This document shows, piece after piece, positions 1-64,000 of a stretch of 64,000 nucleotides of DNA (positions within the stretch are counted from its first letter, which is position 1; every line of letters begins with the position of its first letter). The position numbers and the translations under genes were made by a program. The stretch is taken from positions 450,420-514,419 of the forward strand of contig OZ220488.1 in the NCBI GenBank assembly GCA_965116155.1, read 5' to 3'. The notes under the pieces were generated by a model. The model worked only from the letters and a program-made list of their open reading frames with translations. It did not search any database and had not been told where the DNA came from. Source of the DNA: Bdellovibrionales bacterium. Lineage in GTDB: Bacteria > Bdellovibrionota > Bdellovibrionia > Bdellovibrionales > UBA1609.

Positions 1-1052
1 ACAGCCAAGATCTTTTTGCGCCCCTCTAAATCGGGCGCCTGCACCATAACCCTGCGGTCAAACCGACCCGGCCTTAACAGAGCAGAGTCCAAAACATCCG
101 GCCTATTGGTGGCCGCGATTAAAATCACGCCCTCGTTGCTTGAAAAACCATCCATCTCCACTAAGAGCTGGTTCAAGGTCTGCTCGCGCTCATCATGACC
201 GCCCCCCATACCCGCACCCCTATGGCGGCCCACAGCGTCGATCTCGTCTACAAAAACCAAACACGGCGCCTGACGCTTGGCCTGCTCAAACAGATCGCGC
301 ACGCGGCTCGCCCCCACACCCACAAACATCTCCACAAAGTCGGAACCCGAAATACTAAAAAACGGCACGCTCGCCTCGCCCGCCACCGCACGCGCCAGCA
401 AGGTTTTGCCCGTACCCGGAGGCCCCACCAAAAGCACCCCTTTAGGTATACGCCCCCCAAGGCGGGTGAACTTTTTGGGAGACTTTAAAAACTGCACAAT
501 TTCTTTAAGCTCCTCCTTAGCCTCGTCCACCCCGGCAACATCTTTGAAGCTGACCTTTTTTTTGTTCTCTACCAAAAGGCGTGCGCGGGATTTGCCAAAA
601 TTCATCGCCCTGCCGCCGCCTATTTGGATCTGACGGAACAAAAAGAAAAACATCGCCGCAATTAAAATCAAAGGCAGCCACTGCAAAAACACAGACCCCA
701 GCATGCTCTCAGCGTACTCGTATTTGGGTACGACGCCGTTTTTTAAAAGCAAAGCCTTAACGCTTTCGCTGCTAATGTCGCCCAAGGTTCTAAATTTAGT
801 GGCGGTTTTGTATTTTTCGCGCACCTTGTCGCTGTCTACAAACTCTCCCCGCAGCTCGCCCACACTGCCCCCGCCCTTATTAGACGAACGCACCGTAACC
901 GACTTAACCAACCCCCCTTCGACCAGAGCATAAAACTCCGGGTAGTCAATGCGGGCCTCCTGCAAACGCCGGGTCTCGTAAACCTGAAACACCACCAGCA
1001 TCAGCACCAAGGCCATAAGCCACAAAAACAAAGTCCTCTGGTTGGATCTCAA
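1..1052 (-). CDS. ftsH: ATP-dependent zinc metalloprotease FtsH, N-terminal ~350 aa (the rest lies beyond the window start)
   Basis: Absent from the ORF track because it is open at the window edge. My reverse translation reads [29 protein letters not shown] (Walker A), [13 protein letters not shown] (Walker B) and [20 protein letters not shown] (SRH), preceded by two hydrophobic TM segments. The TTG at 1052 sits 8 nt after GGGAGG. The ATG at 1016 is the alternative start. Confidence 0.9.
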
Positions 1053-1119
1053 AAAAATAACCTCCCTATCCTATACACATAGCCGGAACTTATAGCCCGA
1101 CACAACTCTATGAGACTCA

Positions 1120-2274
1120 TTATACTGACTCAGGCTCGGGCCGGCCATCCTCAATATAAAGCCTGTCCCCTTTTATAAAAAAGCGCCTTTTTAAAATAGT
1201 GCCGCTCATGTTTTTTTGGGGGCGGTTTATATGCTTCATAAGCTCTAGCAAATGCGTCTGCCCATAACCCTTAAGCCCCCTCGCACGCGCATACTCTGCC
1301 AGCGCCCCTTGCGGGCCCAGTGGGTGCTTGTAAAGCTCTTGAATCTCTAGCTCATCCCCTGCTTGAGCCATGCCATGCTCTTTGCCATGCTCTTTAACCG
1401 CACCTGCCAAAAGCTCCAAGCTCCTTGACAAGGCCTTAGTTGCACCAGGGCGCTTTTGCTCCAGCAGCCCCAGCCAGCGCGTTTTGAGCCACGCCCTAAA
1501 GTCTGTGGCGTTGGTGGGGTCATCCACGTACTTAAGGCGACGCTCAAGGGCATAATGCCCCAACTCCTCACGCCCCACACATAAAAAAGGCCTTAAATAG
1601 GGCGCACGCCACACCTGCATGGCCTTTAGGCCCCCTAAGCCCGTGCCCCGCATCAGCCGCATCAGCCGCGTTAGGAGCAGGTCTTCTGCATGGTGCGCCA
1701 GCGCGATGCTGCACGGCCGCGCCTGCGCCAGACGCCGAAAGCCCGCATGCCGAAACTCCCTTAGGTCTGCCTCACTTAAAAGAGGGCGCTTGGCACCATA
1801 ATGCAGCACCCGACAAGGCAAGCCATAGAGCTTAGCCACGCGCTGCACCAGGCGCTTAGCCTTATTGCGAAAAAGCGCATTCTCGTGCTCTCCATGGTGC
1901 ACATGGACCACCTCAAGCTTAAAACTCAAAGCCCCTTGCAGCACGCGCAGCACCTCGAGCAAGCACATGGAGTCCAAGCCCCCGCTTACGGCCACGCAAA
2001 TTACAGCACTAACGGAATGCTCTGGGATAAGCGCCGCCTCTGGTGCAGCACCCTGCAAGGGGGCCTTTGCACTAGAGGCAAGCGACCCACAGAGCATTCT
2101 GCGGTCTATACGGCTTCTACAAGCCTGTAGCTTTGGGCGTTCTTTAAGCCCAAAGCGTCCAGAACTGCGAAATATATCCCTTAGCAACCGGTAGGTTTTG
2201 TGCTCCAAAGTGTTCCACTGAAGTTTGGCACGGTCCTTGCTCACAAGGGCGACAATAGTACATATAAAAACCAA
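1120..2274 (-). CDS. tilS: tRNA(Ile)-lysidine synthase
   Basis: PP-loop motif VAVSGGLDSMCLL and the overall TilS/MesJ pattern. It lies directly upstream of ftsH, a common arrangement. The longest ORF is probably over-extended; the ATG at 2097 (MLCGSL...) is a more plausible start. Confidence 0.8.
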   Translation of the reverse strand: MVFICTIVALVSKDRAKLQWNTLEHKTYRLLRDIFRSSGRFGLKERPKLQACRSRIDRRMLCGSLASSAKAPLQGAAPEAALIPEHSVSAVICVAVSGGLDSMCLLEVLRVLQGALSFKLEVVHVHHGEHENALFRNKAKRLVQRVAKLYGLPCRVLHYGAKRPLLSEADLREFRHAGFRRLAQARPCSIALAHHAEDLLLTRLMRLMRGTGLGGLKAMQVWRAPYLRPFLCVGREELGHYALERRLKYVDDPTNATDFRAWLKTRWLGLLEQKRPGATKALSRSLELLAGAVKEHGKEHGMAQAGDELEIQELYKHPLGPQGALAEYARARGLKGYGQTHLLELMKHINRPQKNMSGTILKRRFFIKGDRLYIEDGRPEPESV

Positions 2275-2331
2275 ATAGGACCTTTTTTGTGACCTTTTAG
2301 GTCAAAAAACTTACACAAACGGGGCAAAATT

Positions 2332-5300
2332 ATGCATCTTTTTTGTAAAATCCTTTTAAAAATGCAGCTCATTGTGGGAGCTGGTGTAGTTTTTATAGCA
2401 CTCGGGTGCAGTAACTCGAATTTTGTGCAAATCCCGCAAGACGCCCCTTTGCCCACGCCCACGCCACGCCTGCATAGCAGTTGCATTAATAGCAACACCC
2501 TTAGCATGCAGCTGCAATCGCCGCGCGTAAGTGAAGTGGCCTTGAGCTTTGAGCGCTGCCCGCTTGAGACTCCCAAAGACGCCCCCAAGGCGGAGTACCG
2601 CAACCCTATTAGTGACCTCAAATGGTACAAATACTCTCAAGAAAAAGGCCTATCTATAGAGGTGCCGGAGTTCTTTAGAAATTCCTCAGGCAGCATATAT
2701 GTTATATCGCGCACCAAAAATGGCATTTACAGCCACAGCTGCGGTAAGGCAGATTTTGACTTTGACGACACCAAGCCTCTAATAGACTTTACCTACCTGC
2801 CGGAACGGGTGTCTAACACCGAAGACAACATCCGCTGGAAGGTGGCCGACGAGCGCGGCCTAGCACCCGGACAAAGCTACGCCACTCTAAACGGGAAACA
2901 AATTGTTACCCAGTCACCAGACCCTACAGGTGAGCATGATATTTTTCAGCACCATTATATCTACCGCTCACAAAATCAACTGCAACCCGGTACCAATGTA
3001 CTGCGTGTGCATGCAACAGACAACTGCCACAATACCGAGCAATTAAGCTACGAGTGGGTCTACGATCCTAATGCACCCAAAGTGACCTTTACATCTAAAA
3101 AACCTAAAAAAAACGCACTAGAGGTCAACCTAAACTTTAACGTTACCGACCCAGAACCTGGGGCAGGATTAAAAAGTATAGAGTGCTCAAAAGACAACAA
3201 AAAAAGCTTTTCTCCATGCAGCAAGGGAAGCATTAAAACCCTCGCCCAAAACGGCGCCAACTCTGTATGGGTGCGCGCAACCGACAAGGCCGGCAACGTG
3301 GCCCTTAAGAGCTTTGATTGGCAAAGCGATATTGTAGCGCCTACAATAAAGTTCCTCACGCACCCAGCAACCGCTCAACACCAGGGCAAAAACTACAGCG
3401 CCCAAAACCAACCTAGCTTTAGTTACTTAGGCACCGATAACGAAGGCCCCGTGCGCTACCAGTGCGCACTTATTAAAGACAAAACCCCACTCGCACTAAC
3501 AAACTGCCAAAACAACACCCAGCACATGCTGCCTTTGTTGCAAGATGGAGATTATGTGTTTCAAGTTAAAGCCATAGACATGGCTCAAAACGCATCTTTA
3601 CCTGCAGAGTTTGTGTGGAGCGTTGACGCCACAGCACCAAGCTTGCAAATTACAGCCGCGCCCGGCATGAACTCTACAAAGCTACTAGGTGTAGGCGACA
3701 AAGCAGTGGTGCAGTTTGTAGCAATGGATACCGGCACCGGTTTGGCTCGTGTTGAGTGCTTGGTGAACAATAAAACACACGCCTGCCCTTTAAATGCTAG
3801 CCACCAGGGCAAGCTTAGTATCACTAAGCACAAAGAAGGCACCAATACGGTTACTATAAAAGCCACCGACCACGTGGGTAATAGCACGCAAGTAGAGCAC
3901 CAGTATAACTTTAGAAAAGAAAACCCTACCATTTTGTTTGATAGCGGCACGGCACATTTATCGCCACAAAAATCCAGCCATAAACAAAACCCATGGATAG
4001 AGCACGCCCTACGTGCGCTAAACCCCTTGCCACGTGCGTGGGCTGAAGAATCAGGTACCAAGGGTACAGACAGCGCCGATACGAGCAGCGCCGCCAAGGA
4101 GTGCTCGGGCCATGTTTTAGTAGGCCAAGGAGAGCAAGACATTAACTTTACAGTAATACCTTGCGCAGGGCTTGAAGGATCAGACACTCCCGAAGACTGC
4201 CTTGCAGCAAAGGCCATAGAGTGTAGTGTAGATAACAAAACCTACACCAACTGCATGGTAGGCACCAACAAGGGGCAGTTTAAAACCCCTAACTCTAAGA
4301 GCGGTCACTACAAACTTTTTGTTAAAAGCCGTAACCAAGCAGGCAACACCACAGTAAAATGCTACAACTGGCAAGTAGACGCCGATGCTCCGCGCATAGC
4401 GCTTACCGGTGTGCCTGCCTACATAACTCCAGACGAAGCCAATAAGAGCCCAGAAAAAGAACCAGTGAAAGAACCAGGCAAAGAATTTAACTGGAAGCAT
4501 ATCCCCACCAAGCTTTGCCAAGGCGAGGGCTGCGCAAAAGGTTTGCCACTCAGCCAAAAGCCCTTAAGCATTACGGGCGAACAGTACCGGTTTCAGTTTG
4601 AAGGCAAAGACGACCAGGGCGACCCTAGCTTAGCTGACAAAAGCGTACAGTACGAGTGCGTGCTTAAACGCAGCGGACGCGCTGTTGTGGGCCCAAAAGA
4701 GTGCGAGCCCGGCATGTTTTACACCAAACTGATGGAGAGCAGCGAGTACAGCTTTGAGGTCGTAGCCATAGACTCTGTAGGCAATAGATCTAAGCCTGCA
4801 ACGTGGCACTTTATGCTCGACCGCTACGGGCCGACGTTTCATTTTTCTAAAGTTCCAGGCGGCTTGGTTAAAAACAAAAAAAACGAGTGGCAGTTCCGCA
4901 GATGGCCCGTTATAGGTAAAGAAGCAGAAAACACCCTGCTCCTAAAACGTGCGCGCGATAGGTTTGTGCATATTGCAAAATTGGAATGCGCTGAGCTCGA
5001 CTCCTACCCTCACCCGGACACGCCTTGCCATGGGGTGTTCTCTACTGCGGCTCTGGATTTTCCTACAGAATTTGTACCCCTTGTAATGGACTATAAAGAC
5101 GCAAAAGAAAACACCTGCCACACAGCACGCTTAGAGGCAGAGGATATGTTTGGACACAGATCTACCTTGGCCTACAAGTGGTATGTTGATACCTTGGCAC
5201 CAAAGATTGAAATAAACAAACACCCTACTAAAAAAACCAGCCACACAGGGGCCGAGTTTTTAGTAACGGCCTTAGACTTTAACAGTGCCGAAAAGGCCAA

Positions 5301-6687
5301 ATGCCAAAACAACCCCCGCCGCGAACTTACACCTACAGAAACGCAAGAGACCGAGCTGGTGCTTTCGTACTCTTTAGACGGCGCTGCATGGAAGGAATGC
5401 AACTACAAAACCTGCCCCATCAAAGTGCAGGGCCTTAAACGTGGCCAGCACAAATTGAGCCTTAAGGCTCAAGACCGCGCGGGTAATGTTGCAACAAAAG
5501 ACTTTACCTGGGACATTACCAGCACGGGACCCGTGCTTAGCGCTACGCCTGTGTGGAGTGAATCGTCTTTTTGGCAAAAAGCACCCACAGGAGATGAGGG
5601 TAGCTTTTTTCAAAACATACCAGGGGAATTTACAGTTAATCTTAAGCCCATACAGGGCACTAGTATCAAAAACTACAACTGCCTGTGCACGCCTCAAGAT
5701 CCGACCACATGCAAGTACGATGCTAACAAAAGCTCCTTAAGTGTTAAGGTTGCAAATACAAAGCCCGGCACGCACCAATGCACCTTGAAGGCTTATGACA
5801 ACTTAGGAGCTGTAAATAGCACCCAAATAAGCTGGCAGGTGCTGCCTCAGTATCAGGTGTACAAATACAGCTTTAACCACAGGGCTAGCAAAGATATGGA
5901 CGTGCTTGTTGTACTAAAAGACCACAAAGACTTAAAAAAATTAAAACTACAAAAAATATGGCAACACCTTTTGCCGGCTCTTAGCAGCTTGGGTGAGTGG
6001 GAGTTTCGCGTTGCCCTAAGCACTGACACACTTTTGCGCGAGGGGCGGGTGTTTCCTGTAAGTCAGCAGATGGGATCTTTTGTAACGCCTTTTCATACCA
6101 AAAGCTTGAGCCTTGAGGCGTTTAACAAAATCTGGGTGGCTGCAGTCAAACAAAGCCTTAACACGGACTTAACTAAAATAGCGCCGTTGCCAGTGCAAAG
6201 CTTTGCCAGGCCCTACGCGGCCACTAAAGTTGTGCTCGTAGGCGCTAGCAGATTTAGCCCACTAGGAGAGGCAGAGCAGGCCGTGGAAAGCGTGAGTGGG
6301 TTATTTTCTAACCCCCCCCAAATGCACTCGGTGGTTTTGTTGAAAGAAAACATGTGCGCAACAGAAGCACCAGGAGAACTAACATCCTGCTTATCGGATA
6401 AGGCCTCATGTTACGAGAGCTTTGTATGCACGAGCACAGGGCTACAAGCGGTGCTAGAGCGCCTTGGCACAAAAGAGCTAAATGCTGAAAGCCACGCCAA
6501 ATGGCAGTTGCCTTATGCACCTGCCCCAGAGCACCCTAAGTACCAGTTGCAATTGCTGGACCCTCAAGGCAATTTGGTGGATCCATCACTTTACAAGGTG
6601 CAAGGGAGCACAATTTTGTTCCCCGACGAAGACGCCCTCCCCCGTGGCCAGTACACAGTGCAATATGTTAGAACGCTAGAGCAATAG
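2332..6687 (+). CDS. Giant surface lipoprotein with about 8 Cys-paired Ig-like repeats and a degenerate vWA-like C-terminal region
   Basis: 1451-aa ORF. The N-terminus MHLFCKILLKMQLIVGAGVVFIALG-CSN is a signal peptide with a lipobox-like ALGC. It has tandem ~90-110-aa modules with the pattern x-C-x-[LV]-[DN]..C..G-x-[YH]-x-[FL]-x-V-[KR]-A-x-D-x-[AV]-G-N..W-x-[VS]-D-x-x-[AG]-P. The C-terminal region aligns by eye with the vWA part of ORF 30907-32385 but lacks the DxSxS motif. Confidence 0.75.
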   Translation: MHLFCKILLKMQLIVGAGVVFIALGCSNSNFVQIPQDAPLPTPTPRLHSSCINSNTLSMQLQSPRVSEVALSFERCPLETPKDAPKAEYRNPISDLKWYKYSQEKGLSIEVPEFFRNSSGSIYVISRTKNGIYSHSCGKADFDFDDTKPLIDFTYLPERVSNTEDNIRWKVADERGLAPGQSYATLNGKQIVTQSPDPTGEHDIFQHHYIYRSQNQLQPGTNVLRVHATDNCHNTEQLSYEWVYDPNAPKVTFTSKKPKKNALEVNLNFNVTDPEPGAGLKSIECSKDNKKSFSPCSKGSIKTLAQNGANSVWVRATDKAGNVALKSFDWQSDIVAPTIKFLTHPATAQHQGKNYSAQNQPSFSYLGTDNEGPVRYQCALIKDKTPLALTNCQNNTQHMLPLLQDGDYVFQVKAIDMAQNASLPAEFVWSVDATAPSLQITAAPGMNSTKLLGVGDKAVVQFVAMDTGTGLARVECLVNNKTHACPLNASHQGKLSITKHKEGTNTVTIKATDHVGNSTQVEHQYNFRKENPTILFDSGTAHLSPQKSSHKQNPWIEHALRALNPLPRAWAEESGTKGTDSADTSSAAKECSGHVLVGQGEQDINFTVIPCAGLEGSDTPEDCLAAKAIECSVDNKTYTNCMVGTNKGQFKTPNSKSGHYKLFVKSRNQAGNTTVKCYNWQVDADAPRIALTGVPAYITPDEANKSPEKEPVKEPGKEFNWKHIPTKLCQGEGCAKGLPLSQKPLSITGEQYRFQFEGKDDQGDPSLADKSVQYECVLKRSGRAVVGPKECEPGMFYTKLMESSEYSFEVVAIDSVGNRSKPATWHFMLDRYGPTFHFSKVPGGLVKNKKNEWQFRRWPVIGKEAENTLLLKRARDRFVHIAKLECAELDSYPHPDTPCHGVFSTAALDFPTEFVPLVMDYKDAKENTCHTARLEAEDMFGHRSTLAYKWYVDTLAPKIEINKHPTKKTSHTGAEFLVTALDFNSAEKAKCQNNPRRELTPTETQETELVLSYSLDGAAWKECNYKTCPIKVQGLKRGQHKLSLKAQDRAGNVATKDFTWDITSTGPVLSATPVWSESSFWQKAPTGDEGSFFQNIPGEFTVNLKPIQGTSIKNYNCLCTPQDPTTCKYDANKSSLSVKVANTKPGTHQCTLKAYDNLGAVNSTQISWQVLPQYQVYKYSFNHRASKDMDVLVVLKDHKDLKKLKLQKIWQHLLPALSSLGEWEFRVALSTDTLLREGRVFPVSQQMGSFVTPFHTKSLSLEAFNKIWVAAVKQSLNTDLTKIAPLPVQSFARPYAATKVVLVGASRFSPLGEAEQAVESVSGLFSNPPQMHSVVLLKENMCATEAPGELTSCLSDKASCYESFVCTSTGLQAVLERLGTKELNAESHAKWQLPYAPAPEHPKYQLQLLDPQGNLVDPSLYKVQGSTILFPDEDALPRGQYTVQYVRTLEQ

Positions 6688-6776
6688 TGTACTCCCAATT
6701 TTTCGTCTTACCCCCATGTCCCACTGGCAGGGCCCAAAGGGCCCGGATCCCAGTGGGACCAACAACAGTGCGTTTA
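6668..6776 (+). repeat. Intergenic repeat family: A-like box (TTAGAACGCTAG, read through in-frame at the end of the lipoprotein gene) plus a module D GC-rich hairpin
   Basis: TTAGAACGCTAG at 6668-6679 differs by 1 nt from the TTAGAGCGCTAG box seen at 6 other loci. GTCCCACTGG..CCAGTGGGAC (6718-6727 / 6750-6759) encloses GGGCCC-AAA-GGGCCC and is the same module found at 13007-13048 and, inverted, at about 45797-45846. Confidence 0.75.
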
Positions 6777-6848
6777 CGCCACGCGTGGGAGCTTTTACAA
6801 GCACAGGTGTGTTACACCTGTGCTTGTAAAAGCTCCCACGCGTGGCGT
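6776..6848. terminator. 35-bp perfect hairpin straddling the E1-beta stop codon (candidate bidirectional terminator)
   Basis: The left arm (6776-6810) is the exact reverse complement of the right arm (6814-6848). The loop is GTT. The stop codon TAA (6812-6814, minus strand) lies at the loop, and the right arm encodes the last 11 codons. Confidence 0.7.
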
Positions 6849-7879
6849 TTGATGTCTGCCACCTGAGGGACTGTGGCTTTTTCTAAATCCGGGTGCAAAC
6901 CAATGCCAGGAGTGTTTAAGCCAGCAAGCACTTTGGGCGGCGCATGCAGAGTATAAAACAACTCCCTTGTAGCCCTATAAGCCAAATGCTCTGCAAAGTT
7001 TGTAACCTCGGTGTCTTCGTTCACAAACAAAACCTTGCCGCATTTTTTAATGCTCTGTTTTAAACTTTGCCAATCATAAGGATACAAACAAAACAAATCT
7101 ATCAGCTCAATTCTTGTGCCAGGGTGCTCGCGCTCTAGCTCTAAAATCGCCTCCTCGCACATCAGCACATAACGGCCATAGCTCACCACGCAAAGGTCCT
7201 TGCCAGGACGCACCACCCTTAAGGACGGCAGCTTTATATCCATTAGCTCTAAAGACTCCGGCCACTTAGGGCGCCAGTTTTTACGCCCTACACCTATGGG
7301 AGCATCGATGGCTTTTTTGAGCGCTTTTTCCTCAGCAGGCTCCCCTGGCAACAAAACCCGCGACTTAACTCTAAGCAAGCTTTTAGGTTTAAGATACAAA
7401 ACTGGGTTAGGGTTTTTAATGGCACTTAACATAAGCGCATAGGCCTCTAACGGGCGCGACGGCATCACCACCACCCAACCTGGCATACGCGTGGCCCAAG
7501 CATCAAAGCTATGACTATGATAAATCGAGCCATGTATCCCCGCCCCCACAGGAGTCATTAACACCAGCGGCAAATTGTATTGCCCCCTACAAGCCCAAGA
7601 GGTGTTGCCGACCATTTTAAGCAAATCTATGGTGTTAAATATGTAATCGCAAAATTGCACCTCAGCTACCACGCGTTGACCCGCCATAGCCACGCCCATA
7701 GCAGCACCCACAATGCCGCGCTCATCCAAAGGAGTGTTCCACGCAGTAGCCAAACCTTGGGTCACCGTAAACACTCCCCCCAAGGGCGGCCCTACGTCTT
7801 GCCCAAAAATCTCGCGCACCTCTAAGTGCTTCTCGCCCATATGCAAAGCCATCCGAATGGCCTGTGCCATATTAGCCAT
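6812..7879 (-). CDS. 2-oxoacid (pyruvate/branched-chain/acetoin-type) dehydrogenase E1 component, beta subunit
   Basis: The E1-beta pattern IFGQDVGPPLGGVFTVTQGL..TPLDERGIVGAAMGVAMAG..EVQFCDY is present, with transketolase-like C-terminal half. The ATG at 7879 (MANMAQAIR...) overlaps the alpha-subunit stop as TAATG. The longest ORF, extending to 7930, is probably too long. Confidence 0.8.
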   Translation of the reverse strand: MANMAQAIRMALHMGEKHLEVREIFGQDVGPPLGGVFTVTQGLATAWNTPLDERGIVGAAMGVAMAGQRVVAEVQFCDYIFNTIDLLKMVGNTSWACRGQYNLPLVLMTPVGAGIHGSIYHSHSFDAWATRMPGWVVVMPSRPLEAYALMLSAIKNPNPVLYLKPKSLLRVKSRVLLPGEPAEEKALKKAIDAPIGVGRKNWRPKWPESLELMDIKLPSLRVVRPGKDLCVVSYGRYVLMCEEAILELEREHPGTRIELIDLFCLYPYDWQSLKQSIKKCGKVLFVNEDTEVTNFAEHLAYRATRELFYTLHAPPKVLAGLNTPGIGLHPDLEKATVPQVADIKRHAWELLQAQV

Positions 7880-8901
7880 TAAAACTCTCTCCAATCTGCC
7901 TGAGTAGCATCCGCATAGGTGTGGTCCCACACGGTGCTCGGTTGAGGTGTGGGCTCCTTTCGCGCCTGAAGCTGCGCATTAATGCACTCTTGCTCTAGCT
8001 CTTTTGTTAAAACCAGGACTTCGGTTTTTTTGAGCCAATTTTTTTTAAATAATTCCTCCTCAAACTCTTTTACACAATCCACCTGGGGCCCGCCCTCCCA
8101 ATTCGCACCCGTTGCAGAAGAGTGGCCATACAGGCGCGACACTGCGGCCTCTACTAGCATAGGCTTGCGCTTTTGGCGCACGTACTCTAGGGCCTCTTTC
8201 AAAACAAAATACGCCCGCGCGGGGCAGTTGGCATCAAAGCTTACGCACCTAATGCCAAAAGCCTTGGCGCGATCCGCAATGCGCACCTCCGAATGCTGGG
8301 TGCTGTAATGGGTCGAAATACCCCACTGGTTATTTTGCACCGTAATTAAAAGCGGCAGCTCCTCTTTAGGGCGCGATGCCCAAATGAGGCTCGACGCAAA
8401 ATCCCCCTCCGCCGTGCCCGCATCACCTCCCGTAATAATGCTCACCCCACGCGCACGGGCGCGCATTTGTGCCAAAGCTGTGCCAATAGCCACACTGTAC
8501 TGCACACCAATAGGAGAGGTAATCGGCGCCACATTCCATTTGGGCACACAAAAATGCCCTGCAAAGTTTCGCCCCCCAGTATGAGGATCTGTGGCGCGGC
8601 ACATCATAAGGCGCACCGCATCAATCACAGGCAATCCCATTGCCACAAGGCTTGAAGAGGCTCTGTAGTGCAAGTGCAACCAGTCATGGCCCAGCCCACG
8701 GCCTTTGTTGACCAAAAGTCCTAAAGGGACTCCAAAGGCCTCTTCGCCCGGGCCGCCGATCCAAAAAAAGCCCTCCCCCACTTTGTATATTTGAATGAGG
8801 CGTTTTTCTAAAATGCGCGCCTTTAGCATGAGGCGGTGCATTTTAAGGGCCAGGGCTTTGCCGAGTTTTGTGCAATCGCTCACCGGCAGTATTTTACTCA
8901 C
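7879..8901 (-). CDS. 2-oxoacid dehydrogenase E1 component, alpha subunit (TPP-binding)
   Basis: It has the TPP motif region SIITGGDAGTAEGDFASSLIWA..VQNNQWGIST and an E1-alpha-like N-terminus (GFFWIGGPGEEA). GTG start. It is translationally coupled to the beta subunit. Confidence 0.8.
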   Translation of the reverse strand: MSKILPVSDCTKLGKALALKMHRLMLKARILEKRLIQIYKVGEGFFWIGGPGEEAFGVPLGLLVNKGRGLGHDWLHLHYRASSSLVAMGLPVIDAVRLMMCRATDPHTGGRNFAGHFCVPKWNVAPITSPIGVQYSVAIGTALAQMRARARGVSIITGGDAGTAEGDFASSLIWASRPKEELPLLITVQNNQWGISTHYSTQHSEVRIADRAKAFGIRCVSFDANCPARAYFVLKEALEYVRQKRKPMLVEAAVSRLYGHSSATGANWEGGPQVDCVKEFEEELFKKNWLKKTEVLVLTKELEQECINAQLQARKEPTPQPSTVWDHTYADATQADWREF

Positions 8902-9008
8902 CCTATGAGGGGCGCGTCAAAATCCCTTAGCGCGCGTGACAGATATGCAACATTGCGTTACTAGATGTGTGTTTTTTAGATGGTTTTCAGCAGTTAGGAG
9001 TTTTTAAT

Positions 9009-11234
9009 ATGCGTGTATTGGGTGCATACTTTTTGTATGGGTGTGGTGCTCTGTTTTGGTGCTCTGTTTTGGCGCTGTGTTTGGGCGCAAGCTTTGTGGC
9101 CGCGGAGAGCGGCTCTGTAGGTACCAGTGGCCCTCAAAAGGAGTGTACGGCTTTGCTTAAGGGTTCTGTATTTTTAAAAAAACTCCCCCACCGGGCGTTG
9201 GCTTTTGACAAAATCGGTCCTGAGGATATTTACGCCCCATTAGATGCTACTATTAAAAAAGCAACAGCTGATGTTAAGGCCATAGCCGAGTCCCGTGAGG
9301 CGCCTAGTTTTAAAAACACCGTAGAGGCTTTAGAGCATGTGGATGCCGACATGACCCGCGTTTACGGGGCCATGGACGTGCTAAGCATACATAAAATGAG
9401 CCCCGCGCAGACGAAGCTTGAAAAGCACTTTGTACCTAAGATGGTGGAATTTAGCAGCAAGATTCTATCTAACAAAAAGCTTTTTGCCCGTATTAAGCAT
9501 GTATACGAGCAACACGCTTATAACAATACACCCCGTGGTCTCAGTGTAGAGCAAAAAAGGCTTCTTAATGAGACTTACAATAAATTTGCCAAAAACGGCG
9601 CAGGCCTTAGCGAAAATAAGCAAAAACGTTTTCGTAAAATTTCGCAAGAGCTGGGTGTTTTGAGCATTCAGTTTAAAGAAAATGTCCGGCAGAGCATTGC
9701 GGATTTTAATTTGTATTTGAGTGAGGGCGAGATCGCAGGATTGCCTGAGGATTTAAAAGCCGCCGCCCGCAAAAAGGCCCAAGTGGCTGGCAGTAAAGAT
9801 AAGTACATTATTGGTATAGATTATTCTGACTACATGCAGGCTATGAAGTACCTAGATAGCTCGGAGGCGCGGCGCAAGTTATGGGACGCCAAAGGCAAGG
9901 TGGCATCCCAGGGCTTGTTTGATAACAGCAAGATTGTGGCTAGAATTTTGGAGCTACGCAACCAAAAGGCTAAGCTGTTGGGTTATGCGTCGCATGCTCC
10001 AAGGGCAATGGAGGAGCGCATGGCAAAAACTCCCCAAAGGGTGTGGGAGTTTTTGCAGACCCTTTACGATGCCATATTGCCTTACGCTGAAAAAGAGTGG
10101 CAAGAGCTGCAGGCTTTTGCCAAAGCCCAAGGGTACAAGGGCTCTTTACAGGCGTGGGATATTACCTACTACCACACCAAGCTCAAAGAGCGCCAGCAGG
10201 GTTTTGATGTAAAACTGTTACGCAACTACCTTAATGTGGGCAGCACGTTAAAGGCTTTGTTTAAGGTGGCAAAGCGCTTGTATGGGTTGGAGTTTAAGTT
10301 AAAGCCGCATGCTGCGTATCCGGTGTGGGATAAAGAGATGCAAGTGTATGAGGTGTCGCGCAAAGGGGATTTTGTGGGGCTGTTGTATTTGGATCTATTC
10401 TCGCGCCCGCAAGAGAAAAAAGAAGGCGCCTGGATGCATGATTTTTTAACCCAAGGGCAGTGGAAGCGCAGGCTGCAGCGCCCGCATGTTTTGGTGGCGA
10501 CTAACTTCACGCCTCAAGAAGAGTTAGCCTTTAAGGACCGTCTTATAGAGTGGTACGACGTTTATGTGTTGTTTCATGAGTTTGGGCATGCTTTGCATGG
10601 GCTTTTGGCGCAGGGGCGGTACCGATCGCTTAGTGGCACTAATGTGGCGCTGGATTTGGTGGAGCTGCCTTCGCAGGTTTTAGAGAACTGGATATACGAG
10701 CCTGAGGTGGCGCAGTTGCTGGGTCGGCATTACAAAAGCAAAAAACCCCTGCCTGAGGCTTGGATAAAAAAGATCCGCGCCAACAAAAACCTAGACACCA
10801 GCCCTATGCAAAAGCTAAGGCAGGTTCGTATGTCTATGCTGGATATGGCATGGCATGACGGGCCCTATCAGCCCAAGAGCTGGAAGGATTTGGATGTTAT
10901 AGGTTTTGAGAAGGAGTTTTTGGCAAAATTTCCTGGTGTGGTGCCGCAGCACCCTGCTGCCAAAAAGCACAGTACGACTTTAAGTTTTAGCCATTTGTTT
11001 TCTAGCATGTACGATGCGGGTTATTATAGTTATCTTTGGTCTGAGATGCTGGTCGCGGGTGCTTGGCCGGTGTTTGAGCGGGGGGGATTTTTGTCGCGCA
11101 AGATGGGCCGCCGGTTTGAGGAGTGTATTTTGTCTAAAGGCAACACTCGGGAGGCGGAGGTTTTGTTTGCGGATTTTTGCCCGCACCAACCTACCGCCCA
11201 AGACCTGGTTAGATTTTGGGAGTTTAAAGACTAG
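9009..11234 (+). CDS. Secreted M3-family zinc metallopeptidase (peptidyl-dipeptidase Dcp / oligopeptidase A-like)
   Basis: It carries the HEFGHALH zinc motif, and its length and overall pattern fit the M3 family. The ATG at 9009 follows AGGAG by about 8 nt and gives a signal-peptide-like N-terminus (..VLALCLGASFVAAES). The longest ORF starts at 8967. Confidence 0.8.
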   Translation: MRVLGAYFLYGCGALFWCSVLALCLGASFVAAESGSVGTSGPQKECTALLKGSVFLKKLPHRALAFDKIGPEDIYAPLDATIKKATADVKAIAESREAPSFKNTVEALEHVDADMTRVYGAMDVLSIHKMSPAQTKLEKHFVPKMVEFSSKILSNKKLFARIKHVYEQHAYNNTPRGLSVEQKRLLNETYNKFAKNGAGLSENKQKRFRKISQELGVLSIQFKENVRQSIADFNLYLSEGEIAGLPEDLKAAARKKAQVAGSKDKYIIGIDYSDYMQAMKYLDSSEARRKLWDAKGKVASQGLFDNSKIVARILELRNQKAKLLGYASHAPRAMEERMAKTPQRVWEFLQTLYDAILPYAEKEWQELQAFAKAQGYKGSLQAWDITYYHTKLKERQQGFDVKLLRNYLNVGSTLKALFKVAKRLYGLEFKLKPHAAYPVWDKEMQVYEVSRKGDFVGLLYLDLFSRPQEKKEGAWMHDFLTQGQWKRRLQRPHVLVATNFTPQEELAFKDRLIEWYDVYVLFHEFGHALHGLLAQGRYRSLSGTNVALDLVELPSQVLENWIYEPEVAQLLGRHYKSKKPLPEAWIKKIRANKNLDTSPMQKLRQVRMSMLDMAWHDGPYQPKSWKDLDVIGFEKEFLAKFPGVVPQHPAAKKHSTTLSFSHLFSSMYDAGYYSYLWSEMLVAGAWPVFERGGFLSRKMGRRFEECILSKGNTREAEVLFADFCPHQPTAQDLVRFWEFKD

Positions 11235-11431
11235 CCCAAACACTTTGGCCAGAAAGCGCAGGCCCTTGCTAGCCCCATAGGGGTGTGGCAAGGCGGGTCA
11301 ACCCCTTATAAATTGGACAGTTTTTAGTGAACTTTTTGGAGGATAGAAGGTCAGGGGGCCCGCCGCTGTGGGGAGGGTATAGGCTTAGAAATTTACCTGC
11401 CCTTATTTCCTCAAGCCCTCAAGCAAGGCGC

Positions 11432-11993
11432 GTTGCTTAACCACAAAGAAAGTGCTAAAAAGCAACAAAAAAATATACTGCGAAATGACTAAAAACGAGG
11501 GATGCCGCCCTATAAGGAACCCTACAAGGAAAAGCGTAAATGAAAAAACTTTTGTGTGCGTTTTTGATTTTGTTTTTGTGCTCGTATGCTTGGGCAGGTA
11601 AAGGCATACGCGGTGACTATTGGGGCAAGCCCAAAGCAGCTAGTGATCCAATAAACTTGCCGGATTCTGTTAAAAATATGCTGGATGCAGAGGTTCTGAC
11701 AGGCGCTATGCTGCCTCTTTTTTGGGCCATTAAACACAAAGATTACGCTCTTGTAAAAACTTTGCTAAACCACAAAATAGATATCAATGCTCAAGATGCC
11801 CAAGGCCGCACGGCTCTTATGCAGGCGGTGCAAATGCCTAACTATGCAGATATTGAGACTTTGTTGGGCCATGCCGGCGTTGATATTAACCAAACAGACG
11901 ACCATGGCAAAACGGCTCTTTTTTGGGCTGCGCAAAGGGGCAGATTGCACTTTATAAAAACTTTATTAAATAGTGGCATTGATGTTAACGCCA
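11432..11993 (+). repeat. Segmental duplication, copy 1 (leader, signal peptide and first three ANK repeats), paralogous to 49435-49995
   Basis: By manual alignment, 11613-11993 and about 49612-49995 differ at about 8 positions in ~380 bp. The upstream ~110 bp and the signal-peptide region are more diverged but clearly homologous. Confidence 0.85.
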
Positions 11994-12679
11994 GGGGCGA
12001 ATATGGCAATACAGCTCTTATTTGGGCGGCGTATAACGGGCATGAAGAGTCTGTGCAGGCTCTTTTAGCTCATAAAGATATTGATGTTAACGCCAAGGAC
12101 GATGCTGGCGATACAGCGCTTATTTTGGCTGCGAGCAGAGGGAATGAAGAATCTGTACAAGCTCTTTTGGCTCATGAAGATATTGATGTTAATGCTAAGG
12201 GCGAATGTGGCTATACAGCGCTTAGTTGGGCTGCGCGTAACAGGCATGAAGAGTCTGTGCAGGCTCTTTTAGAACATAAAGATATTGATGTTAACGCCAA
12301 GGACGGTGATGGCAATACAGCGCTTATTTGGTCTGCGCGCAGAGGGCATGAAGAGTCTGTGCAGGCTCTTTTAGCTCATAAAGATATTGATGTTAATGCC
12401 AAGGACGGTGATGGCAATACAGCGCTTATTTGGGCTGCGTATGAAGGGCATGAAGAGTCTGTGCAAGCTCTTTTAGCGCGTAAAGATACTGATGTTAACG
12501 CCAGGGGCGAATATGGCTATACAGCGCTTTTTTGGGCTGCGCATGACGGGCGTGAAGCGCTTGTAGGGATTTTGCGAGAGCATGGGGCTATTAATGCTGG
12601 CACAATAGAAAAACCTGGCGCTGTGAACGTGCTTTTACAGCGTGGCAAATCACTCTGCACAAAGTTATTACAAAGTTAG
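11540..12679 (+). CDS. Secreted ankyrin-repeat protein (9 ANK repeats)
   Basis: It has the Sec signal peptide MKKLLCAFLILFLCSYAWA-GKG. Repeats follow of the form G-x-TAL-x-x-AA-x-x-GHEESVQALLAHKDIDVNAKxxx. The stop codon TAG (12677-12679) lies inside repeat module A. Confidence 0.9.
   Translation: MKKLLCAFLILFLCSYAWAGKGIRGDYWGKPKAASDPINLPDSVKNMLDAEVLTGAMLPLFWAIKHKDYALVKTLLNHKIDINAQDAQGRTALMQAVQMPNYADIETLLGHAGVDINQTDDHGKTALFWAAQRGRLHFIKTLLNSGIDVNARGEYGNTALIWAAYNGHEESVQALLAHKDIDVNAKDDAGDTALILAASRGNEESVQALLAHEDIDVNAKGECGYTALSWAARNRHEESVQALLEHKDIDVNAKDGDGNTALIWSARRGHEESVQALLAHKDIDVNAKDGDGNTALIWAAYEGHEESVQALLARKDTDVNARGEYGYTALFWAAHDGREALVGILREHGAINAGTIEKPGAVNVLLQRGKSLCTKLLQS
12005..12600 (+). repeat. 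In-frame 102-bp (34-aa) near-identical tandem ANK repeat array within ank1
   Basis: Units start at 12005, 12107, 12209, 12311, 12413 and 12515. The core CATGAAGAGTCTGTGCAGGCTCTTTTAGCTCATAAAGATATTGATGTTAA is almost invariant between units. Confidence 0.85.
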
Positions 12680-12870
12680 AGCGCTAGGAAAATGCCATGG
12701 GATTAAGCGCATCTTCCTGATAGCACCTAAAGGTGCGGCCATCAGGAAGATAAGCGTCCCACATGGCATTTTCCGACCTATAAGGCATCTATGGCCCTGC
12801 GGGATTGTGCGATCGTTAGGCACAAGGCGTCCAGACTTGCGTCAAAGTCCCGTACGTTGAGCAAACAAAA
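12676..12870 (+). repeat. Modular palindromic intergenic repeat, full A-B-C unit
   Basis: Module A is TTAGAGCGCTAG at 12676-12687. Module B is a long hairpin at 12687-12774 (GGAAAATGCCATGGGA..TCCCACATGGCATTTTCC, with inner stem TCTTCCTGAT/ATCAGGAAGA). Module C runs from CCTATAAGG.. through GCGTCAAAGTCCCGTACGTTGAGCAAACAAAA. Confidence 0.85.
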
Positions 12871-13062
12871 ATTAGAGCGCTAGCGAAATTCTCTGGGATA
12901 AGCGCGTGAGCATAAAGGTGTGTCAGTCTTCACAACAAGGTAACATTGCTGGCGCTTTTATGCTTACGCCTTTAGGCGAACGCACCACATCCTGCGTCTC
13001 ACCCATGTCCCACTGGCAGGCGCCAAAGGCGCCGGATACCAGTGGGACCAACAGCAGCGCGT
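12871..13062 (+). repeat. Second repeat unit: module A, left arm of module B, inverted pair of module E, and module D hairpin
   Basis: ATTAGAGCGCTAGCGAAATTCTCTGGGATAAGCGCG starts at 12871. GCGTGAGCATAAAGGTG (12904-12920) is paired with GCGCTTTTATGCTTACGC (12952-12969). Module D GTCCCACTGG..CCAGTGGGAC lies at 13007-13048. Confidence 0.8.
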
Positions 13063-13114
13063 AACATAAAAGCCACCCCTAATGCCTAAAGGCATTAGGG
13101 GTGGCTTTTATGTT
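13063..13114. terminator. 24-bp hairpin straddling the secF stop codon (candidate bidirectional terminator)
   Basis: CATAAAAGCCACCCCTAATGCC (13065-13086), loop TAAA, GGCATTAGGGGTGGCTTTTATG (13091-13112), plus two further A:T pairs. The secF stop (13079-13081) is inside the left arm. The right arm and loop encode IKATPNAFRH. Confidence 0.7.
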
Positions 13115-14041
13115 GTCGAGCCAGATGACCAATGGAGAAGCAACAAAGATAGACGAATACGTGCCCACAACAACGCCAATACCCAAAGTAAAAGCAAAAT
13201 CCCTAATGACACCTTGGGCAAAAAAGTACATCGCAAACACCGCTAGCAGAGTCGTAACAGATGTCAGCACCGTGCGCGTAAGCACATCGTTCAAAGCCCT
13301 GTTCACCACACCACTAAAGCCACCCTTTGCAGCCTCAACCCCACGCGCACCAAAAGCCGACACGTTCTCCCTAATACGATCAAAAGTCACAATCGTATCA
13401 TTGAGCGAATAACCTATAATCGTTAAAATCGCCGCCATAGTCTGCACATTCACCTCACGCGCAAACAAAGCAAAAATCCCGAGCGTAATAATACTGTCAT
13501 GGAACAAACACACCACAGCACCAGGTGCGTACTTGTAATCAAACCTCAAGCCCACATAAATCAAAACCAAAAGCAAACTATAAAAAGCCGCCAGCAAACC
13601 ACGCCGCTTTAGGTCCTCCCCTATCTGCGGGCCCACAAAATCCACCTTGCGCACCTGAGCCCCCTTAAGAGGCGCAAAAAATTTTGCAAAATCCACCTTG
13701 GCATCCGCACCCCTATGCTCCACTCGAATCAAAAACTCCCTCCCCTCAGCACCCAAAGACTGCACCTGAGCTTTTTTGTAATCTGCTTGTTCTAAAAACT
13801 CCCTCACATCACCAGCGGTGGTTTCAGCATCCTCAAACAACAGCTGCACCTGAGTGCCTCCAGAAAAATCGATCCCATAGTTAAACCCCCGCAACCCAAT
13901 ACCCAACAGCGACCCTAGCACCAAAACCGCAGACACCACCCCACACACGCCCGACAGCGCTATAAAATTAAACCCTAAACCGCCTCCCCGACGGGCAGGC
14001 CCACTTTGGCTCTTTTTTATGCCACCATCCTTAGCCATCAC
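13079..14041 (-). CDS. secF: Protein translocase subunit SecF
   Basis: SecF-type membrane protein (..GIDFSGGTQVQL.., ..IIGYSLNDTIVTFDRIRE..) located immediately downstream of secD. Confidence 0.9.
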   Translation of the reverse strand: MMAKDGGIKKSQSGPARRGGGLGFNFIALSGVCGVVSAVLVLGSLLGIGLRGFNYGIDFSGGTQVQLLFEDAETTAGDVREFLEQADYKKAQVQSLGAEGREFLIRVEHRGADAKVDFAKFFAPLKGAQVRKVDFVGPQIGEDLKRRGLLAAFYSLLLVLIYVGLRFDYKYAPGAVVCLFHDSIITLGIFALFAREVNVQTMAAILTIIGYSLNDTIVTFDRIRENVSAFGARGVEAAKGGFSGVVNRALNDVLTRTVLTSVTTLLAVFAMYFFAQGVIRDFAFTLGIGVVVGTYSSIFVASPLVIWLDNIKATPNAFRH

Positions 14042-14064
14042 CTGTCTCTCTCCCCATACAACAC

Positions 14065-15816
14065 TTAAACACGCACTAGGTTTTTAAATTTAAACTTGTG
14101 TACCAAGCTCTCAATAATAGTGCGCGACACAAACACCGCCGTAAACACAGAGGTCGCAATTCCACAAAGCAACGTCACTGCAAAACCCCTAATAGGCCCC
14201 GTGCCATAATACATCAAAACCAAGCACACTAAAGCTGTTGTAATATTGGCATCTAAAATAGCAGAAAACGCCTGCCCAAAGCCATCGGCCACGGCACCTC
14301 CCACACCCGCACCCTTACGCAGCTCCTCTTTGATGCGCTCAAACACAATAACATTAGCATCCACCGCCATACCCACCGTTAAAATAATCCCCGCCACCCC
14401 AGGCAAAGTTAGCGTAGCTCCCAACGAAGACAAAATGCCAAAAATAAACAGCACATTTAGCACCAAAGCCAAATCAGCCACCAAGCCCACCGCACCGTAA
14501 TAAAACAGCATAAACACCAGCACCAAAACCATACCCACAACCCCAGCCAGTTCGCCCGCAGCAATGGCCTCCGCACCCAGAGTTGGCCCCACTGTGCGCT
14601 CCTCCAATTGACTCAAATCCGCCGGCAACGAACCCGACCGCAAAGCACTCGCTATAAACTGAGCCTCTTTGCGCGTTTGCTCATAATTAGACGCCCCCAG
14701 GGTAATGCGTGCCCTTTGGGAGTCGATTTTTTCCCTCACAGAAGGCGCCGACTTGACCACACCATCTAATACAATGGCCATAAAACCAGGCGCGATCGCC
14801 TCCGTTAGCTCTGCAAACAATCGCCTGCCCTCAGGAGTAAAACGAAAATTCACCTCGTATCGACCAAACTCATCCGGAGCCGCAATAGCATCCTCTAAAT
14901 GCTCTCCACCTAGCTGGTTGTTTACTTCAATCAGGTGCGGCACGCGGCCCGTTAGCATATCCTGAGCTTTGTCGTTTTTCTCAAACAGCACCCGCGTATT
15001 GAGCGGCAATTTAGGCTTTAAATATTGGTTGAGCTGCTCAACATAAGCCCTATAACCACCCCCTTTAGTCTCTTTAAACTCCACCCCCTTAGAAGCAGCC
15101 TCTTCCATCCACTCCGCGAGCTGCTCCGGCTCTACCTCTTTAGACACTGGACGAAAATTCAGCCTCGCCGCCCTATTAACCAGCTCCTTAGCCCCAGCGG
15201 TATCCTTAATGCCAGGCAGTTGCACCAAAATCCTGTCATTCCCCTGGGCCGCAATACTCGGCTCCGCCACCCCAAACTCATCAATACGCGCCCGCACCAC
15301 CTCTATAGCCTGATCCACCACCTGCGCCCTATAAGCATCCAGAGTGCTCGGTACAAAACCCACTTTAAACGCCCTGCCGCCACCCGCGTCAGCAGACCCC
15401 TCCACAAGCTCTAAAACCTGCAAACGCACACCGAAGTAATCCCGTGACTCTATATGCTCGCGCAAAGCGGGCTCATCATCGCCAGCACCAAAGCCCACCA
15501 GCAGCTGAAGCGCGTTTTGAGGATCAACCCTCAACTCCCCATGGCTGAGTTTAGCAAAATCAAAGCTGTCCTTGAGCTCTGTTAAAAGGCGCATGGTTTT
15601 TTCAACCATAATGGCGCGCGTGTCCACACCCATCACCAGCTGCAAACCTCCTTGAATATCCAAGCCCTTGGTAACGCGGTTTTTGAGCATAAAAGAATTC
15701 CTATCGCGCTCCGTGTCCAGAGCTTTATCTGCAAAGTTGGGCACCACCCCCACTACCGCTAAGGCTACAAAACCCACCACCACTAGCCAGCGCATTTTTA
15801 AACTCTCAATCAACAT
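14065..15816 (-). CDS. secD: Protein translocase subunit SecD
   Basis: SecD pattern (..GLDIQGGLQLVM.., ..GILTVGMAVDANVIVFERIKEE..) in the order yajC-secD-secF. Confidence 0.9.
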   Translation of the reverse strand: MLIESLKMRWLVVVGFVALAVVGVVPNFADKALDTERDRNSFMLKNRVTKGLDIQGGLQLVMGVDTRAIMVEKTMRLLTELKDSFDFAKLSHGELRVDPQNALQLLVGFGAGDDEPALREHIESRDYFGVRLQVLELVEGSADAGGGRAFKVGFVPSTLDAYRAQVVDQAIEVVRARIDEFGVAEPSIAAQGNDRILVQLPGIKDTAGAKELVNRAARLNFRPVSKEVEPEQLAEWMEEAASKGVEFKETKGGGYRAYVEQLNQYLKPKLPLNTRVLFEKNDKAQDMLTGRVPHLIEVNNQLGGEHLEDAIAAPDEFGRYEVNFRFTPEGRRLFAELTEAIAPGFMAIVLDGVVKSAPSVREKIDSQRARITLGASNYEQTRKEAQFIASALRSGSLPADLSQLEERTVGPTLGAEAIAAGELAGVVGMVLVLVFMLFYYGAVGLVADLALVLNVLFIFGILSSLGATLTLPGVAGIILTVGMAVDANVIVFERIKEELRKGAGVGGAVADGFGQAFSAILDANITTALVCLVLMYYGTGPIRGFAVTLLCGIATSVFTAVFVSRTIIESLVHKFKFKNLVRV

Positions 15817-15838
15817 GGCTCTTTACCCTTTTTTGCCC

Positions 15839-16219
15839 CTATGTACCCTTTGCTGTATCGCGCTCTAAGGCCGATGAGATCTGATTCCTTAGCACCCTAA
15901 TCCGCGTGCCCTGCGACACCTCCAAAACCACAAAGCCCTTGCTTAAACCTGTGATCTTGCCAAAAATGCCCCCGCTCGTTAAAACCTCGTCCCCTTCTTT
16001 TAACTTTTGCAAAAAGCTCTGGTGCTCCTTATGCCGACGGCGCTGAGGACGTATAAGCAAAAAGTAAAAAATCACAAAAATAAAAACAAACGGCACCAGC
16101 TGCTCTAAAGCACTTGGTGTCGGCGGCGCATCCTGCGCCCAAGCCCGCGCGGCAAAAACTAATACTCCTAAAAACAAAGCACCCATAACTACCAAACGCA
16201 ATAACACACTAGGCCCCAC
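15839..16219 (-). CDS. yajC: Preprotein translocase subunit YajC
   Basis: Conserved YajC core FYFLLIRPQRRRHKEHQSFLQKLKEGDEVLTSGGIFGKITGL. The longest ORF starts at a GTG abutting the repeat region. The ATG at 16186 is an alternative start. Confidence 0.85.
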   Translation of the reverse strand: MGPSVLLRLVVMGALFLGVLVFAARAWAQDAPPTPSALEQLVPFVFIFVIFYFLLIRPQRRRHKEHQSFLQKLKEGDEVLTSGGIFGKITGLSKGFVVLEVSQGTRIRVLRNQISSALERDTAKGT

Positions 16220-16667
16220 TGCGTAAGCATAAAAGTGGCCCCTTGAAATTTTGGGCGGGTAGCGTAACCACCTGCCACCCTTTGCAGGGTGCTAAGCAGG
16301 TGGTAAGCGAAAAGTCCCAGGATTTCAAGGGAGAACAGGATAGCTCGCAGTATCGCACGGGACTTTGACGGCAGTCTGGTCGCGATAGGCCTAAAGATCG
16401 CCTATCGCTACAGGCTCATAGTAGCCTTTAGCTGTCTAGTGCACAAAAATGCCTCAGGCAGGACCACTTGTCTACCTGATGGCCCGCGCCCAAGGGCGCT
16501 ATCAGGTAGACTGCGTAGGGCTGAGAGCATTTTTGTTGGCACTTTTATGCTTACGCCATAGCCCGCGAAATTCTCTGTGGGACGCTTGGCGCCATCGCAG
16601 CAGCACCCTTTCAGGGTGCTGCTCTTGCGCCGCCGCTTATCCCAGAGAATTTCGCTAGCACTCTGAC
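16220..16667 (-). repeat. Composite repeat region in minus orientation, filling the der-yajC spacer
   Basis: Read on the minus strand after the der stop, it runs GTCAGAGTGCTAGC (A-like), then a B hairpin (16575-16655). Next comes a 346-bp segment bounded by a perfect 17-bp inverted pair GCGTAAGCATAAAAGTG (16221-16237 / 16550-16566). That segment holds a B-variant (about 16441-16546), module C (about 16337-16430) and a nested hairpin (16239-16331). Confidence 0.85.
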
Positions 16668-18104
16668 TTAACGGCTAAAAAAGCCCACCCTCACCGGAAC
16701 ATCCCTCCAGCCCCAACGCTCCTGCAAAGATTTTGTCAAAAATCTTCTGTAAGTAGCCCTCACCCCACGCGGGTAATTTGCAAACACCATAAAACTTGGC
16801 GGCACCTGCCGCGACTGAGTAATATAATAAAACTTTAAACTCTTAGTGCCCCACAGACCCGCAGGCGTGCCCTGGGTCAGCTTTGCAAAATAGCGGTTCA
16901 GCACCCCTGTAGGCACCCGCTGGCAAGCCCGTGCCTGAAGCTCGCGCGTGCCGCGCAGCACCTTTAATAAACCCGTTCCCTTAAGAGCGCTTACAAAATA
17001 ACAGGGCATATGCGGAAAAAAACTGAGCACACCCCTAAAAGACTTCCTCCGCTCTGTAAGGGAGTGTTGCGATGCGTCGCACTTGTTGGCCACTAATACA
17101 AATAGCTTGCGCTCCTCTATAAGCCTTTGCACCATCCGCGCCTCAAAGTCCCCCACTCCTTGGCGCACGTCGCAAACCACCAGCACCACATCAGCCTGTT
17201 TGATGGCATGCCAACTTTTATACGACGCAAGCAGCCCCAAAACATCGCCTGCTTTTTTAAACTGCGCCGCACGCCTTAAGCCTGCGGTGTCTATGATTTC
17301 AAACTCCCCTGCTTGTGGATGGTAAAACGCAGCGCTTGTGCTGTCGGTTGTTGTGCCCGCGCGGGGCGCCACCAAGCAGCGGTCAAATCCCAAAAATGCA
17401 TTGCACAAAGAGCTCTTGCCCACATTGGGCTTGCCCACCAAACACAACCTAATGCGAGCCGCTGGATTACACTGCGCTTGCAGCTCAGCATGAACGGCAC
17501 TACCTGACAAGGGATTTTGGTTGGCGCCTTTACTACAAGCGTGTGGCAAATCGAGCCCGCTCAGATTACCTTGCTTAAGCCCACCTTTACTTTGCAAGTG
17601 CGGCAATGCGCGCTCTACTACGTCTGCCACACCGTAATCCGAAGCAAATGCACCCACGAGTATGTTATCCACACCCAAAGCATAAAAAGGCGCCAGCATA
17701 GCCGCCTGTGCCTCAGCCTTTAAAGGCTTGTCCACCTTGTTAACCACCAAAACATAAGGCACGCCCCGCGCGCGCACGAGGCGCATCAGCTCCTCCTCTT
17801 CAACACCCACCCCCTTACGCGCATCCAAAACAAACACCACAAAATCTAGTGCCAACGCCTCAAAGCCCCGCACCCTGAGCGCGCCCTGCGCACTACTAAA
17901 CCCGCCCGTATCCACTACCTCAAAGTCACACCCCCACCAATGTGCGCAGCCGAAAATAAAATCCCGCGTCACGCCAGGCATATCTCGCACCAAAGCCTGT
18001 TTGCGCCGTACCAAAGCATTAAAAAGCGTGCTCTTGCCCACATTGGTACACCCTACCAAGCACATTCGAGCCACAGGCGCGCCCTTATTGGGATGAGTCT
18101 GCAT
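16668..18104 (-). CDS. der: Ribosome-associated GTPase Der/EngA (two GTPase domains plus a KH-like C-terminus)
   Basis: It has two P-loops (GCTNVGKST and GKPNVGKSS), DTGG/DTAG and NKVD/NKCD boxes, and a C-terminal KH-like region. It overlaps the rnc stop by 20 nt. Confidence 0.85.
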   Translation of the reverse strand: MQTHPNKGAPVARMCLVGCTNVGKSTLFNALVRRKQALVRDMPGVTRDFIFGCAHWWGCDFEVVDTGGFSSAQGALRVRGFEALALDFVVFVLDARKGVGVEEEELMRLVRARGVPYVLVVNKVDKPLKAEAQAAMLAPFYALGVDNILVGAFASDYGVADVVERALPHLQSKGGLKQGNLSGLDLPHACSKGANQNPLSGSAVHAELQAQCNPAARIRLCLVGKPNVGKSSLCNAFLGFDRCLVAPRAGTTTDSTSAAFYHPQAGEFEIIDTAGLRRAAQFKKAGDVLGLLASYKSWHAIKQADVVLVVCDVRQGVGDFEARMVQRLIEERKLFVLVANKCDASQHSLTERRKSFRGVLSFFPHMPCYFVSALKGTGLLKVLRGTRELQARACQRVPTGVLNRYFAKLTQGTPAGLWGTKSLKFYYITQSRQVPPSFMVFANYPRGVRATYRRFLTKSLQERWGWRDVPVRVGFFSR

Positions 18105-18840
18105 TGTCAGCCTCCGTACTAGAGCGGAGCTTGCCTAAGGCGATAAGCGCGGCCTTATTTTGCGCCTGCTTTTTACTCACCCCCACAGCGGCTCCCAAAA
18201 GTTGTTCGTCCCCCGCATAAACCTGCGCCCGAAACTTTGCCTTATGCCCATGCTCCGCCTCGCTTTTATAAACCAAATCTGGCAACTTTAACCTATGCGC
18301 CAGCTCCTGCAACTGGGACTTATAATCCTCAAAATCCTCCAGCACCGAAGTCTTAAGCAAAGGCACAAAAATGCTCTCCACCACAGCCTGCACCCCCACA
18401 AAACCTCTATCTAAAAAACAAGCCCCCACCACCGCCTCGAAAGCTCCACACAACACCCGGTCGCTCTTTAAAGCCCGAGCCTTTAAACCCTTGCCAAATT
18501 TTAACCGCTTGCCCACGCCGCAATCCCTTGCCACACGGGCCAGGGTTTTTTTATTCACCAGCGCTGCCCTATGCCGACTGAGTTCACCCTCGGTATAGTG
18601 CGGATAATGGCGCATTAAAATCCACCCCACACCCAAAGACAAAACCGCATCGCCCAAAAACTCCAAGCGCTCGTTATCGCCCAAAGCTTGAGGGTTTTGC
18701 CTAAAATAACTCGTATGCGTTAAAGCTTTTTCAAGTAGCTGCTTGTCCCTAAAATCAAACAACCCACCCGCACCAGTACCCCATGAGCGCCACCAAAATA
18801 AGCCACAGACAAAGCTACAAAATTTTGTAATGCTTTTCAT
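18085..18840 (-). CDS. rnc: Ribonuclease III
   Basis: RNase III signature ALTHTSY..NERLEFLGDAVL and a C-terminal dsRBD (..SKKQAQNKAALIAL..). Confidence 0.9.
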   Translation of the reverse strand: MKSITKFCSFVCGLFWWRSWGTGAGGLFDFRDKQLLEKALTHTSYFRQNPQALGDNERLEFLGDAVLSLGVGWILMRHYPHYTEGELSRHRAALVNKKTLARVARDCGVGKRLKFGKGLKARALKSDRVLCGAFEAVVGACFLDRGFVGVQAVVESIFVPLLKTSVLEDFEDYKSQLQELAHRLKLPDLVYKSEAEHGHKAKFRAQVYAGDEQLLGAAVGVSKKQAQNKAALIALGKLRSSTEADNADSSQ

Positions 18841-18876
18841 ACTGCTTCAACAGACTCTGCCACAAAAGACAGCTAC

Positions 18877-20382
18877 CTAATTTTTAGGCACCAACAGCTC
18901 CGCCGTAGCAATGCTATCTATCAAGGACTCCTCTACCTCGTACTGACGCCCCGGCAAAGTCTGCACCACCCAGCCCGTAGATGCTTTAGTCCACGACAGA
19001 CGGAACAACTTTTGATACTCCGACCCAAAAAGCTCCACCACGTTCTCAACCTTTGAAAAATCATGCTGCGCCTTAGATAAAAACTCCTTCACTCTCAAAC
19101 TAGCCATCTGCTCTAATAAACGCTCCACTCTTTCGTGCGGCACGCGTACCTTGTCATTATTGGTGACCCATTTTTCTCGCAACACCAACTCCACCACGTC
19201 CTCACCCGCACGCATATAACGCAGCTTAACCACCTCGTCCTTATCAAACTTAAACGGATACGCACGGTCCAATAAATCCGAAACCGATTTGTCCAGTGTT
19301 TTTAAAAAATCCTCCTTAATCCCATACACCGCCTTAGTATGGTTCGACACCGCATAAGCCACATCTCCCTTTAATGCACTCAGCCTCAACTCCCACAAGT
19401 CCGGCGGCGTTTCCTTAGCAGCGGCTGCATCTGTATCAGCTTCTGCAGCTGGCTTTGTCAGGTAGGCCCGCACCACCCGCTCTGCTGGACGTAGCTTGTA
19501 TTCCGTGAGCAGTTTGGGAGTTTTTTCGCTCTCAACAACGCTCGTTGCTTGCAAAAACCTTAGCCCCTCTATCAAAGACTCCACCTCAGACTCATCCAAC
19601 CGAAGTTCGTCTTCCTCTAAAAAACCCGAAACCTTCCATTGTCCGTCCACTAAACTCAAGGTGTAATTTAAATCGGGCCGCTTGGTGTTAAAAAACTCCA
19701 CCCGTCTAAAATCCCCAAAGCCCTCCTTGCGAAACAAGTGCTTCTCCCTTAAATCATTGGGCTGTTTTTCTAAAAAGTTCACTAAACTCTCATCTGCCAA
19801 ATACACCGCACTCGCTTTAGGGTCTCCCGACGCTAGGCTAAGCGCCTCGCTCTGAGTGTTGGCAGACCACTTTTGCACATGGAACGAACCATCAAAAGCC
19901 CTCTCACTACCCACCTTAAATACATAAAACTTCCCCCCCCTACCCTTGCCCCTGCCCTCCTTTTTAGAACCCAGCAGCAGCCTCCACATACCAGGGCCTT
20001 TTAAGCCAAAAGCCAGTATGTCCGCCTCCGCATGCGGCGCCTCTATAGTGCGCAAGTTTAGGTTAGAAAAATCCTCTAAAAATAAATCCACCTCCATCTG
20101 AGCCGCCCGGTCCTCAAAAGGCCACACAAGCCCCCACACGCCTTGGCTCTTTTGAAGCTCCAGCACCCTGCCCTGATTACTAGCCTGGCCCTTGCCGCCT
20201 CCGTCCTGATCCAGGACCCGCATCAGCTTAAAGCTATGCAGGTCCTGCACGTCCACATGCCCCAAAAGCTGCGCGGCCTGGAGCTCCTGCTTCTCTACAC
20301 GGTCTGTGTTGTCATAAAACCAGTACGTAAAACCCACCACACATAAAGTGCCCACAAAAAATGCCGCTGTCCCAAGGTTCAT
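18877..20382 (-). CDS. DUF4340-like periplasmic protein partnering the GldG-type ABC system
   Basis: It has an N-terminal TM segment (MNLGTAAFFVGTLCVVGFTYWFY) followed by a large soluble region. Its position downstream of the GldG-like gene is typical for DUF4340 proteins. The ATG at 20382 overlaps the upstream stop as ATGA. The longest ORF starts at 20400. Confidence 0.55.
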   Translation of the reverse strand: MNLGTAAFFVGTLCVVGFTYWFYDNTDRVEKQELQAAQLLGHVDVQDLHSFKLMRVLDQDGGGKGQASNQGRVLELQKSQGVWGLVWPFEDRAAQMEVDLFLEDFSNLNLRTIEAPHAEADILAFGLKGPGMWRLLLGSKKEGRGKGRGGKFYVFKVGSERAFDGSFHVQKWSANTQSEALSLASGDPKASAVYLADESLVNFLEKQPNDLREKHLFRKEGFGDFRRVEFFNTKRPDLNYTLSLVDGQWKVSGFLEEDELRLDESEVESLIEGLRFLQATSVVESEKTPKLLTEYKLRPAERVVRAYLTKPAAEADTDAAAAKETPPDLWELRLSALKGDVAYAVSNHTKAVYGIKEDFLKTLDKSVSDLLDRAYPFKFDKDEVVKLRYMRAGEDVVELVLREKWVTNNDKVRVPHERVERLLEQMASLRVKEFLSKAQHDFSKVENVVELFGSEYQKLFRLSWTKASTGWVVQTLPGRQYEVEESLIDSIATAELLVPKN

Positions 20383-21980
20383 GCGTTTTTGCGCCTCCAA
20401 AAACTCAACCCACTGAGCAACAACAACAGCACAGGCAAGGCCACACCCGCCACCACAATCAACTTGCCCGTTGTAGGGGTCAAAGTAATCTGTGTGCGTG
20501 ATAGCTCCGGCGCCCTAATACTAATCAAATCTGTATCGTCACTCAGATACGAAACCAAGTTCAAAGCCAAGTCCCTATTGTGCCCTTGGTGCAGCAACTG
20601 ATTGCTCAAAAAATCCGTGTCCCCCACCAACGCCACACGAAAAGCCTTAGATTCCGCCGCGTCTTCCTTGGCCTCATTAGCAGCATTTTCATCTGCTGCG
20701 TTTTTATCCGATGGTTTGTTTGCTGTGTTTTCTTCAGACATATAAACCAACACTTTAGAGTCTGTGTTGCTCCAAGCGTCTTGGTTGTTTAGGTCCTTGA
20801 GGTTTTCGATGCCAAAAACCATCCGCGGCGCCGTACTAACCAAAGCATGGGTGCTTATGCCATCAGTATCCGGCAAGGCCTCTAAGTGCGAAGCCTCGTC
20901 GAACAAACTTAACGCATTGCCTGTTTTAAAATCTTTTGTAACCGGGTGCGCGCTATCAAAATGTGTGCCCAATATGGACGTCACCCGCCCCATAGCCTGC
21001 ATCTGCGGCATAATCAAATACCGCCCCCCATACTTTAAACCCACCTTAGATAAAAACCCCTCCAAATTAGTGCGCGCACCGGGGTCCCAAGTGATCATCA
21101 CCCGCCCGCCAGACTCTATATAATCCTCCAAGGCCTTAAGCTCCATGGGCTGAAACTGCTGCTGCGGGCCCAAGATCAAAAGCACGCTCGCCGCCATTAA
21201 AGCCTCAGCCCCTTGCTGCATCAGGTTCACCTGGGTCACATCGTACGCGGCCTCTACCAAGGCCGCACGAAAACCCGAAACATCCCCAGGTTGAGAGGCC
21301 TGCAAGGACCTCTCGCCATGCCCTTGCAGCACCACCAACTTGCGCGCCTCTAAACGCGTTGCCTTAACCATAGCCTGCGTCAGTTGAGGCTCCTTATGAT
21401 CAGGCTCCACACGCAGCCTTTTGTTCTTATACTCCACAAAAACCCCTTTAGGGTCGCGCTGAGAGCCCAAGTACTCCTTTGCCAGAGCCGGGTTTTTGTA
21501 AGAATCCACAAAGCGCACCCTAACCCACGAGCCTTCGGCTTTGTAAAGATCCAACAGCTGCGCCATTTGGCGCCTAAAGGCTCCGCCGTCCACCACACCA
21601 GAATGAAACACCAACACCTGCAGGTCCTCTTGCAAAGACTGCACAAGCTTGGTGCTTTGGTCCGATAAACTAAACACCCGGTTTTCGCTAAAGTCTTTCG
21701 TGCCGTCCTTTAGTACGCCTAAAAAATTCAAACACCCCACCACAACAACCCACAACACAATAAGCACACCCATATTAAGACCGCTTTTTGTGGTTTTTAA
21801 AAATAAAAACTCCACATACAATTTGAAATCAAAAGCCAAAGCCCCCAGCATACCTACAGCCGCACCACCCACAAGACCCCACATAAAAGGCATCCAAGCG
21901 CCCAGGATGTACTTGATCACCACCAAAGCCAAAAGACACAAGGCCCCAAAGCCCCACAAAAATTTCGACTTACCACTCAT
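20379..21980 (-). CDS. GldG-family auxiliary component of an ABC-type transport system
   Basis: It has N-terminal TM helices, a large periplasmic domain and a C-terminal TM segment (..LIVVAGVALPVLLLLLSGLSFWRRK). It follows an ABC ATPase and ABC-2 permease, a GldA/GldF/GldG-like arrangement. Confidence 0.6.
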   Translation of the reverse strand: MSGKSKFLWGFGALCLLALVVIKYILGAWMPFMWGLVGGAAVGMLGALAFDFKLYVEFLFLKTTKSGLNMGVLIVLWVVVVGCLNFLGVLKDGTKDFSENRVFSLSDQSTKLVQSLQEDLQVLVFHSGVVDGGAFRRQMAQLLDLYKAEGSWVRVRFVDSYKNPALAKEYLGSQRDPKGVFVEYKNKRLRVEPDHKEPQLTQAMVKATRLEARKLVVLQGHGERSLQASQPGDVSGFRAALVEAAYDVTQVNLMQQGAEALMAASVLLILGPQQQFQPMELKALEDYIESGGRVMITWDPGARTNLEGFLSKVGLKYGGRYLIMPQMQAMGRVTSILGTHFDSAHPVTKDFKTGNALSLFDEASHLEALPDTDGISTHALVSTAPRMVFGIENLKDLNNQDAWSNTDSKVLVYMSEENTANKPSDKNAADENAANEAKEDAAESKAFRVALVGDTDFLSNQLLHQGHNRDLALNLVSYLSDDTDLISIRAPELSRTQITLTPTTGKLIVVAGVALPVLLLLLSGLSFWRRKNA

Positions 21981-21995
21981 ATAACTTGCTTCCCC

Positions 21996-22769
21996 TCACG
22001 CTCTCCAGCGCGAACTCTCAATGACCCTGTCTGTTAAAAACAAAAACGTCGCAATAAAGCTTACAAAAAACAGCACCGCGCTGAGTTTTAACCCGCCATA
22101 GATAAAGGGCTCAAAATGATCCTGCAAAGATACATGCTCCAATACATGCCTTATTGGAGATTCGCCCAAAGCCACCATGCTGCTGTCTAAGACCCACAAA
22201 GATAAAATCAAAACCGTCGTAATAATAAAGCTCAGCATAGGCGACTGAGTCAGAGACGACACAAAAAGCCCCAAACTCACATAGGCACCTAAAATAAACG
22301 CCATACCCAAAAACATTATCAACAAAGGCATCCAATTAAAGTCGGCCACCAAGGCCGTGCCAGCAGGGTACAAAAAAGCTAGCATCAACAAAAACAGCAC
22401 CCCCACATAGCCTCCCAAAAACTTGCCCAGCGCTATGTGGCGCGCGCACAAAGGCGCAGTCAAAAGCAGGTCGTACGCACGGCTGCGCTTGTCGTCGCTA
22501 ATTAAACCCATAGTAAAAGCCGGCACAATAAATAAACAAAGCAAATGCACCAGCCCCAGGTGGTTGATAAAAAGCGCATGGTGAATATTGCCCGCCTCAG
22601 CTCCTCCGTAAGGGCCGGGAGCTCGGCCACTCTCTAAAGCAAACTGCGACAGCTCACGCAAAAAGCGCATACTCCACAAGCCCGTACAGCCCACACCTAT
22701 CAGGTACAACTTAGGGCTCTTTATAAGGCTTTTTAGCTCTCGCAAGCCGATCACCCAAACCGCCCTCAT
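21996..22769 (-). CDS. ABC-2 type transporter permease (GldF-like)
   Basis: Polytopic 257-aa membrane protein. Its start overlaps the ATPase stop (ATGA coupling). Confidence 0.7.
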   Translation of the reverse strand: MRAVWVIGLRELKSLIKSPKLYLIGVGCTGLWSMRFLRELSQFALESGRAPGPYGGAEAGNIHHALFINHLGLVHLLCLFIVPAFTMGLISDDKRSRAYDLLLTAPLCARHIALGKFLGGYVGVLFLLMLAFLYPAGTALVADFNWMPLLIMFLGMAFILGAYVSLGLFVSSLTQSPMLSFIITTVLILSLWVLDSSMVALGESPIRHVLEHVSLQDHFEPFIYGGLKLSAVLFFVSFIATFLFLTDRVIESSRWRA

Positions 22770-23740
22770 AACTCTGCCTCCTGAGAGCCTGCTAACATGC
22801 CCTCGTCATCCTCTACCAAACTAATAAACGCGCTCTCCAACTGATCAGGATCCCAAAGTTTAATACCCATTTGCAGGTCGAGCACACCCCGCAGAACCTG
22901 GTCCGTAGACACGCTTTTGCTCACCAGCTGCAGCCAGTATTCGCCATCACTTTTGGCGTCCACGCGGTTCACACCTTGAATAGAAGCCATTTTAGCGCTC
23001 AGATCCTGCTCGCGCTCCTCTAGCCTCACACGACAAATGGGCTTGTCGACCAAACTGTTGATAGGCCCCTGGGCCACAATGCGGCCCTTGTTAATAATAA
23101 TGGCCTCATCGCATGTAGCCTGCACCTCAGACAAAATATGGGTCGAAAGCATAACCGTGTGCTGCCCCTTGAGCTCGCGCACCAATTTGCGCACCTCCAC
23201 CATTTGCTTAGGATCTAAACCCGCCGTAGGTTCGTCTAGAATCAAAATCCGCGGGTCCGACACCAAGGCCTGTGCCAGGCCCACCCTTTGCTTAAAGCCT
23301 TTTGATAAGTTCTGAATCAGCCGGTTTTGCACGGATTGCAGGCCGGTCTTTTCTACCGCAGTATCCACATTAGCCCGCACTTTGGCGCGCGGCACACCCT
23401 TTAAGCGTGCAGCAAAAACCAAATACTCCCGCACCAGCATATCGGTGTACAAAGGCGGCACCTCGGGCAGGTAGCCGATTTGCTTTTTGACCTCAACGGG
23501 CTTTTCAAAAACATCATACCCGCCCACTTGAACCGAGCCCTTAGTGGGCGCCATAAAGCCCGTAATAATCTTCATGGTAGTGCTTTTACCCGCACCATTA
23601 GGCCCCAAAAAGCCCACCACGCTGCCCTCGGGCACATTAAAGTTCAGGTCCCGCACCGCCTGGTGCGAGCCGTAGCTTTTGCACAGCCCATGCACCGCAA
23701 TAACCCCAGACCGCCGATTTTTAGTACTCACATCATCCAT
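22766..23740 (-). CDS. ABC transporter ATP-binding protein (GldA-like)
   Basis: Walker A GPNGAGKST, signature LSKGFKQRVGLA, Walker B ILILDEPTAGLD. Confidence 0.9.
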   Translation of the reverse strand: MDDVSTKNRRSGVIAVHGLCKSYGSHQAVRDLNFNVPEGSVVGFLGPNGAGKSTTMKIITGFMAPTKGSVQVGGYDVFEKPVEVKKQIGYLPEVPPLYTDMLVREYLVFAARLKGVPRAKVRANVDTAVEKTGLQSVQNRLIQNLSKGFKQRVGLAQALVSDPRILILDEPTAGLDPKQMVEVRKLVRELKGQHTVMLSTHILSEVQATCDEAIIINKGRIVAQGPINSLVDKPICRVRLEEREQDLSAKMASIQGVNRVDAKSDGEYWLQLVSKSVSTDQVLRGVLDLQMGIKLWDPDQLESAFISLVEDDEGMLAGSQEAEL

Positions 23741-23893
23741 AGCAACACCCGCCAGAAAAACCCGTCCACTTTTCTATACCATAAGCCACATAAAACTCAA
23801 GAGGGCTTAAAATTGGCTCATTTCATGCCGAAAGGTCTCTTGGTGCCAAACAAATTGGCAATTTGTCCCATCAACCCGCCAAAAAGGAAGCTT

Positions 23894-24538
23894 ATGAAAT
23901 ACTTTATGGTGCTTGTTAGCGAAAATAAAGAAACCCTCAGCCGCCTGCAGGACATTATGCAGCAAAGCGGACAGCCCATAAAATCAGGGACTTTTTCTGA
24001 AAGCCAATGGATCCAGTACTCTCAGATACCCAATTTTATGGCACGCCTAACAAACGAAAACCTCTTAGGGCAGTACCAGGCCGCTAACTACCAGCCGGCT
24101 TATGCCAAAAAGTCTAAAGCAAGCAACCTGCCCCAAGGTATAAACGCCACATCGCACCTACGCCTATTGCCACGCTCTGAGCACCAAGCGGTATCCACCA
24201 ATACCCTAACGCAAAACACACACACTAAAGGGCCACAGTCTCCAGCAGTACCCTGGCAGGGCCTTATGGGGCAAAAGCCCACCCCTCAAGCACCCGAAGC
24301 CGCAGCAACAAAGGACGGGCAGGGCTTTTTTAAAAAATCCCCTCCCATGTGTTCTATGAACGAGGTCCAGGCTCAGGCCATTTACTCGGCTTTGGTTGAA
24401 AGCGGAGGCAATGTCAGCAAAACAGCTAAAATTTTAAAACTCGGGCGTGCCACCCTTTACAGAAAAGTGCAACAATACGGCATAGAAATCTCAGACATCC
24501 GATCTTGGAACAGGACAAGCTACAAAAAAGCAAGTTAG
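23894..24538 (+). CDS. Fis-family helix-turn-helix DNA-binding protein (no receiver or AAA+ domain recognisable)
   Basis: The C-terminal SALVESGGNVSKTAKILKLGRATLYRKVQQYGI is an NtrC/Fis-type HTH. The ATG at 23894 follows AGGAAG. The longest ORF (from 23480) runs through the divergent promoter region and is rejected. The stop codon lies in repeat module A. Confidence 0.7.
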   Translation: MKYFMVLVSENKETLSRLQDIMQQSGQPIKSGTFSESQWIQYSQIPNFMARLTNENLLGQYQAANYQPAYAKKSKASNLPQGINATSHLRLLPRSEHQAVSTNTLTQNTHTKGPQSPAVPWQGLMGQKPTPQAPEAAATKDGQGFFKKSPPMCSMNEVQAQAIYSALVESGGNVSKTAKILKLGRATLYRKVQQYGIEISDIRSWNRTSYKKAS

Positions 24539-24734
24539 AGCGCTAGCCGCATGCTCTGGTCCAAGCGCCGTCTGCCTGATAGTCCCCACAGGGGACGATC
24601 ATCAGGTAGACAAGCGCCCCACAGAGCATGGGGCGGCCTATAAGGCTTCTATGAGCCTGTAGCCTTGGGTGTTCGGTAGACCCAAGGCGGCCACACTCCC
24701 GTCAAAGCCCCGTGCGATGGGCAAACACAAGTTA
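24535..24734 (+). repeat. Modular palindromic intergenic repeat, cleanest A-B-C unit, spanning stop codon to stop codon
   Basis: Module A is TTAGAGCGCTAGC at 24535-24547. Module B is a long hairpin at about 24550-24630. Module C lies at 24635-24731 (GGCCTATAAGG..GCCTGTAGCCTTGGGTG..ACCCAAGG..CCGTCAAAGCCCCGTGCGATGGGCAAACACAAG) and directly abuts the dacB stop at 24732-24734. Confidence 0.9.
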
Positions 24735-26138
24735 ACGCGTGAGTTCTTTAATTAAGTTGTCCATAAAGGCACGCGCACTGTTGGTTTTGGGGCCGTTGTA
24801 GAAAAAAGCAAACACCCGCTCAGCGCCGCTGCAAGGCGTACGCACATAGCCCGCTAGTGATGCCACACCCGAAAGCATACCCGTTTTTGCCCGAACCAAC
24901 GAGCTTACATCCGGCATGCGCCCGCTCAGCGAGCCCTCCCCACCGCCCACGGCCAAAGCCGACCGAAACTCCACACCCAAGCGCAAGTGCTGGCCCATCT
25001 TGCTTAAAAACTCCCCCACATCCGCGGGGCGAAAGCGGTTTTTTCTCGATAAACCCGAAGCACTATGCACCTGAAAATCCTTTAAGCCCTTAGATTTTAT
25101 ATAATCCGTAAGCACCCTCAAGCCTGCCCCAGGCTGCTTTTGTACCTTTAGCCCCAGGTGCGATACCAGCATCTCAGCCATGGCGTTATTTGAAAATCTC
25201 ATAAAGCCCTTTAGTATATCCTTTAAAGCAAGGCTTTTATGCGATGCTAAAAGCCTAGCCCCTTGTGGCGCCTCACCCACGCGCAGCCCACTACGCACCG
25301 CAACCCCTCGCTCCTCTAAAAAGGCCTTAAAATTCCAAGCACTCCAGCAGGCTGGGTCACCCACAATACTGCGGTACCAAAGGCGCTCCTTTGAACCCAG
25401 CGCCACCTGCCCCGACACATGCAGCTCACCTGCGCCTATACAGCGCCCGTTTTTTTGTGTGCCTGGGATCACCTGTATTTTTGTTTGTGCCCGCGCAGCA
25501 CGGCGCACCGTTAGCGCCTTGTTGCGCACAGTGAGCAGCCCATCCATAGGATCTAAACGGATGCGCGCTTTATCGCCCACTTGCTCACCCGGCCCCAGGC
25601 GCACATTGACCACGCTCCAGTTAAAGTTCATAGCACCAACAGGCGCATTATAAGCCCTTTGCAAAGAGGCTAGCCCACGCCCAGATCGATCGCGGCTCCA
25701 GCGGAACAGGCTGTCATCCACCACAATATCTTCCACCTCTAAAGGGCCCCAGCGCAAAAGTTCCTGCACCAAAAGCCACATAGACTCTGATACAAAGCTA
25801 GGATCCCCACCTCCCACCAAGTAAAGATCCCTAGCGCCACTGGGGGCCACAGGGCCTGCGCGCACCTGGGTCACAAAGCGCTCCTCGGCACCCAAAAGCT
25901 CCAAAGCCGCCCCCGAAACAAACAGCTTGGTCACAGAGGCCGGAATAAACGCCCGCCCCTCATTCAGCCCCCAAGCCTTAGGCCCAGGCCCAGGACAAAC
26001 ACCACCCCCATCACCCACAGGCCCCAAGTAAAGCCCCAGGTGCTGCTTAAGCAGGCCATGCTTTTTTAAGTTTTTATCTAAAAATGCGCTCCACTCCGGC
26101 GCCGCCCAGACTGGCCCAGCACCCAAAAGCATAAGCAT
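24732..26138 (-). CDS. dacB: D-alanyl-D-alanine carboxypeptidase/endopeptidase (PBP4, peptidase S13)
   Basis: SxxK (ASVTKLF), SxN (FSNNAMAE) and KTG (RAKTGML) boxes. The start is uncertain. The longest ORF reaches 26378 but overlaps the divergent lspA-like gene; the ATG at 26138/26132 gives a short signal peptide (MLMLLGAGPVWA-AP). Confidence 0.8.
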   Translation of the reverse strand: MLMLLGAGPVWAAPEWSAFLDKNLKKHGLLKQHLGLYLGPVGDGGGVCPGPGPKAWGLNEGRAFIPASVTKLFVSGAALELLGAEERFVTQVRAGPVAPSGARDLYLVGGGDPSFVSESMWLLVQELLRWGPLEVEDIVVDDSLFRWSRDRSGRGLASLQRAYNAPVGAMNFNWSVVNVRLGPGEQVGDKARIRLDPMDGLLTVRNKALTVRRAARAQTKIQVIPGTQKNGRCIGAGELHVSGQVALGSKERLWYRSIVGDPACWSAWNFKAFLEERGVAVRSGLRVGEAPQGARLLASHKSLALKDILKGFMRFSNNAMAEMLVSHLGLKVQKQPGAGLRVLTDYIKSKGLKDFQVHSASGLSRKNRFRPADVGEFLSKMGQHLRLGVEFRSALAVGGGEGSLSGRMPDVSSLVRAKTGMLSGVASLAGYVRTPCSGAERVFAFFYNGPKTNSARAFMDNLIKELTR

Positions 26139-26223
26139 AAAAACCCAGGCCAATGGCCCCTTTAGGTGCTTAGAACTTTTGGCACGCCCGTAAGTATGGG
26201 TAAATAATAAAAGGGCACAACTT

Positions 26224-27219
26224 ATGAGCGCTAACATTCCACAACCCCCCGCTGCCGATGCTGCTGCCATGCGACCCAGAGACTGGGCTTGGGTGGTTGG
26301 CGTTTTGCTCGGCACTTGGTTATTTGACTTTATCAGCAAAAGCCTCGTGTACCAAGGCCTGCAACTGCCACCCGGCACCCATATCCAGTTGGGGCCGTTT
26401 TATGTGGTGCAGCACCTTAACCCCGGCATGATGCTAGGGAGTTTTTCCACTCTGCCACCTATTATACGCAACGTAAGCCTTTGCACACTGGGGGCGTTTT
26501 TGTTTAGCCTTTACTGCGCCACTCAGTACCTTATGGTGCAGCGCTTCTTTTGGCTGCGCGTAGGCTTGTCGCTTTTTATGGCAGGTATATTGGGCAATAT
26601 TAGTTGCCGAGTGCTGTTTGGCAGCGTTGTTGACATACTGGTAGTGGATTTAGGTTTTTTCCGCACAGCGGCATTTAATGCTGCCGACCTTGTGCAGTGG
26701 GTGGCTTGGCCCATTTTGGTGGTGCAAATTATAAAGCACGCCGAATACTTTTGGCCTGAGCGAGACAAACGCGGCAGTAAAAAAGTTTTGTCCCAATTTC
26801 AAAACCACCACACAGCCGTTTTGCTCAGCATTGCAACAGCGTTTTGCCTTTTAAGCGGCATGCTAGGGTACAGCTTTTTAAAAAACGCCCTACTAAGTCC
26901 CGAGCAGTCAGACCTATTGCTAGAGGCTTTTTTAACTTCTCATATCATGACGAGCCTTGTATTTTTTGTAGCCTTGTTTTTATTTGGCAGAAGGCTTAGC
27001 ACGCGCATTGCGGGGCCTCTATACGCGCTGAAGCGTTTTGTGAACTCTTTACACAAAGGGGCAAAGCCTAAATTTCAGCTCCGAAAAGGCGACCACTTTG
27101 CTAAGTACCTGCACACACTGGCTCAAGACCTTAAAAAAAGCCAAGCCCGCAAATCCGCGCGGCCAGCCAAGCGCACACCCCGCAACGCACTAAAACGCCC
27201 AACAACCAAGAAATCATAA
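26224..27219 (+). CDS. Signal peptidase II (LspA)-like membrane protein lacking one catalytic Asp, fused to 2 TM segments, a HAMP-like segment and a basic tail
   Basis: LspA boxes are NPGMMLGSF, GILGNISCRVLFGSVVD (canonical GNxxDR reads GNISCR; the Cys codon TGC is at 26605-26607) and FNAADLV (intact). Two further TM helices follow, then RRLSTRIAGPLYALKRFVNSLHKG..FAKYLHTLAQDLKK (HAMP-like). Confidence 0.65.
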   Translation: MSANIPQPPAADAAAMRPRDWAWVVGVLLGTWLFDFISKSLVYQGLQLPPGTHIQLGPFYVVQHLNPGMMLGSFSTLPPIIRNVSLCTLGAFLFSLYCATQYLMVQRFFWLRVGLSLFMAGILGNISCRVLFGSVVDILVVDLGFFRTAAFNAADLVQWVAWPILVVQIIKHAEYFWPERDKRGSKKVLSQFQNHHTAVLLSIATAFCLLSGMLGYSFLKNALLSPEQSDLLLEAFLTSHIMTSLVFFVALFLFGRRLSTRIAGPLYALKRFVNSLHKGAKPKFQLRKGDHFAKYLHTLAQDLKKSQARKSARPAKRTPRNALKRPTTKKS

Positions 27220-27263
27220 AAATACACCTCTCCTAGTGACAGCCTCGGCTAAAAACCTGTACA

Positions 27264-30200
27264 GTGCCACCCATTGTGGGCGCCTGTGTTTTACGTATAG
27301 TACTAAGTTTGTCGCTACTTTTAGCTGGCCCTTGGGTGCAGGCGGAGCAGAGCTCTCCCTATTATGCAGCAAAGGCCGCACAGGATTTTTTGCCCAATGC
27401 GCAAAGCGAGCAAGAGTTTTTAACTCATACCCAAGCCCAGGACATGCTTTACCTCACCCAGCAAGAGCATGTTGTCATAAAATCCGGCACTAACACCCAG
27501 GACGTAGAAGCATTTTCTGTAAGCCAAGCCGAAGTGCGCAACCCCAACGCACTGGCACCTAATGATTTAAGCAAACTCGACATCAGCTATGTGCAGGCTT
27601 CTAGCACCCAAAGCCAAGACGCCGAGCTGCATATTTCGCTAAAGCGCGGCAAGCGCACCGATAGGCATGTGGTGCGTGGTTTGCCATGGTTTACCGCGGC
27701 GCCTCGCGCCAAAAATATTGACAACCTTTTAAGGTTTGCCACAATGCAAGGCTTGCACGCCGTGCCACTGCGTGTTTTTAGAGACTCCTTATTTACAGCG
27801 CCTTTGCCGGTGCTGCATGTTTTGCCAGCGCCTCCTATAGAAGGAGCGCAAATTACAGGCATACAGGTGCAACACTTGGTGACTAAGGAGTTTTTGCGCA
27901 TGGCCCAAAGCGAGCCTGCTTACGCGCCGCTTTTAGAAAAGTCCATACTGCAAGACTCTTTTGCAAACAACCAATGGCTAAAAAGTGGCGACGTAGCTTT
28001 GCGCATTAAGCACCCCCGCGGAAAAGATTTTAGCTATCTGCTTAGCCACGAGCACGAAAGCCTAGAAGTCGCAAAACGACTAGCACTGATTTATTGGTGG
28101 GCGCTTTTTTATGACCCCGACCAAGTGGATGCACGCGCCGTAAACAACCTGTACCAAGAGTATGCAAGCAGCATTATGAAGCTGCCGCAAACACAACTCC
28201 ACCAGCCTGAGATTGTGCGTGCGCTAGGGCAGATGATGCGCATGGGAGATACAGCGCTTAAAAGCGCCGTGCCTCAATCCGGTGGCAAGGGGTCGACTCT
28301 TACGCGCGTGGCCCGTATGGAGCGCAGCAGTTTTAGCATACAAGAGCAAGCAAAAGCTTGGGAGAAGGTGCAGGGTCTAGAGCAAAACACGCTGCAAAAT
28401 CTACAAAAAAAATCCTACCAAAAAGCTGTGGGGTTTTTGTCTAATAAAGTAAGCCACATTGAACCACACAGGTGGCGTGCTATGGCGCGTTCTACCAAAA
28501 TGGTGCTCGGCCTGGGCGGCGCCGCTGTAGCTGCACTATTAGGAGCCTCCGCGCAGCATCCTGATACCGCGGCTCACTTGGCTAACTACACCTTGGGTCA
28601 GCTACAAAAAATGGGTCAAGGCGTGCGCGGTGTATGGCACCAATTGACCTCAGAGGGCGGCGTACTGCACCACCTGCCTATAGCGCAAGAAGATGTTAGC
28701 TATTGGTACCTGGGGCTGGGCACCTTAGGTGTGGGAATACTGCTGCATGCTGCGGTAGCAATGAATGGCCTATTTGTACGCTCTAACCACACGCGATCTT
28801 GGACCCCGTTTAGAAAGTTCTACCTTACCACTTTAAAGCTTATGGCTTTTATCAATTATCCCGTGCAGGCTATGCTGTGGGAGACCATTTTAAGACAAAA
28901 ACTACTTTACGGTAGCTTAGACCACGGGCTTAGCCTAAGCCGCACCGAACAAAATGGCCAAGTAACATGGCATAGTATTTTGCACGCACCCTGGGCTAAA
29001 AACACTGCAATCCACGCACAGGGAGAAAAGCTCAACCAGCTTGTTGAAGCATCGCAAAAAAAACGCGCCGCCTACTTAATGGCCTTAGCGCGCGTAGGCA
29101 TGCAGCACCAAATACCCTTGGCACCCTTACTATTGGCCCATGTTAACAGCCTACATGGCAGCATGCCTGCAGAATATAGCGCAGACTTGGTGGGTTTTGA
29201 AAAAAGCATAGCAGCGGCCAGGTTTTTGCAAAAAGCCTATGCCGATTTTCAAAACACAAAGCTTAGCGGGGAAGATTTGCAAAAAATAGCCCAAGGGGAG
29301 GATTTTGCAAAATACCAACACTCCTTGCAACAAGTGGCTGCAAGTAGCGCAGTTGGCACAGGTAAAAACACACCGCCTAAAATAAAAAAACGTATCCTGC
29401 AGCTTGTAAGCCGCTCGGCCAATAGCCATGCGATGAGTTTTTTGCTGTTTGGCCGCGAGGGGAGGCTGCTGAGTTTAAGACTCGAGCAGATCAACCCCTC
29501 GCAGCATGTAACAGACGTAGCCCGTACAGCTGCCATTAAGGATTATATAACCTCGTTTTGCATTATTGCCCCATTTATACAGCTCACGCCAGCGGTGAGC
29601 GATGCGGGCCGCTTGGTAGCGGCACCCTTTGTACCCGATGCCTTTAGTGGCTACACTCCGGCACAGATGGCAACAGTGCCCAAAGTGCCCACTATGGGAG
29701 GAGAGCAGGTGGTGCTGTCGGCCAACTTATATCTTTCGGCCGAGGCGGAACACCTGGACGAAGAGCTGCACGAAGAGCAGCATAAACCTTTAGAGGGCAG
29801 CTACTTTGCCAAAGAAGGCGCATCAAGCAAAGACAAAGCCCAACAAAGGCGCCAAGCCCAAGAGCTCAGCCGGCAGCTGTTTAAGCAAACGGGTGTCTCA
29901 TTTAAACCGAAAGATCTTTTGCTGCACGAGCACACCCAAGGCTTTTTGCAAGGGCTTAAAGTTATGGGGCAAGACCTTAAACAGGGCGGTATAAAGCGCG
30001 CCTTTAGGCAGCATTTGTCTGTGATTAAAAAGCTAATCGGTGGGGGCTTGCAGGGGCAGGTTTCAAGTGGCTCGATGTGGATGTCTATCGGCACCATAGC
30101 AGGCGTAATGCTAAGCTCGCAGGTAGCAAGTGGTTTTGAGAGCATCAAAGCCAGTTTTGGTTTTGGAATAGTAAGCGCCATACAAATGATTATGATTAAG

Positions 30201-30845
30201 CACAGCTTTATTGGTTACACACAGGTGTGGCCTTATACCTTGTACTGGAACAGTTTGTTAAGAAAAAACGGCGCAGAGCATGCTGCGCAGCTAGAACGCA
30301 GTTTGTTTGATATACGCACCGGCATTAAGTTAGGCCATACGAGCCAGATGCAAAAGGGAGTGGCCAGCCTTTTAAGCCAATACCGGGACGCAAAAATTAC
30401 AAAAAAAGATAATGCCGATGGAGCGGAAATTAAGCCTAAAACTCCTAGTAGTGAGGCGCTGTTTGCCGTATGGAAACCTGAGACAGCCTCCAACTACACC
30501 GAAGAGCAAGCGGCATGGCTTTATAAGTACGCCTTAAACACCCCACCCTACCCCACCAAGCCGAACACTTTGTTAAACAAGTGGCTCCTTACCACAGGCC
30601 TGGGCGTAGTAGGCTCTACGGTACTCGCCTTTGCTTGGGTTTATGAGGTCATTTTGGGAGATTTACAAACCATACGAGCAGAACATGGAGACGCAGCTGC
30701 TTGGGAGTATCTGGGACGCATGCTGATGCTGTCTGCCGCAGCCTTAGCAGGCACAGTGGGCGTGTTAAAGCTCGGCGTATCTGAAAAGCCATTAAAAAAA
30801 ATAAAATCCAAACTCAGCCAGTGTGTAAAACTATTAAAGACCTAA
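27264..30845 (+). CDS. 1193-aa orphan protein with a signal peptide and paired hydrophobic helices
   Basis: This is a long uninterrupted ORF. The N-terminus VLRIVLSLSLLLAGPWVQA-EQ is signal-like. Hydrophobic pairs occur near residues 415-505, 925-975 and 1105-1172. I recognised no catalytic motif. Confidence 0.7.
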   Translation: MPPIVGACVLRIVLSLSLLLAGPWVQAEQSSPYYAAKAAQDFLPNAQSEQEFLTHTQAQDMLYLTQQEHVVIKSGTNTQDVEAFSVSQAEVRNPNALAPNDLSKLDISYVQASSTQSQDAELHISLKRGKRTDRHVVRGLPWFTAAPRAKNIDNLLRFATMQGLHAVPLRVFRDSLFTAPLPVLHVLPAPPIEGAQITGIQVQHLVTKEFLRMAQSEPAYAPLLEKSILQDSFANNQWLKSGDVALRIKHPRGKDFSYLLSHEHESLEVAKRLALIYWWALFYDPDQVDARAVNNLYQEYASSIMKLPQTQLHQPEIVRALGQMMRMGDTALKSAVPQSGGKGSTLTRVARMERSSFSIQEQAKAWEKVQGLEQNTLQNLQKKSYQKAVGFLSNKVSHIEPHRWRAMARSTKMVLGLGGAAVAALLGASAQHPDTAAHLANYTLGQLQKMGQGVRGVWHQLTSEGGVLHHLPIAQEDVSYWYLGLGTLGVGILLHAAVAMNGLFVRSNHTRSWTPFRKFYLTTLKLMAFINYPVQAMLWETILRQKLLYGSLDHGLSLSRTEQNGQVTWHSILHAPWAKNTAIHAQGEKLNQLVEASQKKRAAYLMALARVGMQHQIPLAPLLLAHVNSLHGSMPAEYSADLVGFEKSIAAARFLQKAYADFQNTKLSGEDLQKIAQGEDFAKYQHSLQQVAASSAVGTGKNTPPKIKKRILQLVSRSANSHAMSFLLFGREGRLLSLRLEQINPSQHVTDVARTAAIKDYITSFCIIAPFIQLTPAVSDAGRLVAAPFVPDAFSGYTPAQMATVPKVPTMGGEQVVLSANLYLSAEAEHLDEELHEEQHKPLEGSYFAKEGASSKDKAQQRRQAQELSRQLFKQTGVSFKPKDLLLHEHTQGFLQGLKVMGQDLKQGGIKRAFRQHLSVIKKLIGGGLQGQVSSGSMWMSIGTIAGVMLSSQVASGFESIKASFGFGIVSAIQMIMIKHSFIGYTQVWPYTLYWNSLLRKNGAEHAAQLERSLFDIRTGIKLGHTSQMQKGVASLLSQYRDAKITKKDNADGAEIKPKTPSSEALFAVWKPETASNYTEEQAAWLYKYALNTPPYPTKPNTLLNKWLLTTGLGVVGSTVLAFAWVYEVILGDLQTIRAEHGDAAAWEYLGRMLMLSAAALAGTVGVLKLGVSEKPLKKIKSKLSQCVKLLKT

Positions 30846-30906
30846 TGCGTATTAGCCGATAGTCCTGCTAGGGGGTGTGTGCTTGGTATGCGCGCAGGCG
30901 GGTCCT

Positions 30907-32385
30907 ATGGGAAAATCTCAAAAAACACCCAAACAGCCGCAAAGTCCCTTGGCAGTCTTTAATACTAACAAGGTGTTTTTGGTTTTTTTGATAGGTGCGT
31001 GCTTTTTTTTGCCTATCGTGTATAGCTCTTGCGAAGATATAGAGTTTGTAAAACGCCCTGGCAAAATAGACACCACCCCACCTAATATAACAATTAACAC
31101 TCAAAAAAGCGTTAGCTCTATTACCGAGCAAGATACGGCTAAGGTTTATTTTGTGGCAAAAGACGGGGACTCGGGCGTGGCAAAAACTCTATGCCGCGCA
31201 GCACAGGTGGACGCCATAGAAGATGAAAAGTTTGGGCGCTGTAAAAGTCCATTTATAATCAACATACTGCAAGGCAACTATCAGTTTGAAGTAAAAGCCT
31301 TGGACAAAGAAGACAACGAAAGCTCTGTTGCAACACATAATTGGTGCCGCGGCCCTATGTGTGGTCGCATAGCGCATACTGGCAGCTTGCACAGCAGCGT
31401 TCAAAATGACAAGGTTGGGATTTTATTTGTTGTAGACAACTCTAGCTCTATGAAAAAAGAACACCGAGCTCTTTCTAAACACACGCCCCAGTTTTTGGAC
31501 CGATTTTCAGATTTGGATTATAAAGTCGCTGTAAGTGTTACGGATTATCATTTAGAAAAAAACGCCGAGCACCCTTTTAGGCCTATTGTATCAGGAAGCG
31601 ACTGCGCTTCGCACCGCACAGTAGAATCATCTGGTGCAACGGCTTTTGTTATAGACTCCCAAAATGCAGACCTTGCACAGGCGGCGGTGGATTTGTCGGC
31701 TACGATTATCTGTGTAGGGACTAAAGGGCATAGTGAAGAAAGCGGATTGGGTAGTTTTTTAAATTTGGTAAATGCTTATGATAGTAGCAATGCAGAAGCT
31801 CGCTCTTCTAATGGGCTTAATTTTTTTGATAACTTACAACACCTGGTGGTAGTTCTGATTACAGACGAAGGTGACAGATTTGTGCATAGAGAAGGCTTGT
31901 CCGCTGACGATATAAAAACCCGCTTCCACACAGTGTTTCCGGATACGGCTTTTTTGTGGCATTCTTTTGTGCAAATGAAGCATGTAATTAACTCTCATCC
32001 CCGATTTAAAGGGATGTACCTGTACAAGGATATAGCGGACCTCACCCAAGGCAGCGTACAGGATGTTTTAGACACTGCAGCTTATGGCACCGTGCTGACT
32101 GGTATTGCAGATTTAACACGCAAGCATATTATACGCGCGCGTTTACAGTGTGCGCCGGTGAACTACCAAAACCCACAGGACTACGATCCTGAAAACCCTG
32201 AGCACCGCTTGATGGAGGTTTTAGATTCACAAGGCACGCCCCTTAGTCCTCAGCCTATGTGCAAAATCGATCGTCACCTTAAAGTGCAGTGCTTTAGCTG
32301 CAGTGATCCACAAGACCTCGATACATGCGACACCCCATTAGATGCAGGCGAGTATACTCTTAAGTACCAATGTTTAGCCAATTAG
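30907..32385 (+). CDS. Lipoprotein with one Cys-paired Ig-like module and a vWA domain with an intact MIDAS motif
   Basis: The signal/lipobox-like sequence is FLVFLIGACFFLPIVYSS-C. The Ig-like module is ..LCRAAQ..CKSPFIINILQGNYQFEVKALDKEDNES... The vWA motifs are ILFVVDNSSSM (DxSxS) and VVVLITDEGD. It is a paralogue of the C-terminal half of 2332-6687. The stop codon lies in repeat module A. The longest ORF starts at 30877. Confidence 0.75.
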   Translation: MGKSQKTPKQPQSPLAVFNTNKVFLVFLIGACFFLPIVYSSCEDIEFVKRPGKIDTTPPNITINTQKSVSSITEQDTAKVYFVAKDGDSGVAKTLCRAAQVDAIEDEKFGRCKSPFIINILQGNYQFEVKALDKEDNESSVATHNWCRGPMCGRIAHTGSLHSSVQNDKVGILFVVDNSSSMKKEHRALSKHTPQFLDRFSDLDYKVAVSVTDYHLEKNAEHPFRPIVSGSDCASHRTVESSGATAFVIDSQNADLAQAAVDLSATIICVGTKGHSEESGLGSFLNLVNAYDSSNAEARSSNGLNFFDNLQHLVVVLITDEGDRFVHREGLSADDIKTRFHTVFPDTAFLWHSFVQMKHVINSHPRFKGMYLYKDIADLTQGSVQDVLDTAAYGTVLTGIADLTRKHIIRARLQCAPVNYQNPQDYDPENPEHRLMEVLDSQGTPLSPQPMCKIDRHLKVQCFSCSDPQDLDTCDTPLDAGEYTLKYQCLAN

Positions 32386-32837
32386 AGCGCTAGCTGCGTA
32401 AGCATCAGAGTGCTAGCCACATGTTCTGGGCTAAGTGCGTAAGCATAAAAGTGTTAGTGAGGGTGCCATGGCCAGAGAGCGCCGCCGATTGCGCACCTTC
32501 AGGTGCACAAGGCAAGCGGTCCATGCCAGGGCGCCCTCACGTGCTGGATAAAGCGCAGTCTCCCTGATAGTCCCTGCAAGGGACGACCATCAGGGAGATA
32601 AGCGCCCCACAGAACATGTAGCGACCTATGAAGCTACTATGGCCCTGTAGCGAAGTGCGTAAGCATAAAAGCCTAGTCTGAGCATTTGAGCAATGAGTGC
32701 AGTCCTCTTGGGAACATCCTGCAAGGATGAAAAACCCAGGAGGACAAACGACAGACTCAAATGCTCAGGCGGGCTAGAAAGAAGGGCCAAAGGCCCGCAG
32801 CGACCACACTTACGTCAAAGCCCCTTGCATTGAGCAA
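32382..32837 (+). repeat. Mosaic/nested repeat region (modules A, E, B and C with internal insertions)
   Basis: Module A occurs twice (32382-32394 and 32407-32418). The left arm of B (ACATGTTCTGGGCTAAG) is interrupted by GCGTAAGCATAAAAGTG (32437-32453) plus a hairpin insert and then resumes at ..CTGGATAAAGCGC. Module C is split by GCGTAAGCATAAAAGCC (32657-32673) plus a ~100-nt hairpin insert (TGAGCATTTGAG..CTCAAATGCTCA). Confidence 0.8.
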
Positions 32838-32876
32838 CACAAACTAATTAAAAGCTACGCTTTTAATTAGTTTGTG
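32838..32876. terminator. 18-bp perfect hairpin straddling the pilQ stop codon
   Basis: CACAAACTAATTAAAAGC (32838-32855), loop TAC, GCTTTTAATTAGTTTGTG (32859-32876). The pilQ stop TAA (32867-32869, minus strand) is inside the right arm. Confidence 0.65.
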
Positions 32877-35125
32877 AACATGGCATTGCTATTTTTGCTG
32901 AGCAAACGAGGCGTTAGAAAGATTAAAAGCTCATTCTTAGTAACATCCCAAGTGCGAGACTTAAACAACCAACCCAAAATAGGAATGTTTTTCAGTATGG
33001 GCAAGCCTTGGCCACCTTGACGTTTTTCTTGATGGTACACACCCGCAATAACAGCCGTCTCACCACTTCGCACCAAAATGTTCGTACTCACCTGGCGGCC
33101 ACTAGTAGGCTGCGCACTCGCGCCACCGCTCTCAATACGACCACCTGCCGACTGACGGCTCACACTCACCTGCAAACGCACATCCCCATTAGGAGTAATA
33201 GTAGGCGTCACATTTAAACTCAAACTTACCGGTGTAGTCGATACCTGAGTCGACACCTGACCACTATTGTCCCTAACGGCCGAAAAAGCCACACTCTGTG
33301 TAGACTGCGAAATCGTAGCCGCCTGATTGTTCAAAGTCACAACCCTAGGGGCCGAAATCACTTCCGCATGCTCGTCTACCTCACCAATAGCCAATGCGGC
33401 ATCCAAAGTGCCCAAAAAGTTAAACGCCCCTATATTAAAATGCGCCGTACCCACACCACCCACATTGCCACTAGAAGGCCTAACATCAAAATCATGTGTC
33501 AACAGCAAAGGACCCCCATTGTGCCCGCCCGTCTCAGATAGAGTGTTGGTAAGGCCCGGTGAAGTACCAAAAGACACTCCCAAACTGCGCGAGAAGCTCT
33601 CATTTGCTTCCACAATTTTGCTCTCAATCATCACCTGCTCAGGCACCGTGTCTGTTTTAGCAATAAACTCCTGCGCGGCCTTAACTTGCTCCTCACATGC
33701 AGTAACTATTAAGCGGTTGCGCTGTGCATCGGATATAACCGTACCCTTTAAACCGCCAGGAGTCTTCGGCTCAAGCAAAGGAGTAATCTGGGTCACTGCC
33801 TGCCCAAGCTCTGTATAGTTAACTGGAATAATCACTGTCTTGGGTGGACAGGTCTGCAAACGCGCACGCAAAATGGCGTCCATCTCCCTTTGCTCCACTG
33901 CCAAGTTTTGCAAAGTATCAATACGCAACACCGAACCCTGGCGCAAATAACCAAGTTTTTTAGATCTTAGAATTAAAGTGAAAATCTCATCCCAAGGCAA
34001 ATTCCGCAAACGCGCTGTTATGCGAATTTGCTTCACTCCATCTGCAACCATCATGTTGATATTGCTTGTACGGGATATAAAATTAATCACATCCATCAAC
34101 AAAGCATCTCGAACTTCTAGGTTGATCCTTTTGCCGTAATACTTTTTAGGGCCACGCAAAAATTCATCTAATGCCTGTGCATCTAAAGGCCGCTCCATGC
34201 GCTGCGACTCATCGTAGTCCGAGCCAAAATCCTGGTTCTGACTGCCCGGCACCGTTTCCATCACACCCACAGAGTCCGTTGTCACAGGAGCTATGTCATT
34301 GCGCAAAGTGGGCTGAGCACTGCCTGCCTCACCATTCTCAGGCGCCGCACCCGCTTTTGCAACATCTGCCAACTCACTTTGACTTAGTGTAGAGGGTGAA
34401 ATAATTAAGCGCGAGCCCTCTTTACGCACCTCAGGCCTGTGGTACTCATCCATTTGTACAACCAGATAAAACCCCTTCTGACCACGGCTGTTATTATAAG
34501 GCGACACCATCTTAAACGGAGCGCCAAACTCTTTAATAATATAGTCCCGCTTAAATTGTGGGGCTAACACCGCACCCCTGAGCTCTACAATAAACTGTTT
34601 GCTGGCGGGTTTTTCTCTTGTATCAAAATCAAACCCTCCCTCGAGCTTAACAACAAAAGACCCCCCAGATTCTGCAGCCATATAACCCATGTCTACAACA
34701 CGCGACTCCCCCATTAAAGACGGAGCAGAATCCGGCTCCTCTTGCACCGTATCTGTCGCGAGAGTGTCGTCTATATCAAAGTCATCCTCTTCCGAAGCAC
34801 CTGGCGCAGCGCTGTCCTCGGTAACACTTAGCTCCCCTTCTAAGCCCGCATCTAAGTCAAAATCATCTCCTCCTGCCACCGTATCGGGCTCCACATCTAA
34901 CTCAGCGCCCAGATCAGCAGCCAAATCATCGCTACCGGAATCTGCAGCACTGCTACCATCAGCCCCTGTGCTAGCTCCCGTACCCGCCGAAGCCTCCAGG
35001 TCGCCTATAACTTCATCAATATCTTGAGAACTCACACCTGCCCGGTCAGAGCGATCGGGCGACGCACAAGAAACACAAAAAAACAGCATAAGCAGCGGTA
35101 ATAAAAAATGCCTATCTTTTCTCAA
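32867..35125 (-). CDS. pilQ: Type IV pilus secretin PilQ (lipoprotein-type signal, acidic low-complexity N-terminal region, AMIN-like domain, secretin domain)
   Basis: The C-terminal secretin signature is GETAVIAGVYHQE..GLPILKNIPILGWLFKS..ELLIFLTPRLL. The N-terminus is MRKDRHFLLPLLMLFFCVS-C. It is the last gene of the pilMNOPQ order. Confidence 0.9.
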   Translation of the reverse strand: MRKDRHFLLPLLMLFFCVSCASPDRSDRAGVSSQDIDEVIGDLEASAGTGASTGADGSSAADSGSDDLAADLGAELDVEPDTVAGGDDFDLDAGLEGELSVTEDSAAPGASEEDDFDIDDTLATDTVQEEPDSAPSLMGESRVVDMGYMAAESGGSFVVKLEGGFDFDTREKPASKQFIVELRGAVLAPQFKRDYIIKEFGAPFKMVSPYNNSRGQKGFYLVVQMDEYHRPEVRKEGSRLIISPSTLSQSELADVAKAGAAPENGEAGSAQPTLRNDIAPVTTDSVGVMETVPGSQNQDFGSDYDESQRMERPLDAQALDEFLRGPKKYYGKRINLEVRDALLMDVINFISRTSNINMMVADGVKQIRITARLRNLPWDEIFTLILRSKKLGYLRQGSVLRIDTLQNLAVEQREMDAILRARLQTCPPKTVIIPVNYTELGQAVTQITPLLEPKTPGGLKGTVISDAQRNRLIVTACEEQVKAAQEFIAKTDTVPEQVMIESKIVEANESFSRSLGVSFGTSPGLTNTLSETGGHNGGPLLLTHDFDVRPSSGNVGGVGTAHFNIGAFNFLGTLDAALAIGEVDEHAEVISAPRVVTLNNQAATISQSTQSVAFSAVRDNSGQVSTQVSTTPVSLSLNVTPTITPNGDVRLQVSVSRQSAGGRIESGGASAQPTSGRQVSTNILVRSGETAVIAGVYHQEKRQGGQGLPILKNIPILGWLFKSRTWDVTKNELLIFLTPRLLSKNSNAMFTN

Positions 35126-35137
35126 AAACAGCCCCCA

Positions 35138-36028
35138 CTATTTTCTACGCCCTAAAGCTAAACGCCGCAAACGAGAAATCAGTTCCCCGTCTACTTCCTC
35201 TTTTTCTAAAACCAACACTTCACTCTCACGTATAGAAGCCACAACCCCTTTTTGATTCCCAATACGCGTGTTAATGCCTATAGTGTGGATCGTGCCCTCA
35301 GGATCCTCTACCATAGCCTGCGGCGTCTCCACATCCCACATGATACCAATTAGCTTAATCTGAGAGAGAGAAAACCTTTGCAAAGGCAACAAAACGGTAT
35401 GTACGTCTTGATCAGACGCCAACCCCCTGCTGCCACCACTTTGCTCACGCTGCAAAAAAATGTCCGGCGGCCTAAAAGGATTACGCTTGTTGGCATCGGT
35501 ATAAATAAAAGGCTCCGAACTAAAAGCCCCGTACTTGGCCTTTTTAGCATCCACCAGGCTGCCCGTGACGGGCTTTTTTTTCTTCTCCGTAACTTTAGCT
35601 GCTTGTGCAGAACCTGCCTCACTGCCTCCTTCTTCTTCTCCTTCTCCTTCGCCAGGAGCCTCATTGCCAGATTCTTCAGCTGCAGCTGGGGGGCGCGCGC
35701 CACTAGACTCACCATCCAAATCACCATCTGCTTCCTCACCCGGCATAAGAGGTTTTTGCGCGCCGTCACCGTCTGCAAGCTTTCCCTCTGCCTCTGCTTC
35801 TGGCGCATCCTGCTTCTCGGCGCTTGACTGCTCAGTTGACTGCTCAGTTGACTGCTCAGTTGATTGGGAATTAGGTTCTTTCTGGTCGCGAGCCAATGCC
35901 TCGCCCTCTTGAGCCATAGCGCTATTTTGTGCGAGCGCAATCGCCCACTTAAAAGACATAAAAAACGCTGCACTCAGTATCAAAGCCGCAAAGCTGCAGT
36001 ACAAAAGCCTAACCCATCGCTGCCACAC
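35138..36028 (-). CDS. pilP: PilP-like pilus assembly protein with a long acidic low-complexity linker
   Basis: It has an N-terminal TM segment. The C-terminal region NKRNPFRPPD..LQRFSLSQIKLIGIMWD..AMVEDPEGTIHTIGINTRIG..GVVASIRESEVLV matches the PilP pattern. It sits between pilO and pilQ. Confidence 0.7.
   Translation of the reverse strand: MWQRWVRLLYCSFAALILSAAFFMSFKWAIALAQNSAMAQEGEALARDQKEPNSQSTEQSTEQSTEQSSAEKQDAPEAEAEGKLADGDGAQKPLMPGEEADGDLDGESSGARPPAAAEESGNEAPGEGEGEEEGGSEAGSAQAAKVTEKKKKPVTGSLVDAKKAKYGAFSSEPFIYTDANKRNPFRPPDIFLQREQSGGSRGLASDQDVHTVLLPLQRFSLSQIKLIGIMWDVETPQAMVEDPEGTIHTIGINTRIGNQKGVVASIRESEVLVLEKEEVDGELISRLRRLALGRRK
35824..35863 (-). repeat. 12-bp perfect tandem repeat (3.3 copies) encoding (STEQ)n inside the pilP-like gene
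   Basis: TTGACTGCTCAG occurs three times (35824-35859) plus a partial TTGA. On the minus strand it is translated as QSTEQSTEQSTEQS. Confidence 0.9.
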
Positions 36029-36052
36029 TAACCTAGCCCCCCATCCGTATAA

Positions 36053-36697
36053 CTAACCCTCGCTGGTGTTAGGCGTCGCTTGGGTAGCGACAAACCTATA
36101 CGCCGTAAAGGTTACGTTAAAGCCAACTTCCATACGCTTATTACCTGATAAACCCGAAGCCCCTTGGGGCGAAAAACCAAACGAGCGGATCACAAAAAAT
36201 CTTCCACTCTTGGTCATATTAGACAAAAACAAAATAATCCTATCAAAAGGGCATTGGATATTAAGATCAATATCAGCAAACTCGTACCCGCCCCCTTGGA
36301 CCTGTTCTTTAATCTTTAGCGGCCGCCACTCACGCACGTTAATACTAGATAAGTCTGCGCTGATGGCCTTGACCTCTTCTACAATAAATTGCTCTAGAGC
36401 ATGTATTGAGGCATCATCCGTTGGATCTACAGTAGGAGCAGCATTTTTAAAGACCTCAAATTTTTCTTTTAAAAACTTATTCACCTCTCGGTATTGCTCT
36501 AAGTCTTTAACCTTGGCTTTAAAGCTGGCTAGCTCTCGCTCAACCTCTGACAACTTAGACTCGGCTGCACCAATTTGAGACTGGATGTCCGATCCATCAT
36601 TAAAAACAAAGTACCAATACCCCCCTACAATCAACAAAGACACCACAAGGCTCTGCGGCAAAGTGATATTAGCAATAAATGATTTTAGATCTTCCAC
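36053..36697 (-). CDS. pilO: Type IV pilus assembly protein PilO
   Basis: It has a single N-terminal TM segment, a coiled coil (ESKLSEVERELASFKAKVKDLEQ) and a C-terminal alpha/beta domain. It occupies the PilO position in the operon. Confidence 0.75.
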   Translation of the reverse strand: MEDLKSFIANITLPQSLVVSLLIVGGYWYFVFNDGSDIQSQIGAAESKLSEVERELASFKAKVKDLEQYREVNKFLKEKFEVFKNAAPTVDPTDDASIHALEQFIVEEVKAISADLSSINVREWRPLKIKEQVQGGGYEFADIDLNIQCPFDRIILFLSNMTKSGRFFVIRSFGFSPQGASGLSGNKRMEVGFNVTFTAYRFVATQATPNTSEG

Positions 36698-36755
36698 GTT
36701 TGCTCAAGCCCCCCATAAACCCCAAGCTAATCAGCAGATTTTTCTTCTTGCCGAC

Positions 36756-37094
36756 CTACTCTTGAGACTCGCTTATTTCATCGTCACCACGTGCTACGGC
36801 GTCCATATCATCTAAGGCAGGCTGCCCCTCTGATACACCACCATAGGCCTGACGCATAATAGTGCCACGATTAGAAAAATGCGCCTCATCAATGCGGTCC
36901 GCTTCACGCGCAAGCTCGCTTTCAGAAATACTAGCATTGTGCTCCAAGCCACCTGTGCTCACACTGGCCATTTCTTCCATGGTTTTCACCCTGTCCGAAA
37001 CACTAGGGCCCACTCTATGTGCAGTGGTCGAAGAACACGCAGCTAAAAGACCTGTAACTCCAAAAGCAGTCAACAGTACGAATAAAGTTCTCAT
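36756..37094 (-). CDS. Small acidic lipoprotein inserted between pilN and pilO
   Basis: MRTLFVLLTAFGVTGLLAA-CSS has a canonical lipobox. The ATG at 37094 follows AAGGTGAGG. The mature part is about 93 aa and Asp/Glu-rich. Confidence 0.6.
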   Translation of the reverse strand: MRTLFVLLTAFGVTGLLAACSSTTAHRVGPSVSDRVKTMEEMASVSTGGLEHNASISESELAREADRIDEAHFSNRGTIMRQAYGGVSEGQPALDDMDAVARGDDEISESQE

Positions 37095-37186
37095 TTTAAA
37101 TACCTCACCTTTCCCCAAAATAAACCAATAATCACCTAAGACAATATCATAAGTTACAAACTCTCAAGCAGCTTTGTGTATTTTTT

Positions 37187-37837
37187 CTAACCCCCACCAT
37201 AAGCACTACCACCTGCTAGAGCTCCTTTTAAAACAAACGAGCTCAAGTTGCCACTTGATCCCCCGCCCTGCTGCTCTTGTGAGCTTTTTAGCAAAACTGT
37301 TTTGTAAAATTTATCCTGTCTCATTCTAGACACAAATTCGTCTACCACATCATAAGACATGCCCTGCCCGTTCATATCGAAGTTCCCATCTGAGTACTGC
37401 CAAGAGCTCAGCCATACATCTTTAGGCATGATGTTCTGAATACTATCAATAAACTTGATCTCCCTAAGCCTAACATCCGACAAGCCCTTCAGCACTTGCA
37501 GGTGGCCTTCGACAAAGGCAATGTTGGCTTCAAGCTTTTTGAGCTCGTCGTAATCCTCTTTACGGCTATCCAGTTGGCCTTGTACATTTTGTACATCTGC
37601 CTGCACCCCTTGTAGCTTGGTGCTTAATCTTTCTAGGTTCCATTGCTCAAAGCCATAAAAGACCGTTATAGGCACAAAAATAATCACCACCAAAATGGCT
37701 TTATTAATTCTAGACCCAAACGAAAGCAGTCTTTGTAAGTGCTGGGTATCAAAACTCTGTACTTCTACGTCATCCCCCACCTCAACTGCAGCAGGATTAA
37801 CAGCAACACGGTTTTCGACTAAATTAATACGTATCAC
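37187..37837 (-). CDS. pilN: Type IV pilus assembly protein PilN
   Basis: MIRINLV.. N-terminus, a single TM segment and a coiled coil. Its start overlaps the pilM stop by 4 nt. Confidence 0.8.
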   Translation of the reverse strand: MIRINLVENRVAVNPAAVEVGDDVEVQSFDTQHLQRLLSFGSRINKAILVVIIFVPITVFYGFEQWNLERLSTKLQGVQADVQNVQGQLDSRKEDYDELKKLEANIAFVEGHLQVLKGLSDVRLREIKFIDSIQNIMPKDVWLSSWQYSDGNFDMNGQGMSYDVVDEFVSRMRQDKFYKTVLLKSSQEQQGGGSSGNLSSFVLKGALAGGSAYGGG

Positions 37838-38889
37838 GCAGCATCGCCCTCTTTTCGCAAAGCCAAGCCCACAGAAACAGCAGCAAAGTCGCGCATCTCT
37901 TCAACCGATCCCATATTGGTCTCAAGCTCGCTGCAGTCTATTTTTTCAAATGGGTTCATAGTGTGAGTTTTTACAACGCTGCCAAAAGCATCCAGTAGCC
38001 CTGGAAACTTAGACCCACCTCCCGTTAACCAGCACTGCTCCACTTGCACATCCATGCCACTTACCACAAAGGCCGACACCGCATCTAAAACCTCAGACGC
38101 GATCGACTTATGCACGCTACGCAGGTGTTCTTCTACCTCCTCAGGCACCGTGCCCCCTTGAGCAAATTCTAGCTTCATGCTATCTGCCTCTTCAGGGCTG
38201 AGGCCCATTTTTTCTTCTAACTGCACCGCATAGTTAAAGTCTCCTAAATTAAGGTCTTTTACAAAAACCACCTCGCCCTTTACCATTAGCACTACAGTAG
38301 TAAGTTGCGCGCCAATATTAACGAGTACACTGACTTTGTCTTTCATCTCGGGGTAGTTGTGCTCAAAGCAATTGGCCAAGGCAAAACCTGTAACATCTAC
38401 CACAGGGCATTTGCATTTCGCATGCTCCACGGCTTCAATATTTTTCATAATACCTTTGCGCACCGCTGCCACCAGCAAGACACCCATTTCGTCTGAATTT
38501 TGCGCATGGCTTACTAGATCGTAATCTATGTGCACGTCCTCAATATCGTAAGGCAAATACTGCTCCACCTCCCACCGAAGTTGCTCACCGACGAATTTTT
38601 TTTCCATTTTAGGAATACTTAAAAGCTTTACAAAAACCTCAGGCCCCCAAAGGGCCACAGCAGCAGAGCTTTTAGACGCCTTGCTGCGGCTTAAAAGATC
38701 ACTTAAAACCCTGCCGACAGACTCTGAGTCTACAATGTCGCTACCCTCCATCGCCTCAACAGGAGAGGGTAAAGAAAAAAAAGCCCTAAGCTTAGCTGCA
38801 CCCTTAACCATGTCAATATCGGCCAGCTTAATACTATGGGTGCCAATATCTAAACCCAAAAGAGGCTTCTTTCTAGAAAAAAATAACAC
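37834..38889 (-). CDS. pilM: Type IV pilus assembly ATPase-fold protein PilM
   Basis: It has the actin-like fold motif LLGLDIGTHSIKLADI and ..WLTGGGSKFPGL... The GTG start follows AGGGGGA. It is the first gene of pilMNOPQ. Confidence 0.85.
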   Translation of the reverse strand: MLFFSRKKPLLGLDIGTHSIKLADIDMVKGAAKLRAFFSLPSPVEAMEGSDIVDSESVGRVLSDLLSRSKASKSSAAVALWGPEVFVKLLSIPKMEKKFVGEQLRWEVEQYLPYDIEDVHIDYDLVSHAQNSDEMGVLLVAAVRKGIMKNIEAVEHAKCKCPVVDVTGFALANCFEHNYPEMKDKVSVLVNIGAQLTTVVLMVKGEVVFVKDLNLGDFNYAVQLEEKMGLSPEEADSMKLEFAQGGTVPEEVEEHLRSVHKSIASEVLDAVSAFVVSGMDVQVEQCWLTGGGSKFPGLLDAFGSVVKTHTMNPFEKIDCSELETNMGSVEEMRDFAAVSVGLALRKEGDAA

Positions 38890-39002
38890 CCAATCCCCCT
38901 AACTCAAAACACACCATCGCCCTTTCCACATGGCACACCCCTAGTATTTAGTAGATCTGCACCCCCCTTTATAAGTCAATTTGGGTGACGTACTGTCACG
39001 GC

Positions 39003-40517
39003 TTACGCCCATGCTCCAGGGTTAACAAAATCGTAAAGCTCCCCATAGTGCTGCACTTTATTAATGCTCACACGCCGCATGACATGCCAAGGCCTCAATT
39101 GCGAAACATTCTCCAAGCCCATAGCACCAATAATATGCGCTGTGCTTTCCATGGTCTCTTGGTGGTAGTTTTTTACCCGATCCCGCTTATGCACCACCAC
39201 CAAGCCAGACGTCAGTCCAGACTTCTGGGTCGCAATGCCCGTCGGGCACGTATTGGCATGGCAGCGCAATGCCTGTATACAGCCCAGAGCCAACATAAAG
39301 CTCCGTGCCGCGTACACAGCATCTGCCCCTAAGCATAAACGTTTTACTAGACCAAAACCTGTACTCACCTTGCCAGAGGCCACAAGCTTTACATGTTGCT
39401 TAACCCCAAAGCCCTCAAGGCAGTTTTTTGCAAAAACCAAAGCCTCCACCCCAGGCCAACCCATATTATTGGCAAACTCCAGCGGCGCAGCTCCTGTGCC
39501 TCCCTCGCCTCCATCTACCGCAATATAATCCGGAAAACTCCCCAACGAGCGCATAGCTTTAACCAAGGCAACAAACTCACTCTCTTGACCAATGCAAAGC
39601 TTAATACCCACGGGTTTGCCTTGCGCCAAGCGCCTTATACGCGCAACAAACTCCACAAGCTCCTTAGGAGATGAAAAAGCCGAATGCGTTGGAGGGGACA
39701 ATACATCTTGCTCCATACCCACACCCCTAATGCGCGCAATTTCAGGAGTGATTTTTGCTTTAGGCAACAAACCTCCATGGGAAGGTTTGGCGCCTTGGGA
39801 GATTTTGATTTCTATCATTTTAATTTCTGGCATCTGGGCTGTGTCAGCAAAAGCTGCCGCACAAAAGTTGCCACCCTTGTCGCGGCAGCCAAAATACCCT
39901 GTGCCCAATTGCCAAATCAAATCACACCCGTACTTTAAATGGTATGGGCTTACACCCCCTTCGCCTGTATTAAGGGCGAATCGGCCATCTAAAGCCCCAC
40001 CCCCTAAAGCCATAATAGCAGGGGCACTTAGGGCCCCGTAGCTAAGGCCAGAAACATTCAGCAAGCTTGCATTGTATGGCCTTGAACACTCTGGCCCTCC
40101 AATACGCACGCGAAAGTCTTTAGGATCTAAGTGTTTAGCATAAATGGAGTGCTTTACCCACTCGTAGCCCACAGAGTAAACGTCTTTTTGAGTTCCAAAA
40201 GGCAGGGAGTCTAGAGTTTTTTTAGCCCTTTGATAAACCACCGAGCGCTGCTCACGACTAAAGGGCATGCCATCGCTATTAGACTCTACAAAATACTGAT
40301 TAATCTCAGGCCTTATAGCCTCAAACCAATACCGTGCTCGGCCTATGAAGGGAAAGTTGCGCCTAATGGTATGCCGAGTTTGAAAACAATCCGCCAAACC
40401 AAAGCAGTACATCGGCCCTAAGATGCCAACAACCCATAGCATCCAGCTCCACCATAAAGAAGCCAAAATCAAAGCGCCCAAAATAGGCATGCCTAAAACC
40501 AAATACCAAAAGCGCAT
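39003..40517 (-). CDS. Membrane-anchored FMN-binding glutamate-synthase-domain-2 family oxidoreductase
   Basis: It has the GltS FMN-domain pattern (..IKISQGAKPSHGGLLP.., ..VDGGEGGTGAAPLEF..) and N-terminal TM helices. The ATG at 40517 (MRFWYLVLG..) is preferred over the longest ORF, which extends to 40574. Confidence 0.75.
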   Translation of the reverse strand: MRFWYLVLGMPILGALILASLWWSWMLWVVGILGPMYCFGLADCFQTRHTIRRNFPFIGRARYWFEAIRPEINQYFVESNSDGMPFSREQRSVVYQRAKKTLDSLPFGTQKDVYSVGYEWVKHSIYAKHLDPKDFRVRIGGPECSRPYNASLLNVSGLSYGALSAPAIMALGGGALDGRFALNTGEGGVSPYHLKYGCDLIWQLGTGYFGCRDKGGNFCAAAFADTAQMPEIKMIEIKISQGAKPSHGGLLPKAKITPEIARIRGVGMEQDVLSPPTHSAFSSPKELVEFVARIRRLAQGKPVGIKLCIGQESEFVALVKAMRSLGSFPDYIAVDGGEGGTGAAPLEFANNMGWPGVEALVFAKNCLEGFGVKQHVKLVASGKVSTGFGLVKRLCLGADAVYAARSFMLALGCIQALRCHANTCPTGIATQKSGLTSGLVVVHKRDRVKNYHQETMESTAHIIGAMGLENVSQLRPWHVMRRVSINKVQHYGELYDFVNPGAWA

Positions 40518-40620
40518 AACCCCCAGTGACCTCCCCCTTTGCCGTTTGGTGGCAGCCCAACTGACAGGCACCACAAGCGCCGGTGCCCAGTAGGGCCAAA
40601 TAACAGTCCGCGTAGCGAAT

Positions 40621-40666
40621 ACCCAATTAGGTGCATAAACATTTAGGGTTATGCATCTAATTGGGT
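40621..40666 (-). terminator. 17-bp hairpin (one G.T) straddling the gspE stop codon
   Basis: ACCCAATTAGGTGCATA (40621-40637) pairs with TATGCATCTAATTGGGT (40650-40666) across a 12-nt loop. The right arm encodes the last codons TQLDA plus the stop (40649-40651). Confidence 0.55.
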
Positions 40667-42328
40667 GTTCGCCAAGACTTCTTCAATGGTCGTGATACCA
40701 TGGAGTACTTTACTAATTCCATGGTCCCTAAAGGTTCGCATGCCCAGCTCAATGGCGCGCTTTTTTATTGCCCCTGAGTCCACTTTTTGCATCACCAGCG
40801 TACGTATCTCTTCATTCACTAGCAAAAGCTCTTGTATCACGGTTCTGCCAAGATAGCCTTTTTCGCCACACTCACGGCATCCTTTAGCCCTATAAATTTG
40901 CGCGCCTTTTATGTCTTCTTTTTTTAACTCAATGCTATCTAGCTCTGCCTGCGAAGGCTCATAAAGCTCTTTGCAATGAGGGCATATGACCCTCACTAAC
41001 CTTTGCCCCACAACCCCCAAAAGACTCGTTGCAATTAAAAACGGCTCACAACCCATATCGATCAAGCGCGGAAACACTCCAGCAGAGTCGTTTGTGTGTA
41101 TAGTGGAAATAACCAAATGCCCCGTAAGAGAAGCATTAATAGAAATCTCTGCTGTTTCTAAGTCTCTAATTTCACCCACCATAATTACGTTAGGGTCCTG
41201 CCGCAAAATGCTTCTTAATCCTGCCGCAAAGCTGAGGCCAATTTTGGAGTTCACCTGTATCTGGCCTATGCCATGTATACGCTGCTCTACGGGATCTTCT
41301 ACTGTGACAATGTTTTTATCTGCACTGTTAATGTAACTCAGTGCCGCATACAAAGAGGTCGACTTACCACTACCCGTAGGACCTGTTACCAAAATGATCC
41401 CGTATGTGCGCTTTAGTAGCTCTTTCATTTCTGTTAAACTATGCGTATCAAAACCCAATTGCTCTAAGTCCAACACCACATTAGATCGATCTTGCAATCT
41501 TAACACTATGCGCTCACCAAAAGCCGTTGGCACCGTGCTTAAACGCACGTCAATATCCTTGCCAGCTAGCTTTAAAGGTATGCGTCCATCTTGGGGGAGG
41601 CGTTTTTCTGCAATATTCAAATTCCCCATCACCTTAATGCGCGAAGTAATTGCATTTTGTAGTCTTTTAGGAGGCTTGAAAATATCAAACAAAATACCAT
41701 CCACCCTAAAACGCACGACCATAGATTTTTCGTAAGGCTCTATGTGTATGTCAGAGGCTTTTTCCTTAACCGCCCGAAACAGCAAAGTGTTAACTAACTT
41801 AATAACCGGCGCATCGTCATCACCGGCTTCTAAAAGATCAATTACAGGGTCGTCTAGATCGTACTCTTCGCTTTCGATTTCATCCAAACCCTCTAGACCT
41901 GTGGTGCTTTTTTCATAAACCCTATTAATGGCCTCTTGCACCTTATGCACCGTACTAACAATAGGCTTAACGGGTTTTTGAAAAATTGCCCGCATATCCT
42001 CTAAAATGCTGTAATTTAACGGGTTAGCAACCAGCACCTCCACTGCCTTGGTGCTGTCTTTAAAGGGCAAAATATTATGTGCCTTTGCATAGGCTATAGG
42101 AATATCCCGCACCAGATCAGCAGAAATATCCCCATACGGAATGCTTGCTAAAAACCGCACCCCCAAATGCCCACACAGCACGCCCACTGCCTGCTCAGGA
42201 GTAGAGAAGCTGTGCTTTTTCATATGATCCGCTATAGGCACGCCCTCATCGCCCAATAACGCAAGCGCCATTGAGAGCTGTTTTTCACTCATAGAAGTGC
42301 TTTTTACTATCAGGTTTTCAAAAGCCAT
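40649..42328 (-). CDS. gspE: Type II secretion ATPase GspE
   Basis: It has a T2SE N-terminal domain, Walker A GPTGSGKST, Asp/His boxes and a tetracysteine motif CPHC..CRECGEKGYLGR. It lies directly downstream of gspD. Confidence 0.85.
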   Translation of the reverse strand: MAFENLIVKSTSMSEKQLSMALALLGDEGVPIADHMKKHSFSTPEQAVGVLCGHLGVRFLASIPYGDISADLVRDIPIAYAKAHNILPFKDSTKAVEVLVANPLNYSILEDMRAIFQKPVKPIVSTVHKVQEAINRVYEKSTTGLEGLDEIESEEYDLDDPVIDLLEAGDDDAPVIKLVNTLLFRAVKEKASDIHIEPYEKSMVVRFRVDGILFDIFKPPKRLQNAITSRIKVMGNLNIAEKRLPQDGRIPLKLAGKDIDVRLSTVPTAFGERIVLRLQDRSNVVLDLEQLGFDTHSLTEMKELLKRTYGIILVTGPTGSGKSTSLYAALSYINSADKNIVTVEDPVEQRIHGIGQIQVNSKIGLSFAAGLRSILRQDPNVIMVGEIRDLETAEISINASLTGHLVISTIHTNDSAGVFPRLIDMGCEPFLIATSLLGVVGQRLVRVICPHCKELYEPSQAELDSIELKKEDIKGAQIYRAKGCRECGEKGYLGRTVIQELLLVNEEIRTLVMQKVDSGAIKKRAIELGMRTFRDHGISKVLHGITTIEEVLANTQLDA

Positions 42329-42340
42329 TTTTAGATTTTT

Positions 42341-44755
42341 TTAAATGCCCAAAGTGTCAAAGGATTCTGTATCGTCATAGGGTGTGTCTTGTGTATCTAG
42401 CAACTCCTCTGGCTCTTCTGGCAAAGGCTCCTCTTGTTCTAAGCGTTCTAGCTCTTCAACCTCTTGCTCTATTTTGGTTGTTGTATCTTCCTCAGGAAAA
42501 AAGTCACCCTCTGTACCTTCACCCAAAGTGCCCGCGCCTTCTTTACGACGAGGCAGATTGTCCATAGCCTCTCCATGGGGGTCACGGCCCCGCATATGCT
42601 TGCGTATAAACACCGCCCTGCTGTCGAGCTTGTCTTTTAAAAGCATCGCCGCATCAGTGCTGTTGCGGATAATACGCGGCGTAATAAAAACGATGAGGTT
42701 TTTTTTCTCTTTGCTGGTTTTGGTAGACTTAAACAACCATCCCAAAATGGGTATGTCCCCCAACAGTGGCACCTTAGAAACCTCGGTGCTTTCGTTGTCA
42801 GTCATTAAGCCCCCTAAGACGGCTGTGTCGCCGCTATCTACTACGATTTTCGTTTCTATGTCGCGTTTTACAACTTTAACAGCGCTCTCGCCGCCTATTT
42901 CTACAGCAATGGGAGAGTCTACTTTTTGCTTGATATCCATACGTACGGTGTCTGTATCGGGACTAATAAAAGGCGTCAGCTCGAGCTTCATTAAAATGTC
43001 TTTAAATTCAAAGCTCGACTGCCCCAATTGCGCGCCAGTTGCGCTAAAGGTTTGCTTTTTGGCTACGGGAGTGTTTTCTCCCACTTCGATTACGGCTTTT
43101 TCATTGTTAAGCGCTGTAATTTGAGGGGTCGATAAAACATTCCCTCCGACATTGGTTTTTAAAAGCTTTACCAAACCTGTTAGGCTTGGCACTTCAAACG
43201 ATGCCCCACCAATGCTCACGCTTACGGTTTTGCCAGCTCCAAAACCAATTACGGCTCCCCTGTCAGCAGCGGGGTTCATGGCATCTTGCAAGCTGCCTCC
43301 AGAAAAACCCTGCCTCCCAATGCCTTTGGTGTTATCCATAAAGTTGTAATAATTAATACCCCAATCTAAACCGCGCTCTGCAGACATCTCCATAATGATG
43401 GTTTTAACAAAAACCTGGTCCCGCGGGAGGTCCATTTTTTTAATTAAATCCTGCACCACTTCGTAGTCTTGCTTAGAGGCTGTGATAATAAGCGAGTTAT
43501 TGGGTTCGTCGGCCACCACATTAACGCTGCCGTCAAACACACCGGCTGCTGCACGGCTTGCGCCTGTGGATGAGCTTCCACTCCCACCACGAAACACCGA
43601 CCTGGCCGAAGTCGTACTTTTAGCTGTTTTGCTCGACTCTTTAGCCAGGCCATTTAAAACATCCGCCACACCCTTAGCCTTAGAGTGCCGCAGGTAATAC
43701 ACATACACTCCCCCTGCGTCCTCGGGGCTCAGCTTGTAGTCTAGGGTTTTGACGAGCTCTTTCACACGATCCACACCCGCTTTGTTGGCCACAACCACAA
43801 TTGCATTGGTACGCAGATCAGGCAAAACTTTTGAAATACTCACCGCCCCGCCACCGGAGGATTCCTGACGGCGGCTCCTACTGCTCCTATAACGGGGCAC
43901 GCCTCCATACAAGCGCCCTTCATCTGCACCTGTAAGTTGGGTCACTAAAATCGCAATATCACTGGCATCAGCATGTCTAATGGGCAGGACGACGATTTTT
44001 TCTTCAAATCCAGGCACGTCCATCTCTTCTAAAATACGACTTATGCGCTCTACGCTAGAACCCAAGCCGGTAATAATAAGCGAGTTCGTAGGAGTGTAAG
44101 GCGTCATCTCGCCCCCTGATCCTGCACCTAAAAGTTTGCCGAGCTCTTTGCCGACTTCTTCTGCACTAATATGCTTTAGCTGCATAATGCGCGTTATGAC
44201 TTGATCGGTGTCCGGAAAATACGCACCCGAATAGGTTTCGATACTGTCGTCTTTGGCTTCTTGTATTTTGCGGATTTTTAAAAACTTGCCACTCGGAACA
44301 ATGGTAAGGCCGTTCATAGCAAGGGCAGATAAAAAAGCCCTATACGCCTCAGCAACAGTGATTTCAGAGGGAGCTAAAATGGTAATTTTACCCCCTACGC
44401 CGCTCCCTAGTATAAAGTTCTTCCCCGTAAGCTTACTAATGGCTTTAACAACTTCTAAAATATCCGCATTGGGATAATCGAAACTTTTGATTTTGTTGGG
44501 GAAGTTTTCGTTAGTAATTTGCTCCGGGTGCGCACCTGCAAAATTAATATTCCCCTTAGCAGATTTAAGCGGCAATTGCGTGGGGGTATTTTGAGCTGTC
44601 GCTACAGCAGCGCCGAGTACTATAAGAGCAGAGCCTAGTATTATACAAGAGGCTCCCTTGTTAAGGACTAGGCTGCGCTTTTTATGATTCACCCGTATAA
44701 GCAACACCCCTCCCCTCCATGAGGAACTTATTAAGCCCCCCTTATGCCTAGGCAA
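42341..44755 (-). CDS. gspD: Type II secretion secretin GspD with an acidic C-terminal tail
   Basis: It has N0/N1-like domains (NADILEVVKAISKLTGKNFIL) and a secretin core (GDTAVLGGLMTD..VPLLGDIPILGWLFKS..NLIVFITPRII). The true start is probably a GTG/TTG near 44707-44692, which gives a signal peptide (..IILGSALIVLGAAVATAQ). Confidence 0.85.
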   Translation of the reverse strand: MPRHKGGLISSSWRGGVLLIRVNHKKRSLVLNKGASCIILGSALIVLGAAVATAQNTPTQLPLKSAKGNINFAGAHPEQITNENFPNKIKSFDYPNADILEVVKAISKLTGKNFILGSGVGGKITILAPSEITVAEAYRAFLSALAMNGLTIVPSGKFLKIRKIQEAKDDSIETYSGAYFPDTDQVITRIMQLKHISAEEVGKELGKLLGAGSGGEMTPYTPTNSLIITGLGSSVERISRILEEMDVPGFEEKIVVLPIRHADASDIAILVTQLTGADEGRLYGGVPRYRSSRSRRQESSGGGAVSISKVLPDLRTNAIVVVANKAGVDRVKELVKTLDYKLSPEDAGGVYVYYLRHSKAKGVADVLNGLAKESSKTAKSTTSARSVFRGGSGSSSTGASRAAAGVFDGSVNVVADEPNNSLIITASKQDYEVVQDLIKKMDLPRDQVFVKTIIMEMSAERGLDWGINYYNFMDNTKGIGRQGFSGGSLQDAMNPAADRGAVIGFGAGKTVSVSIGGASFEVPSLTGLVKLLKTNVGGNVLSTPQITALNNEKAVIEVGENTPVAKKQTFSATGAQLGQSSFEFKDILMKLELTPFISPDTDTVRMDIKQKVDSPIAVEIGGESAVKVVKRDIETKIVVDSGDTAVLGGLMTDNESTEVSKVPLLGDIPILGWLFKSTKTSKEKKNLIVFITPRIIRNSTDAAMLLKDKLDSRAVFIRKHMRGRDPHGEAMDNLPRRKEGAGTLGEGTEGDFFPEEDTTTKIEQEVEELERLEQEEPLPEEPEELLDTQDTPYDDTESFDTLGI

Positions 44756-44765
44756 AGTATAAAAC

Positions 44766-45689
44766 CTAGTTCGTAATGCTGTAATTAATCTCTTGGGTGC
44801 CGCCGTCCCTTTCTATACCTATGGCCACTTTGTCAGAAGTTCTAAGGGCACGGTAGAGCTCCATAGCTTGCTCAGGGCTTTGGATTTTTTGACCATTTAC
44901 AGACTGCAGTACGTCGCCTACCCTAAAGCCCAGCTTTTCGTAAATACTGTCTGGTCGTATGGAGGCAAATCGAAAACCCAGTATCCCGCCATCGGGCCCT
45001 GTAACCGGAAACACTCGGGCTTGCCGCAGCACATCGGACAAGTTGCTGGTGTATTTTTGCAGTACGTCTCTTTTAAGCGCAAAACTGTTTTCGCCCGTTT
45101 TTTGGATTTCTTCCTGTGGCTTTGATTGAGGCGCCATATTAACGGGTGCCGTGTTGGCGCCAGTAAGCATGCCAATGTCTTTAAAAGACTCTGGTATAAT
45201 TAAAAATTCTAGCCGTTGGTTTTGCAGGTTTCTATAAACCACCCGGCGGCGCTCAATACTTACCACCCGCGCCAGGTTTTGTACCATGCCGTCTACTTTA
45301 AAGGCCTGTGTTTTATTCACATTGCCCATTCTAATAGTAGCAAGAGACATGCGCGGATTGTAATGCACTATGGTGCCAAGGAGCTCCAAAAAGCTTAAAG
45401 TTGAGGGCTCGGGCTCATTGTTGGGGGCATCGTCTGTGGCTTCGCCTTCTTGAAACAACTTGGGCGGCATGTGACCAAAAATATTGCGCGCCACAATAAT
45501 ACTGGTCGAAACAGGCGGCACCTGAGGCTGGAGGTGCGCGCTACTAATGGGAGCCCTTTGCTCCCGGGGCACAAAGCCCAAGCGCAGGTACGAGCTTACA
45601 ATATCTGCCGACAAAAAGGCCAAAGCCAAAGCAAACAGCCATACCCCCCACCCTTGCAACCTTTGATACTTAGAAACCTTCACCCGCAC
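44766..45689 (-). CDS. gspC: Type II secretion protein GspC (N-terminal TM segment plus C-terminal PDZ)
   Basis: It has a TM anchor (WGVWLFALALAFLSADIV) and a PDZ-like C-terminus (GFRVGDVLQSVNGQKIQSPEQAMELY). It lies immediately upstream of gspD. The GTG start is at 45689 or 45683. Confidence 0.7.
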   Translation of the reverse strand: MRVKVSKYQRLQGWGVWLFALALAFLSADIVSSYLRLGFVPREQRAPISSAHLQPQVPPVSTSIIVARNIFGHMPPKLFQEGEATDDAPNNEPEPSTLSFLELLGTIVHYNPRMSLATIRMGNVNKTQAFKVDGMVQNLARVVSIERRRVVYRNLQNQRLEFLIIPESFKDIGMLTGANTAPVNMAPQSKPQEEIQKTGENSFALKRDVLQKYTSNLSDVLRQARVFPVTGPDGGILGFRFASIRPDSIYEKLGFRVGDVLQSVNGQKIQSPEQAMELYRALRTSDKVAIGIERDGGTQEINYSITN

Positions 45690-45717
45690 CCTCTCGGTTC
45701 AGAATACCATTAGCATA

Positions 45718-45849
45718 ATTAGAGTGCTAGCCACATGCTCTGGGATAAACGCAGTCTGCCTGATAGTCCCTGAAAAGGGACGGCCATCAGGTAGACAAGT
45801 GCCCCTGGTATCCGGCCCTTCGGGCCTGCCAGGCAGGCATGGTGAGACG
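45718..45849 (+). repeat. Repeat unit: module A plus module B, whose right outer arm is replaced by or merged with an inverted module D
   Basis: The sequence starts with TTAGAGTGCTAGCCACATGCTCTGGGATAAACGC. The inner stem follows: TCTGCCTGAT (45755-64), apex AGTCCCT-GAAA-AGGGACG, then ATCAGGTAGA (45786-95). It ends with TGGTATCCGGCCCTTCGGGCCTGCCAGG..CATGGTGAGACG. Confidence 0.8.
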
Positions 45850-45889
45850 AAAGCAAACCCTAACACCGCAAGGTGTTAGGGTTTGCTTT
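45850..45889 (-). terminator. 18-bp perfect hairpin straddling the TRAP permease stop codon
   Basis: AAAGCAAACCCTAACACC (45850-45867), loop GCAA, GGTGTTAGGGTTTGCTTT (45872-45889). The stop TAG (45860-45862, minus strand) is in the left arm. The right arm encodes KANPNT. Confidence 0.65.
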
Positions 45890-47986
45890 TAAATTGTAGG
45901 CGTAGATGGCGGCGTAGATGGCCAGGCCAAGCACTTGCCACAAAAGCACCTCGCCGCCCAAGTGCTCCACAGCAAGTTGTGGTCTAAAAAGCACCAGCAC
46001 CACGAGCCCCAAAAGCACCCTCTCCCACATCATAAGACGGCGCGATAAAAAGCCCTGCAACACCGAAGCAAAGCTAAACATCGCCACTAGCGCGCACAAA
46101 AATATCCACACAGCCTGTGGCACAGAATTTACGCCAATTAGCAAAAGGTCCGTATTAAAAATAAACATAAACGGCAAAATGGCCGTGCGCATATCATAAG
46201 TAAAACCCTGCACCCCCACCTTAATGGGATCCTCGCGCGCAATAGCCCCCGCAGCATAAGCGGCCAAACCCACTGGCGGCGTATCGTCTGCCAAAATACC
46301 AAAATAAAAACAAAACAAATGCGCCGCTACCAAAGGCACCACCAGACCCATGTCTCCTGAAAGCGCCACAATCGCCGGTGCCGTAAGCGAAGCCATCACA
46401 ATATAATTAGCCGTCGTAGGCAAACCCATACCCAACACCAAACTTACCGCCGCCGTAATAAGCAGCATAAGCACCAGGTTCCCCCCAGACATAACATCTA
46501 TCAGATCCACCACGGCTCCTCCCAGCCCCAAGGTCACAACCCCCACTATGATCCCAGCTGCTGCTACCGCCACACCGATGCTCATCATGTTTTGCGCGCC
46601 CGCCACCAAGCTGTGCCAAAGCTGTACCCCGGCACGCGCCACACCCTCATGCCAGGCATTGTTTTTTTGCAAACTTTCGCGCACGGATTTTAACACCACC
46701 AAAGCCGCCAAGCACAAAAAGGCGTAATACACCGAAAAAGCCGCCGACCTTCTAAACACCACCATCTGCACAAACAAAAAAGCCAAGGGCAACAAAAAGT
46801 GCACCCCCGACCAAAAGGTGGGCCAAAAACGCGGCAGCTCTGCAGCCGGTATGCGCCTCAGGTTCATTTTTTTAGACTCCAAATGCGCAATATAAATCAG
46901 CGCCACATAAGACACCAAGGCCGGCACAATGGCTGTTTTTACCACCATTAAATAATTCATATTGCAGTACTCTGCGATAATAAAAGCCGCCGCCCCCATA
47001 ATAGGAGGCATCAGCTGCCCGTTGGTGCTCGATGCCACCTCAATGGCCGCCGCCTTATGCGCGGGGAAGCCCGATTTTTTCATAAGCGGAATCGTAAACG
47101 TACCCGTCGTTACGGTATTAGCAATGCTCGAGCCCGACACCATACCTGTTAATCCACTCGCCAGCACAGCTGCCTTAGCCGGCCCCCCTTGGTACTTGCC
47201 CAAAAGGCTAAAGGCCATGTCGATAAAATACTTCCCCCCGCCAGATTTATCTAACAGCGCCCCAAATAGCACAAACAAAAACACCGTGCTCGTAGAAACA
47301 TCCAGCGGCACACCATAAATGCCCTCAGTGCTCATAACGAGCTTGGATATCATGGTATCAAGGCTCGCGTTTTTAAACGCAATCACATGCGGCATGCTCT
47401 CGCTCACAAAGCTATACCCAATAAAAACCCCGGCAATTAAAGGCAGTGTAGGCCCCAAGCACCTACGCGCAGCCTCTAAAAGCAACACCACCAGCACACA
47501 GCTCACTAGCACATCGCGCATAATAGGAAGCCCCGAACGCTGCCCAATGCCCTCGTAATCCCAGGCCAAATACAAAGCACAGCCCGAAGCCATGAGAGCC
47601 AAAAGCACATCCAAAACCCCCAAGCGCTGGCTGGATAACTTTGCAACACACTTTTGCCACCAAAGCCCTATACCTTTAGAGGCAGATTTGCCACCCTCTC
47701 CTAGAAAGACAGATTTTTTCATGAGCGGAAAGCTCAAGTACACCAGCAAAATAGCAAACCCCAAGTGCACACTGCGAGAAATCGCAGAATTTAATAACAA
47801 AAACTGCGGCAACGCCAACTGAAACAAGGACCACAAAGCTGCCACCACCGCAATAACCCGCCGCACGTAGCGGCCCTCTCGACCGCCATGCTCTGAGGCT
47901 TCGAGCAGATCCTTAGCTGCCTGCGTGGCACCTGTGTCGGATTTTGTGTCTTTAGACTCGGGCGTTATGCGCACACCACCCTCCAT
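45860..47986 (-). CDS. TRAP transporter fused 4TM/12TM permease (TAXI-associated type)
   Basis: 708-aa polytopic protein located downstream of a TAXI-family receptor gene. The cytoplasmic N-terminal extension followed by many TM helices is typical of the fused DctQM-like permease. Confidence 0.8.
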   Translation of the reverse strand: MEGGVRITPESKDTKSDTGATQAAKDLLEASEHGGREGRYVRRVIAVVAALWSLFQLALPQFLLLNSAISRSVHLGFAILLVYLSFPLMKKSVFLGEGGKSASKGIGLWWQKCVAKLSSQRLGVLDVLLALMASGCALYLAWDYEGIGQRSGLPIMRDVLVSCVLVVLLLEAARRCLGPTLPLIAGVFIGYSFVSESMPHVIAFKNASLDTMISKLVMSTEGIYGVPLDVSTSTVFLFVLFGALLDKSGGGKYFIDMAFSLLGKYQGGPAKAAVLASGLTGMVSGSSIANTVTTGTFTIPLMKKSGFPAHKAAAIEVASSTNGQLMPPIMGAAAFIIAEYCNMNYLMVVKTAIVPALVSYVALIYIAHLESKKMNLRRIPAAELPRFWPTFWSGVHFLLPLAFLFVQMVVFRRSAAFSVYYAFLCLAALVVLKSVRESLQKNNAWHEGVARAGVQLWHSLVAGAQNMMSIGVAVAAAGIIVGVVTLGLGGAVVDLIDVMSGGNLVLMLLITAAVSLVLGMGLPTTANYIVMASLTAPAIVALSGDMGLVVPLVAAHLFCFYFGILADDTPPVGLAAYAAGAIAREDPIKVGVQGFTYDMRTAILPFMFIFNTDLLLIGVNSVPQAVWIFLCALVAMFSFASVLQGFLSRRLMMWERVLLGLVVLVLFRPQLAVEHLGGEVLLWQVLGLAIYAAIYAYNLKANPNTLRC

Positions 47987-48069
47987 AAACCCTGCAAAAA
48001 CAACACCCCAAATATCAACAAAATTAACAACAATTACAAACGGTTAGACAATACTTCAGCGTCGACCAG

Positions 48070-49185
48070 CTAGGTTTTTAAATGCTCCGGCAGTTTAGAC
48101 GCAAGGCCGATTTCTTTATAAAACCTGAGTGCTCCCTTGTGCAAAGGCAGAGACAACCCATTAAAGAGCTTGTCTTTGTTAAAGGCCTCTAGTGCGGGGT
48201 GCAGTTTTTGAAACTGCTCCAAGTTTTCGATAATTTCTTTTGTAACAGAGTAAATCACATCCTCTGGCACCTTGGCCGACGTCATAAGAGTAGCCCGTAC
48301 AGCGAGAGTCGTCACATTGTCGCCCTCCACATTTTTAACAGCCTGTGGGTAGTGTTTGTAGCTTATGACATCCTCAGAATAATACGGGTACTGCTTCACC
48401 AGGGCTTGAGTGAGTTTTTTATTAAGAGGCAAAAAGCTGATCTTGCGCTTGCCGCTTGAGGCCTCTGTTAGCACACCACTAGGCTGGCCACCGGTAAAAA
48501 AGAACGCATCCACACGGTTATCTTGAAACATCCGCGGCGCCTCGTTGGGGCTGAGGCTTTCAGCTACGATGTCTTTTTGCCAGTCTAAGCCAGCAGCTTT
48601 TAAAATATCTAGCGCATTGCCCCTAATGCCCGAACCCTGAGGGCCGATGTTGACTGTTTTACCTTTCAAACCCTCCAGCGCTTTAATGCCATCTGCTGCA
48701 GGCACCACTAGGCTAACGGTTTCAGAATAAATACTAAACACCGCACGCAGATCCTTTGCTGCATCCGATTTGCCTTGCCACTCGGCCTCAGCGTTTTTTA
48801 CCTGCCACTGCCGATCGGACTGCACCAGGCCCAGCTCTATATTGCCCCTTATAAGAGCGTTTACATTAAAAACCGAGCCCGCCGTAGACTGCGCGCTCAG
48901 GCGCATTTTATGCTCGTCGTATTTGGTGTTGAGTATTTTTGCTATAGCTTGCCCTACGGGATAGTACACACCTGTAGTACTGCCTGTGCCCACGCTGACG
49001 AAGATTTCTTTTTTATCCGTACTGTCTGCCGCTGGCTGTTCACCATCACTGCCTTCACCAGGAGCCGATTGAGCAGGAGTGGTTTCTTCCTTCGGTTCCT
49101 TCGATCCAAAGCACCCTGTAGCACCAACACACAAGCACAACACACCCACAGCAACAAAAAACCTATCAAAAAATCTCTTCACCAC
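48070..49185 (-). CDS. TRAP transporter solute receptor, TAXI family (lipoprotein)
   Basis: Lipobox LCVGATG-C. TAXI signature VGTGSTTGVYYPVGQAIAKIL. Confidence 0.8.
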   Translation of the reverse strand: MVKRFFDRFFVAVGVLCLCVGATGCFGSKEPKEETTPAQSAPGEGSDGEQPAADSTDKKEIFVSVGTGSTTGVYYPVGQAIAKILNTKYDEHKMRLSAQSTAGSVFNVNALIRGNIELGLVQSDRQWQVKNAEAEWQGKSDAAKDLRAVFSIYSETVSLVVPAADGIKALEGLKGKTVNIGPQGSGIRGNALDILKAAGLDWQKDIVAESLSPNEAPRMFQDNRVDAFFFTGGQPSGVLTEASSGKRKISFLPLNKKLTQALVKQYPYYSEDVISYKHYPQAVKNVEGDNVTTLAVRATLMTSAKVPEDVIYSVTKEIIENLEQFQKLHPALEAFNKDKLFNGLSLPLHKGALRFYKEIGLASKLPEHLKT

Positions 49186-49434
49186 CCGGACGTCTCCTTT
49201 AGTTTAAAAAAACCCGCACCCAGCATAACCACCACTATCGCCCCCACACAATACTTAACGCACCACCCCCATAACTGGCCGTATGCCCTGCCCCTTCAGG
49301 CTGGCGCGCTCTTCAAGTCAAACTAACGGCCTGATAACACTTCATTTTTTGCGCCACCAGGCTTCTGCAAATTAAGCAAGGCACACCAGAATCAGCCGCG
49401 GAACATACATACATGCAGAAAGGGGCCCTGCCAA

Positions 49435-49995
49435 GTTGCCTAACCACAAAGAAAATGCTAAACAGCAAACAAAATGCAATGCGAAGTGACTAAAAACGAA
49501 AAGGCGCCGCCCTGTAAGGAACCCTACAAGGAAAAGCGTAAATGAAAAAGCTTTTGTGTGCGTTTTTGGCTTTGGTTTTGTGCTCGTATGCTTGGGCTGG
49601 CAAAGCCCCGCGCGATGATTATTGGGGCAAGCCCAAAGCAGCTAGTGATCCAATAAACTTGCCGGATTCTGTTAAAAATATGCTGGATGCAGAGGTTTTG
49701 ACGGGCGCTATGCTGCCTCTTTTTTGGGCCATTAAACACAAAGATTACGCTCTTGTAAAAACTTTGCTGAACCACAAAATAGATATCAATGCTCAAGATG
49801 CCCAAGGCCGCACGGCTCTTATGCAGGCGGTGCAAATGCCTAACTATGCAGATATTGAAACTTTGTTGGGCCATGCCGGCGTTGATATTAACCAAAAAGA
49901 CGACCATGGCAAAACGGCTCTTTTTTGGGCTGCGCGCAGAGGCAGATTGCACTTTATAAAAACTTTATTAAATAGTGGCATTGATGTTAACGCCA
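49435..49995 (+). repeat. Segmental duplication, copy 2 (paralogous to 11432-11993)
   Basis: See copy 1. It has the same orientation and lies about 38 kb downstream. Confidence 0.85.
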
Positions 49996-50531
49996 AAGAC
50001 AAAGGTAGCGATACAGCGCTTATTTGGGCTGCGCACAAAGGGCATGAAGAGGTTGTGCAAGCTCTTTTAGAACGTAAAGATATCGATGTTAACGCCAAGG
50101 ACGGTTGGGGCAATACAGCGCTTATTTGGGCGGCGCGCAAAGGGCATGAAGAATCTGTACAAGCTCTTTTAGCGCGTAAAGATATCGATGTTAACGCCAA
50201 GGACGGTTGGGGCAATACAGCGCTTATTCGGGCTGCGCACAAAGGGCATGAAGAATCTGTGCAAGCTCTTTTAGCGCGTAAAGATATTGATGTTAACGCC
50301 AAGAACGATTGGGGCAGTACAGCGCTTATTCGGGCTGCGCACAAAGGGCGTGAAGAATCTGTGCAAGCTCTTTTGGCTCATGAAGATATTGATGTTAACG
50401 CCAAGGACGCAGATGGCAATACAGCTCTTATTGGGGCGAAAAAAAACAATCACAAGAAAATTGCAAAAGCAATAAGCCTTGTCCGACAGGCTCGCGCCGA
50501 ACCATCGTGTGCAGAGCTACTAGTCCCTTAA
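49542..50531 (+). CDS. Secreted ankyrin-repeat protein (8 ANK repeats), paralogue of ank1
   Basis: It has the signal peptide MKKLLCAFLALVLCSYAWA-GKA. The first ~150 aa are nearly identical to ank1, after which the repeat array differs (DGWGNTALIWAARKGHEESVQALLARKDIDVNAK..). Confidence 0.9.
   Translation: MKKLLCAFLALVLCSYAWAGKAPRDDYWGKPKAASDPINLPDSVKNMLDAEVLTGAMLPLFWAIKHKDYALVKTLLNHKIDINAQDAQGRTALMQAVQMPNYADIETLLGHAGVDINQKDDHGKTALFWAARRGRLHFIKTLLNSGIDVNAKDKGSDTALIWAAHKGHEEVVQALLERKDIDVNAKDGWGNTALIWAARKGHEESVQALLARKDIDVNAKDGWGNTALIRAAHKGHEESVQALLARKDIDVNAKNDWGSTALIRAAHKGREESVQALLAHEDIDVNAKDADGNTALIGAKKNNHKKIAKAISLVRQARAEPSCAELLVP
50007..50430 (+). repeat. In-frame 102-bp near-identical tandem ANK repeat array within ank2
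   Basis: Units start at 50007, 50109, 50211, 50313 and 50415. Confidence 0.85.
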
Positions 50532-50639
50532 ATAGTCGTGCCGGAAGCCGGAGAACATACTTCAGTCACGACTAGACAGCTTCAACTAAACACCCAAAAT
50601 GTAAAGATCAAAAATGACGAAAAATGGGGGGGCGCCGCT

Positions 50640-50862
50640 ACAGGCCCATAAAAGCGCCAGCAATATTGCCTTGAACCTTAGAGTGCAGCCATCTTGGCAG
50701 CCCACAGGGTGTTAGCCAAGATGGCAAACAAAGTCTTCAAGGTAATATTGCTGGCGCTAGACAGCTACCAACACGCCGATAGCTTTGGGGGCTCTCTAAC
50801 CCCAAAGCGTCCAAACTCACTTAACCTAGCACGCCGCCGCTTAGTCCCAGAGAATTTTATCA
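50640..50862 (-). repeat. Rearranged member of the intergenic repeat family downstream of the VKOR-DsbA gene
   Basis: A 23-bp stem AGCGCCAGCAATATTGCCTTGAA (50653-75) / TTCAAGGTAATATTGCTGGCGCT (50736-58) encloses an 11-bp stem GCCATCTTGGC/GCCAAGATGGC. The linker CTAGACAGCTA follows. On the minus strand, TAAAATTCTCTGGGACTAAGCGG (left arm of B) starts right after the stop at 50860-62. Confidence 0.7.
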
Positions 50863-52101
50863 GTCCTTTAAATTGTTCAAGTGGCTGTAAAGTGTCTCTA
50901 GCACGACCAAGCTTTGGCCTTGACTGAGGTATTTGGCGTTTACAAAAATACTAGGCGTCGCATCCACACCCCAGCTTGCGCCAAACTCTGCATAAGACTC
51001 TATGGCCTTTTTGGCTTCTTCGCCCTCAGCGCACGCAAACCACTGCTCCACCTGAGCCATTGGTGCACCAACAGAAACAGGCAGTGCCTCTTGTAGATGC
51101 TCCTTGGCTCCCTTTACACCTGACACTCTCTGCAAAGCCTCTTGATGCTCAAAAATGGCATCAAATACCGGCCACGCATAAGCCGTATCCTGAGCGGCAC
51201 ACCAATGCAGCTGCGACAAAAAGCAGCTCTTAAAGCTCTTGCGCGGCACGTTTTTGTTGCATGCCCCATCTAAAGGGTACGGATAAAACGCAAAGCTCAC
51301 CCCCGGGCGCGAAAGCACAAAGGCCTTTAAGCTCGGTACGGCTCTTTTGCAATGAGCACATAAAAAATCCGCAAATTCCACCACCCGCATTCCAGCCTCG
51401 GCCTCCCCCTTAAAAGCCACAGGGTCCAAAGCCTCAGGCTTAGCCTTGGCCGATTGCCACTCTTCTAAAGAGTATTGGGCAATTTTAGACATATCCCGCA
51501 CCCCATAGCGCGACATAAAGCTTCTGTTTAAAGTCAGCGACGCAGCAGGAGCCAAAAGCAGCGCCAGCACCAAAACCTTAGGCGCGGGCAGCCAGAATTT
51601 TGCATCTGCCATATCACACTTGGGCCGCCCTTTATGCGCCCACCAAGCACAGGCACAGGTTACAAAAGAGCACACATAAGCTCCTACACAAAACAAACAC
51701 CAAGAGCCTACAAAAACCTGCGACACCACAGCCATAACCACGCTTACACCGGCCACAAAGCTCGACAGATAAAGCACATAACGCCCCAAAAGGGCCTGAT
51801 TTTCGCTCCATCCCATTAGCCAAAAACCCCACAGCCCCAATAGTAACCCGTTAAAACCCACGCCCCAAAGTGACATAGGCACACCCCAAAGCGCAGAAAA
51901 AGAGCTCGCCCAAGCGGCTTCACAACTAAAGCCCTCGCCCACAGAGCACAGGCTCGCACCCGCAACCGTGCCAGACAAAAGCCCAAAATACTCCACACTC
52001 AAATACAAGTGCAGCCCAACGCTTATAAGCTGCGAAACTGCAGCCAGCACCACAGGGCCCTTGTTAAACTGTTTGTCTGTTGCACTTGCGGATAAAAACA
52101 C
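50860..52101 (-). CDS. Vitamin K epoxide reductase (VKOR) domain fused to a DsbA-like thioredoxin domain
   Basis: The VKOR loop cysteines are CSVGEGFSC, the TM CxxC is WCLFC, and the SALWGVP motif is present. The C-terminal half carries FADFLCAHCKR (thioredoxin-fold CxxC). Confidence 0.8.
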   Translation of the reverse strand: MFLSASATDKQFNKGPVVLAAVSQLISVGLHLYLSVEYFGLLSGTVAGASLCSVGEGFSCEAAWASSFSALWGVPMSLWGVGFNGLLLGLWGFWLMGWSENQALLGRYVLYLSSFVAGVSVVMAVVSQVFVGSWCLFCVGAYVCSFVTCACAWWAHKGRPKCDMADAKFWLPAPKVLVLALLLAPAASLTLNRSFMSRYGVRDMSKIAQYSLEEWQSAKAKPEALDPVAFKGEAEAGMRVVEFADFLCAHCKRAVPSLKAFVLSRPGVSFAFYPYPLDGACNKNVPRKSFKSCFLSQLHWCAAQDTAYAWPVFDAIFEHQEALQRVSGVKGAKEHLQEALPVSVGAPMAQVEQWFACAEGEEAKKAIESYAEFGASWGVDATPSIFVNAKYLSQGQSLVVLETLYSHLNNLKD

Positions 52102-52249
52102 CTATCACCACCTCCACTAAGCCCTCTACCAAAAGCGGGCTTTGCGCCTTAGGCCATAAGGCCTCTAAACTTTAACAATACACACAAGAGCTTTTATGTA
52201 ACTCTTAGTACAAAAGCAACCACATAGCACCACAGGAGCTTAGGTTGCA

Positions 52250-52705
52250 GTGAGCGCGATCAATATGAAAGATTTTTTTATACCCATTACTGAACCCCTT
52301 ACTGATCCCCTAAAGCTTGCCCCACCCCAAGAGCCTTTGGCAAAGCCTGAGCGCGCGCTTTCGTGGTGGGTGGTGCGTCCGCTGGTGGCTCCCCCACAGC
52401 ACCTTGGGCAAGGTTACTCATACGATCAGGCACACAAACTTTTGGCTCAAGGCGCATTGCTATGGACACAATACGCCTGGCGCTCGCACTGCACGAGCTG
52501 GCACCCCCTTTATAGCTTTGTACGAGACTTTGGCTTTTGCCCACACAAAGTGCTAAAACATGCACTGCGTGAACTCACTTGCCATGAGTGGGTGTGGACC
52601 CAAAAGGAGCTGTGGGAAAAAGCCCAAAAACTATGGCCAGCCCAAAAAACAAAACAACAAACAAAGCTCCTGTCCAAAACCCGCGCCATAGTGCGTCCCC
52701 TATAA
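52250..52705 (+). CDS. Hypothetical Trp-rich 151-aa protein upstream of argS
   Basis: This is an ORF only, with no motif recognised. It ends 36 nt before the likely argS GTG start. Its coding status is uncertain. Confidence 0.35.
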   Translation: MSAINMKDFFIPITEPLTDPLKLAPPQEPLAKPERALSWWVVRPLVAPPQHLGQGYSYDQAHKLLAQGALLWTQYAWRSHCTSWHPLYSFVRDFGFCPHKVLKHALRELTCHEWVWTQKELWEKAQKLWPAQKTKQQTKLLSKTRAIVRPL

Positions 52706-52740
52706 AAACACAAAAAGCAAATCCACCCCAACCCCATACT

Positions 52741-54471
52741 GTGCACCCCTTGGCTGGGGAACCTCAAAAAACTCTTGCCCAAATTAGCAAAGCGCCCCGC
52801 GACTGGGTTCAGGTTGTGCGCACAAAAGATCCTGCACAAGGAGAGCTCACTTGGCCTTTGTTTGTATGGGCCAAAACGCAAAAACAAAACCCCCAAAAAC
52901 TAGCAGAGGAATTTTGCCAAACACTAAACACCCTAAGGCCGCCATGGCTTAACCGGGCCCAAGCTCTAAGGGGGTATTTGAACCTTTACCTTAGCGACCA
53001 GCACCTTGGTGACCAGTTTTTTGCACATATCAGCACCCGGTGGTTTTGGCCCTTAGCACCCAAGCAGCGCGTAATGCCAGAAAAGCCTAACACAACAGTG
53101 GTGGTGGATTTTTCGTCGCCCAATGTGGCAAAGCCTATGCACTTGGGGCACTTGCGTGCAACCGTAGTGGGGCGCAGCATATGCGAGCTTGCACGCACCC
53201 AAGGCCACAAGGTGATTGGCCTTAACCACTTGGGCGATTGGGGCTCGCAGTTTGGCGCGCTTATATGCGCTTACAAAAAATGGCATAACGCATACTCTTT
53301 TGAGCGTGCCGACGCCTTTGAGTCGCTTTATGCTCTTTATGTGCGCTTTCATAAAGAGAGCACGCCGGAGCTTAAGGCACAAGGAGCGGCGGAGTTTAAA
53401 AAGCTCGAGCAAGGAGACGCGCAAAACACAAAACTCTGGCAAGAGTTTAAAAAACTCTCACTAAAAGAATATAACAAAATATGGCACCGTCTAGACGTTA
53501 AGCACGACCTGCTTTTGCCCGAGAGTTTTTATAACGACAAGCTCTTAGAGGTAAAAGAGCTTTTGCTAAAATATGATCTGTTAAAAAAAGACCAAGGCGC
53601 TCTAATTGTGGCGCTCCCTCCACCCTTGCCGCCGTGTTTAATTGCCAAAAGTGATGGAGCGTCGTTATACGCCACACGCGACATTGCCGCGGCTCTTTAT
53701 CGCATGCAAAAACTCAAAGCCACGCATAACTTTTATGTGGTGGGTAGCGAGCAGAAACTGCATTTTAAGCAGGTGTTCGGGGTTTTGGCACAGCTGCCAG
53801 CACAATTTCAACACTGCCAGCACAAGCATATTAGTTTTGGTAGGTATAGGTTTTTAGACTCTGGCATGAGCAGCCGCAAAGGGCAAATTGTACGCGCGGA
53901 GGATGTTTTACGCCAAGCCAAGGAGCGCGTGATTAAAATTATAAAAACCAAAAACCCCCATCTACCCAATTTGGACCAAACAGCCGAAACCATAGGCACG
54001 GGAGCCATTGTTTTTAATGATCTCAAAGTCGACTGCAAAAAAGACGTCGAATTTAGTTGGGAAAAAACCCTAAACACCAAAGGCAACTCTGGGCCCTATT
54101 TGCAGTATGTTGTCGTAAGGTGCATGGCGGTGCTAGAAAAATTGCGCACCATAAATTTTGCCCCAAAAGCAGGCCTGTGCATGGGTGCCCGCAAATGGCA
54201 TCCATGCGAGCGGGCTCTGTTGTTAGAGCTGCTGCAATTTAAGCACACCCTACACTTGGCAGCACAGCAGCAAGCACCTCATATTTTAGCTAGCTACCTG
54301 CTCGATCTGGCAGGGAAATTTAACAGCTTTTACTCCAGCTGCCCCATCGTGCCCGCATCATCACCTGCCTTGCCCGAGCACCACGTGCGGTATTTTTTAG
54401 TGCAAGAAACCCGCTACGCCCTAGTAGAGGGGCTAAGGATACTCGGCATCAGGTGCCCCGCTCGTATGTGA
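52741..54471 (+). CDS. argS: Arginine--tRNA ligase
   Basis: It has the class I HIGH region SSPNVAKPMHLGHLR, an MSSRKG (KMSKS-like) motif and a C-terminal anticodon-binding domain. The GTG at 52741 is preferred because the N-terminal Add-1-like region begins about there. The longest ORF starts at 52588 but encodes a low-complexity basic extension that overlaps the upstream ORF. Confidence 0.85.
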   Translation: MHPLAGEPQKTLAQISKAPRDWVQVVRTKDPAQGELTWPLFVWAKTQKQNPQKLAEEFCQTLNTLRPPWLNRAQALRGYLNLYLSDQHLGDQFFAHISTRWFWPLAPKQRVMPEKPNTTVVVDFSSPNVAKPMHLGHLRATVVGRSICELARTQGHKVIGLNHLGDWGSQFGALICAYKKWHNAYSFERADAFESLYALYVRFHKESTPELKAQGAAEFKKLEQGDAQNTKLWQEFKKLSLKEYNKIWHRLDVKHDLLLPESFYNDKLLEVKELLLKYDLLKKDQGALIVALPPPLPPCLIAKSDGASLYATRDIAAALYRMQKLKATHNFYVVGSEQKLHFKQVFGVLAQLPAQFQHCQHKHISFGRYRFLDSGMSSRKGQIVRAEDVLRQAKERVIKIIKTKNPHLPNLDQTAETIGTGAIVFNDLKVDCKKDVEFSWEKTLNTKGNSGPYLQYVVVRCMAVLEKLRTINFAPKAGLCMGARKWHPCERALLLELLQFKHTLHLAAQQQAPHILASYLLDLAGKFNSFYSSCPIVPASSPALPEHHVRYFLVQETRYALVEGLRILGIRCPARM

Positions 54472-54594
54472 GGGTTGTGCTGACACTTTTATATTTACAC
54501 ACTGTGTTATTGGAATAATTCTTTTCCCTCCCTGGTGTTTTGGTGCTTACAATTTTGGCAAGGTTTTTAACAAACACACAGGGGGTACATCATT

Positions 54595-56331
54595 ATGGGG
54601 TGTTTGCGTTTTTTAACAGTTTCGCTATTCGTTTTAGGCACGGCCACGGCATGGGGGGGAGACCGCCATCGCAAAACGGCGCTATTAAGCGCTGCTAAAA
54701 AGGGGGACAAGGCTCAGGTAGAGCATCTGCTTAACGAACATCAGGTGGATGTCAATATGAAGGGCCGCGTAGGCAATACGGCGCTTATACTGGCTGCCGA
54801 TAATGGCCACACAAATGTTGTGCGGTTTTTACTCAGCTACCCTGGAGTGGATGTTAATGCCACTAACAAATACGGGCAAAGCGCCCTGGTGCTGGCGACT
54901 AGAGACGCGCGCGTAGACATCATAGGGCTACTGATTAATAAGGGTGCCGATACAAATGTTTACACCCGAGACGGGTGGACGGCGCTTTTGGTCGCTGCCA
55001 ACCAGGGACGTGCTGACATTGCAAACACACTCTTGCGCCATGGGGCAGATGTTAACACCGCTACCAGCGAGGGGGGCACGGCTTTAACTTTGGCGGCTGA
55101 AAATGGCTTTGATAGCATTGTGGATTTGCTGCTTAAGGAACCCTCGCTTAACATAAACGCCACTACCACAGGCGGCTGGACGGCTCTCATGTACGCTGCT
55201 CGAAGAGGTTCCGATGGGGTTGTGGGTTTATTGCTTAACCAGACCCAGTTTGACCTAGATGTAAATGCCAGCAGTCGCCATGGCAATACGGCTTTAACTT
55301 TGGCGGCTCAAAAAGGACACGAAGGGGTTGTGTCTTTGCTAATAAACCAAACGCAGTTTCCGGTAGAGATTAATGCTACGGATAAAGACGGTGACACTGC
55401 GCTCATAATAGCCACCATTAAAGGCTTTGAGGGTATTGTTGCGGCCTTGCTAGAAACGCACGCAGCAGATGTAAATGCTAGTAATCGCAAAGGCAACACC
55501 GCACTTATAATAGCGGCTGAAAAAGGCTTTGAGGGTATTGTGTCGCTTTTGCTTTACGAGCCTGATTTAGAAGTTAATGCCACGGACAAGAATGGCACCA
55601 CGGCTCTTGTGTGGGCGGCTTTAAGAGGGCATGAGGGTATTTTGAAATTGATGTTAGACCACCCCGAAACTGACAGTAACTCTGCCAACAAATGGGGCAA
55701 TACGGCTTTGCACTTAGCGGCGCGCGAGGGCTTTGAGGGGGCGGTTGCGACCTTGTTGCATCACCCAGACCACCGCACCATAATAGACCCTAATGCGGCT
55801 GATGAGGATGGTGACACGCCTTTAGCTCTGGCCGCCTCAAAAAACCGCGCCGGTGTTGTGCGCATTCTGCTAGACAACCCCAGGGTGCTTATTAACACCG
55901 CTGACCAAAAAGGGCGCACGCCCCTCTATATGGCGGCTTGGAACAACAGCCTCAGTGTGGTGCCGCTCTTGCTAGAGCACTACGACACTGACGTCAACGC
56001 TGCTGGTGGCCCATCTGACCTTACACCCCTTGGCGTTGCAGCCTTGAATAACCATGCAGGTATTGTGGCTTTGCTGATGAAGCGCCGGGATTTAAATATT
56101 AATGCTACAGACAAAATGGGTGAGACAGCGCTTATAACTGCTGTCAAAAAAGGCCACATCAAAACGGTGCAAAAGTTGCTTTTGCACCCTGGAGTGGACC
56201 TGTATATAAAGAACTACAACGGGCATAATGCTTTTTATTACGCCCAAGGCTTAGAGGACGACACCATAGAGCAGGCTTTAAAACGTGAGTCTATTAAGCG
56301 CCGCAGGCGCGGAGGGTGCAGGCGCTGCTAG
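54595..56331 (+). CDS. Secreted ankyrin-repeat protein (about 16 ANK repeats) with a polybasic/Cys C-terminus
   Basis: It has the signal peptide MGCLRFLTVSLFVLGTATA-WGG. ANK units GNTALILAADNGH..VDVNA recur throughout. The protein ends ..KRESIKRRRRGGCRRC. Confidence 0.9.
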   Translation: MGCLRFLTVSLFVLGTATAWGGDRHRKTALLSAAKKGDKAQVEHLLNEHQVDVNMKGRVGNTALILAADNGHTNVVRFLLSYPGVDVNATNKYGQSALVLATRDARVDIIGLLINKGADTNVYTRDGWTALLVAANQGRADIANTLLRHGADVNTATSEGGTALTLAAENGFDSIVDLLLKEPSLNINATTTGGWTALMYAARRGSDGVVGLLLNQTQFDLDVNASSRHGNTALTLAAQKGHEGVVSLLINQTQFPVEINATDKDGDTALIIATIKGFEGIVAALLETHAADVNASNRKGNTALIIAAEKGFEGIVSLLLYEPDLEVNATDKNGTTALVWAALRGHEGILKLMLDHPETDSNSANKWGNTALHLAAREGFEGAVATLLHHPDHRTIIDPNAADEDGDTPLALAASKNRAGVVRILLDNPRVLINTADQKGRTPLYMAAWNNSLSVVPLLLEHYDTDVNAAGGPSDLTPLGVAALNNHAGIVALLMKRRDLNINATDKMGETALITAVKKGHIKTVQKLLLHPGVDLYIKNYNGHNAFYYAQGLEDDTIEQALKRESIKRRRRGGCRRC

Positions 56332-56370
56332 GGCGCTGCTCTATGTGTTAGGATAGGCTTTTCTAGATTA

Positions 56371-56407
56371 GCCGCAAGGTCTCCTTAGAGAGGCCTTGTG
56401 GCTTTTT
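56371..56407 (+). terminator. Intrinsic terminator downstream of ank3
   Basis: GCCGCAAGGTCTC (56371-83), loop CTTAGA, GAGGCCTTGTGGC (56390-56402). The stem has two G.U pairs on the plus-strand RNA and is followed by TTTTT (56403-07). Confidence 0.6.
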
Positions 56408-56428
56408 GGTATTTTAGGAGGTGGAGCA

Positions 56429-57583
56429 ATGACGGCACTGAAGTGGTTGTATTTAACTTTGGCTTTTGGTTTGAGCTTGGGGCAGGTGCTTAGGGCGGAG
56501 CTTACTTTGGGCACTTTTAATGCGGGTTTGGCGCACCATTTTGTGCCTTTGGCTACGGAGCGTTTGGAGCCTGTAACGCAGGCCATAGTGGAGAGTGAGT
56601 TTGATGTTTTGTGTTTGCAAGAGGTGTGGCGTGATGAGGACCGCGAGCACCTGCAAGCGGCTGTTCAGGATGTGTACCCGCATATGCTTTGGGCGCGCAC
56701 AGAGAACGAAAAAACCCCGCGCTGGCCGGCTTGCACTCCGCTGGATCTGTTTGGCAAGGGGTCGGTAGTGTCTTGCATGCAAAAGGCCTGTGCCGATGCT
56801 CCTGATGCTGAGGCCAAAAGCCAGTGCATTAAAGAGCGCTGCCGCCCTCAGTTTGATGCTTTGGCGCAAAAAAAGCCCCAGTGTGCGGCGGCTTTTTTTG
56901 CCCAAGTGGGCAAAAGCTCTATTAGGGCATTGGTGACCCTGCTGCTTACCAAGGCAGGCGTGTATGCTTACAAGGGGCGAAATGGCTTGCTGCTGCTTTC
57001 GAAAAAGCCTTTCGTACGAAATGGGCGCTTTACCAGCATGGTGTCTACCACTAACAGGCGCGCGGCACTGGGAGTGCAATTTGAGCACGCGGGGCAGTTG
57101 CATACGGCTCTTTGTACGCACTTAACGGCCAACTTGGAGGCGCATATACCTTACACAGGTCCATGGGCTGGAGAATGGGAAGAAGAAAACTACAAACAAA
57201 GCCGTAAAGTGTGGGGCTGGGCAGAACAAATGGGCGCCGAGCCTGGAGCGAATGACAAGGGGCCGATTTATATTATGGGGGATTTTAACTTTTCGCCCTC
57301 TTTGCCGAGCGCGGGTATTGCGGGGGATTTTGAGATGGCGCTCGAGTTTTTTTTAAGTAAGGGTTATGTGTCGCCCATTATCGATACAGCCCAGTGCACC
57401 TCTTGCGCGAGCAACCCTTTAAAAGCGAAGGGAGAGAAAAACACTTTGCTGGACCATGTTTTTGTTAAGCGCGCAAAGGTGAGGGAGGCTGAGATTGTGC
57501 TAGATCAAGAGATTCTAGTGGGTGATGGAATAAAAACGCGTCTCTCCGACCACTATGGCGTGAGAGTCGTTGTGGAGCACTAA
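56429..57583 (+). CDS. Secreted endonuclease/exonuclease/phosphatase (EEP) family phosphodiesterase, sphingomyelinase/nuclease-like
   Basis: The EEP motifs are VLCLQEVW, IMGDFNFS, LLDHVF and RLSDHYGV. The ATG at 56429 follows AGGAGG. The signal peptide is MTALKWLYLTLAFGLSLGQVLRA-E. A 6-Cys insert lies between the first two motifs. Confidence 0.8.
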   Translation: MTALKWLYLTLAFGLSLGQVLRAELTLGTFNAGLAHHFVPLATERLEPVTQAIVESEFDVLCLQEVWRDEDREHLQAAVQDVYPHMLWARTENEKTPRWPACTPLDLFGKGSVVSCMQKACADAPDAEAKSQCIKERCRPQFDALAQKKPQCAAAFFAQVGKSSIRALVTLLLTKAGVYAYKGRNGLLLLSKKPFVRNGRFTSMVSTTNRRAALGVQFEHAGQLHTALCTHLTANLEAHIPYTGPWAGEWEEENYKQSRKVWGWAEQMGAEPGANDKGPIYIMGDFNFSPSLPSAGIAGDFEMALEFFLSKGYVSPIIDTAQCTSCASNPLKAKGEKNTLLDHVFVKRAKVREAEIVLDQEILVGDGIKTRLSDHYGVRVVVEH

Positions 57584-57653
57584 TGGCCTAATGTCTAAAA
57601 ATAAGCGCTAGGCCCAGTATAGTAAGAGCCTGGGCCTTTGGTGGAGCCTTATA

Positions 57654-58688
57654 ATGGGGGAGATGGAAACCGCTAAGCACCCTCTCAGCAGCGCGCCGCC
57701 TAATATCAAACAACTGCCCGCACAGCCCAATATCCGGTGGCTTATAGAGCTACCTAAGGCCAAGGCACTAGATGCACTTTTAAAGCAAAATGACGACCTT
57801 TTTGCTAGGCTCAAAATATGCTTGCAGAGGGTGGATTTTTTAGAAAAATCCCTCCTGCAAACCAACGCTCAAAACACAAGCCTCAAACAAAACCAAAAAC
57901 TGCTAAACGCCAAATGGAAGCAATACTGTGAAAAAAAACTTACCGAAAACAAAGCACTACAAGCCGCACAAGAGCGTCAAATAGAGGCCTACATGGCGCA
58001 AAACACGCTGCTTGCTACGCGTGAGCAAAGTGCACACAAGCGTGCTGAGGATTTTGGCAAAAGCATGGCCAATATGGACAAGCAGCTGCAAATAGTCCGG
58101 CAAAAAAGCCAGCGCCTTGCAGTCGAGCGCGCAGAGTTGCAAAAATTCCTTGCGCAAAAGTCTCACTGGTTTAAAAGGTTCCGCAAGCGCTTAAGGGTAC
58201 TGGGTAAAAAGTTACTAACACTCAACAAGCAGCTTAATAGCGAAAACCAAGGCCTATTTGAAGAGCTTACAGTGCTTAGCAAACAAAAACACAAGATTGT
58301 GTCGGAGTGCAAAAAACAAAAAACACAAATCCAAAACCTAAAAAATACTTTAGCTAAAAAAGAGCATTCAGTGCATGTTTACGCGCAAAAATTTGCCAAG
58401 CAATCAGAGCTTATGCAAGATATAAAAGCCCAAAAAGAGTTAGGCCGATTAAAAGCCAAAGCCTATAGCAGAAAGGTTAAGCAAATTAAACACCTGGCTA
58501 CCCAAGAGGTTATGCACGCACAAAATGTGCTCATTTACGCCAATGCTAAAATCCAAATTTTAAAACATGCGTATAAAAAAGCCTGCTCCCAGCAAGGCGC
58601 AAAGGCCGATGAGACTCTCTTTAAAGACACCCAAATGAATCAAGCCCTAGAGCGTATTAAAGAAAAAGTTGCCCTATTAAAGGACTAG
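57654..58688 (+). CDS. K/Q-rich coiled-coil protein of unknown function
   Basis: 344-aa ORF dominated by heptad-like K/Q/L/E sequence. No signal peptide or enzymatic motif is evident. Confidence 0.55.
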   Translation: MGEMETAKHPLSSAPPNIKQLPAQPNIRWLIELPKAKALDALLKQNDDLFARLKICLQRVDFLEKSLLQTNAQNTSLKQNQKLLNAKWKQYCEKKLTENKALQAAQERQIEAYMAQNTLLATREQSAHKRAEDFGKSMANMDKQLQIVRQKSQRLAVERAELQKFLAQKSHWFKRFRKRLRVLGKKLLTLNKQLNSENQGLFEELTVLSKQKHKIVSECKKQKTQIQNLKNTLAKKEHSVHVYAQKFAKQSELMQDIKAQKELGRLKAKAYSRKVKQIKHLATQEVMHAQNVLIYANAKIQILKHAYKKACSQQGAKADETLFKDTQMNQALERIKEKVALLKD

Positions 58689-58978
58689 CAACAACTCACT
58701 CAATGCACGGGGCTTTGACGTCAGTGTGGCAAATGGAGTCACGTTTCATTCACTTGCTTTGAGCAAGACCAGGCACAGGCGACTTTGTTTTTCCTCAATC
58801 TAGAAAATTTTCACTTACAGGTACGCACTTAGACTCCATTTGCAGGGCCACAAATAGCTGTCTAGCGCGTAAAAACACTTTGAGTGAGAACCTCGCTTAC
58901 CTCAATCGGCATGCATTCTTACAGAATGCCTACCGAGAGGCTACGCTTTTAATCAAAGTGTTTTTACTGGCGCTTTTA
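58689..58978 (-). repeat. Full composite repeat in minus orientation, spanning from the ferredoxin stop to the coiled-coil gene stop
   Basis: Read on the minus strand, it begins AATTAAAAGCGCCAG, an A-like box that contains the ferredoxin stop. A 15-bp-stem long hairpin follows (58869-58883 / 58953-58967). Then come CTAGACAGCTA and an inserted hairpin bounded by GCAAATGGAGTC/GACTCCATTTGC. It ends with module C ..CCACACTGACGTCAAAGCCCCGTGCATTGAGTGAG, abutting the TAG at 58686-58688. Confidence 0.75.
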
Positions 58979-59209
58979 ATTGCCGTCATCTCCTATGGCT
59001 TCTACGGGGCAGCCCTCTAAGGCCTCTTGGCAGAGCTGCTCTTCGGCCTCGCTCTGGGGCTGGCGGATAACAAAAGCATGCCCGTCGTCTTCGTCCATGC
59101 CAAAGTTGTCCGGTGCGCACATAATGCACGCATCGCATGCAATGCAATCACGGTCCACATAGTACTTGCCTTTGACGTTTTCTTTGTATTTGTTGTTTTT
59201 ATCTGCCAC
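58976..59209 (-). CDS. Single-cluster [4Fe-4S]/[3Fe-4S] ferredoxin (Desulfovibrio FdI-like)
   Basis: KYYVDRDCIACDACIMCAPDNF..AFV..EEQLCQEALEGCPVEAI matches the short monocluster ferredoxin pattern. The GTG at 59209 gives 77 aa. The longer ORF extending to 59359 overlaps the upstream gene. Confidence 0.7.
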   Translation of the reverse strand: MADKNNKYKENVKGKYYVDRDCIACDACIMCAPDNFGMDEDDGHAFVIRQPQSEAEEQLCQEALEGCPVEAIGDDGN

Positions 59210-59213
59210 GTGT

Positions 59214-59876
59214 CTACAGTAGGCTCGCTCGCGGTACCCAGCCTTTTGCTCCCTTAAACTCCACCTGCACATAGAGAGGCGCGCTTTGAAGCATGCGCAA
59301 ACCAGGCGCCGCGCTTCTAACCACCACCCATGCCCCTTGCGGCAAACTAAACAGCACATTCCCCATGCTAGAGGGCTGAGACAGGGCGTTTAAATTTTCT
59401 GCCACAACGCTTTTATACATTTTGCGTGGCAGGCCAAAAAACTCCCTCCCCCGCCACCTCAGCCAACCCCAGCACAGGCCGAAAAAGTCGTAATACCCCC
59501 ATGCAGGACCAATGCCTTTTTGGTGCAGGTGCCGCAAGGCCGCACGCGTTTGCTTAAGCCATGGCGCCAATAGCGCACTGTGCCTTAAGTGAGCCAATGC
59601 ATGCCAGGGCTGCTCTGCGCGCGCGGCTATCACCCCCAAGTTATAAAAAACCCGCGCCCTTTGCCTATAAGACACTTGTGGTAGGAGTTTTTTAAAAAGC
59701 GCCATTGCCTGCTGGGCTTCTTTTGCCTCGTACAACTGCAAGGCCTTTGCAAAATCCGCCGCAAAATCGGCGCCTAAAGAGCGGGGGCGCATGACGCGAG
59801 ACGGAGTTTCTGCTAAAACTAGCAAAGGCAGCAATAAAATAAAAACCCCATACAGGCAGGTTGTTTTATGTCCCAC
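59214..59876 (-). CDS. Exported TPR-like plus C-terminal SH3b-like protein (BatE-like architecture)
   Basis: With the GTG at 59876 the N-terminus is a signal peptide (HKTTCLYGVFILLLPLLVLA-ETP). A TPR-like helical region follows (AKALQLYEAKEAQQAMALFKKLL..VFYNLGVIA), then the SH3b-like end (GAWVVVRS..VQVEFKGAKGWVPRASLL). The start is uncertain (longest ORF reaches 60086). Confidence 0.5.
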   Translation of the reverse strand: MGHKTTCLYGVFILLLPLLVLAETPSRVMRPRSLGADFAADFAKALQLYEAKEAQQAMALFKKLLPQVSYRQRARVFYNLGVIAARAEQPWHALAHLRHSALLAPWLKQTRAALRHLHQKGIGPAWGYYDFFGLCWGWLRWRGREFFGLPRKMYKSVVAENLNALSQPSSMGNVLFSLPQGAWVVVRSAAPGLRMLQSAPLYVQVEFKGAKGWVPRASLL

Positions 59877-61271
59877 CCCTCCAACATAACACAAAACGTA
59901 GCACAAAGTTTGCGCCAAAATCCCCGTGTGCGCGCGCTGGTGCAAGAGTTCAACCAAATAGTAAGGGAGCATGCAGAAAAAATCACCCGCACCTCCCCTC
60001 CTGAACAGGAAGATCTTATTAAGCAAAACGCGCATCTTGTGGAGCAGATTGCCCAGGCCCGTGGCAGGGGCATGCTGTACCCCCACGTGGCCTCGGGTTT
60101 GGGCAATGGGCCGTATATGGAGTTTTGCGATGGCAGCGTTGTGTTGGATTTTGTCAGCGCCATAGGGGTTAATATTTTAGGGCACAACCACCCCGCTATT
60201 AACGCGGCCCTTATAAATGCCGCTTTGGGTGATGTGGTTATGCAGGGCAACTTGCAGCTTAATACCGAGTATGCAGAGCTTTCGCATAAAATGAGCCAGC
60301 TGGCCCAAAAAAACAGCCGCCTTAAGCACTGCTGGATTTCGCCATCGGGTTCTATGTCTAACGAAAATGCTTTAAAAATGTTGCGCCAAAAAAACACCCC
60401 CAAGCGCAAAATTGTGGCCATGTGCGGAGCTTTCGCTGGGCGCACCACCATGATGGCGGCCATTACAGACAACCCCTCGTACAAAATTGGCCTGCCCACC
60501 CACTATGAGGAGGATATTTTGCGCGTGCAGTTCCCTCACACGGCCGCAGATGCCACGCTCAGCCTCAAGCAGCTGCGCGCTCACATCAGCGAGCATGGGG
60601 ATGATATTGCAGCTTTTACTTTTGAGCCCGTGTTGGGTGAGGGAGGTTTTTGGACCACAAGCAAAGAGCATATTGAGCCTTTGTTGCAGCTCTGCAAAAA
60701 GCACGGCATCGGCGTGTGGTTGGATGAGGTGCAGACTTTTGCACGCACGGGTGAGCTGTTTGCTTTTGAATCTTTAGGCATTGGCGAGTATGTGGACGTG
60801 TGCACAGTGGGCAAGGCTTTGCAAAATTGCGCCACTTTGTTTACGCCTGAATACGCACCCGGGCCAGGCCTTGTAGCAGGGACTTTTGCGAGTTCCACAG
60901 GGGCTTTGGCTGCAGGTGTGGCCGTGCTGGATGAGCTCACAACTAAAAATTACCTCGGGCCCGGGGGCCGCATTAAGCAAATAGAAAAGCTCTTTACCCA
61001 AGGCATTGCGGACCTCACGCGCTCAACGGGGCTAATATCCCACCATACCAAGGCGGGGTTGATGCATGCGTTTCAGGTAGGCATGGGTGATGCAGAGTCG
61101 AGCCTAAAACTGGTGCAGCTGCTGTTTAAAAATGGTCTCCTGGTATACCGCTGTGGCAGGGGGCCTTTTAGGTTGCGCATTTTAGTGCCCGCTGTGGCGA
61201 CAGATGCTCACATAAACGAAGCTTTGGGAATTCTAGAGCAAGCCCTCCTAGAGCTCAAGCCGAGCGTGTGA
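59868..61271 (+). CDS. Class-III PLP-dependent aminotransferase (AstC/ArgD-like, first gene of the AST-type cluster)
   Basis: Its motifs are GVNILGHNHP, DEVQTFARTGELFAFE and ..CTVGKAL.. (a PLP-Lys candidate). It is followed by astA and astD homologues. Confidence 0.7.
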   Translation: MSHPSNITQNVAQSLRQNPRVRALVQEFNQIVREHAEKITRTSPPEQEDLIKQNAHLVEQIAQARGRGMLYPHVASGLGNGPYMEFCDGSVVLDFVSAIGVNILGHNHPAINAALINAALGDVVMQGNLQLNTEYAELSHKMSQLAQKNSRLKHCWISPSGSMSNENALKMLRQKNTPKRKIVAMCGAFAGRTTMMAAITDNPSYKIGLPTHYEEDILRVQFPHTAADATLSLKQLRAHISEHGDDIAAFTFEPVLGEGGFWTTSKEHIEPLLQLCKKHGIGVWLDEVQTFARTGELFAFESLGIGEYVDVCTVGKALQNCATLFTPEYAPGPGLVAGTFASSTGALAAGVAVLDELTTKNYLGPGGRIKQIEKLFTQGIADLTRSTGLISHHTKAGLMHAFQVGMGDAESSLKLVQLLFKNGLLVYRCGRGPFRLRILVPAVATDAHINEALGILEQALLELKPSV

Positions 61272-61286
61272 GTTTAGTAGCAAGGC

Positions 61287-62270
61287 ATGAGCGCTTGGTT
61301 TTTAAAAGCAGCCACAAAGGAGCATTTGCCAGAGCTTATGCGCCTGGCGAAGTGTTTTACTTTAGAAAACCTACCCCCTGATGAGGTAGCGTTAACAAAG
61401 CTGCTGGAGCTAAGCGCGGCCTCCTTTGCAGGCCAGTGCCTCAAAGCAGATGCGAGGTATTTGTTTGTTCTAGAGGAAGCCACAAAGGGCCGCGTGGGAG
61501 GCAGTGCGCAGATACGCGCAGTTAATGGCAGCCCCCAGGCTCCCAATTACAGCTACTTGCTCAGCCATGAGGCAGCGCACTATCAGCTTACTTTGACATC
61601 TAACACCGAAGGCGCCACCGAGTTGGGGGGTATCATCATAGACCCTGAGCTGAGTGGCCAAGGGCTGGGCTCGCTCTTAAGCTTGGGGAGGTTGGTGTAT
61701 ATTTATGCATGGCCGGAGCGTTTTCAAGAAGAGGTCTGTGCCCAAATGGCTCCCCATATGGACGCGGGCGGCACCAATGCTTTTTGGCGCACTTATAGCG
61801 GCCAGGTTAAGGATTTTTATGCGGCATGCGCGCGGGCGCGGCAAGATAAAAACTTTGTCCCCCAAAACTGGCCTAGCGAGCTGCGGGTGCCTAAAAGTGC
61901 TGATGCTGCAGAGCACTTAGGCAAAGTGGGCGAGCGGAGCCAGGGCGCGGCTCATATGTTAAAAAAAATGGGGTTCAGCTTTAGAGGCCTAGTGCACCCT
62001 TTTGACTCTGGCCCTACGTTAAGCGCGAATATAGAAAATATTGCGCTTTTAAAAAATACCCAAAGCCTCAAACTAGAGGCCTTGCTAGAAGAAGTGGCAA
62101 AACTTTCTAGCAGGCAAAATTTTATTGCCGCTTATGCTTGGGAGGAGCCAGGGGATTTTATAGCTTTTAGCAAAAGCTCTTTAAAATGGGACTCCAAAAA
62201 AACGCAGCCACTTTTAAGTTTTTTGCAAACACCCCATCACAACAACCCTTGGCTTTTGAGTGTATTTTAG
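61287..62270 (+). CDS. astA: Arginine N-succinyltransferase
   Basis: The AstA pattern holds along the whole length. It includes LENLPPDE..SF, YLFVLEEATKGRVGGSAQI, GATELGGIIIDPELSGQGLGSLLS, NAFW and FDSGPTLSANIENI. Confidence 0.8.
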   Translation: MSAWFLKAATKEHLPELMRLAKCFTLENLPPDEVALTKLLELSAASFAGQCLKADARYLFVLEEATKGRVGGSAQIRAVNGSPQAPNYSYLLSHEAAHYQLTLTSNTEGATELGGIIIDPELSGQGLGSLLSLGRLVYIYAWPERFQEEVCAQMAPHMDAGGTNAFWRTYSGQVKDFYAACARARQDKNFVPQNWPSELRVPKSADAAEHLGKVGERSQGAAHMLKKMGFSFRGLVHPFDSGPTLSANIENIALLKNTQSLKLEALLEEVAKLSSRQNFIAAYAWEEPGDFIAFSKSSLKWDSKKTQPLLSFLQTPHHNNPWLLSVF

Positions 62271-62274
62271 CACA

Positions 62275-62470
62275 ATTAGAGTGCTAGTAAAATTCTCTGG
62301 GATAAAGCGGCGCTCCTGGCGCAACCTCCCAGAGGGAGGTGGCCGCGACAGGAGCAAGCGTCCCACAGAGAATTTTGCGGCCTATAAGGGAGCTACGAGC
62401 CTGTAGCCTTGGGCGATCTCTAGGCACAAGGCGACCAGATTGCCGTCAAAGCATCAAACATTGAGTAAAC
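62275..62470 (+). repeat. Modular palindromic repeat (A-B-C unit) between astA and astD
   Basis: Module A is TTAGAGTGCTAG. Module B lies at 62287-62378 (GTAAAATTCTCTGGGATAAAGCGG..AAGCGTCCCACAGAGAATTTTGC, with inner GGAGG/CCTCC-type hairpins). Module C is GGCCTATAAGGGAGCTACGAGCCTGTAGCCTTGGGCG..CACAAGG..GCCGTCAAAGC... Confidence 0.85.
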
Positions 62471-62496
62471 TCAATTTACGCGCTAGAAAGATAATA

Positions 62497-63981
62497 ATGA
62501 AACCTGTTAAAAAAACCCCTTTTAAAGGCAGTTTTATTGCAGGCAAATGGCATTTGCCTCACGCCACGCAAACTTGGCCGCTAAAAAGCCCTGCGGACTT
62601 GTCGGACCATATTATGGACTGTTGCAGCTCTTTAGAGCATGTGGATGCTGCCGTGCTTGCAGCCAATAAGGCCTTTTTACCTTGGGCGCGCTTGCCTCAA
62701 AAAGAGCGCATAGAGTTTGTAAAAAAACTAGGCGCACTTTTTAAACAGCGCGAGCAAGAAATCGCCCAGTGCATTGCGCGCGAAACCGGCAAGCCCTTGT
62801 GGGAGAGCCTTACCGAGGCCAAAGGGCTTGTGCAAAAAGTAAACCTTAGCCTTCAAGCAGGTTTGGAGCTTGTGCGCAGTCAAAAGCTCGCACTGCCCCA
62901 AGCCGAGGGGTTAATCACCCACAGGCCGCGTGGGGTGCTGGCAGTGCTGGGGCCTTTTAACTTTCCGTTACATTTACCAGTGGGGCACATTGTGCCGGCT
63001 TTATTAACGGGCAACACGGTGGTGTTTAAGGCCTCTGACAAAACAGCCTCATCAGCACAGCTGCTAACGGAGCTTATAGAAGCTGCTGCCCTGCCATGTG
63101 GGGTGTTTAATCTGCTGCAAGGTGCGGGTGATGTGGGGCAGGCTCTGGCTGTGCACCCTGATGTAGCAGGCGTGCTCTTTACGGGCTCTTATGCAGTGGG
63201 AAAAAAAATAAAACAAGCCACCCTACACCAGGCACACAAAATACTCGCCCTTGAAATGGGCGGGCAAAATCTAGCCCTGGTGTGGAAGGATGCTGACATT
63301 GCGCATGCCGCACAGCACTGTGTGCGGGGGGCTTTTTTAACTGCTGGGCAAAGGTGCTCTGCCACAAGACGCATTGTGCTGCACCCTAGTGTGGCGGGGG
63401 AATTTTTAGAAGATTTTTTGGCTCAGATTAAAAACATAAAAATCGGCCCCTGGTATGATGAGGTTTTTATGGGTCCGGTGATTAGCAAAGACGCCGCCCA
63501 GCTTTGTGAGCATGCGCGCACTATGGCACAAAAAGAAGGCGCTAAGCTTTTGTTACAGCTGCCCTTGCCCGAGCTGCCAGAGGGGCATTATGTGCCGCCG
63601 CAGGTGCTGGAGGCTCCTTTGGATTTAAACAGCCGCTTTCAAAACACAGAAGTGTTTGGACCTTTGGTGTGCGTGCATATCAGTGATGCATGGAACGACG
63701 TGATGCAGGCCATACGGGCTACAGGTTATGGGCTGGCGTTTTCGATTTTTACTAAAGAGCGGCAGCTGTTTCAAAAGGCTCTGCTCGAAGCCAAAGTGGG
63801 TGTATTAAACTGGAACCGCGGCACAGTGGGAGCAAGCGGGCAGATGCCTTTTGGGGGCTGCGGCAAGTCAGGCAATGACCGGCCCACAGGGCTCTGGGCG
63901 TCCTATTATTGTACGGAGCCTGTAGCTTCGATGCTAGAGCCCCAGGTGGTAGATGTGCCTCCCATGCCGGGTCTGCTATGA
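62497..63981 (+). CDS. astD: Succinylglutamate-semialdehyde dehydrogenase (aldehyde dehydrogenase family)
   Basis: The ALDH motifs are LEMGGQN and FLTAGQRCSATRR (catalytic Cys). It sits after astA. The ATG at 62497 (MKPVKKTPFKGSFIAGKW) is preferred. The longest ORF (from 62440) starts inside the repeat element. Confidence 0.8.
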   Translation: MKPVKKTPFKGSFIAGKWHLPHATQTWPLKSPADLSDHIMDCCSSLEHVDAAVLAANKAFLPWARLPQKERIEFVKKLGALFKQREQEIAQCIARETGKPLWESLTEAKGLVQKVNLSLQAGLELVRSQKLALPQAEGLITHRPRGVLAVLGPFNFPLHLPVGHIVPALLTGNTVVFKASDKTASSAQLLTELIEAAALPCGVFNLLQGAGDVGQALAVHPDVAGVLFTGSYAVGKKIKQATLHQAHKILALEMGGQNLALVWKDADIAHAAQHCVRGAFLTAGQRCSATRRIVLHPSVAGEFLEDFLAQIKNIKIGPWYDEVFMGPVISKDAAQLCEHARTMAQKEGAKLLLQLPLPELPEGHYVPPQVLEAPLDLNSRFQNTEVFGPLVCVHISDAWNDVMQAIRATGYGLAFSIFTKERQLFQKALLEAKVGVLNWNRGTVGASGQMPFGGCGKSGNDRPTGLWASYYCTEPVASMLEPQVVDVPPMPGLL

Positions 63982-64000
63982 AAGTGCGTACAGTCAAAAA
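63978..64000 (+). CDS. Start of the next gene of the AST-type cluster (truncated by the window end)
   Basis: ATG at 63978 overlaps the astD stop as ATGA, and the reading MKVRTVK.. continues to the window end. Only 7 codons are visible, so its identity is unknown. Confidence 0.3.

Follow-up and report, generated by a model that had tools for sequence, protein, structure and literature searches.

A composite hairpin-forming intergenic repeat occupies a stop-to-stop spacer in a bacterial genome

A Fis-HTH gene and the convergent gene dacB are separated by a spacer of 193 nt (24539-24731) that is filled from one stop codon to the other by palindromic sequence. The Fis-HTH stop TAG (24536-24538) sits within AGTTAGAGCGCTAGC, and the dacB stop lies on the minus strand at 24732-24734. 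The first-pass annotation had read the spacer as a structured repeat unit between the two stops, and the sequence, the stops and the inverted repeats (GCCGCATGCTCTG/CAGAGCATGGGGC, GTCTGCCTGAT/ATCAGGTAGAC, the apex GTCCCC/GGGGAC and GCCTTGGGT/ACCCAAGGC, together with two copies of the CAAGCGCC box) are as it described. We found that the spacer is a single intact unit of a dispersed repeat family with further copies in the window (the whole stretch of DNA analyzed, 64,000 nucleotides). The reference unit consists of the following parts:

24526..24547, plus strand: left terminus (extended module A), AAAAGCAAGTTAGAGCGCTAGC, with the Fis-HTH TAG 24536-24538 inside
24548..24636, plus strand: module B, a long imperfect hairpin (covariance model R1, 91.9 bits)
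24637..24662, plus strand: linker (module C), CCTATAAGGCTTCTATGAGCCTGTAG, with the GTAG tag 24659-24662 at its end
24662..24688, plus strand: GTAG-tagged short hairpin, GCCTTGGGT-gttcggtag-ACCCAAGGC, an inverted repeat whose stem covaries between copies
24689..24731, plus strand: conserved tail, GGCCACACTCCCGTCAAAGCCCCGTGCGATGGGCAAACACAAG, from alignment and nhmmer matches to the tail-only copies 32791-32847 and 58698-58729
24723..24743, plus strand: right terminal direct repeat (degenerate second module A), AAACACAAGTTAACGCGTGAG, from the direct repeat and its stop-codon context

Module A had been proposed as a module in its own right; it is instead the 5' foot of the long hairpin, pairing with GCGGCCTAT at the start of module C, and the left terminus that contains it doubles as the left copy of a terminal direct repeat. 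The first bases of the linker and the preceding GCGG form the 3' foot. A single imperfect palindrome of about 105-115 nt runs from module A through module B into the start of module C; its inverted ends (~25 nt) and two AAGCGC boxes are conserved, and its inner stem is variable, always remaining paired. In the reference unit, module B has the outer arms CATGCTCTGG / CCACAGAGCATG, the two CAAGCGCC boxes, the inner stem GTCTGCCTGAT / ATCAGGTAGAC, the apex GTCCCC-ACA-GGGGAC and a 4-nt internal loop on the 3' side. The outer stem does contain a bulge, previously described as a 2-nt AC, but this can be read as one or two nucleotides. After the long palindrome come the GTAG-tagged short hairpin, whose loop is conserved as GWTCNNTAR, the tail of ~45 nt and a direct repeat of the left terminus. 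This repeat closes the reference unit with 17 nt (24526-24542 versus 24723-24739) and is present at both ends of every full unit with a length of 17-23 nt; from start to start, units measure 196-198 nt (~197). Both termini contain stop codons, TTAG giving TAG on one strand and TTA giving TAA on the other, and the TTA at 24732-24734 in the right terminal repeat is the minus-strand TAA stop of dacB.

The predicted structure is conserved between copies through compensatory change. The reference unit folds at -96.7 kcal/mol, compared with -69.8 +/- 4.5 for shuffled sequences (z = -5.96). Across copies of module B, double changes occur at 22 of the 27 pairs, and 90.2% of cells are paired versus 71.4% after shuffling. 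The covariation score of 0.612 (0.240 shuffled) was reached by none of 500 shuffles, and slid controls gave 0.09-0.15. Each of the 11 inner-stem pairs has both-sided changes; conservation is seen in the outer arms and the boxes. Five of the eight module B copies share a GCCTGAT/ATCAGG stem, and the others have unrelated but compensated stems. The short hairpin shows the same behavior, with 94% of cells paired and both-sided changes at 5 of 9 pairs. Farther out, module A and GCGGCCTAT are also paired and covary, as in the 1994 copy, where a G-to-A change is matched by a C-to-T change. The sense and antisense strands fold about equally well (-747 versus -721 kcal/mol, summed over hairpins), and the 5 to 1 asymmetry of G-U versus A-C in the inner stem involves numbers too small to choose a strand.

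Family members in the window were detected using BLAST self-matches, nhmmer and the covariance model R1, all of which agree with the modular, palindrome-rich intergenic family that the first reading had proposed. Four units are complete or almost complete (24527-24739, 12664-12875, 62265-62478 and 1994-2170, with nhmmer E-values from 1e-51 to 1e-64), and about ten more pieces are truncated, nested or mosaic. The family totals 1,887 nt, and the 1,682 nt of it that are intergenic account for 31% of the window's 5,507 intergenic nt. The copies beyond the reference unit, together with the weakest resemblance, are:

12664..12875, plus strand: full unit 2 (nhmmer E 9.9e-63)
12869..12905, plus strand: stub of module A and the 5' arm of module B (nhmmer E 2.1e-7)
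62265..62478, plus strand: full unit 3, in a co-directional spacer (nhmmer E 2.5e-62)
1994..2170, plus strand: unit 4, tail truncated, in a divergent spacer (nhmmer E 2.4e-51)
16352..16670, minus strand: interrupted unit (nhmmer E 3e-22 and 5e-23; R1 90.1 and 52.6 bits)
16245..16330, plus strand: diverged hairpin with the architecture of module B (R1 25.2 bits, E 4e-5)
32371..32850, plus strand: mosaic (nhmmer, covariance model R1 and sequence)
45711..45815, plus strand: module A and module B without the 3' outer arm (nhmmer E 1.6e-18; R1 72.6 bits)
50637..50875, no single strand: mosaic with pieces in both orientations (nhmmer, covariance model R1 and sequence)
58698..58974, minus strand: tail 58698-58729 and diverged long hairpins 58731-58845 and 58868-58964 (nhmmer, R1 and sequence)
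6668..6679, plus strand: solitary 12-mer resembling module A, TTAGAACGCTAG, with one mismatch (sequence)

Many of these copies are truncated, nested or scrambled. The stub at 12869..12905 ends after GATAAGCGC and is followed by a different palindromic module; further stubs are found at 32405 and 50833, and lone tails at 32791 and 58698. The minus-strand unit at 16352..16670 begins one base past the der stop. It is split after GCGGGCTAT, where a second B-type hairpin (16455-16533) intervenes; on the far side come its module C and short hairpin and a truncated tail. The boundaries of the nested hairpin are ambiguous as a target-site duplication (GCTA, CTA or TA). Mosaics are found at three loci (32371-32850, 50637-50875 and 58698-58974), with hairpins that have diverged but keep the family architecture among their pieces. 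At 32371..32850, two module A copies, a B stub, a diverged hairpin and a full module B (32536-32624) are followed by module C, a B-variant (32681-32769), a variant short hairpin and a tail (32791-32847). The mosaic at 50637..50875 combines a C motif (minus strand, 50637-50651), a B-variant (plus strand, 50662-50753), a short hairpin (plus strand, about 50771-50817) and a diverged module A with a B stub (minus strand, 50833-50875). Related sequence occurs at all nine loci for which recurrence had been claimed, but at 6668 it amounts to the 12-mer, which adjoins a different repeat family. An nhmmer match at 63848-63929, inside an aldehyde dehydrogenase gene, was judged a chance similarity in a conserved coding region.

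The copies are closely tied to gene ends. Significant matches place the family in five of the six convergent spacers and in three co-directional spacers. The latter number is as first annotated; all six convergent spacers had been thought occupied, but the sixth (6688-6811) has only the 12-mer at 6668..6679, through which gene 2332..6687 is read in frame 3 at its end. Divergent spacers had been credited with only a ~25-nt fragment, which is contradicted by the nearly full copy at 1994-2170; this copy overlaps the 5' end of tilS, and its antisense strand encodes the N-terminus of TilS. Orientation relative to genes is informative only in the co-directional spacers (n = 3), where two copies are sense and one is antisense, the latter being 45711..45815 between two minus-strand genes. 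Both unit ends give stop codons to flanking genes, and at least five genes receive their stops from the family. Module A supplies the TAG stops at 24536, at 12677 (12677-12679, ending the ankyrin gene 11540..12679 in full unit 2) and at 32383 (32383-32385, in the first module A of that mosaic). In unit 3 the module A TAG is in frame, two codons past the real stop of gene 61287..62270. TTAAAGGACTGA in the 50833-50875 stub forms the final codons of gene 50860..52101, and the tail at 58698-58729 adjoins the TAG stop of gene 57654..58688.

A search of 24539-24731 found no terminator-like or promoter-like consensus sites, and none of the unit's hairpins is followed by a T run, so it does not qualify as an intrinsic (Rho-independent) terminator. 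In other convergent spacers, unique A/T-flanked palindromes accompany the repeat. No conserved open reading frame runs through the copies; a peptide-coding repeat was rejected, as the frame from the outer-arm ATG stops early at 45732 and the ATG is absent at 62289. We also rejected a DNA uptake sequence for module A: all its occurrences are at the feet of hairpins, and none is within a gene.

Searches of sequence libraries returned no relatives. Rfam gave no matches for the whole window at gathering thresholds, in keeping with the earlier statement that the whole unit could not be matched to any named family, and a permissive search with four loci returned matches that all fell far below threshold and were mostly to miRNA precursors and SRP. 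The inner stem had been equated with the enterobacterial REP stem. The two have just a 7-mer in common, and BLASTN (word size 11) of 24525-24745 against 5,426 Escherichia coli genomes yielded nothing at E <= 10; plasmids likewise gave no BLASTN match. Exact-pattern scans produced 61 single matches in unrelated taxa among species-representative genomes, all attributable to chance, 0 and then 13 chance matches in metagenomes, and none in viral sequences; these scans require exact matches to short patterns, which diverged relatives would escape. Among the ~45 proteins encoded in the window, we found no transposase.

The family, its anatomy, conserved structure and position relative to genes, its stop donation, its truncated and nested copies and its absence from the searched libraries are direct observations; mobility, an enzyme and any RNA effect are what we infer from them. 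Our preferred reading, to which we assign a probability of roughly 0.6, is that the spacer holds an intact unit of a lineage-specific, composite, hairpin-forming interspersed repeat of the REP/BIME and palindromic MITE kind. Judged by the lack of matches in Rfam, E. coli genomes and plasmids, the family appears new as a sequence and familiar as a kind of element. Stubs, lone tails, the nested B hairpin at 16455-16533, the antisense copy at 45711 and the divergent-spacer copy at 1994 argue for a selfish repeat, and confinement to non-coding DNA, compensated stems, stop donation and the lack of a conserved open reading frame point to one similar to REP/BIME. The units would be non-coding, non-autonomous DNA, mobile now or formerly, that accumulated, nested within itself and decayed where a compact genome tolerates it, right behind genes. 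Because both termini carry stop codons, units can sit flush against or inside gene ends. We propose that what preserves the hairpins is a requirement of propagation, namely a folded single strand for a trans-acting enzyme to recognize. For this enzyme we would tentatively put a RAYT/IS200-like HUH transposase first and a DDE transposase that acts on the inverted ends second; the complementarity of the arms may in addition be helped by template-switch correction of quasipalindromes. When transcribed in a 3' UTR, a unit is predicted to form very stable RNA hairpins, a probable side effect of which is that convergent transcripts are buffered or insulated at their 3' ends. We count several results against a mobile repeat: no signs of movement (an empty site, insertion polymorphism or a target-site duplication varying between loci) were found, no transposase is encoded in the 64 kb, and the exact-pattern collection scans detected no copies outside the window. 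The terminal direct repeat is, moreover, not predicted by simple REP, IS200 or MITE models.

The occupancy of five of six convergent spacers and the lack of a canonical terminator in the reference spacer would fit a host-selected function too. Under this alternative, which we consider unlikely, the unit would be a 3' UTR RNA acting in cis as an exonuclease stabilizer, as a terminator or insulator lacking a U-tract, or as an RNase III site. It gains from unit starts that coincide with the upstream stop or lie a few bases from it, from a reference spacer with no other terminator-like or promoter-like site, from strong covariation with a few G-U pairs on the sense strand, from the RNase III gene at 18085-18840, and from the RNA role argued for many REPs by Di Nocera et al. 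(PMC3733652). A required RNA would not be expected to occur in so many truncated, nested and scrambled copies, to lie antisense to both neighbors (45711) or to sit in a divergent spacer (1994). The equal folding of the two strands singles out neither as the transcribed one, no hairpin is followed by a U-tract, and the unique A/T-flanked palindromes of other convergent spacers speak against it as well. Independent genes for a family of trans-acting small RNAs, each with its own promoter, would also account for a stable conserved structure in many copies; this is highly improbable given units that begin inside or at the upstream stop codon with no promoter-like site in or before them, the absence of Rfam matches and the fragmentation of many copies.

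The remaining alternatives concern the route of mobilization. The first-pass annotation proposed a REPIN/REP population mobilized by a single-copy RAYT (TnpA_REP), which we regard as doubtful. GTAG does lie beside a palindrome, as that annotation stated: the tag at 24659-24662 is at the foot of the 9-bp stem 24662-24670 / 24680-24688, as in a REP tagged palindrome, it is retained in five of seven short-hairpin copies, and the overall behavior of the family is REP/BIME-like. Within the window, however, this hairpin is always inside the composite unit and never stands alone or as an inverted doublet, and GTAG sites with an adjacent hairpin (29 of 314) are no more frequent than for other tetranucleotides. 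The long hairpin has the conserved inverted ends and compensated spacer of a REPIN (PMC3116915), and conserved bulges and internal loops suggest recognition of a single-stranded structure; the lack of a demonstrable target-site duplication also agrees with a RAYT. Its arms, ATGCTCTGGGATAAGCG and AAGCGNCCCACAGAGCAT, nevertheless have neither a palindrome of their own nor GTAG; module B is REPIN-like in architecture only and is not a doublet of REP palindromes. Such a system would include a RAYT gene with the repeats on its flanks; the window encodes no RAYT or Y1 transposase, and there is no similarity to E. coli REPs. A classical palindromic MITE of the Correia, ERIC or RPE type, moved in trans by a DDE transposase acting on ~25-nt inverted ends (an IS630/Tc1-like enzyme with a TA target being one candidate), is improbable in our view, notwithstanding the imperfect terminal inverted repeats TTAGAGCGCTAGCnnnATGCTCTGG and CCACAGAGCATnnnGCGGCCTATAA, the TA at both palindrome boundaries in all full copies, and a size of 105-115 nt with a long-hairpin body resembling Correia and ERIC. 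The flanking TA or TTA is identical at all loci and so not demonstrable as a duplication, no parent IS with family ends was found in the window, and the short hairpin, tail and direct repeat lie outside the palindrome yet travel with it in a fixed order. The ~197-nt unit, with its fixed order of hairpins and tail between direct repeats, might also be a distinct class of structured element, which we think quite unlikely, either propagating by a route undescribed for bacterial repeats, such as site-specific recombination between its terminal repeats or an intermediate of unit length that is circular or rolling, or recruited as a general 3'-end or insulator element in the reduced genome of a very isolated bacterial lineage.

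If the density in the window holds over the 1.61-Mb genome, the interspersed repeat would number hundreds of copies and occupy a third or more of the intergenic DNA, extending REP/BIME-like repeats to a deep, reduced lineage in which the conserved Der GTPase shares only 37% identity with its nearest relative. Compensation is unusually clear for a single genome, and the repeats reshape gene ends, providing the stops noted above and the N-terminus of TilS. Models of the family would improve gene-end annotation in the host genome and would also yield strain-typing markers.

Among known systems, integron attC sites are hairpins with conserved structure, variable sequence and conserved bulges that lie directly after open reading frames. 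Our family resembles them in each of these respects, which suggests recognition of a folded single strand, yet it flanks housekeeping genes in both orientations rather than forming a co-oriented cassette array, has no recognizable R''/R' core sites and is accompanied by no integrase encoded in the window. On inspection the defining features of attC are absent, as are those of IS200/IS605 ends or an omega-RNA relic and of a CGTC-type REP in the tail. Correia elements (CREE) in Neisseria, ERIC (IRU) in enterobacteria and RPE in Rickettsia are imperfect palindromes of 100-150 bp with inverted ends that are co-transcribed with their neighbors, may overlap or extend open reading frames and form long double-stranded RNA hairpins. 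The palindrome, inverted ends and open reading frame overlaps of our family are similar; its sequence is unrelated to theirs, and it has the short hairpin, tail and direct repeat attached in fixed order. With the mosaic intergenic repeats NIME (Neisseria) and BOX (pneumococcus, boxA-boxB-boxC) (PMC3733652, PMC3049150) it shares short intergenic modules in conserved order with variable presence and nesting, and differs in the modules and sequences themselves and in a framing module A that belongs to the hairpin foot and provides stop codons.

The closest comparison is with REP/BIME and REPINs. REPs of the GTAG super-family are short palindromes with stems of 6-13 bp and an unpaired GTAG at one end, dispersed singly or in head-to-head or tail-to-tail dimers; they are known for stop-to-stop fit, donation of TAG stops and covarying stems, lie within 20 bp of both open reading frame ends in convergent spacers, and have copies at N-termini (Di Nocera et al. 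2013, PMC3733652). REPINs have conserved ends and a spacer kept paired by compensation (PMC3116915). Unlike REP/BIME, our family is built as a ~197-nt unit with fixed module order bounded by a 17-23-nt direct repeat, its GTAG hairpin has a conserved 9-nt loop and is neither solitary nor a doublet in the window, and the unit has no sequence similarity to E. coli REPs. Unlike REPINs, it has a main hairpin exceeding 100 nt that is not made of two REP palindromes, and no RAYT is found among the ~45 window proteins. Like REP/BIME, it is extragenic, occupies convergent and co-directional spacers a few bases from the 3' ends of open reading frames, donates TAG stops from its termini, bears GTAG at a hairpin foot, has sub-family stems that differ by complementary changes, and forms mosaic clusters and overlaps with N-termini; like a REPIN, it has a long hairpin with conserved ends and a compensated spacer.

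A repeat finder recovered, from the 193-nt spacer between the Fis-HTH gene (PF02954; stop TAG at 24536-24538, within AGTTAGAGCGCTAGC) and the convergent D-Ala-D-Ala carboxypeptidase gene (dacB; PF02113; end at 24732-24734), the outer arms of the long imperfect hairpin termed module B (GCCGCATGCTCTG / CAGAGCATGGGGC), its inner stem (GTCTGCCTGAT / ATCAGGTAGAC) and its apex, a second, short hairpin (GCCTTGGGT / ACCCAAGGC) and a box present twice in the unit (CAAGCGCC). The first-pass annotation's description of 24535-24734 matches the sequence exactly. This 200-nt stretch folds at -96.7 kcal/mol compared with -69.8 ± 4.5 kcal/mol for dinucleotide shuffles (z = -5.96), and its complementary strand folds about equally well; because sense and antisense strands match in stability, folding does not tell apart which strand folds, or DNA from RNA.

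BLAST searches of the spacer and of the window against the window found related sequence at every locus named in that annotation; at 6668 this is only a 12-mer resembling module A (the left terminus), which adjoins a different repeat family. An nhmmer profile made from the full copies and run on the window identified four units that are complete or almost so (24527-24739, 12664-12875, 62265-62478 and 1994-2170; E 4e-64 to 2e-51), together with shorter pieces.

Partial copies identified by the profile
16352-16545, minus strand, partial copy
16558-16670, minus strand, partial copy
32544-32660, partial copy
45711-45805, partial copy
50648-50819, partial copy
32791-32847, partial copy
12869-12905, partial copy
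58698-58729, minus strand, partial copy
32405-32437, partial copy
50833-50875, minus strand, partial copy

Divergent spacers thus hold more than the fragment reported earlier, the nearly full copy at 1994-2170 having been overlooked. An unfiltered search with a long-hairpin covariance model detected eight strong copies (52-92 bits) and several diverged hairpins of the same architecture, at 32681-32769, 50662-50753, 16245-16330 and 58868-58964. The family totals 1,887 nt, of which 1,682 are intergenic, or 31% of the 5,507 intergenic nucleotides in the window; the share rises to 39% when associated modules are counted. A weak nhmmer match at 63848-63929 (plus strand; E 5e-4), which includes an exact GAGCCTGTAGC, falls in the conserved C-terminal part of an aldehyde dehydrogenase gene and was judged a chance match.

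Alignment of the four full units revises the anatomy. The long hairpin reaches past module B, as the bases between A and B pair and covary with those following B (CG/GC/UG and AU/CG/GU), and module A pairs through its core with GCGGCCTAT, located at the start of the linker, module C. In the copy at 1994, a G-to-A change in the module A foot is offset by C-to-T on the pairing side. Modules A and B, together with the start of C, are therefore not separate elements but parts of a single imperfect palindrome roughly 105-115 nt long, with inverted ends of about 25 nt each (TTAGAGCGCTAGCnnnATGCTCTGG and CCACAGAGCATnnnGCGGCCTATAA). It is followed by a GTAG-ending linker, a hairpin (stem of 8-9 bp, conserved loop of 9 nt) and a conserved tail. 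The left terminus is repeated directly at the end of every full unit (24526-24542 and 24723-24739 in the reference), with a start-to-start distance of 196-198 nt at all three loci. The motif framing the diverged hairpins, GCGTAAGCATAAAAGYGCCAGC, is a variant of extended module A, TTTAGCAYAATTAGAGYGCTAGC.

Across eight copies of module B, 22 of the 27 consensus pairs show two-sided changes, and 90.2% of cells are paired compared with 71.4% after shuffling. The covariation score of 0.612 (0.240 shuffled) was reached by none of 500 shuffles, and slid controls gave 0.09-0.15. Sequence is conserved in the outer arms and two AAGCG boxes, while the copies at 24548, 2014, 62289 and 16563 have wholly dissimilar inner stems. 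In the short hairpin, pairing reaches 94%, with double changes in five of nine pairs.

Units also contribute to gene ends. Three genes take their TAG stop from module A (gene ends at 24538, 12679 and 32385); it also lies in frame two codons past the stop of the gene ending at 62270, and begins one base past that of der. Diverged module A copies, TTAAAGGACTGA and TTAAAGGACTAG, make up the final codons of two unrelated genes, with ends at 50860 (minus) and 58688 (plus), which share the end TTAAAGGAC followed by a stop (50860-50871, minus; 58677-58688, plus). The right end of the unit provides the TAA of dacB, and that of the copy at 58698 abuts the TAG of a convergent gene. TAG is the commonest stop among the 43 window ORFs (18 TAG, 16 TAA, 9 TGA), and at least five stops (four TAG, one TGA) lie within repeat termini. 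The copy at 1994-2170 overlaps tilS, whose PP-loop domain begins near 2001 and whose only upstream start codons, TTG 2059 and ATG 2098, are within the element. The 20-35 N-terminal TilS codons, including residues directly before the SGGLDS P-loop, are the antisense strand of a unit (1994-2100, minus). Downstream of tilS, an ftsH-like gene (1-1080, minus) extends beyond the left window end, so ORF 277-633 (plus) is spurious and 634-1119 is not intergenic.

Other palindromic sequences accompany the family.

Other repeats and palindromes
6713-6773, plus strand, second family, CCCATGTCCCACTGGCAGG-hairpin-CCGGATACCAGTGGGACC
13002-13062, plus strand, second family
~45806-45850, minus strand, second family
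6776-6848, unique near-perfect palindrome
13063-13114, unique near-perfect palindrome
32838-32876, unique near-perfect palindrome
40615-40672, unique near-perfect palindrome
45850-45889, unique near-perfect palindrome
12905-12975, long-hairpin sub-family
50640-50765, long-hairpin sub-family
58864-58974, long-hairpin sub-family
32655-32770, long-hairpin sub-family

Each second-family copy directly precedes a long palindrome at a minus-strand gene 3' end, and its inner part scores weakly (27 bits) with the module B model. The unique palindromes (39-73 nt) span minus-strand stop codons, several with flanking A and T runs, and are probably bidirectional terminators overlapping coding-region ends. 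The sub-family is framed by GCGTAAGCATAAAAGYGCCAG and CTGGCGC(TTTTATGCTTACGC / TAGACAGCTA); a homologue of the 3' half of hairpin 50662-50753 lies at 12925-12960.

Each window protein that was looked up is a singleton, all of them on one 1,611,223-bp contig, and the best relative of Der (16668-18104) among 5.8 billion proteins is 37% identical, which points to a very isolated host lineage with a small genome. Window genes encode ankyrin-repeat proteins, a type IV pilus and type II secretion. A 1-kb duplication (11432-12435 and 49435-50437; 89% identity) takes in the leader and 5' portion of each of two ankyrin-repeat genes with internal repeats of ~100-nt period; another large ankyrin gene, the third, occupies 54595-56331.

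We favor, with a probability of about 0.6, the reading that the family is non-autonomous DNA, mobile now or in the past, because stubs and isolated tails occur beside intact units, a B hairpin sits nested within another unit, antisense and divergent-spacer copies exist, and copies overlap gene ends while keeping to non-coding DNA. The units might serve the host as RNA, in the role of 3'-end stabilizer or insulator; such a function could coexist with mobility and seems rather unlikely, since those stubs, lone tails and nested, antisense and divergent-spacer copies are not the pattern expected of a required RNA. Within the unit there is neither a sigma-70-like promoter nor a T run after any hairpin, and no ORF is conserved.

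Under mobile DNA, a trans-acting enzyme recognizing a folded single strand would fit conserved ends with a compensated spacer; we suggest that quasipalindrome template-switch correction could also yield the compensation without selection. An HUH/RAYT-type transposase is a tentative candidate for the mobilizer, slightly favored over a DDE enzyme that would act at the inverted ends, which we consider doubtful. The window contains no transposase genes and no general enrichment of GTAG followed by a hairpin.

Rfam returned no family at gathering thresholds, and permissive searches of four loci gave matches well under threshold in every case, most of them to miRNA precursors and SRP. The link to the enterobacterial REP stem proposed in the first-pass annotation did not survive: E. 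coli genomes lack similarity to the unit even at E <= 10, and plasmids show none, so the GCCTGAT/ATCAGG likeness, confined to one sub-family, is a short coincidence. When species-representative genomes and metagenome and viral contigs were scanned for exact patterns, only chance matches, or none, came back. Judged by these searches, the sequence family is new.

The kind of repeat is well known. REPs in convergent spacers lie within 20 bp of both ORFs, their termini donate TAG, and copies also occur at ORF N-termini, so that the whole gene-end behavior of the unit is already documented for REPs (PMC3733652). REPINs, as described by Bertels and Rainey, have conserved ends and a compensated spacer, as does the unit (PMC3116915). 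The only features not placed within this known kind are the fixed module order and the terminal direct repeat.

Follow-up and report, generated by a model that had tools for sequence, protein, structure and literature searches.

The window analyzed here is a 64,000-nt stretch of contig OZ220488.1 from a Bdellovibrionales bacterium, in which three plus-strand open reading frames follow one another at positions 26224-27219 (gene 1, 331 aa), 27264-30845 (gene 2, 1193 aa, with a GTG start), and 30877-32385 (gene 3). The public call of gene 2 starts at 27276 and gives a product of 1189 aa. The true start of gene 3 is the ATG at 30907 and not the start of the open reading frame at 30877; the resulting N terminus, MGKSQK, is common to a paralogue, and the public gene call is likewise a 492-aa product from this ATG. 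Because gene 3 starts at 30907, the intergenic gaps are 44 nt (genes 1 and 2) and 61 nt (genes 2 and 3). No convincing terminator lies between the three genes. Upstream of gene 1 is the divergent dacB (PBP4) gene, and downstream of gene 3 is the convergent pilQ gene, so that the gene order, gaps, and flanks described in the original prediction are all present. One transcript may cover all three genes here, as a local arrangement. The short same-strand gaps and missing terminators are compatible with an operon, which could be functional even if young, and to that extent speak against a mere juxtaposition of the genes.

A sigma-70-like promoter match on the plus strand (TTGGCA-18-AATAAT, 26179-26208, 10 of 12 positions) lies in the divergent region between dacB and gene 1, 15 nt before the gene 1 ATG; it is a consensus match only, and the region has just as many promoter-like sites as expected from shuffling. 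Between the stops of gene 3 and pilQ is a convergent spacer of 481 nt (32386-32866). As predicted, it is packed with direct and inverted repeats, which are modules of an intergenic repeat family recurring across the window. No Rfam family was found in the spacer, and a search of positions 25500-33500 returned one sub-threshold chance match; tRNAs and meaningful tandem repeats were likewise not found. The surroundings are envelope and pilus related, with dacB, pilMNOPQ, GspE/GspD-like genes, and a GldG-like ABC system. This character of the entire neighborhood is a further observation at odds with simple juxtaposition.

Gene 1 (26224-27219, plus strand) encodes a long-form signal peptidase II (LspA). 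Its residues 30 to 170 match positions 4 to 141 of the 142-position Pfam profile PF01252 (Peptidase_A8) at 55.6 bits against a cutoff of 25 (E value, 8.9e-15), which bears out the description of this gene as LspA-like. We found 59 homologues of about 300 to 330 aa (alignment A6), and every named one is from Bdellovibrionota. The score against the NCBIfam lspA equivalog TIGR00077 was 36.2 bits, below the cutoff of 73.95; this low score reflects the divergence of the whole long-form family and not of gene 1 alone. The catalytic dyad of LspA consists of Asp118 and Asp136 in Staphylococcus aureus and of Asp124 and Asp143 in Pseudomonas aeruginosa (PMC6952399, PMC9360617). Gene 1 can be aligned to S. 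aureus LspA with HMMER (E value, 1.1e-5), and the segment at 26626-26688 (plus strand) contains both aspartates intact, as Asp137 (VVDI) and Asp155 (FNAAD), aligned to VVD118F and FNIAD136 of the S. aureus enzyme. Both are invariant in alignment A6.

Fourteen highly conserved LspA residues are grouped near the active site and the substrate-binding site (PMC6952399), and gene 1 retains 13 of them. The exception is Cys128 in the sequence GNISCR (codon TGC, 26605-26607, plus strand), which replaces a conserved noncatalytic aspartate corresponding to S. aureus Asp109 in the published residue list (PMC6952399). The aspartate of this GNxxDR motif is kept in 59 of 59 homologues, and cysteine occurs in gene 1 only. 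We considered whether Cys128 represents loss of a catalytic aspartate and rejected this reading, as literature numbering and the HMMER alignment place the dyad in VVD and FNxAD, both intact. From the intact dyad, gene 1 is predicted to be a competent peptidase.

Beyond its core, gene 1 has two extra strongly hydrophobic helices (aa 197 to 215 and 236 to 254), and the sixth helix is followed by a helical module of about 50 aa with the pattern RIAGPxYA(F/L)xRF...LRxGDxF (27004-27111, plus strand), which is conserved among the long-LspA homologues (alignments A6 and A8). This module had been taken for a HAMP domain. Like HAMP (PF00672), it comprises about 50 residues directly after a second transmembrane helix, with conserved Pro and Gly residues in its first helix and an acidic start of the second. 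Unlike in HAMP sensors, no output domain lies behind it, and no profile matches it: gene 1 residues 183 to 331 (149 aa) gave no Pfam HAMP match at an E value of ≤10, and a 24-sequence profile of the module (A8) searched against all PDB sequences returned chance matches only and no HAMP-containing chain. The HAMP assignment is therefore unsupported, and the module is HAMP-like in position only. With the LspA enzymes of MEROPS A8 (5DIR from P. aeruginosa and 6RYO from S. aureus), gene 1 shares the full Peptidase_A8 domain, the dyad, and the 13 conserved residues; it differs from 5DIR and 6RYO in being about 160 residues longer, through the two hydrophobic helices and the C-terminal module, and from other LspA in adjoining dacB and in carrying, in this genome only, the GNxxDR cysteine. 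The four-helix aspartyl-protease core would remove signal peptides from diacylglyceryl-modified prolipoproteins, and it is fused to two additional membrane helices and to a conserved helical module on the cytoplasmic side.

Gene 2 (27264-30845, plus strand) encodes an exported basic protein of 1193 aa that belongs to a rare uncharacterized family. Its signal-like N terminus, noted previously, reads as a Sec-type signal peptide (aa 1 to 27, 27264-27344, plus strand) with the cleavage motif VQA/EQ and a hydrophobic core with a dG of +0.4; comparable AXA-type N termini occur in the relatives P0002, P0065, P0066, P0070, and P0076. The AF2 model has a pLDDT of 71.5 and a pTM of 0.69. Its most confidently modeled part is an N-terminal beta-rich domain with strands between aa 67 and 260 (27462-28043, plus strand), where pLDDT is mostly 81 to 93, with two blocks at 66 and 72; Q67 and G163 are invariant in the family. 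Helices H1 (aa 411 to 431) and H2 (aa 481 to 503) have K/R-rich flanks (28494-28772, plus strand) and are separated by a 49-aa loop of low confidence. Helices H3 and H4 (aa 929 to 979) are weakly hydrophobic and rich in Gly, Ala, and Ser; their interval (30048-30236, plus strand) includes the best-conserved motif of the family, K979-x-S-F-x-G984-Y985-x-x-x-W-P-Y. Helices H5 and H6 (aa 1104 to 1170) precede a cationic C-terminal tail with seven K/R and one D/E (30573-30842, plus strand), in which Cys1187 (codon 30822-30824) is family invariant.

The original prediction described these helices as three closely spaced hydrophobic pairs. The helices are present, but their hydrophobicity is marginal: summed biological-scale dG values of the hairpins were +1.4 to +3.9 kcal/mol, whereas both the gene 2 signal peptide and the C-terminal gene 1 helices come to about 0. 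The pair at aa 929 to 979 fails even a lenient hydrophobicity threshold, and the members of the first pair are about 50 residues apart. The statement that gene 2 has no known domain motif agrees with our searches, which found nothing in Pfam, NCBIfam, PDB sequences, PADLOC, or PHROGs and no Foldseek match with an E value of <0.001 in PDB or BFVD; the protein also contains no internal repeats. From sequence features only, we infer where the gene 2 protein is located and how it is oriented. The protein would be Sec exported, strongly basic, and about 130 kDa, with a putative role in the envelope; the beta-rich N-terminal domain and the helical body would be extracytoplasmic, and membrane association would occur through the marginally hydrophobic Gly/Ala-rich helical hairpins and the cationic tail.

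To call gene 2 an orphan was too strong. An exhaustive search of 1.84 billion representatives identified 23 relatives besides the query, one of them in a Bdellovibrio metagenome-assembled genome (MAG). Including the query, the family comprises 24 proteins at an E value of ≤1e-3 and 5 at ≤1e-30, which can be aligned over the full length with conserved motifs. The family is real but unannotated. Searching its profile against PDB sequences and 20 of its members against Pfam gave scattered chance matches only. Among the genome contigs searched, relatives were found only in the Bdellovibrio sp. J124 MAG, and none were found among the metagenome and viral contigs searched. Two broader alignments of the family were too divergent for deriving search patterns.

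The closest relative of gene 2, P0002, is 39% identical over its full length and has a SpoIIE-like gene on one side and an SDR gene in convergent orientation on the other. Its genome, the sole reasonably close one inspected for gene 2, is itself distant at this identity, which tempers any case for juxtaposition. LspA-like or vWA neighbors were absent from all seven other gene 2 neighborhoods (P0002 and six further). A secreted alpha/beta-hydrolase adjoins a family member in L003 and L007/8, such a secreted hydrolase lies 3 kb from the relative in L009, and a different hydrolase is found in L012; the neighboring secreted alpha/beta-hydrolases carry HG and GxSxG motifs. The neighbor in L004 is an OPT transporter, and nothing notable was seen at the place of P0072.

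Gene 3 (30907-32385, plus strand) encodes a Cys-rich exported protein of 492 aa with an Ig-like region at about aa 60 to 150 and a vWA-like region from aa 166. Residues 23 to 42 form an N-terminal hydrophobic anchor or lipoprotein signal that includes IGAC32 and YSSC42. Judged by the criterion [LVI][ASTVI][GAS]C after an n-region and an h-region, IGAC32 fits a relaxed lipobox with an h-region of only 9 residues (K at -10), and YSSC42 has Tyr at -3. Both candidate cysteines are conserved in the paralogue. The lipobox is noncanonical, and gene 3, earlier designated a lipoprotein, is possibly one. The pairing of a lipoprotein peptidase gene with that of a putative lipoprotein is suggestive in its own right and does not favor simple juxtaposition. 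The only homologue of gene 3 is the paralogue, P0063, in the same genome, and no orthologue was detectable outside this genome. Thirteen cysteines are conserved in both paralogues (C32, C42, C96, C112, C147, C152, C233, C415, C452, C462, C465, C474, and C489).

The vWA-like region opens with the DxSxS MIDAS motif DNSSS (aa 177 to 181, 31435-31449, plus strand), directly after the predicted beta strand VGILFVV; the paralogue has a degenerate DPSSR in its place. TDEGD (aa 319 to 323, 31861-31875, plus strand) follows the beta strand VVVLI and is a candidate for the MIDAS aspartate at the TDG position of vWA beta4, by position and secondary structure only. All vWA matches were sub-threshold: TssR_VWA scored 14.8 to 16.2 bits against a cutoff of 25.7, CglD scored 21.5 bits against 400 (E value, 4.4e-5; residues 177 to 334), and a MIDAS adhesin family scored 17 bits against 700. 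Three independent sub-threshold matches begin at the same beta1-DxSxS position. Of the intact MIDAS vWA domain that had been proposed, both motifs are present, but the vWA domain is seen only through these local matches. An AF2 model built from a two-sequence alignment (pLDDT, 40.8) has an alternating beta/alpha pattern and is too poor for assigning the fold or the threonine expected between the two MIDAS motifs (DxSxS...T...D). Foldseek matches of this model were discarded as meaningless at a pLDDT of 41; no vWA structure was among them. None of the three genes matched PADLOC or PHROGs.

Gene 3 resembles the MIDAS lipoprotein adhesins of Bdellovibrio (Bd0875 and relatives; PMC11003981) and CglD of Myxococcus in its export/lipobox-like N-terminal signal, in a DxSxS motif opening an alternating beta/alpha region, in its small beta-rich accessory domains, in its origin in a Bdellovibrionota-type genome, and in weak local matches to NF052240 and NF033765. 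Unlike these proteins, it falls far below family cutoffs, has no detectable orthologue outside its own genome, and has a noncanonical lipobox and a low-confidence fold model. A surface protein of the MIDAS/vWA type is a plausible identity for gene 3. It would be an exported, disulfide-rich, probably lipid- or helix-anchored protein with Ig-like and vWA/MIDAS regions. By motif-level similarity only, it would probably bind ligands in a metal-dependent manner or serve in adhesion on the cell surface, like the Bdellovibrio adhesins.

The original prediction treated the three genes as a module. Using tblastn with the three window proteins against loci L001 to L010, we found relatives of gene 1 only in the LspA loci L005 and L006, relatives of gene 2 only in the big-family loci L001 to L004 and L007 to L010, and no relatives of gene 3; L012, L013, and the place of P0072 were read by gene tables only. 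Gene 1 is also divergent from dacB in Bdellovibrio sp. CP106855 and in an Oligoflexia MAG. In all three other contexts, the long LspA gene is directly followed by a convergent gene, never by gene 2 or 3; on the P0051 contig (Bacteriovoracaceae according to one source), this gene encodes a BON-domain protein. A partner is thus present beside gene 2 in 0 of 7 other contexts and beside gene 1 in 0 of 3, and gene 3 has no detectable orthologue. Conservation of the trio as neighbors therefore failed, and the evolutionary partner of gene 1 would be the divergent dacB rather than the downstream genes. The region is probably a lineage-specific juxtaposition of three independently distributed envelope genes and not a dedicated three-component system. 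What had seemed to correspond to no known system is a known enzyme, LspA, next to a member of a rare family and an adhesin-like protein.

Two other explanations assign the trio or its first gene a more specialized function. The original prediction took gene 1 for a sensor-like pseudo-peptidase, which would be catalytically dead. In favor of this idea are the replacement of the GNxxDR aspartate by Cys128 in gene 1 alone, the membership of that aspartate in the 14-residue active- and substrate-site set (PMC6952399), and the equivalog score below its cutoff. However, gene 1 keeps its catalytic dyad along with the other 11 conserved residues, the entire long-form family falls below equivalog cutoffs through divergence, and neither Pfam nor the PDB profile search demonstrated HAMP or another sensor domain. 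Because both catalytic aspartates are intact, the pseudo-peptidase label is wrong, and we regard a dead sensor as unlikely. The trio might instead be a genuine lineage-restricted operon acting as one functional unit, in which the Cys128 LspA matures the vWA lipoprotein and the 1193-aa protein anchors or exports it, possibly together with the type IV pilus machinery. The short gaps, the presence of one good promoter-like site before gene 1 and none before the other two genes, an LspA copy that deviates from 59 relatives at a conserved substrate-site residue, the noncanonical lipobox of gene 3, and the convergent pilQ across one spacer would all fit such a unit. This explanation is nevertheless quite unlikely. 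The genes co-occur in no other genome examined, the P0002 genome keeps gene 2 with neither partner beside it, and gene 3 does not belong to the pil operon but faces it convergently. Moreover, the shared dacB synteny identifies gene 1 as orthologous to the long LspA that stands alone in other Bdellovibrionota, so that it is most simply the general enzyme.

A different proposal concerns gene 2 alone and treats its place between lspA and the adhesin gene as incidental. Buried hydrophobic helical hairpins serve membrane insertion in colicin-type pore domains, secretion-system translocators, and Inc-type bilobed hairpins. Gene 2 could be a secreted protein of this kind aimed at another cell, the prey, with hairpins that are buried during export and insert into the target membrane from outside. 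In a predatory member of the Bdellovibrionota, it would act together with secreted hydrolases and adhesins. Like those proteins, it has paired, weakly hydrophobic Gly/Ala-rich helices, basic flanks, and a large helical body; unlike them, it has a Sec signal peptide, is much larger, and begins with a beta domain, and no sequence or fold similarity to them was detected. Consistent with insertion from outside are the AXA-type signal peptide, the cationic tail, hairpin helices much weaker in hydrophobicity than genuine membrane helices of the same locus, and K/R residues on the flanks rather than in the interhelix loops, which is the reverse of Sec-inserted hairpins with a periplasmic bulk. Family members also adjoin secreted alpha/beta-hydrolases with HG and GxSxG motifs and come from Bdellovibrio wherever names are available. 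On the other hand, Foldseek revealed no structural likeness to a pore-forming or translocator protein, no secretion-system signal was identified, true polytopic helices such as those of the LspA core have similar hydrophobicity (+2.8 to +3.7), and the predatory lifestyle is assumed from taxonomy only. We regard a prey-directed role as improbable. In a bolder version, which we consider very improbable, gene 2 would be the founder of a giant Sec-exported Bdellovibrionota family that inserts weak hairpins into a membrane, possibly that of the prey, in association with hydrolases elsewhere and with a MIDAS adhesin on the same transcript here. If true, gene 2 would be a previously unrecognized part of an attack or envelope-remodeling apparatus.

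With juxtaposition as the preferred reading, the proposed new three-component envelope system does not hold up, and the individual genes are what matter. The LspA of Bdellovibrionota is a distinct long form that usually has dacB as its neighbor and ends in a conserved C-terminal module. LspA is an antibiotic target, and the substitution adjacent to its substrate site in this genome is unique. MIDAS adhesins are known to matter for prey invasion in Bdellovibrio, and gene 3 would be a divergent addition to this kind of protein. The most interesting item is the gene 2 family, which consists of large exported proteins whose structure is predicted with fair confidence and for which no structural or sequence relative is known. 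Its recurrent secreted serine-hydrolase-like neighbors offer a concrete starting point for studying envelope or predation factors.

Three adjacent plus-strand genes, gene 1 (26224-27219, 331 amino acids [aa]), gene 2 (27264-30845, 1193 aa, GTG start) and gene 3 (longest form 30877-32385), had been proposed to form a single envelope module. The biological start of gene 3 is the ATG at 30907, since this start gives the N-terminus MGKSQK, which is identical in its only homologue; the gene call in the public collection corresponds to a 492-aa product. With this start, the gaps between the genes measure 44 and 61 nt, as originally predicted. Upstream of gene 1 lies a divergent gene for a D-Ala-D-Ala carboxypeptidase/PBP4 (dacB). 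The longest dacB ORF (24732-26378, minus strand, GTG at 26378) would overlap the start of gene 1 by 155 nt. Because the Peptidase_S13 match begins at residue 135 and orthologues are 474 to 476 aa long, the true dacB start is probably near 26138-26237, leaving a short divergent promoter region. Gene 3 is followed by a 481-nt spacer and then by convergent pilQ, pilP, pilO, pilN and pilM; a GspE/PilB-type ATPase, a GspD-type secretin and a GldG-like ABC system are encoded farther away. A consensus scan revealed one good promoter-like site, immediately before gene 1, and neither intergenic gap held a convincing terminator; as such sites are no more numerous than in shuffled sequence, the scan carries little weight. 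The three genes may share a transcript in this genome.

Gene 1 had been described as encoding a HAMP-containing pseudo-peptidase, and neither part of this description held. Its product matched Pfam Peptidase_A8 (signal peptidase II, LspA) at 55.6 bits, against a cut-off of 25, over the whole domain and could be aligned to S. aureus LspA. The LspA catalytic dyad consists of the aspartates of VVDF and FNxAD, Asp118/Asp136 in S. aureus (PMC6952399) and Asp124/Asp143 in P. aeruginosa. Alignment to S. aureus LspA and within the family placed both in gene 1, as Asp137 and Asp155. The product also keeps 13 of the 14 highly conserved LspA residues. The exception is Cys128 (codon TGC, 26605-26607, plus strand), found in the motif GNISCR, which reads GNxxDR in all 59 relatives; the equivalent S. 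aureus residue, Asp109, is one of the 14 around the active and substrate-binding site (PMC6952399). Loss of a catalytic residue at Cys128 was ruled out, as the dyad lies elsewhere and is intact. Changing TGC to GAY requires two base changes, so the substitution is not a single-base error. Judged from these residues, the enzyme is probably active despite a substitution unique in its family, at a position that belongs to the substrate site of an antibiotic target.

A search of 5.8 billion proteins yielded the 59 homologues of gene 1 (27 to 39% identity, nearly all 290 to 335 aa). Those with names all belong to the Bdellovibrionota (Bdellovibrio sp., Oligoflexia, Bdellovibrionaceae/Pseudobdellovibrionaceae and Bacteriovoracaceae). 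All homologues share a C-terminal extension composed of two strongly hydrophobic helices and a well-conserved module (SHRIAGPxYAFERF...LKLRxGDEFKHLE). This module resembles a HAMP domain in position and length, but it was not classified as one because it gave no Pfam HAMP match even at E ≤ 10 and a search of all PDB sequences with its profile returned no HAMP protein. The long LspA gene ended its transcription unit in all three contexts read. In Bdellovibrio sp. CP106855 it is preceded by divergent Peptidase_S13 (dacB) and directly followed by convergent Lon, while in an Oligoflexia metagenome-assembled genome (MAG) dacB lies nearby upstream, with one response-regulator/GGDEF gene between, and convergent RNase T follows directly. 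On the contig of the homologue P0051 (Bacteriovoracaceae according to one source), there is no dacB upstream and a convergent BON-domain gene lies directly downstream. Nothing resembling gene 2 or gene 3 was found near the long LspA in these three contexts.

The gene 2 product had been regarded as an orphan. A word-indexed search returned a single relative, P0002 (1278 aa, 37 to 40% identity over 99% of the length), and an exhaustive HMMER search of 1.84 billion representatives returned 24 proteins at E ≤ 1e-3, including the query, five of them at E ≤ 1e-30. Most are 1,060 to 1,380 aa long, and the family can be aligned over its full length with invariant Q67, G163, Y549, D760, Q815, K979, G984, Y985 and C1187. 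A member in the Bdellovibrio sp. isolate J124 MAG was the only relative among 185,579 species-representative genomes, and the search patterns that were derivable retrieved none from the JGI metagenome or IMG/VR collections. As originally noted, no known domain was recognized: protein and family had no significant match in Pfam, NCBIfam, PDB sequences, PADLOC or PHROGs. The AlphaFold2 model, built from a 20-sequence alignment, was reasonably confident (mean pLDDT 71.5, pTM 0.69) and showed a beta-rich domain at residues 67 to 260 followed by an all-helical body.

The signal-like N-terminus noted for gene 2 is a predicted Sec-type signal peptide (VQA|EQ), and five of the six other members read have comparable AXA-type signals. 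The three predicted pairs of hydrophobic helices (H1 to H6) exist as hairpins, but their hydrophobicity is marginal. On the biological scale, H1, H2, H5 and H6 summed to +1.4 to +3.9 kcal/mol and H3/H4 did not pass even a lenient threshold; for comparison, the gene 2 signal peptide scored about 0, as did both C-terminal helices of gene 1. In distant family members, charged residues occur within the equivalent helices. With 125 K+R versus 93 D+E, the protein is strongly basic, and across the family K/R are concentrated on the hairpin flanks and the C-terminal tail (mean net +4.6), with neutral or acidic inter-helix loops. For a Sec-exported protein whose bulk would be periplasmic, this is the reverse of the positive-inside rule. 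The helices would either not span the membrane in the producer or enter a membrane from the side holding the protein's bulk. Only two cysteines are present in the mature protein; one is the invariant Cys1187 (codon 30822-30824, plus strand), six residues from the end. In all 20 aligned members, a single cysteine lies 5 to 12 residues from the C-terminus within a K/R-rich tail that is otherwise not conserved. Possible roles include a disulfide to a partner, lipidation and metal binding.

Relatives of gene 2 have other neighbors. P0002 (loci L001 and L002, two assemblies) lies between an upstream SpoIIE-like gene, unrelated to gene 1, and a downstream convergent short-chain dehydrogenase gene; P0066 (L004) is followed by an OPT transporter, and P0072 is flanked by small unannotated genes. 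Immediately upstream of P0064 is a 905-aa protein (L003, 815-3532), and a homologous 788-aa protein (E 4e-53) immediately precedes P0065 (L007/L008; L007, 5585-7951). A third homologue lies 3 kb from P0070 on the other strand (L009, ~3224-5100, minus, with an assembly gap inside). These three proteins carry signal peptides and the alpha/beta-hydrolase HG and G-R-S-A-G motifs. A different secreted protein, of the Abhydrolase_1 family (L012, 5949-7985), is encoded 16 nt upstream of P0067. The hydrolase-like neighbors are 678 to 905 aa long with HGxGT and GRSAG motifs, and three have no Pfam family. The recurrent neighbor, where there is any, is thus a secreted hydrolase and not an LspA or vWA protein. 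No relative of gene 1 or gene 3 was detected by tblastn in L001 to L004 and L007 to L010; the L012 and P0072 contexts were judged from gene tables alone. The hydrolase is perhaps the actual partner with which the family functions. It is not adjacent to gene 2 and is absent from the 64-kb window.

The only homologue of gene 3 in the large collection was a 724-aa paralogue, P0063, on the same 1.6-Mb contig outside the window (31% identity by BLAST). Both proteins have the same N-terminus and a hydrophobic stretch containing two conserved cysteines (IGAC32, YSSCEDI), and many further cysteines are conserved between them; these features fit an exported, disulfide-bonded product. P0063 has an extra insertion of ~130 residues and a Pro-rich linker, and its MIDAS motif is degenerate (DPSSR). 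Gene 3 had been predicted to encode a lipoprotein with an intact MIDAS vWA domain. Since neither Cys32 nor Cys42 lies in a canonical lipobox, lipoprotein status is plausible but unproven. The DNSSS and TDEGD motifs are present, but the profile matches were sub-threshold: CglD (E 4.4e-5 over 158 residues), TssR_VWA and a Bdellovibrio MIDAS adhesin model, all three starting at one strand-plus-DxSxS position. Together with predicted alternation of beta and alpha structure, these matches and motifs suggest a putative vWA domain; the AF2 model (pLDDT 41) was too poor to verify this fold. Among known proteins, those closest in kind are the MIDAS lipoprotein adhesins of B. bacteriovorus; one of them, Bd0875, is surface exposed and needed for prey invasion (PMC11003981). 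Gene 3 falls far below the cut-offs of this family, and so resembles that kind without being a member; by this resemblance, its role might be adhesive. A 1451-aa protein of the window (2332-6687) has many Ig-like repeats of the Big_13, Y_Y_Y and PKD types, shares its weak Y_Y_Y-type signal with the Ig-like region of gene 3, and is possibly another surface adhesin.

The spacer downstream of gene 3 contains an intergenic modular repeat family (32386-32866, 24563-24663, 45750-45805, 12680-13080, 15817-16670, 58699-58729 and 54486-54503). Its modules are an 18-nt motif, AGTGCGTAAGCATAAAAG (7 copies versus 0.06 expected), a hairpin, CCTGATrGy-(variable inner stem-loop)-rCyATCAGG (4 copies versus 0 expected), whose inner stems differ in sequence while keeping complementarity, and 13-nt inverted arms about 65 nt apart. 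A 101-nt piece of the gene 3/pilQ spacer matches the spacer that separates the Fis-type regulator gene from dacB at 83% identity. The family had no Rfam match and resembles either a REP/MITE-like element or a family of structured terminators. Envelope and motility machinery is dense at 18877-23740 and 39003-44755: the window holds the GldG-like ABC system (ABC_tran, ABC_transp_aux, DUF4340), pilMNOPQ, the PilB/GspE-type ATPase and a second secretin, which is of GspD type and has an N0 domain; a glutamate-synthase-domain gene is wedged between pilM and the ATPase gene.

Although the original observations were largely correct, a coherent three-gene envelope system is unsupported: the genes differ from one another in phyletic distribution and in their neighbors elsewhere. 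In the contexts read, the trio is not conserved, since gene 2 relatives occur without an LspA or vWA neighbor and the long LspA occurs without genes 2 and 3 nearby. The best reading is that a long LspA of the housekeeping type, whose partner is dacB, is followed by two exported proteins specific to the lineage. What interest the trio retains is modest. The long LspA is distinctive and carries, close to its active site, a substitution unique in its family. Gene 2 represents a family of large exported proteins, so far uncharacterized, that combines an unusual pattern of charge and hydrophobicity with an invariant cysteine near the C-terminus and has a link to secreted hydrolases.

What the first reader, a model, noticed from the sequence alone, without database searches (positions are those of the whole stretch)
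32379..32394. The repeat's A box (A[AG]TTAGAG[CT]GCTAGC) supplies the last sense codon and the stop codon of unrelated genes
Three unrelated plus-strand genes end inside the same 15-mer. These are ank1 (..CAA AGT TAG AGCGCTAGG, 12677-79), the Fis-HTH gene (..GCA AGT TAG AGCGCTAGC, 24536-38) and the Ig/vWA lipoprotein (..GCC AAT TAG AGCGCTAGC, 32383-85). The giant lipoprotein reads through a 1-mismatch copy in another frame (GTT AGA ACG CTA GAG CAA TAG, 6668-6687) and so gains 3 extra codons. astA stops 6 nt before its copy. der (minus strand) stops as TAA GTCAGAGTGCTAGC. The ferredoxin gene ends in a variant, AAT TAA AAGCGCCAG. The box carries TAG in two frames on one strand and TAG/TAA on the other. 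This means the element boundary overlaps coding 3' ends. One explanation is that the element targets stop-codon contexts (TTAG/TAG). The other is that its insertion replaced the native C-termini.
Basis: seen in the sequence. Interest (0 to 1): 0.6.

Follow-up and report, generated by a model that had tools for sequence, protein, structure and literature searches.

The report
Hairpin repeat box closing gene ends
The 15-base "A box" is the first arm of a roughly 200-base hairpin-forming repeat that sits flush against the ends of many unrelated genes in this very gene-dense genome and supplies their last one to four codons and stop codon without changing protein length, which is a new sequence family but a known kind of phenomenon.

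Summary
The A box (ARTTAGAGYGCTAGC) occurs 9 times at up to 2 mismatches, against 0.73 expected. ank1, the Fis-HTH gene and the lipoprotein gene all end at its first TAG at the stated coordinates.

The box is the 5' arm of the basal helix of a modular ~200-nt repeat: a 112-nt hairpin, a GTAG-headed hairpin and a tail. At least 12 copies or fragments lie in the 64 kb. Base pairing is strongly supported (94% of cells paired, 31 of 53 pairs with double changes). It is almost purely Watson-Crick with no strand bias, which points to a DNA-level hairpin repeat (REP/BIME/MITE-like) rather than an RNA gene.

Variant boxes (AATTAAAAGCGCCAG, TTAAAGGACTRR) close further genes, and all three reading frames are used. 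Wherever it can be tested (Der, ferredoxin, AstA, lipoprotein versus its paralogue, Pfam domain ends), the proteins have native length. At most 1-4 codons are element-derived, so large C-terminal replacement is not supported.

A 5-nt ARTTA occurs at both element ends. Two copies exactly fill the gap between convergent stop codons. This fits insertion at stop-like TTA sites but does not prove it. The source genome and relatives could not be reached. Coxiella QMITEs show the same kind of gene-end association.

The parts
32380..32394 (+). Solo A box AATTAGAGCGCTAGC. It supplies AAT TAG (32380-32385) to the Ig/vWA-like lipoprotein ORF 30877..32385.
32403..32850 (+). Full element copy starting with the variant box CATCAGAGTGCTAGC. 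It is preceded by TGCGTAAGCA and interrupted by two inserted repeat segments (32435-32551 and 32653-32784). It ends ..GAGCAACACAAACTAATTA and runs into an 18-bp perfect palindrome that holds the secretin stop.
12674..12873 (+). Full element copy. Its A box AGTTAGAGCGCTAGG supplies AGT TAG to ank1 (11540..12679).
12870..12905 (+). Tandem second copy consisting of the 5' 36 nt only. It is joined to the previous copy at ..AAACAAAAATTAGAGCGC.
24533..24734 (+). Full element copy that fills the whole gap between two convergent genes. Its A box gives AGT TAG to the Fis-HTH gene (stop 24536-38). Its terminal ..CAAGTTA (24732-34) is the reverse complement of the TAA stop of the S13 peptidase gene 24732..26378(-).
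62274..62478 (+). Full element copy between astA and the aldehyde dehydrogenase gene. The astA stop is 62268-70, with an in-frame box TAG at 62277-79. The right flank TTTACGCGCTAGAAAG looks like a degenerate second box.
16352..16668 (-). Copy after der. A first 5' hairpin (16668-16557, box AGTCAGAGTGCTAGC) is followed by a second copy matching profile positions 3-188 (16547-16352). The der stop TAA (16670-16668) abuts the box.
45717..45805 (+). Truncated copy (5' 90 nt) between the gspC-like gene start and the DctM gene stop, antisense to both. Here the box TAG closes no long ORF.
1999..2200 (+). Degenerate full-length copy with box AATTACAGCACTAAC, in which both TAGs are lost. It overlaps the 5' part of the long minus-strand PP-loop (TilS-like) ORF.
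58690..58980 (-). Diverged copy with variant box AATTAAAAGCGCCAGT and an internal insertion. It supplies AAT TAA to the ferredoxin gene 58976..59359(-). Its other end abuts the TAG (58686-88) of the convergent ORF 57654..58688.
50830..50873 (-). 5' fragment with variant box AATTTAAAGGACTGAT followed by the canonical AAAATTCTCTGGGACTAAGCGG. The VKOR-DsbA gene 50860..52101(-) reads AAT TTA AAG GAC TGA through it, using the second stop position (frame a).
58677..58689 (+). Variant box TTAAAGGACTAGC at the end of ORF 57654..58688, read as TTA AAG GAC TAG (frame a).
50649..50821 (+). Subfamily-2 copy. It has a different 5' hairpin (ATAAAAGCGCCAGCAATATTGCC.. pairing with ..GGTAATATTGCTGGCGCT) but the same linker and second hairpin. 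It lies 118 nt after the ank2 stop.
11222..11280 (+). Possible diverged 5' part at the end of the M3 peptidase gene 8967..11234 (..GAG TTT AAA GAC TAG CCCAAACACTTTGG..).
   Evidence: local alignment score 36 against shuffles 20 +/- 4, maximum 38
6668..6679 (+). TTAGAACGCTAG, one mismatch from the 12-mer core, read as GTT AGA ACG CTA GAG CAA TAG by ORF 2332..6687. It could be a remnant or chance.

Best explanation
The A box is the outermost 5' arm of a family of non-coding, modular, hairpin-forming DNA repeats. Each unit has four parts. The first is a 112-nt hairpin whose base is the A box paired with GCGRCCTATAA. The second is a linker ending in GCCTGTAGC. The third is a second 27-35-nt hairpin. 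The fourth is the tail CGTCAAAGCCCCGTGCRTTGAGCAAAC(A)CAARTTA. The family has colonised the ends of transcription units in a genome that is about 90% coding. I read it as selfish, non-autonomous DNA of the REP/BIME/REPIN/MITE kind, maintained and probably moved as a folded single DNA strand by an enzyme encoded outside this window.

Both termini carry stop triplets. TAG occurs in two frames in the box. TTA, the reverse complement of TAA, sits at the right end. TAG and TAA also occur on the other strand of the box. An ORF that runs into a copy is therefore closed at once. In frame b (ART TAG) it gains one codon. In frame a (TTA GAG/AAG NNC TAG/TGA) it gains three codons. In the third frame the two observed genes stop about 5-6 codons after entering the box. 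The box thus does supply the last 1-4 codons and the stop, but the proteins keep their native length and the insertions are close to neutral.

Steps shown here: the anatomy, the pairing, the non-random coincidence with stops, and the native protein lengths. Steps inferred: mobility, a single-stranded DNA intermediate, and a preference for inserting at A/T-rich ARTTA(A/G) sites, meaning stop codons preceded by T. On that model TA|A or TA|G is rebuilt as TA+G on the left and ..TTA+N on the right. I rate the targeting part at roughly even odds against plain purifying selection, or later trimming of short spacers.
For: Copy number is far above chance: 9 boxes against 0.73 expected, and a profile search finds at least 12 copies or fragments in 64 kb.

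The structure is supported. The fold z-score is -6.3 on the plus strand and -5.2 on the minus strand. The consensus structure has 94.2% of cells paired, and 31 of 53 pairs carry changes on both sides. None of 500 shuffles reaches this, and slid controls give 34-48% paired.

The pairing is almost purely Watson-Crick: 288 Watson-Crick cells against 5 G.U on the plus strand and 4 A.C, which equal G.U on the minus strand. That argues against an RNA-only constraint.

The family behaves like repeat DNA. It is modular, with swapped 5' hairpins, tandem units and nested segments.

It matches no known RNA family: no Rfam hit at gathering thresholds, and only one weak below-threshold match (Plant_SRP, 10.3 bits, E 0.69) to the copy tested at E up to 10. 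No intrinsic-terminator or promoter signature appears in the copies.

Gene ends sit in the box as follows.
- Frame b: ank1, Fis-HTH, lipoprotein and ferredoxin.
- Frame a: VKOR-DsbA, ORF 57654..58688 and possibly the M3 peptidase.
- Third frame: S13 peptidase and possibly the giant lipoprotein.

The stop association gives P about 1e-8, or about 1e-3 under the generous null. Protein lengths are native.

Evidence bearing on targeting. ARTTA is seen at the left junction and at the right end: AGTTA/AGTTA in copy 24533, AATTA/AATTA in 32380, AATTA/ATTTA in 62274. Copies 24533 and 58980 exactly fill convergent stop-to-stop gaps. There are no terminal inverted repeats. Eight of 11 copies lie on the plus strand although only 16 of 43 genes do, p=0.018.

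There is a precedent: all functional genes affected by Coxiella QMITEs have the insertion at their 3' ends, without a significant change in protein mass (PMC5896051).
Against: No empty site, polymorphic site or second genome could be obtained, so neither mobility nor a target preference is demonstrated. No transposase or recombinase gene was found among the 30 window ORFs scanned against Pfam.

Only four copies have both ends intact, so the match of ARTTA variants between the two ends is not statistically meaningful.

If ARTTA were a duplicated native target, five of 43 genes here would natively end ART TAR. That seems too many for a last codon restricted to AAT or AGT (my estimate, not a tool result).

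The T of TTA covaries with an internal partner, so it belongs to the stem rather than being simple flank.

One copy lies inside what is normally an operon (astA to the aldehyde dehydrogenase gene), where a purely selfish element might be expected to be costly.

Strong conservation of structure could equally reflect a function in RNA.
Confidence: 0.55

Rival explanations
1. This is a functional 3'-end RNA device. The element would be transcribed with the upstream gene and must start at the stop codon. It might act as a U-tract-less terminator, as a barrier to 3' exonucleases, as an RNase III substrate, or as a structure that terminating ribosomes must melt, thereby coupling translation to mRNA fate. 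The last idea follows what has been reported for E. coli REP sequences lying within about 15 nt of stop codons (own knowledge: Liang, Rudd and Deutscher 2015; not retrieved here).
For: Nine of 11 copies are co-oriented with the gene upstream, and the basal helix starts at or within a few nt of the stop. Structure and covariation are very strong. Copies sit at all six convergent gene junctions of the window. RNase III is encoded in the window.
Against: Pairs are Watson-Crick almost exclusively, with equal numbers of G.U-compatible cells on the two strands. Both strands fold equally well. Canonical terminators exist elsewhere, for example 56370-56403, but the copies have no T tract. Some copies are antisense to both neighbours (45717) or lie in a divergent promoter region (1999). 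Copies are truncated, nested and duplicated in tandem, as junk repeats are. One sits between astA and the next gene of the pathway.
Confidence: 0.15
2. This is the reader's second alternative in its strong form: the element landed well inside the genes and replaced their native C-terminal segments.
For: Similarity among copies starts upstream of the stop, so the last codon (frame b) or the last three to four codons (frame a) are box sequence. All three frames are used.
Against: Der, ferredoxin, AstA and the lipoprotein end at the same position as their homologues, within 0-2 residues. Pfam domains are complete up to 4-13 residues from every affected C-terminus.
Confidence: 0.05
3. This is a site-specific recombination cassette. 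The A box plus the tail would form an att/attC-like site (..CAAR-TTA-GAGCGCTAG..) used by a tyrosine or serine recombinase or an IS110-type enzyme, and copies would integrate into look-alike sites at gene ends.
For: The tandem junction tail-TTA-box is seen intact at 12860-12885, and a box-like sequence follows the right end of copy 62274 (GCGCTAG shared). Left flanks and right flanks of copy 24533 resemble the junction. The hairpin has conserved ends, a variable paired centre and bulged bases, which recalls integron attC sites.
Against: There is no RYYYAAC/GTTRRRY pair. No integrase was found among the window ORFs scanned. The neighbouring genes are housekeeping genes rather than a cassette array. 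The flank resemblance is weak, about 5 of 9 to 10 of 17 positions by my count.
Confidence: 0.05
4. The stops coincide with the repeat by chance, or through mis-called ORF ends.
For: TAG is the commonest stop here (18 of 43), and 16 of the 34 TAA/TAG stops are preceded by T, which raises the background somewhat.
Against: P is about 1e-8 to 1e-3 depending on the null. The ORF ends agree with the deposited proteins P0001, P0002, P0003, P0126 and P0127.
Confidence: 0.01

Closest known systems
REP / BIME / REPIN elements mobilised by RAYT (TnpA-REP) transposases
   Same: Both are high-copy, non-coding, intergenic palindromic repeats that occur as mosaics and tandem units. The second hairpin here is a 27-35-nt palindrome directly preceded by GTAG in 5 of 8 copies, which matches the REP definition given in PMC8266576. 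The Watson-Crick-only pairing fits recognition as folded single-stranded DNA.
   Different: The unit here is about 200 nt with a 112-nt first hairpin headed by CTAGC rather than GTAG. There is no REP/iREP pair. No RAYT gene is known, because the genome could not be searched. REPs are not reported to supply stop codons systematically.
Coxiella burnetii QMITE1/QMITE2 (PMC5896051)
   Same: These are small, highly structured repeats. In all functional annotated genes they affect, they lie at the 3' end, altering the last residues without a significant change in protein mass. They also serve as hot-spots for other insertions.
   Different: QMITEs have terminal inverted repeats and direct repeats and share no sequence with this family. 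Here the overlap is confined to a defined 15-nt terminal box with built-in stops, and the copies are co-oriented with the genes.
Rickettsia palindromic elements, Neisseria Correia elements, enterobacterial ERIC, pneumococcal BOX (own knowledge, not retrieved here)
   Same: All are structured, non-autonomous repeats that tolerate or exploit overlap with coding regions or 3' untranslated regions. BOX elements are modular (boxA-boxB-boxC), like this family.
   Different: RPEs insert in frame inside genes. Correia elements have TIRs and a TA duplication. None shares sequence with this family (no Rfam hit).
IS200/IS605-derived palindrome-associated elements (PATEs)
   Same: Both lack terminal inverted repeats and have subterminal hairpins. 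In IS200/IS605 the insertion occurs 3' of a short specific sequence that is read by pairing with an internal guide (as summarised in PMC8266576). That would account for the conserved ARTTA on the left, the apparent duplication on the right, the TTA/TAA against TCA/TGA covariation, and the strand bias.
   Different: No TnpA, TnpB or omega-RNA is detectable in the window. The partner of the box lies about 100 nt away at the far side of the hairpin rather than just 5' of the hairpin foot. The right-end hairpin is about 45 nt from the end.
Integron attC sites
   Same: Both are imperfect palindromes immediately 3' of ORFs and co-oriented with them, with conserved ends, a variable paired centre and extrahelical bases, and both often overlap stop codons.
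   Different: Core sites RYYYAAC/GTTRRRY are absent, no intI was found among the window ORFs scanned, and the neighbouring genes are housekeeping genes.

Membership tests
REP/BIME (RAYT-associated) | A 20-50-nt imperfect palindrome preceded by a conserved tetranucleotide, usually GTAG | tested here: inconclusive
   The second hairpin is preceded by GCCTGTAGC in copies 24533, 62274, 2000, 32403 and 16547. It is preceded by TGCGG, GATAG or TGCAA in 12674, 50649 and 58980. The A-box hairpin is 112 nt long and headed by CTAGC, which does not fit.
REP/BIME (RAYT-associated) | Two REPs in inverted orientation (REP + iREP) forming the mobile unit | tested here: not met
   Each unit has a single GTAG-headed hairpin. 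An inverted GCTACAGGC is seen only beside copy 50649.
REP/BIME (RAYT-associated) | A cognate RAYT/TnpA-REP gene in the genome | not testable with these tools
None was found among the 30 window ORFs scanned with Pfam.
MITE (DDE-transposon derived) | Terminal inverted repeats at the two ends of the unit | tested here: not met
   The left end GAGCGCTAGC.. and the reverse complement of the right end ..GGGCAAACACAAG share no similarity. Only the arms of the internal 112-nt hairpin are inverted repeats.
MITE (DDE-transposon derived) | Target-site duplication flanking each copy | tested here: inconclusive
   ARTTA is found at the left junction and the right end in the four intact copies (5/5, 5/5, 4/5 and 4/5 identical). 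This cannot be told apart from an intrinsic terminal direct repeat.
IS200/IS605-type PATE | No TIR or TSD, insertion 3' of a fixed tetra- or pentanucleotide, subterminal hairpins, and a Y1 transposase | tested here: inconclusive
   The sequence features are compatible: conserved A-R-T-T-A to the left of GAGYGC, and a hairpin starting within 13 nt of the left end. The transposase cannot be tested.
Integron attC | R''/R' core sites RYYYAAC ... GTTRRRY, an adjacent intI, and a cassette array | tested here: not met
   The box reads ARTTAGAG and its partner CCTATAAGG. No integrase was found among the window ORFs scanned, and the neighbours are der, astA, a ferredoxin gene and type II secretion genes.
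Intrinsic (Rho-independent) terminator | A G+C-rich stem-loop followed by a T tract | tested here: not met
   No terminator-like site lies in type-1 copies, while a canonical one is found at 56370-56403. Only the subfamily-2 hairpin (..GCTGGCGCTTTTATG) has a T run.
Any curated RNA family (Rfam 15) | A match to a covariance model | tested here: not met
   There are 0 matches at gathering thresholds in the whole window. In copy 24533 the only match is a 10-bit Plant_SRP hit, E 0.69.

The most novel reading that the evidence does not exclude
The element is a stop-codon-seeking mobile hairpin. It would transpose as single-stranded DNA and choose its insertion site, ARTTA followed by A or G (in effect a T-preceded TAA/TAG stop), by base pairing between the target and its own internal CTATAA partner, in the way IS200/IS605 guide sequences work. 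Its first base, G, would rebuild the stop as TAG, and its last three bases, TTA, would rebuild a convergent TAA. It could then invade gene ends, even overlapping convergent stops, without harming either gene. The covariation TTAGAG/CTATAA against TCAGAG/CTATGA would then reflect retargeting.
Probability: 0.12. Interest if true: 0.7.

Novelty: new member of a known kind. Interest (0 to 1): 0.35.

Why it matters
The finding shows how a very compact genome can tolerate a dense population of structured repeats. The repeats carry their own stop codons at both termini, so genes can run straight into them.

For annotation, the last 1-4 codons and the stop of about one gene in five in this window are repeat sequence. 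Gene callers will also produce spurious ORFs across the copies.

If the targeting model holds, this would be a compact example of a mobile element adapted to the stop codon itself as a safe landing site. It would be testable on the complete genome.

In itself, repeat overlap with gene 3' ends has precedents in Coxiella, Rickettsia and Neisseria.

Tried and rejected
**Searches for further copies**
- A genome-contig scan with GAGYGCTAGYNNNATKYTCTGG gave 9 single hits in unrelated taxa, which are chance matches.
- A metagenome scan with an internal pattern gave 2 hits inside an unrelated coding gene.
- The viral scan gave 0 hits.
- A blastn search against plasmids gave no match.
- An exhaustive protein search with a 61-residue translation of copy 12674 returned only two unrelated repeat-derived ORFs.

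**Attempts to reach the source genome**
- Window proteins are in the protein collection, on a 1.61-Mb NCBI/ENA contig.
- The contig look-up nevertheless returns nothing.

**Orthologue test**
- The Fis-HTH protein has no homologue other than itself.
- The lipoprotein has only a paralogue from the same genome.
- The closest Der homologue found is 37% identical. Its locus (rnc-era-der in a MAG) has no such repeat.

**Other ideas dropped**
- The ank1/ank2 paralogue comparison as an 'empty site' failed because the 3' ends are unrelated.
- An early idea that all in-box stops use one frame, which would argue for stop-codon targeting, was dropped. Variant boxes read in the other two frames were found.
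- The RNA gene, riboswitch or ribozyme idea was dropped. There is no Rfam hit at gathering thresholds and the pairing shows no strand asymmetry.
- The terminator and promoter ideas found no consensus support.
- I could not retrieve the paper I recall on REPs close to stop codons.
Full report
**Observation**

The window reads c AATTAGAGCGCTAGC at 32379-32394. The degenerate 15-mer ARTTAGAGYGCTAGC has 9 matches at up to 2 mismatches against 0.73 expected, and no shuffle reaches 9.

Three plus-strand ORFs end inside the box, at TAG 12677-79, 24536-38 and 32383-85. Pfam identifies the first as an ankyrin-repeat protein and the second as a protein with a Fis-type HTH. The third has only a weak Y_Y_Y match. 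The deposited Fis-HTH protein (P0001, 214 aa) ends with the same residues as the ORF.

- der stops CGT TAA directly before GTCAGAGTGCTAGC.
- astA stops TAG CAC AAT TAG, so the box TAG is a second in-frame stop.
- The ferredoxin gene ends GGC AAT TAA AAGCGCCAG.

The 'giant lipoprotein' copy is weaker than stated. It has 3 mismatches to the 15-mer, and at that level the window has 12 hits against 6.8 expected. In the 12-mer core it has 1 mismatch (7 hits against 0.35 expected, six of them true copies).

**What the box belongs to**

Repeat finding and reading of the copies show that the box is the first 15 nt of a unit of about 200 nt.

- Full copies lie at 12674-12873, 24533-24734 and 62274-62478.
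- A degenerate full copy lies at 1999-2200.
- The copy at 32403-32850 carries two inserted segments.
- The copy after der (16668-16352, minus strand) has a duplicated 5' part.
- The copy at 45717-45805 is truncated.
- A 36-nt tandem start lies at 12870-12905.

A profile built from six cleaned copies (alignment A2) finds further members:
- a subfamily with a different first hairpin at 50649-50821;
- a 5' fragment at 50873-50830 on the minus strand;
- a diverged copy at 58980-58690 on the minus strand, behind the ferredoxin gene.

A second motif, GCGTAAGCATAAAAG (8 hits against 0.41 expected), belongs to the alternative first hairpin. The variant boxes CATAAAAGCGCCAGC, CATCAGAGTGCTAGC and AATTAGAGCGCTAGC are visibly homologous.

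**Structure**

A single copy folds far better than shuffles on both strands, with z = -6.3 and -5.2. In the consensus fold the A box (columns 3-15) pairs with GCGRCCTATAA (columns 104-114) and closes a 112-nt hairpin. A second hairpin and an unpaired tail follow.

Counting pairs gives the following:
- 94.2% of cells are paired.
- 31 of 53 pairs have changes on both sides.
- 0 of 500 shuffles reach these values.
- Slid controls are at 34-48% paired.

The two copies that read TCAGAG instead of TTAGAG carry the compensating CTATGA instead of CTATAA. TTAG is therefore part of the stem.

The pairs are almost purely Watson-Crick. There are 288 Watson-Crick cells, 5 G.U on the plus strand and 4 A.C that would be G.U on the minus strand.

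That symmetry favours a DNA-level hairpin repeat over an RNA gene. So do the modular swapping, the nesting, the tandem units and the truncations. Perfect but different inner stems between copies could arise by template switching within quasi-palindromes. That last point is an inference from general knowledge and was not tested here.

There is no Rfam match at gathering thresholds. The copies show no terminator or promoter signature, although a canonical terminator exists at 56370-56403.

**Extent of the stop overlap**

- The exact 10-mer TTAAAGRACT occurs three times against 0.24 expected, always at a gene end next to a copy.
- The VKOR-DsbA gene reads AAT TTA AAG GAC TGA through a box that is followed by canonical element sequence.
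- ORF 57654..58688 reads TTA AAG GAC TAG.
- The S13 peptidase gene reads ATT AAA GAA CTC ACG CGT TAA.
- The M3 peptidase gene ends TTT AAA GAC TAG in front of a probable diverged 5' part.

All three frames are therefore used:
- Frame b (ART TAG/TAA) four times.
- Frame a (TTA NAG NNC stop) three or four times.
- The third frame once or twice.

Similarity among copies begins sharply two bases before TTA. The box does supply the last codon(s) and the stop.

Exact coincidence of the box stop with a co-oriented gene stop in 4 of 10 independent copies has P about 1e-8 under uniform placement. Under a generous short-spacer null it has P about 1e-3.

**Are the C-termini native?**

- Der ends ..VRVGFFSR, within one residue of the shortest homologues in the alignment.
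- The ferredoxin has five residues after the aligned core, as does solved ferredoxin 1dax.
- AstA has 71 residues after the aligned part, against 69 in 1yle.
- The lipoprotein aligns to the very last residue of its only homologue, a paralogue from the same genome (..KYQCLAN* against ..KYQCGAS*).
- Pfam domains reach to within 4-13 residues of the ends of Der, ferredoxin, VKOR-DsbA, the M3 and S13 peptidases, SecF and the secretin.

Large replacement of C-termini is therefore not supported. At most 1-4 codons are repeat-derived.

**Ends of the element and the targeting question**

There are no terminal inverted repeats. The left junction reads ARTTA|GAGYGC, and the right end is ..CAARTTA:
- AGTTA/AGTTA in copy 24533;
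- AATTA/AATTA in 32380-32850;
- AATTA/ATTTA in 62274;
- AGTTA/AATTA in 12674, where the right side is the next tandem box.

Copy 24533 fills the entire gap between two convergent genes. Its TAG closes the Fis-HTH gene, and its terminal TTA (24732-34) is the reverse complement of the S13 peptidase stop. Copy 58980 likewise spans exactly from the ferredoxin stop to the stop of the convergent ORF. In copy 32380-32850 the right end runs into an 18-bp perfect palindrome that holds the secretin stop.

These facts fit insertion at TTA(A/G) with the stop rebuilt on both sides. They fit equally an intrinsic terminal direct repeat combined with selection in a genome that is 90% coding, or later loss of short spacers.

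Eight of 11 copies lie on the plus strand although only 16 of 43 genes do (p=0.018). This is a weak hint of strand-specific insertion.

**What could not be done**

The element was found nowhere else, and the source genome could not be read beyond the window. No empty site or genome-wide tabulation was possible. The lineage appears isolated. The best Der homologue found is 37% identical, with the caveat that only 8000 word-sharing candidates were scored. The Fis-HTH protein and the lipoprotein have no homologues outside this genome.

**Comparison with known systems**

The closest kinds are REP/BIME/REPIN repeats and MITE-like elements. The REP definition (a 20-50-nt palindrome headed by GTAG, arranged in mosaics) is taken from PMC8266576. 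The second hairpin partly meets it. The A-box hairpin does not.

Coxiella QMITEs provide a direct precedent for structured repeats that sit at gene 3' ends without changing protein size (PMC5896051).

Integron attC sites, intrinsic terminators and curated RNA families were tested and are not met. An IS200/IS605-type mechanism is compatible with the sequence features but cannot be tested without the genome.

**Verdict**

The box is the stop-bearing terminal arm of a new, lineage-restricted family of palindromic repeats. The 'replacement' reading fails except for 1-4 codons. The 'stop-context targeting' reading is plausible but unproven. This is a new member of a known kind and is of moderate interest.

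Noticed in passing
whole window (43 long ORFs): TAG is the commonest stop codon (18 TAG, 16 TAA, 9 TGA), which is unusual for bacteria. Sixteen of the 34 TAA/TAG stops are preceded by T.
   Followed up: partly
13079-13102 and 45845-45880: Another hairpin family, CCCTAA-stem-loop-stem-TTAGGG, holds the stops of SecF (..AAT GCC TTT AGG CAT TAG GGG) and of the DctM-fusion gene (..AAC ACC TTG CGG TGT TAG GGTTTGC). The inner stems differ but stay complementary, so the last ~8 codons of both genes are hairpin sequence.
   Followed up: partly
6780-6870; 40600-40660; 32833-32876: Long perfect palindromes contain stop codons of minus-strand genes. The stop of the transketolase-like E1 beta gene lies in the loop of a ~25-bp palindrome. 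The gene 40649..42328 ends inside ACCCAATTAG..CTAATTGGGT. The secretin stop lies in an 18-bp palindrome.
   Followed up: no
6713-6773, 13002-13062, 45806-45840 (reverse): A third repeat family (CCCATGTCCCACTGGCAGG-NNNN-AAA-NNNN-CCGGATNCCAGTGGGACCAAC) has a variable palindromic inner stem and again lies in gene 3' flanks.
   Followed up: no
1999-2100 (minus strand): The PP-loop (TilS-like) ORF 1120..2274(-) has its SGGxDS motif about 95 residues in. The only upstream ATG (2097-2095) lies inside the degenerate element copy, so the first ~35 codons may be the reverse complement of the repeat. That start is not the one in the public protein set.
   Followed up: partly
16668-18840 and locus L012: The lineage looks isolated. 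The best non-self Der hit is 37% identical, and the Fis-HTH protein and the lipoprotein have no homologues outside this genome. rnc is directly followed by der here, whereas the closest relative found has rnc-era-der.
   Followed up: partly
11504-12685 and 49506-50531: Two ankyrin-repeat paralogues have 95% identical 5' regions (300 nt) and arrays of 102-nt repeats, but unrelated 3' ends. A third ankyrin gene lies at 54595..56331.
   Followed up: no
62271-62496: A full element copy occupies the spacer between astA and the aldehyde dehydrogenase (astD-like) gene, genes that are normally co-transcribed. The degenerate second box lies just upstream of the likely ATG.
   Followed up: no
element columns 34-36 and 82-86 (e.g. 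24564-24569 and 24611-24616): The hypervariable inner hairpin of every copy is flanked by a direct repeat AAGCG(C/T), as if the variable hairpin were itself a nested insertion or an exchangeable cassette.
   Followed up: no
whole window: GC skew is negative over almost the whole 64 kb (cumulative -3.6), and 27 of 43 long ORFs lie on the minus strand. This suggests the plus strand is the lagging strand here.
   Followed up: no
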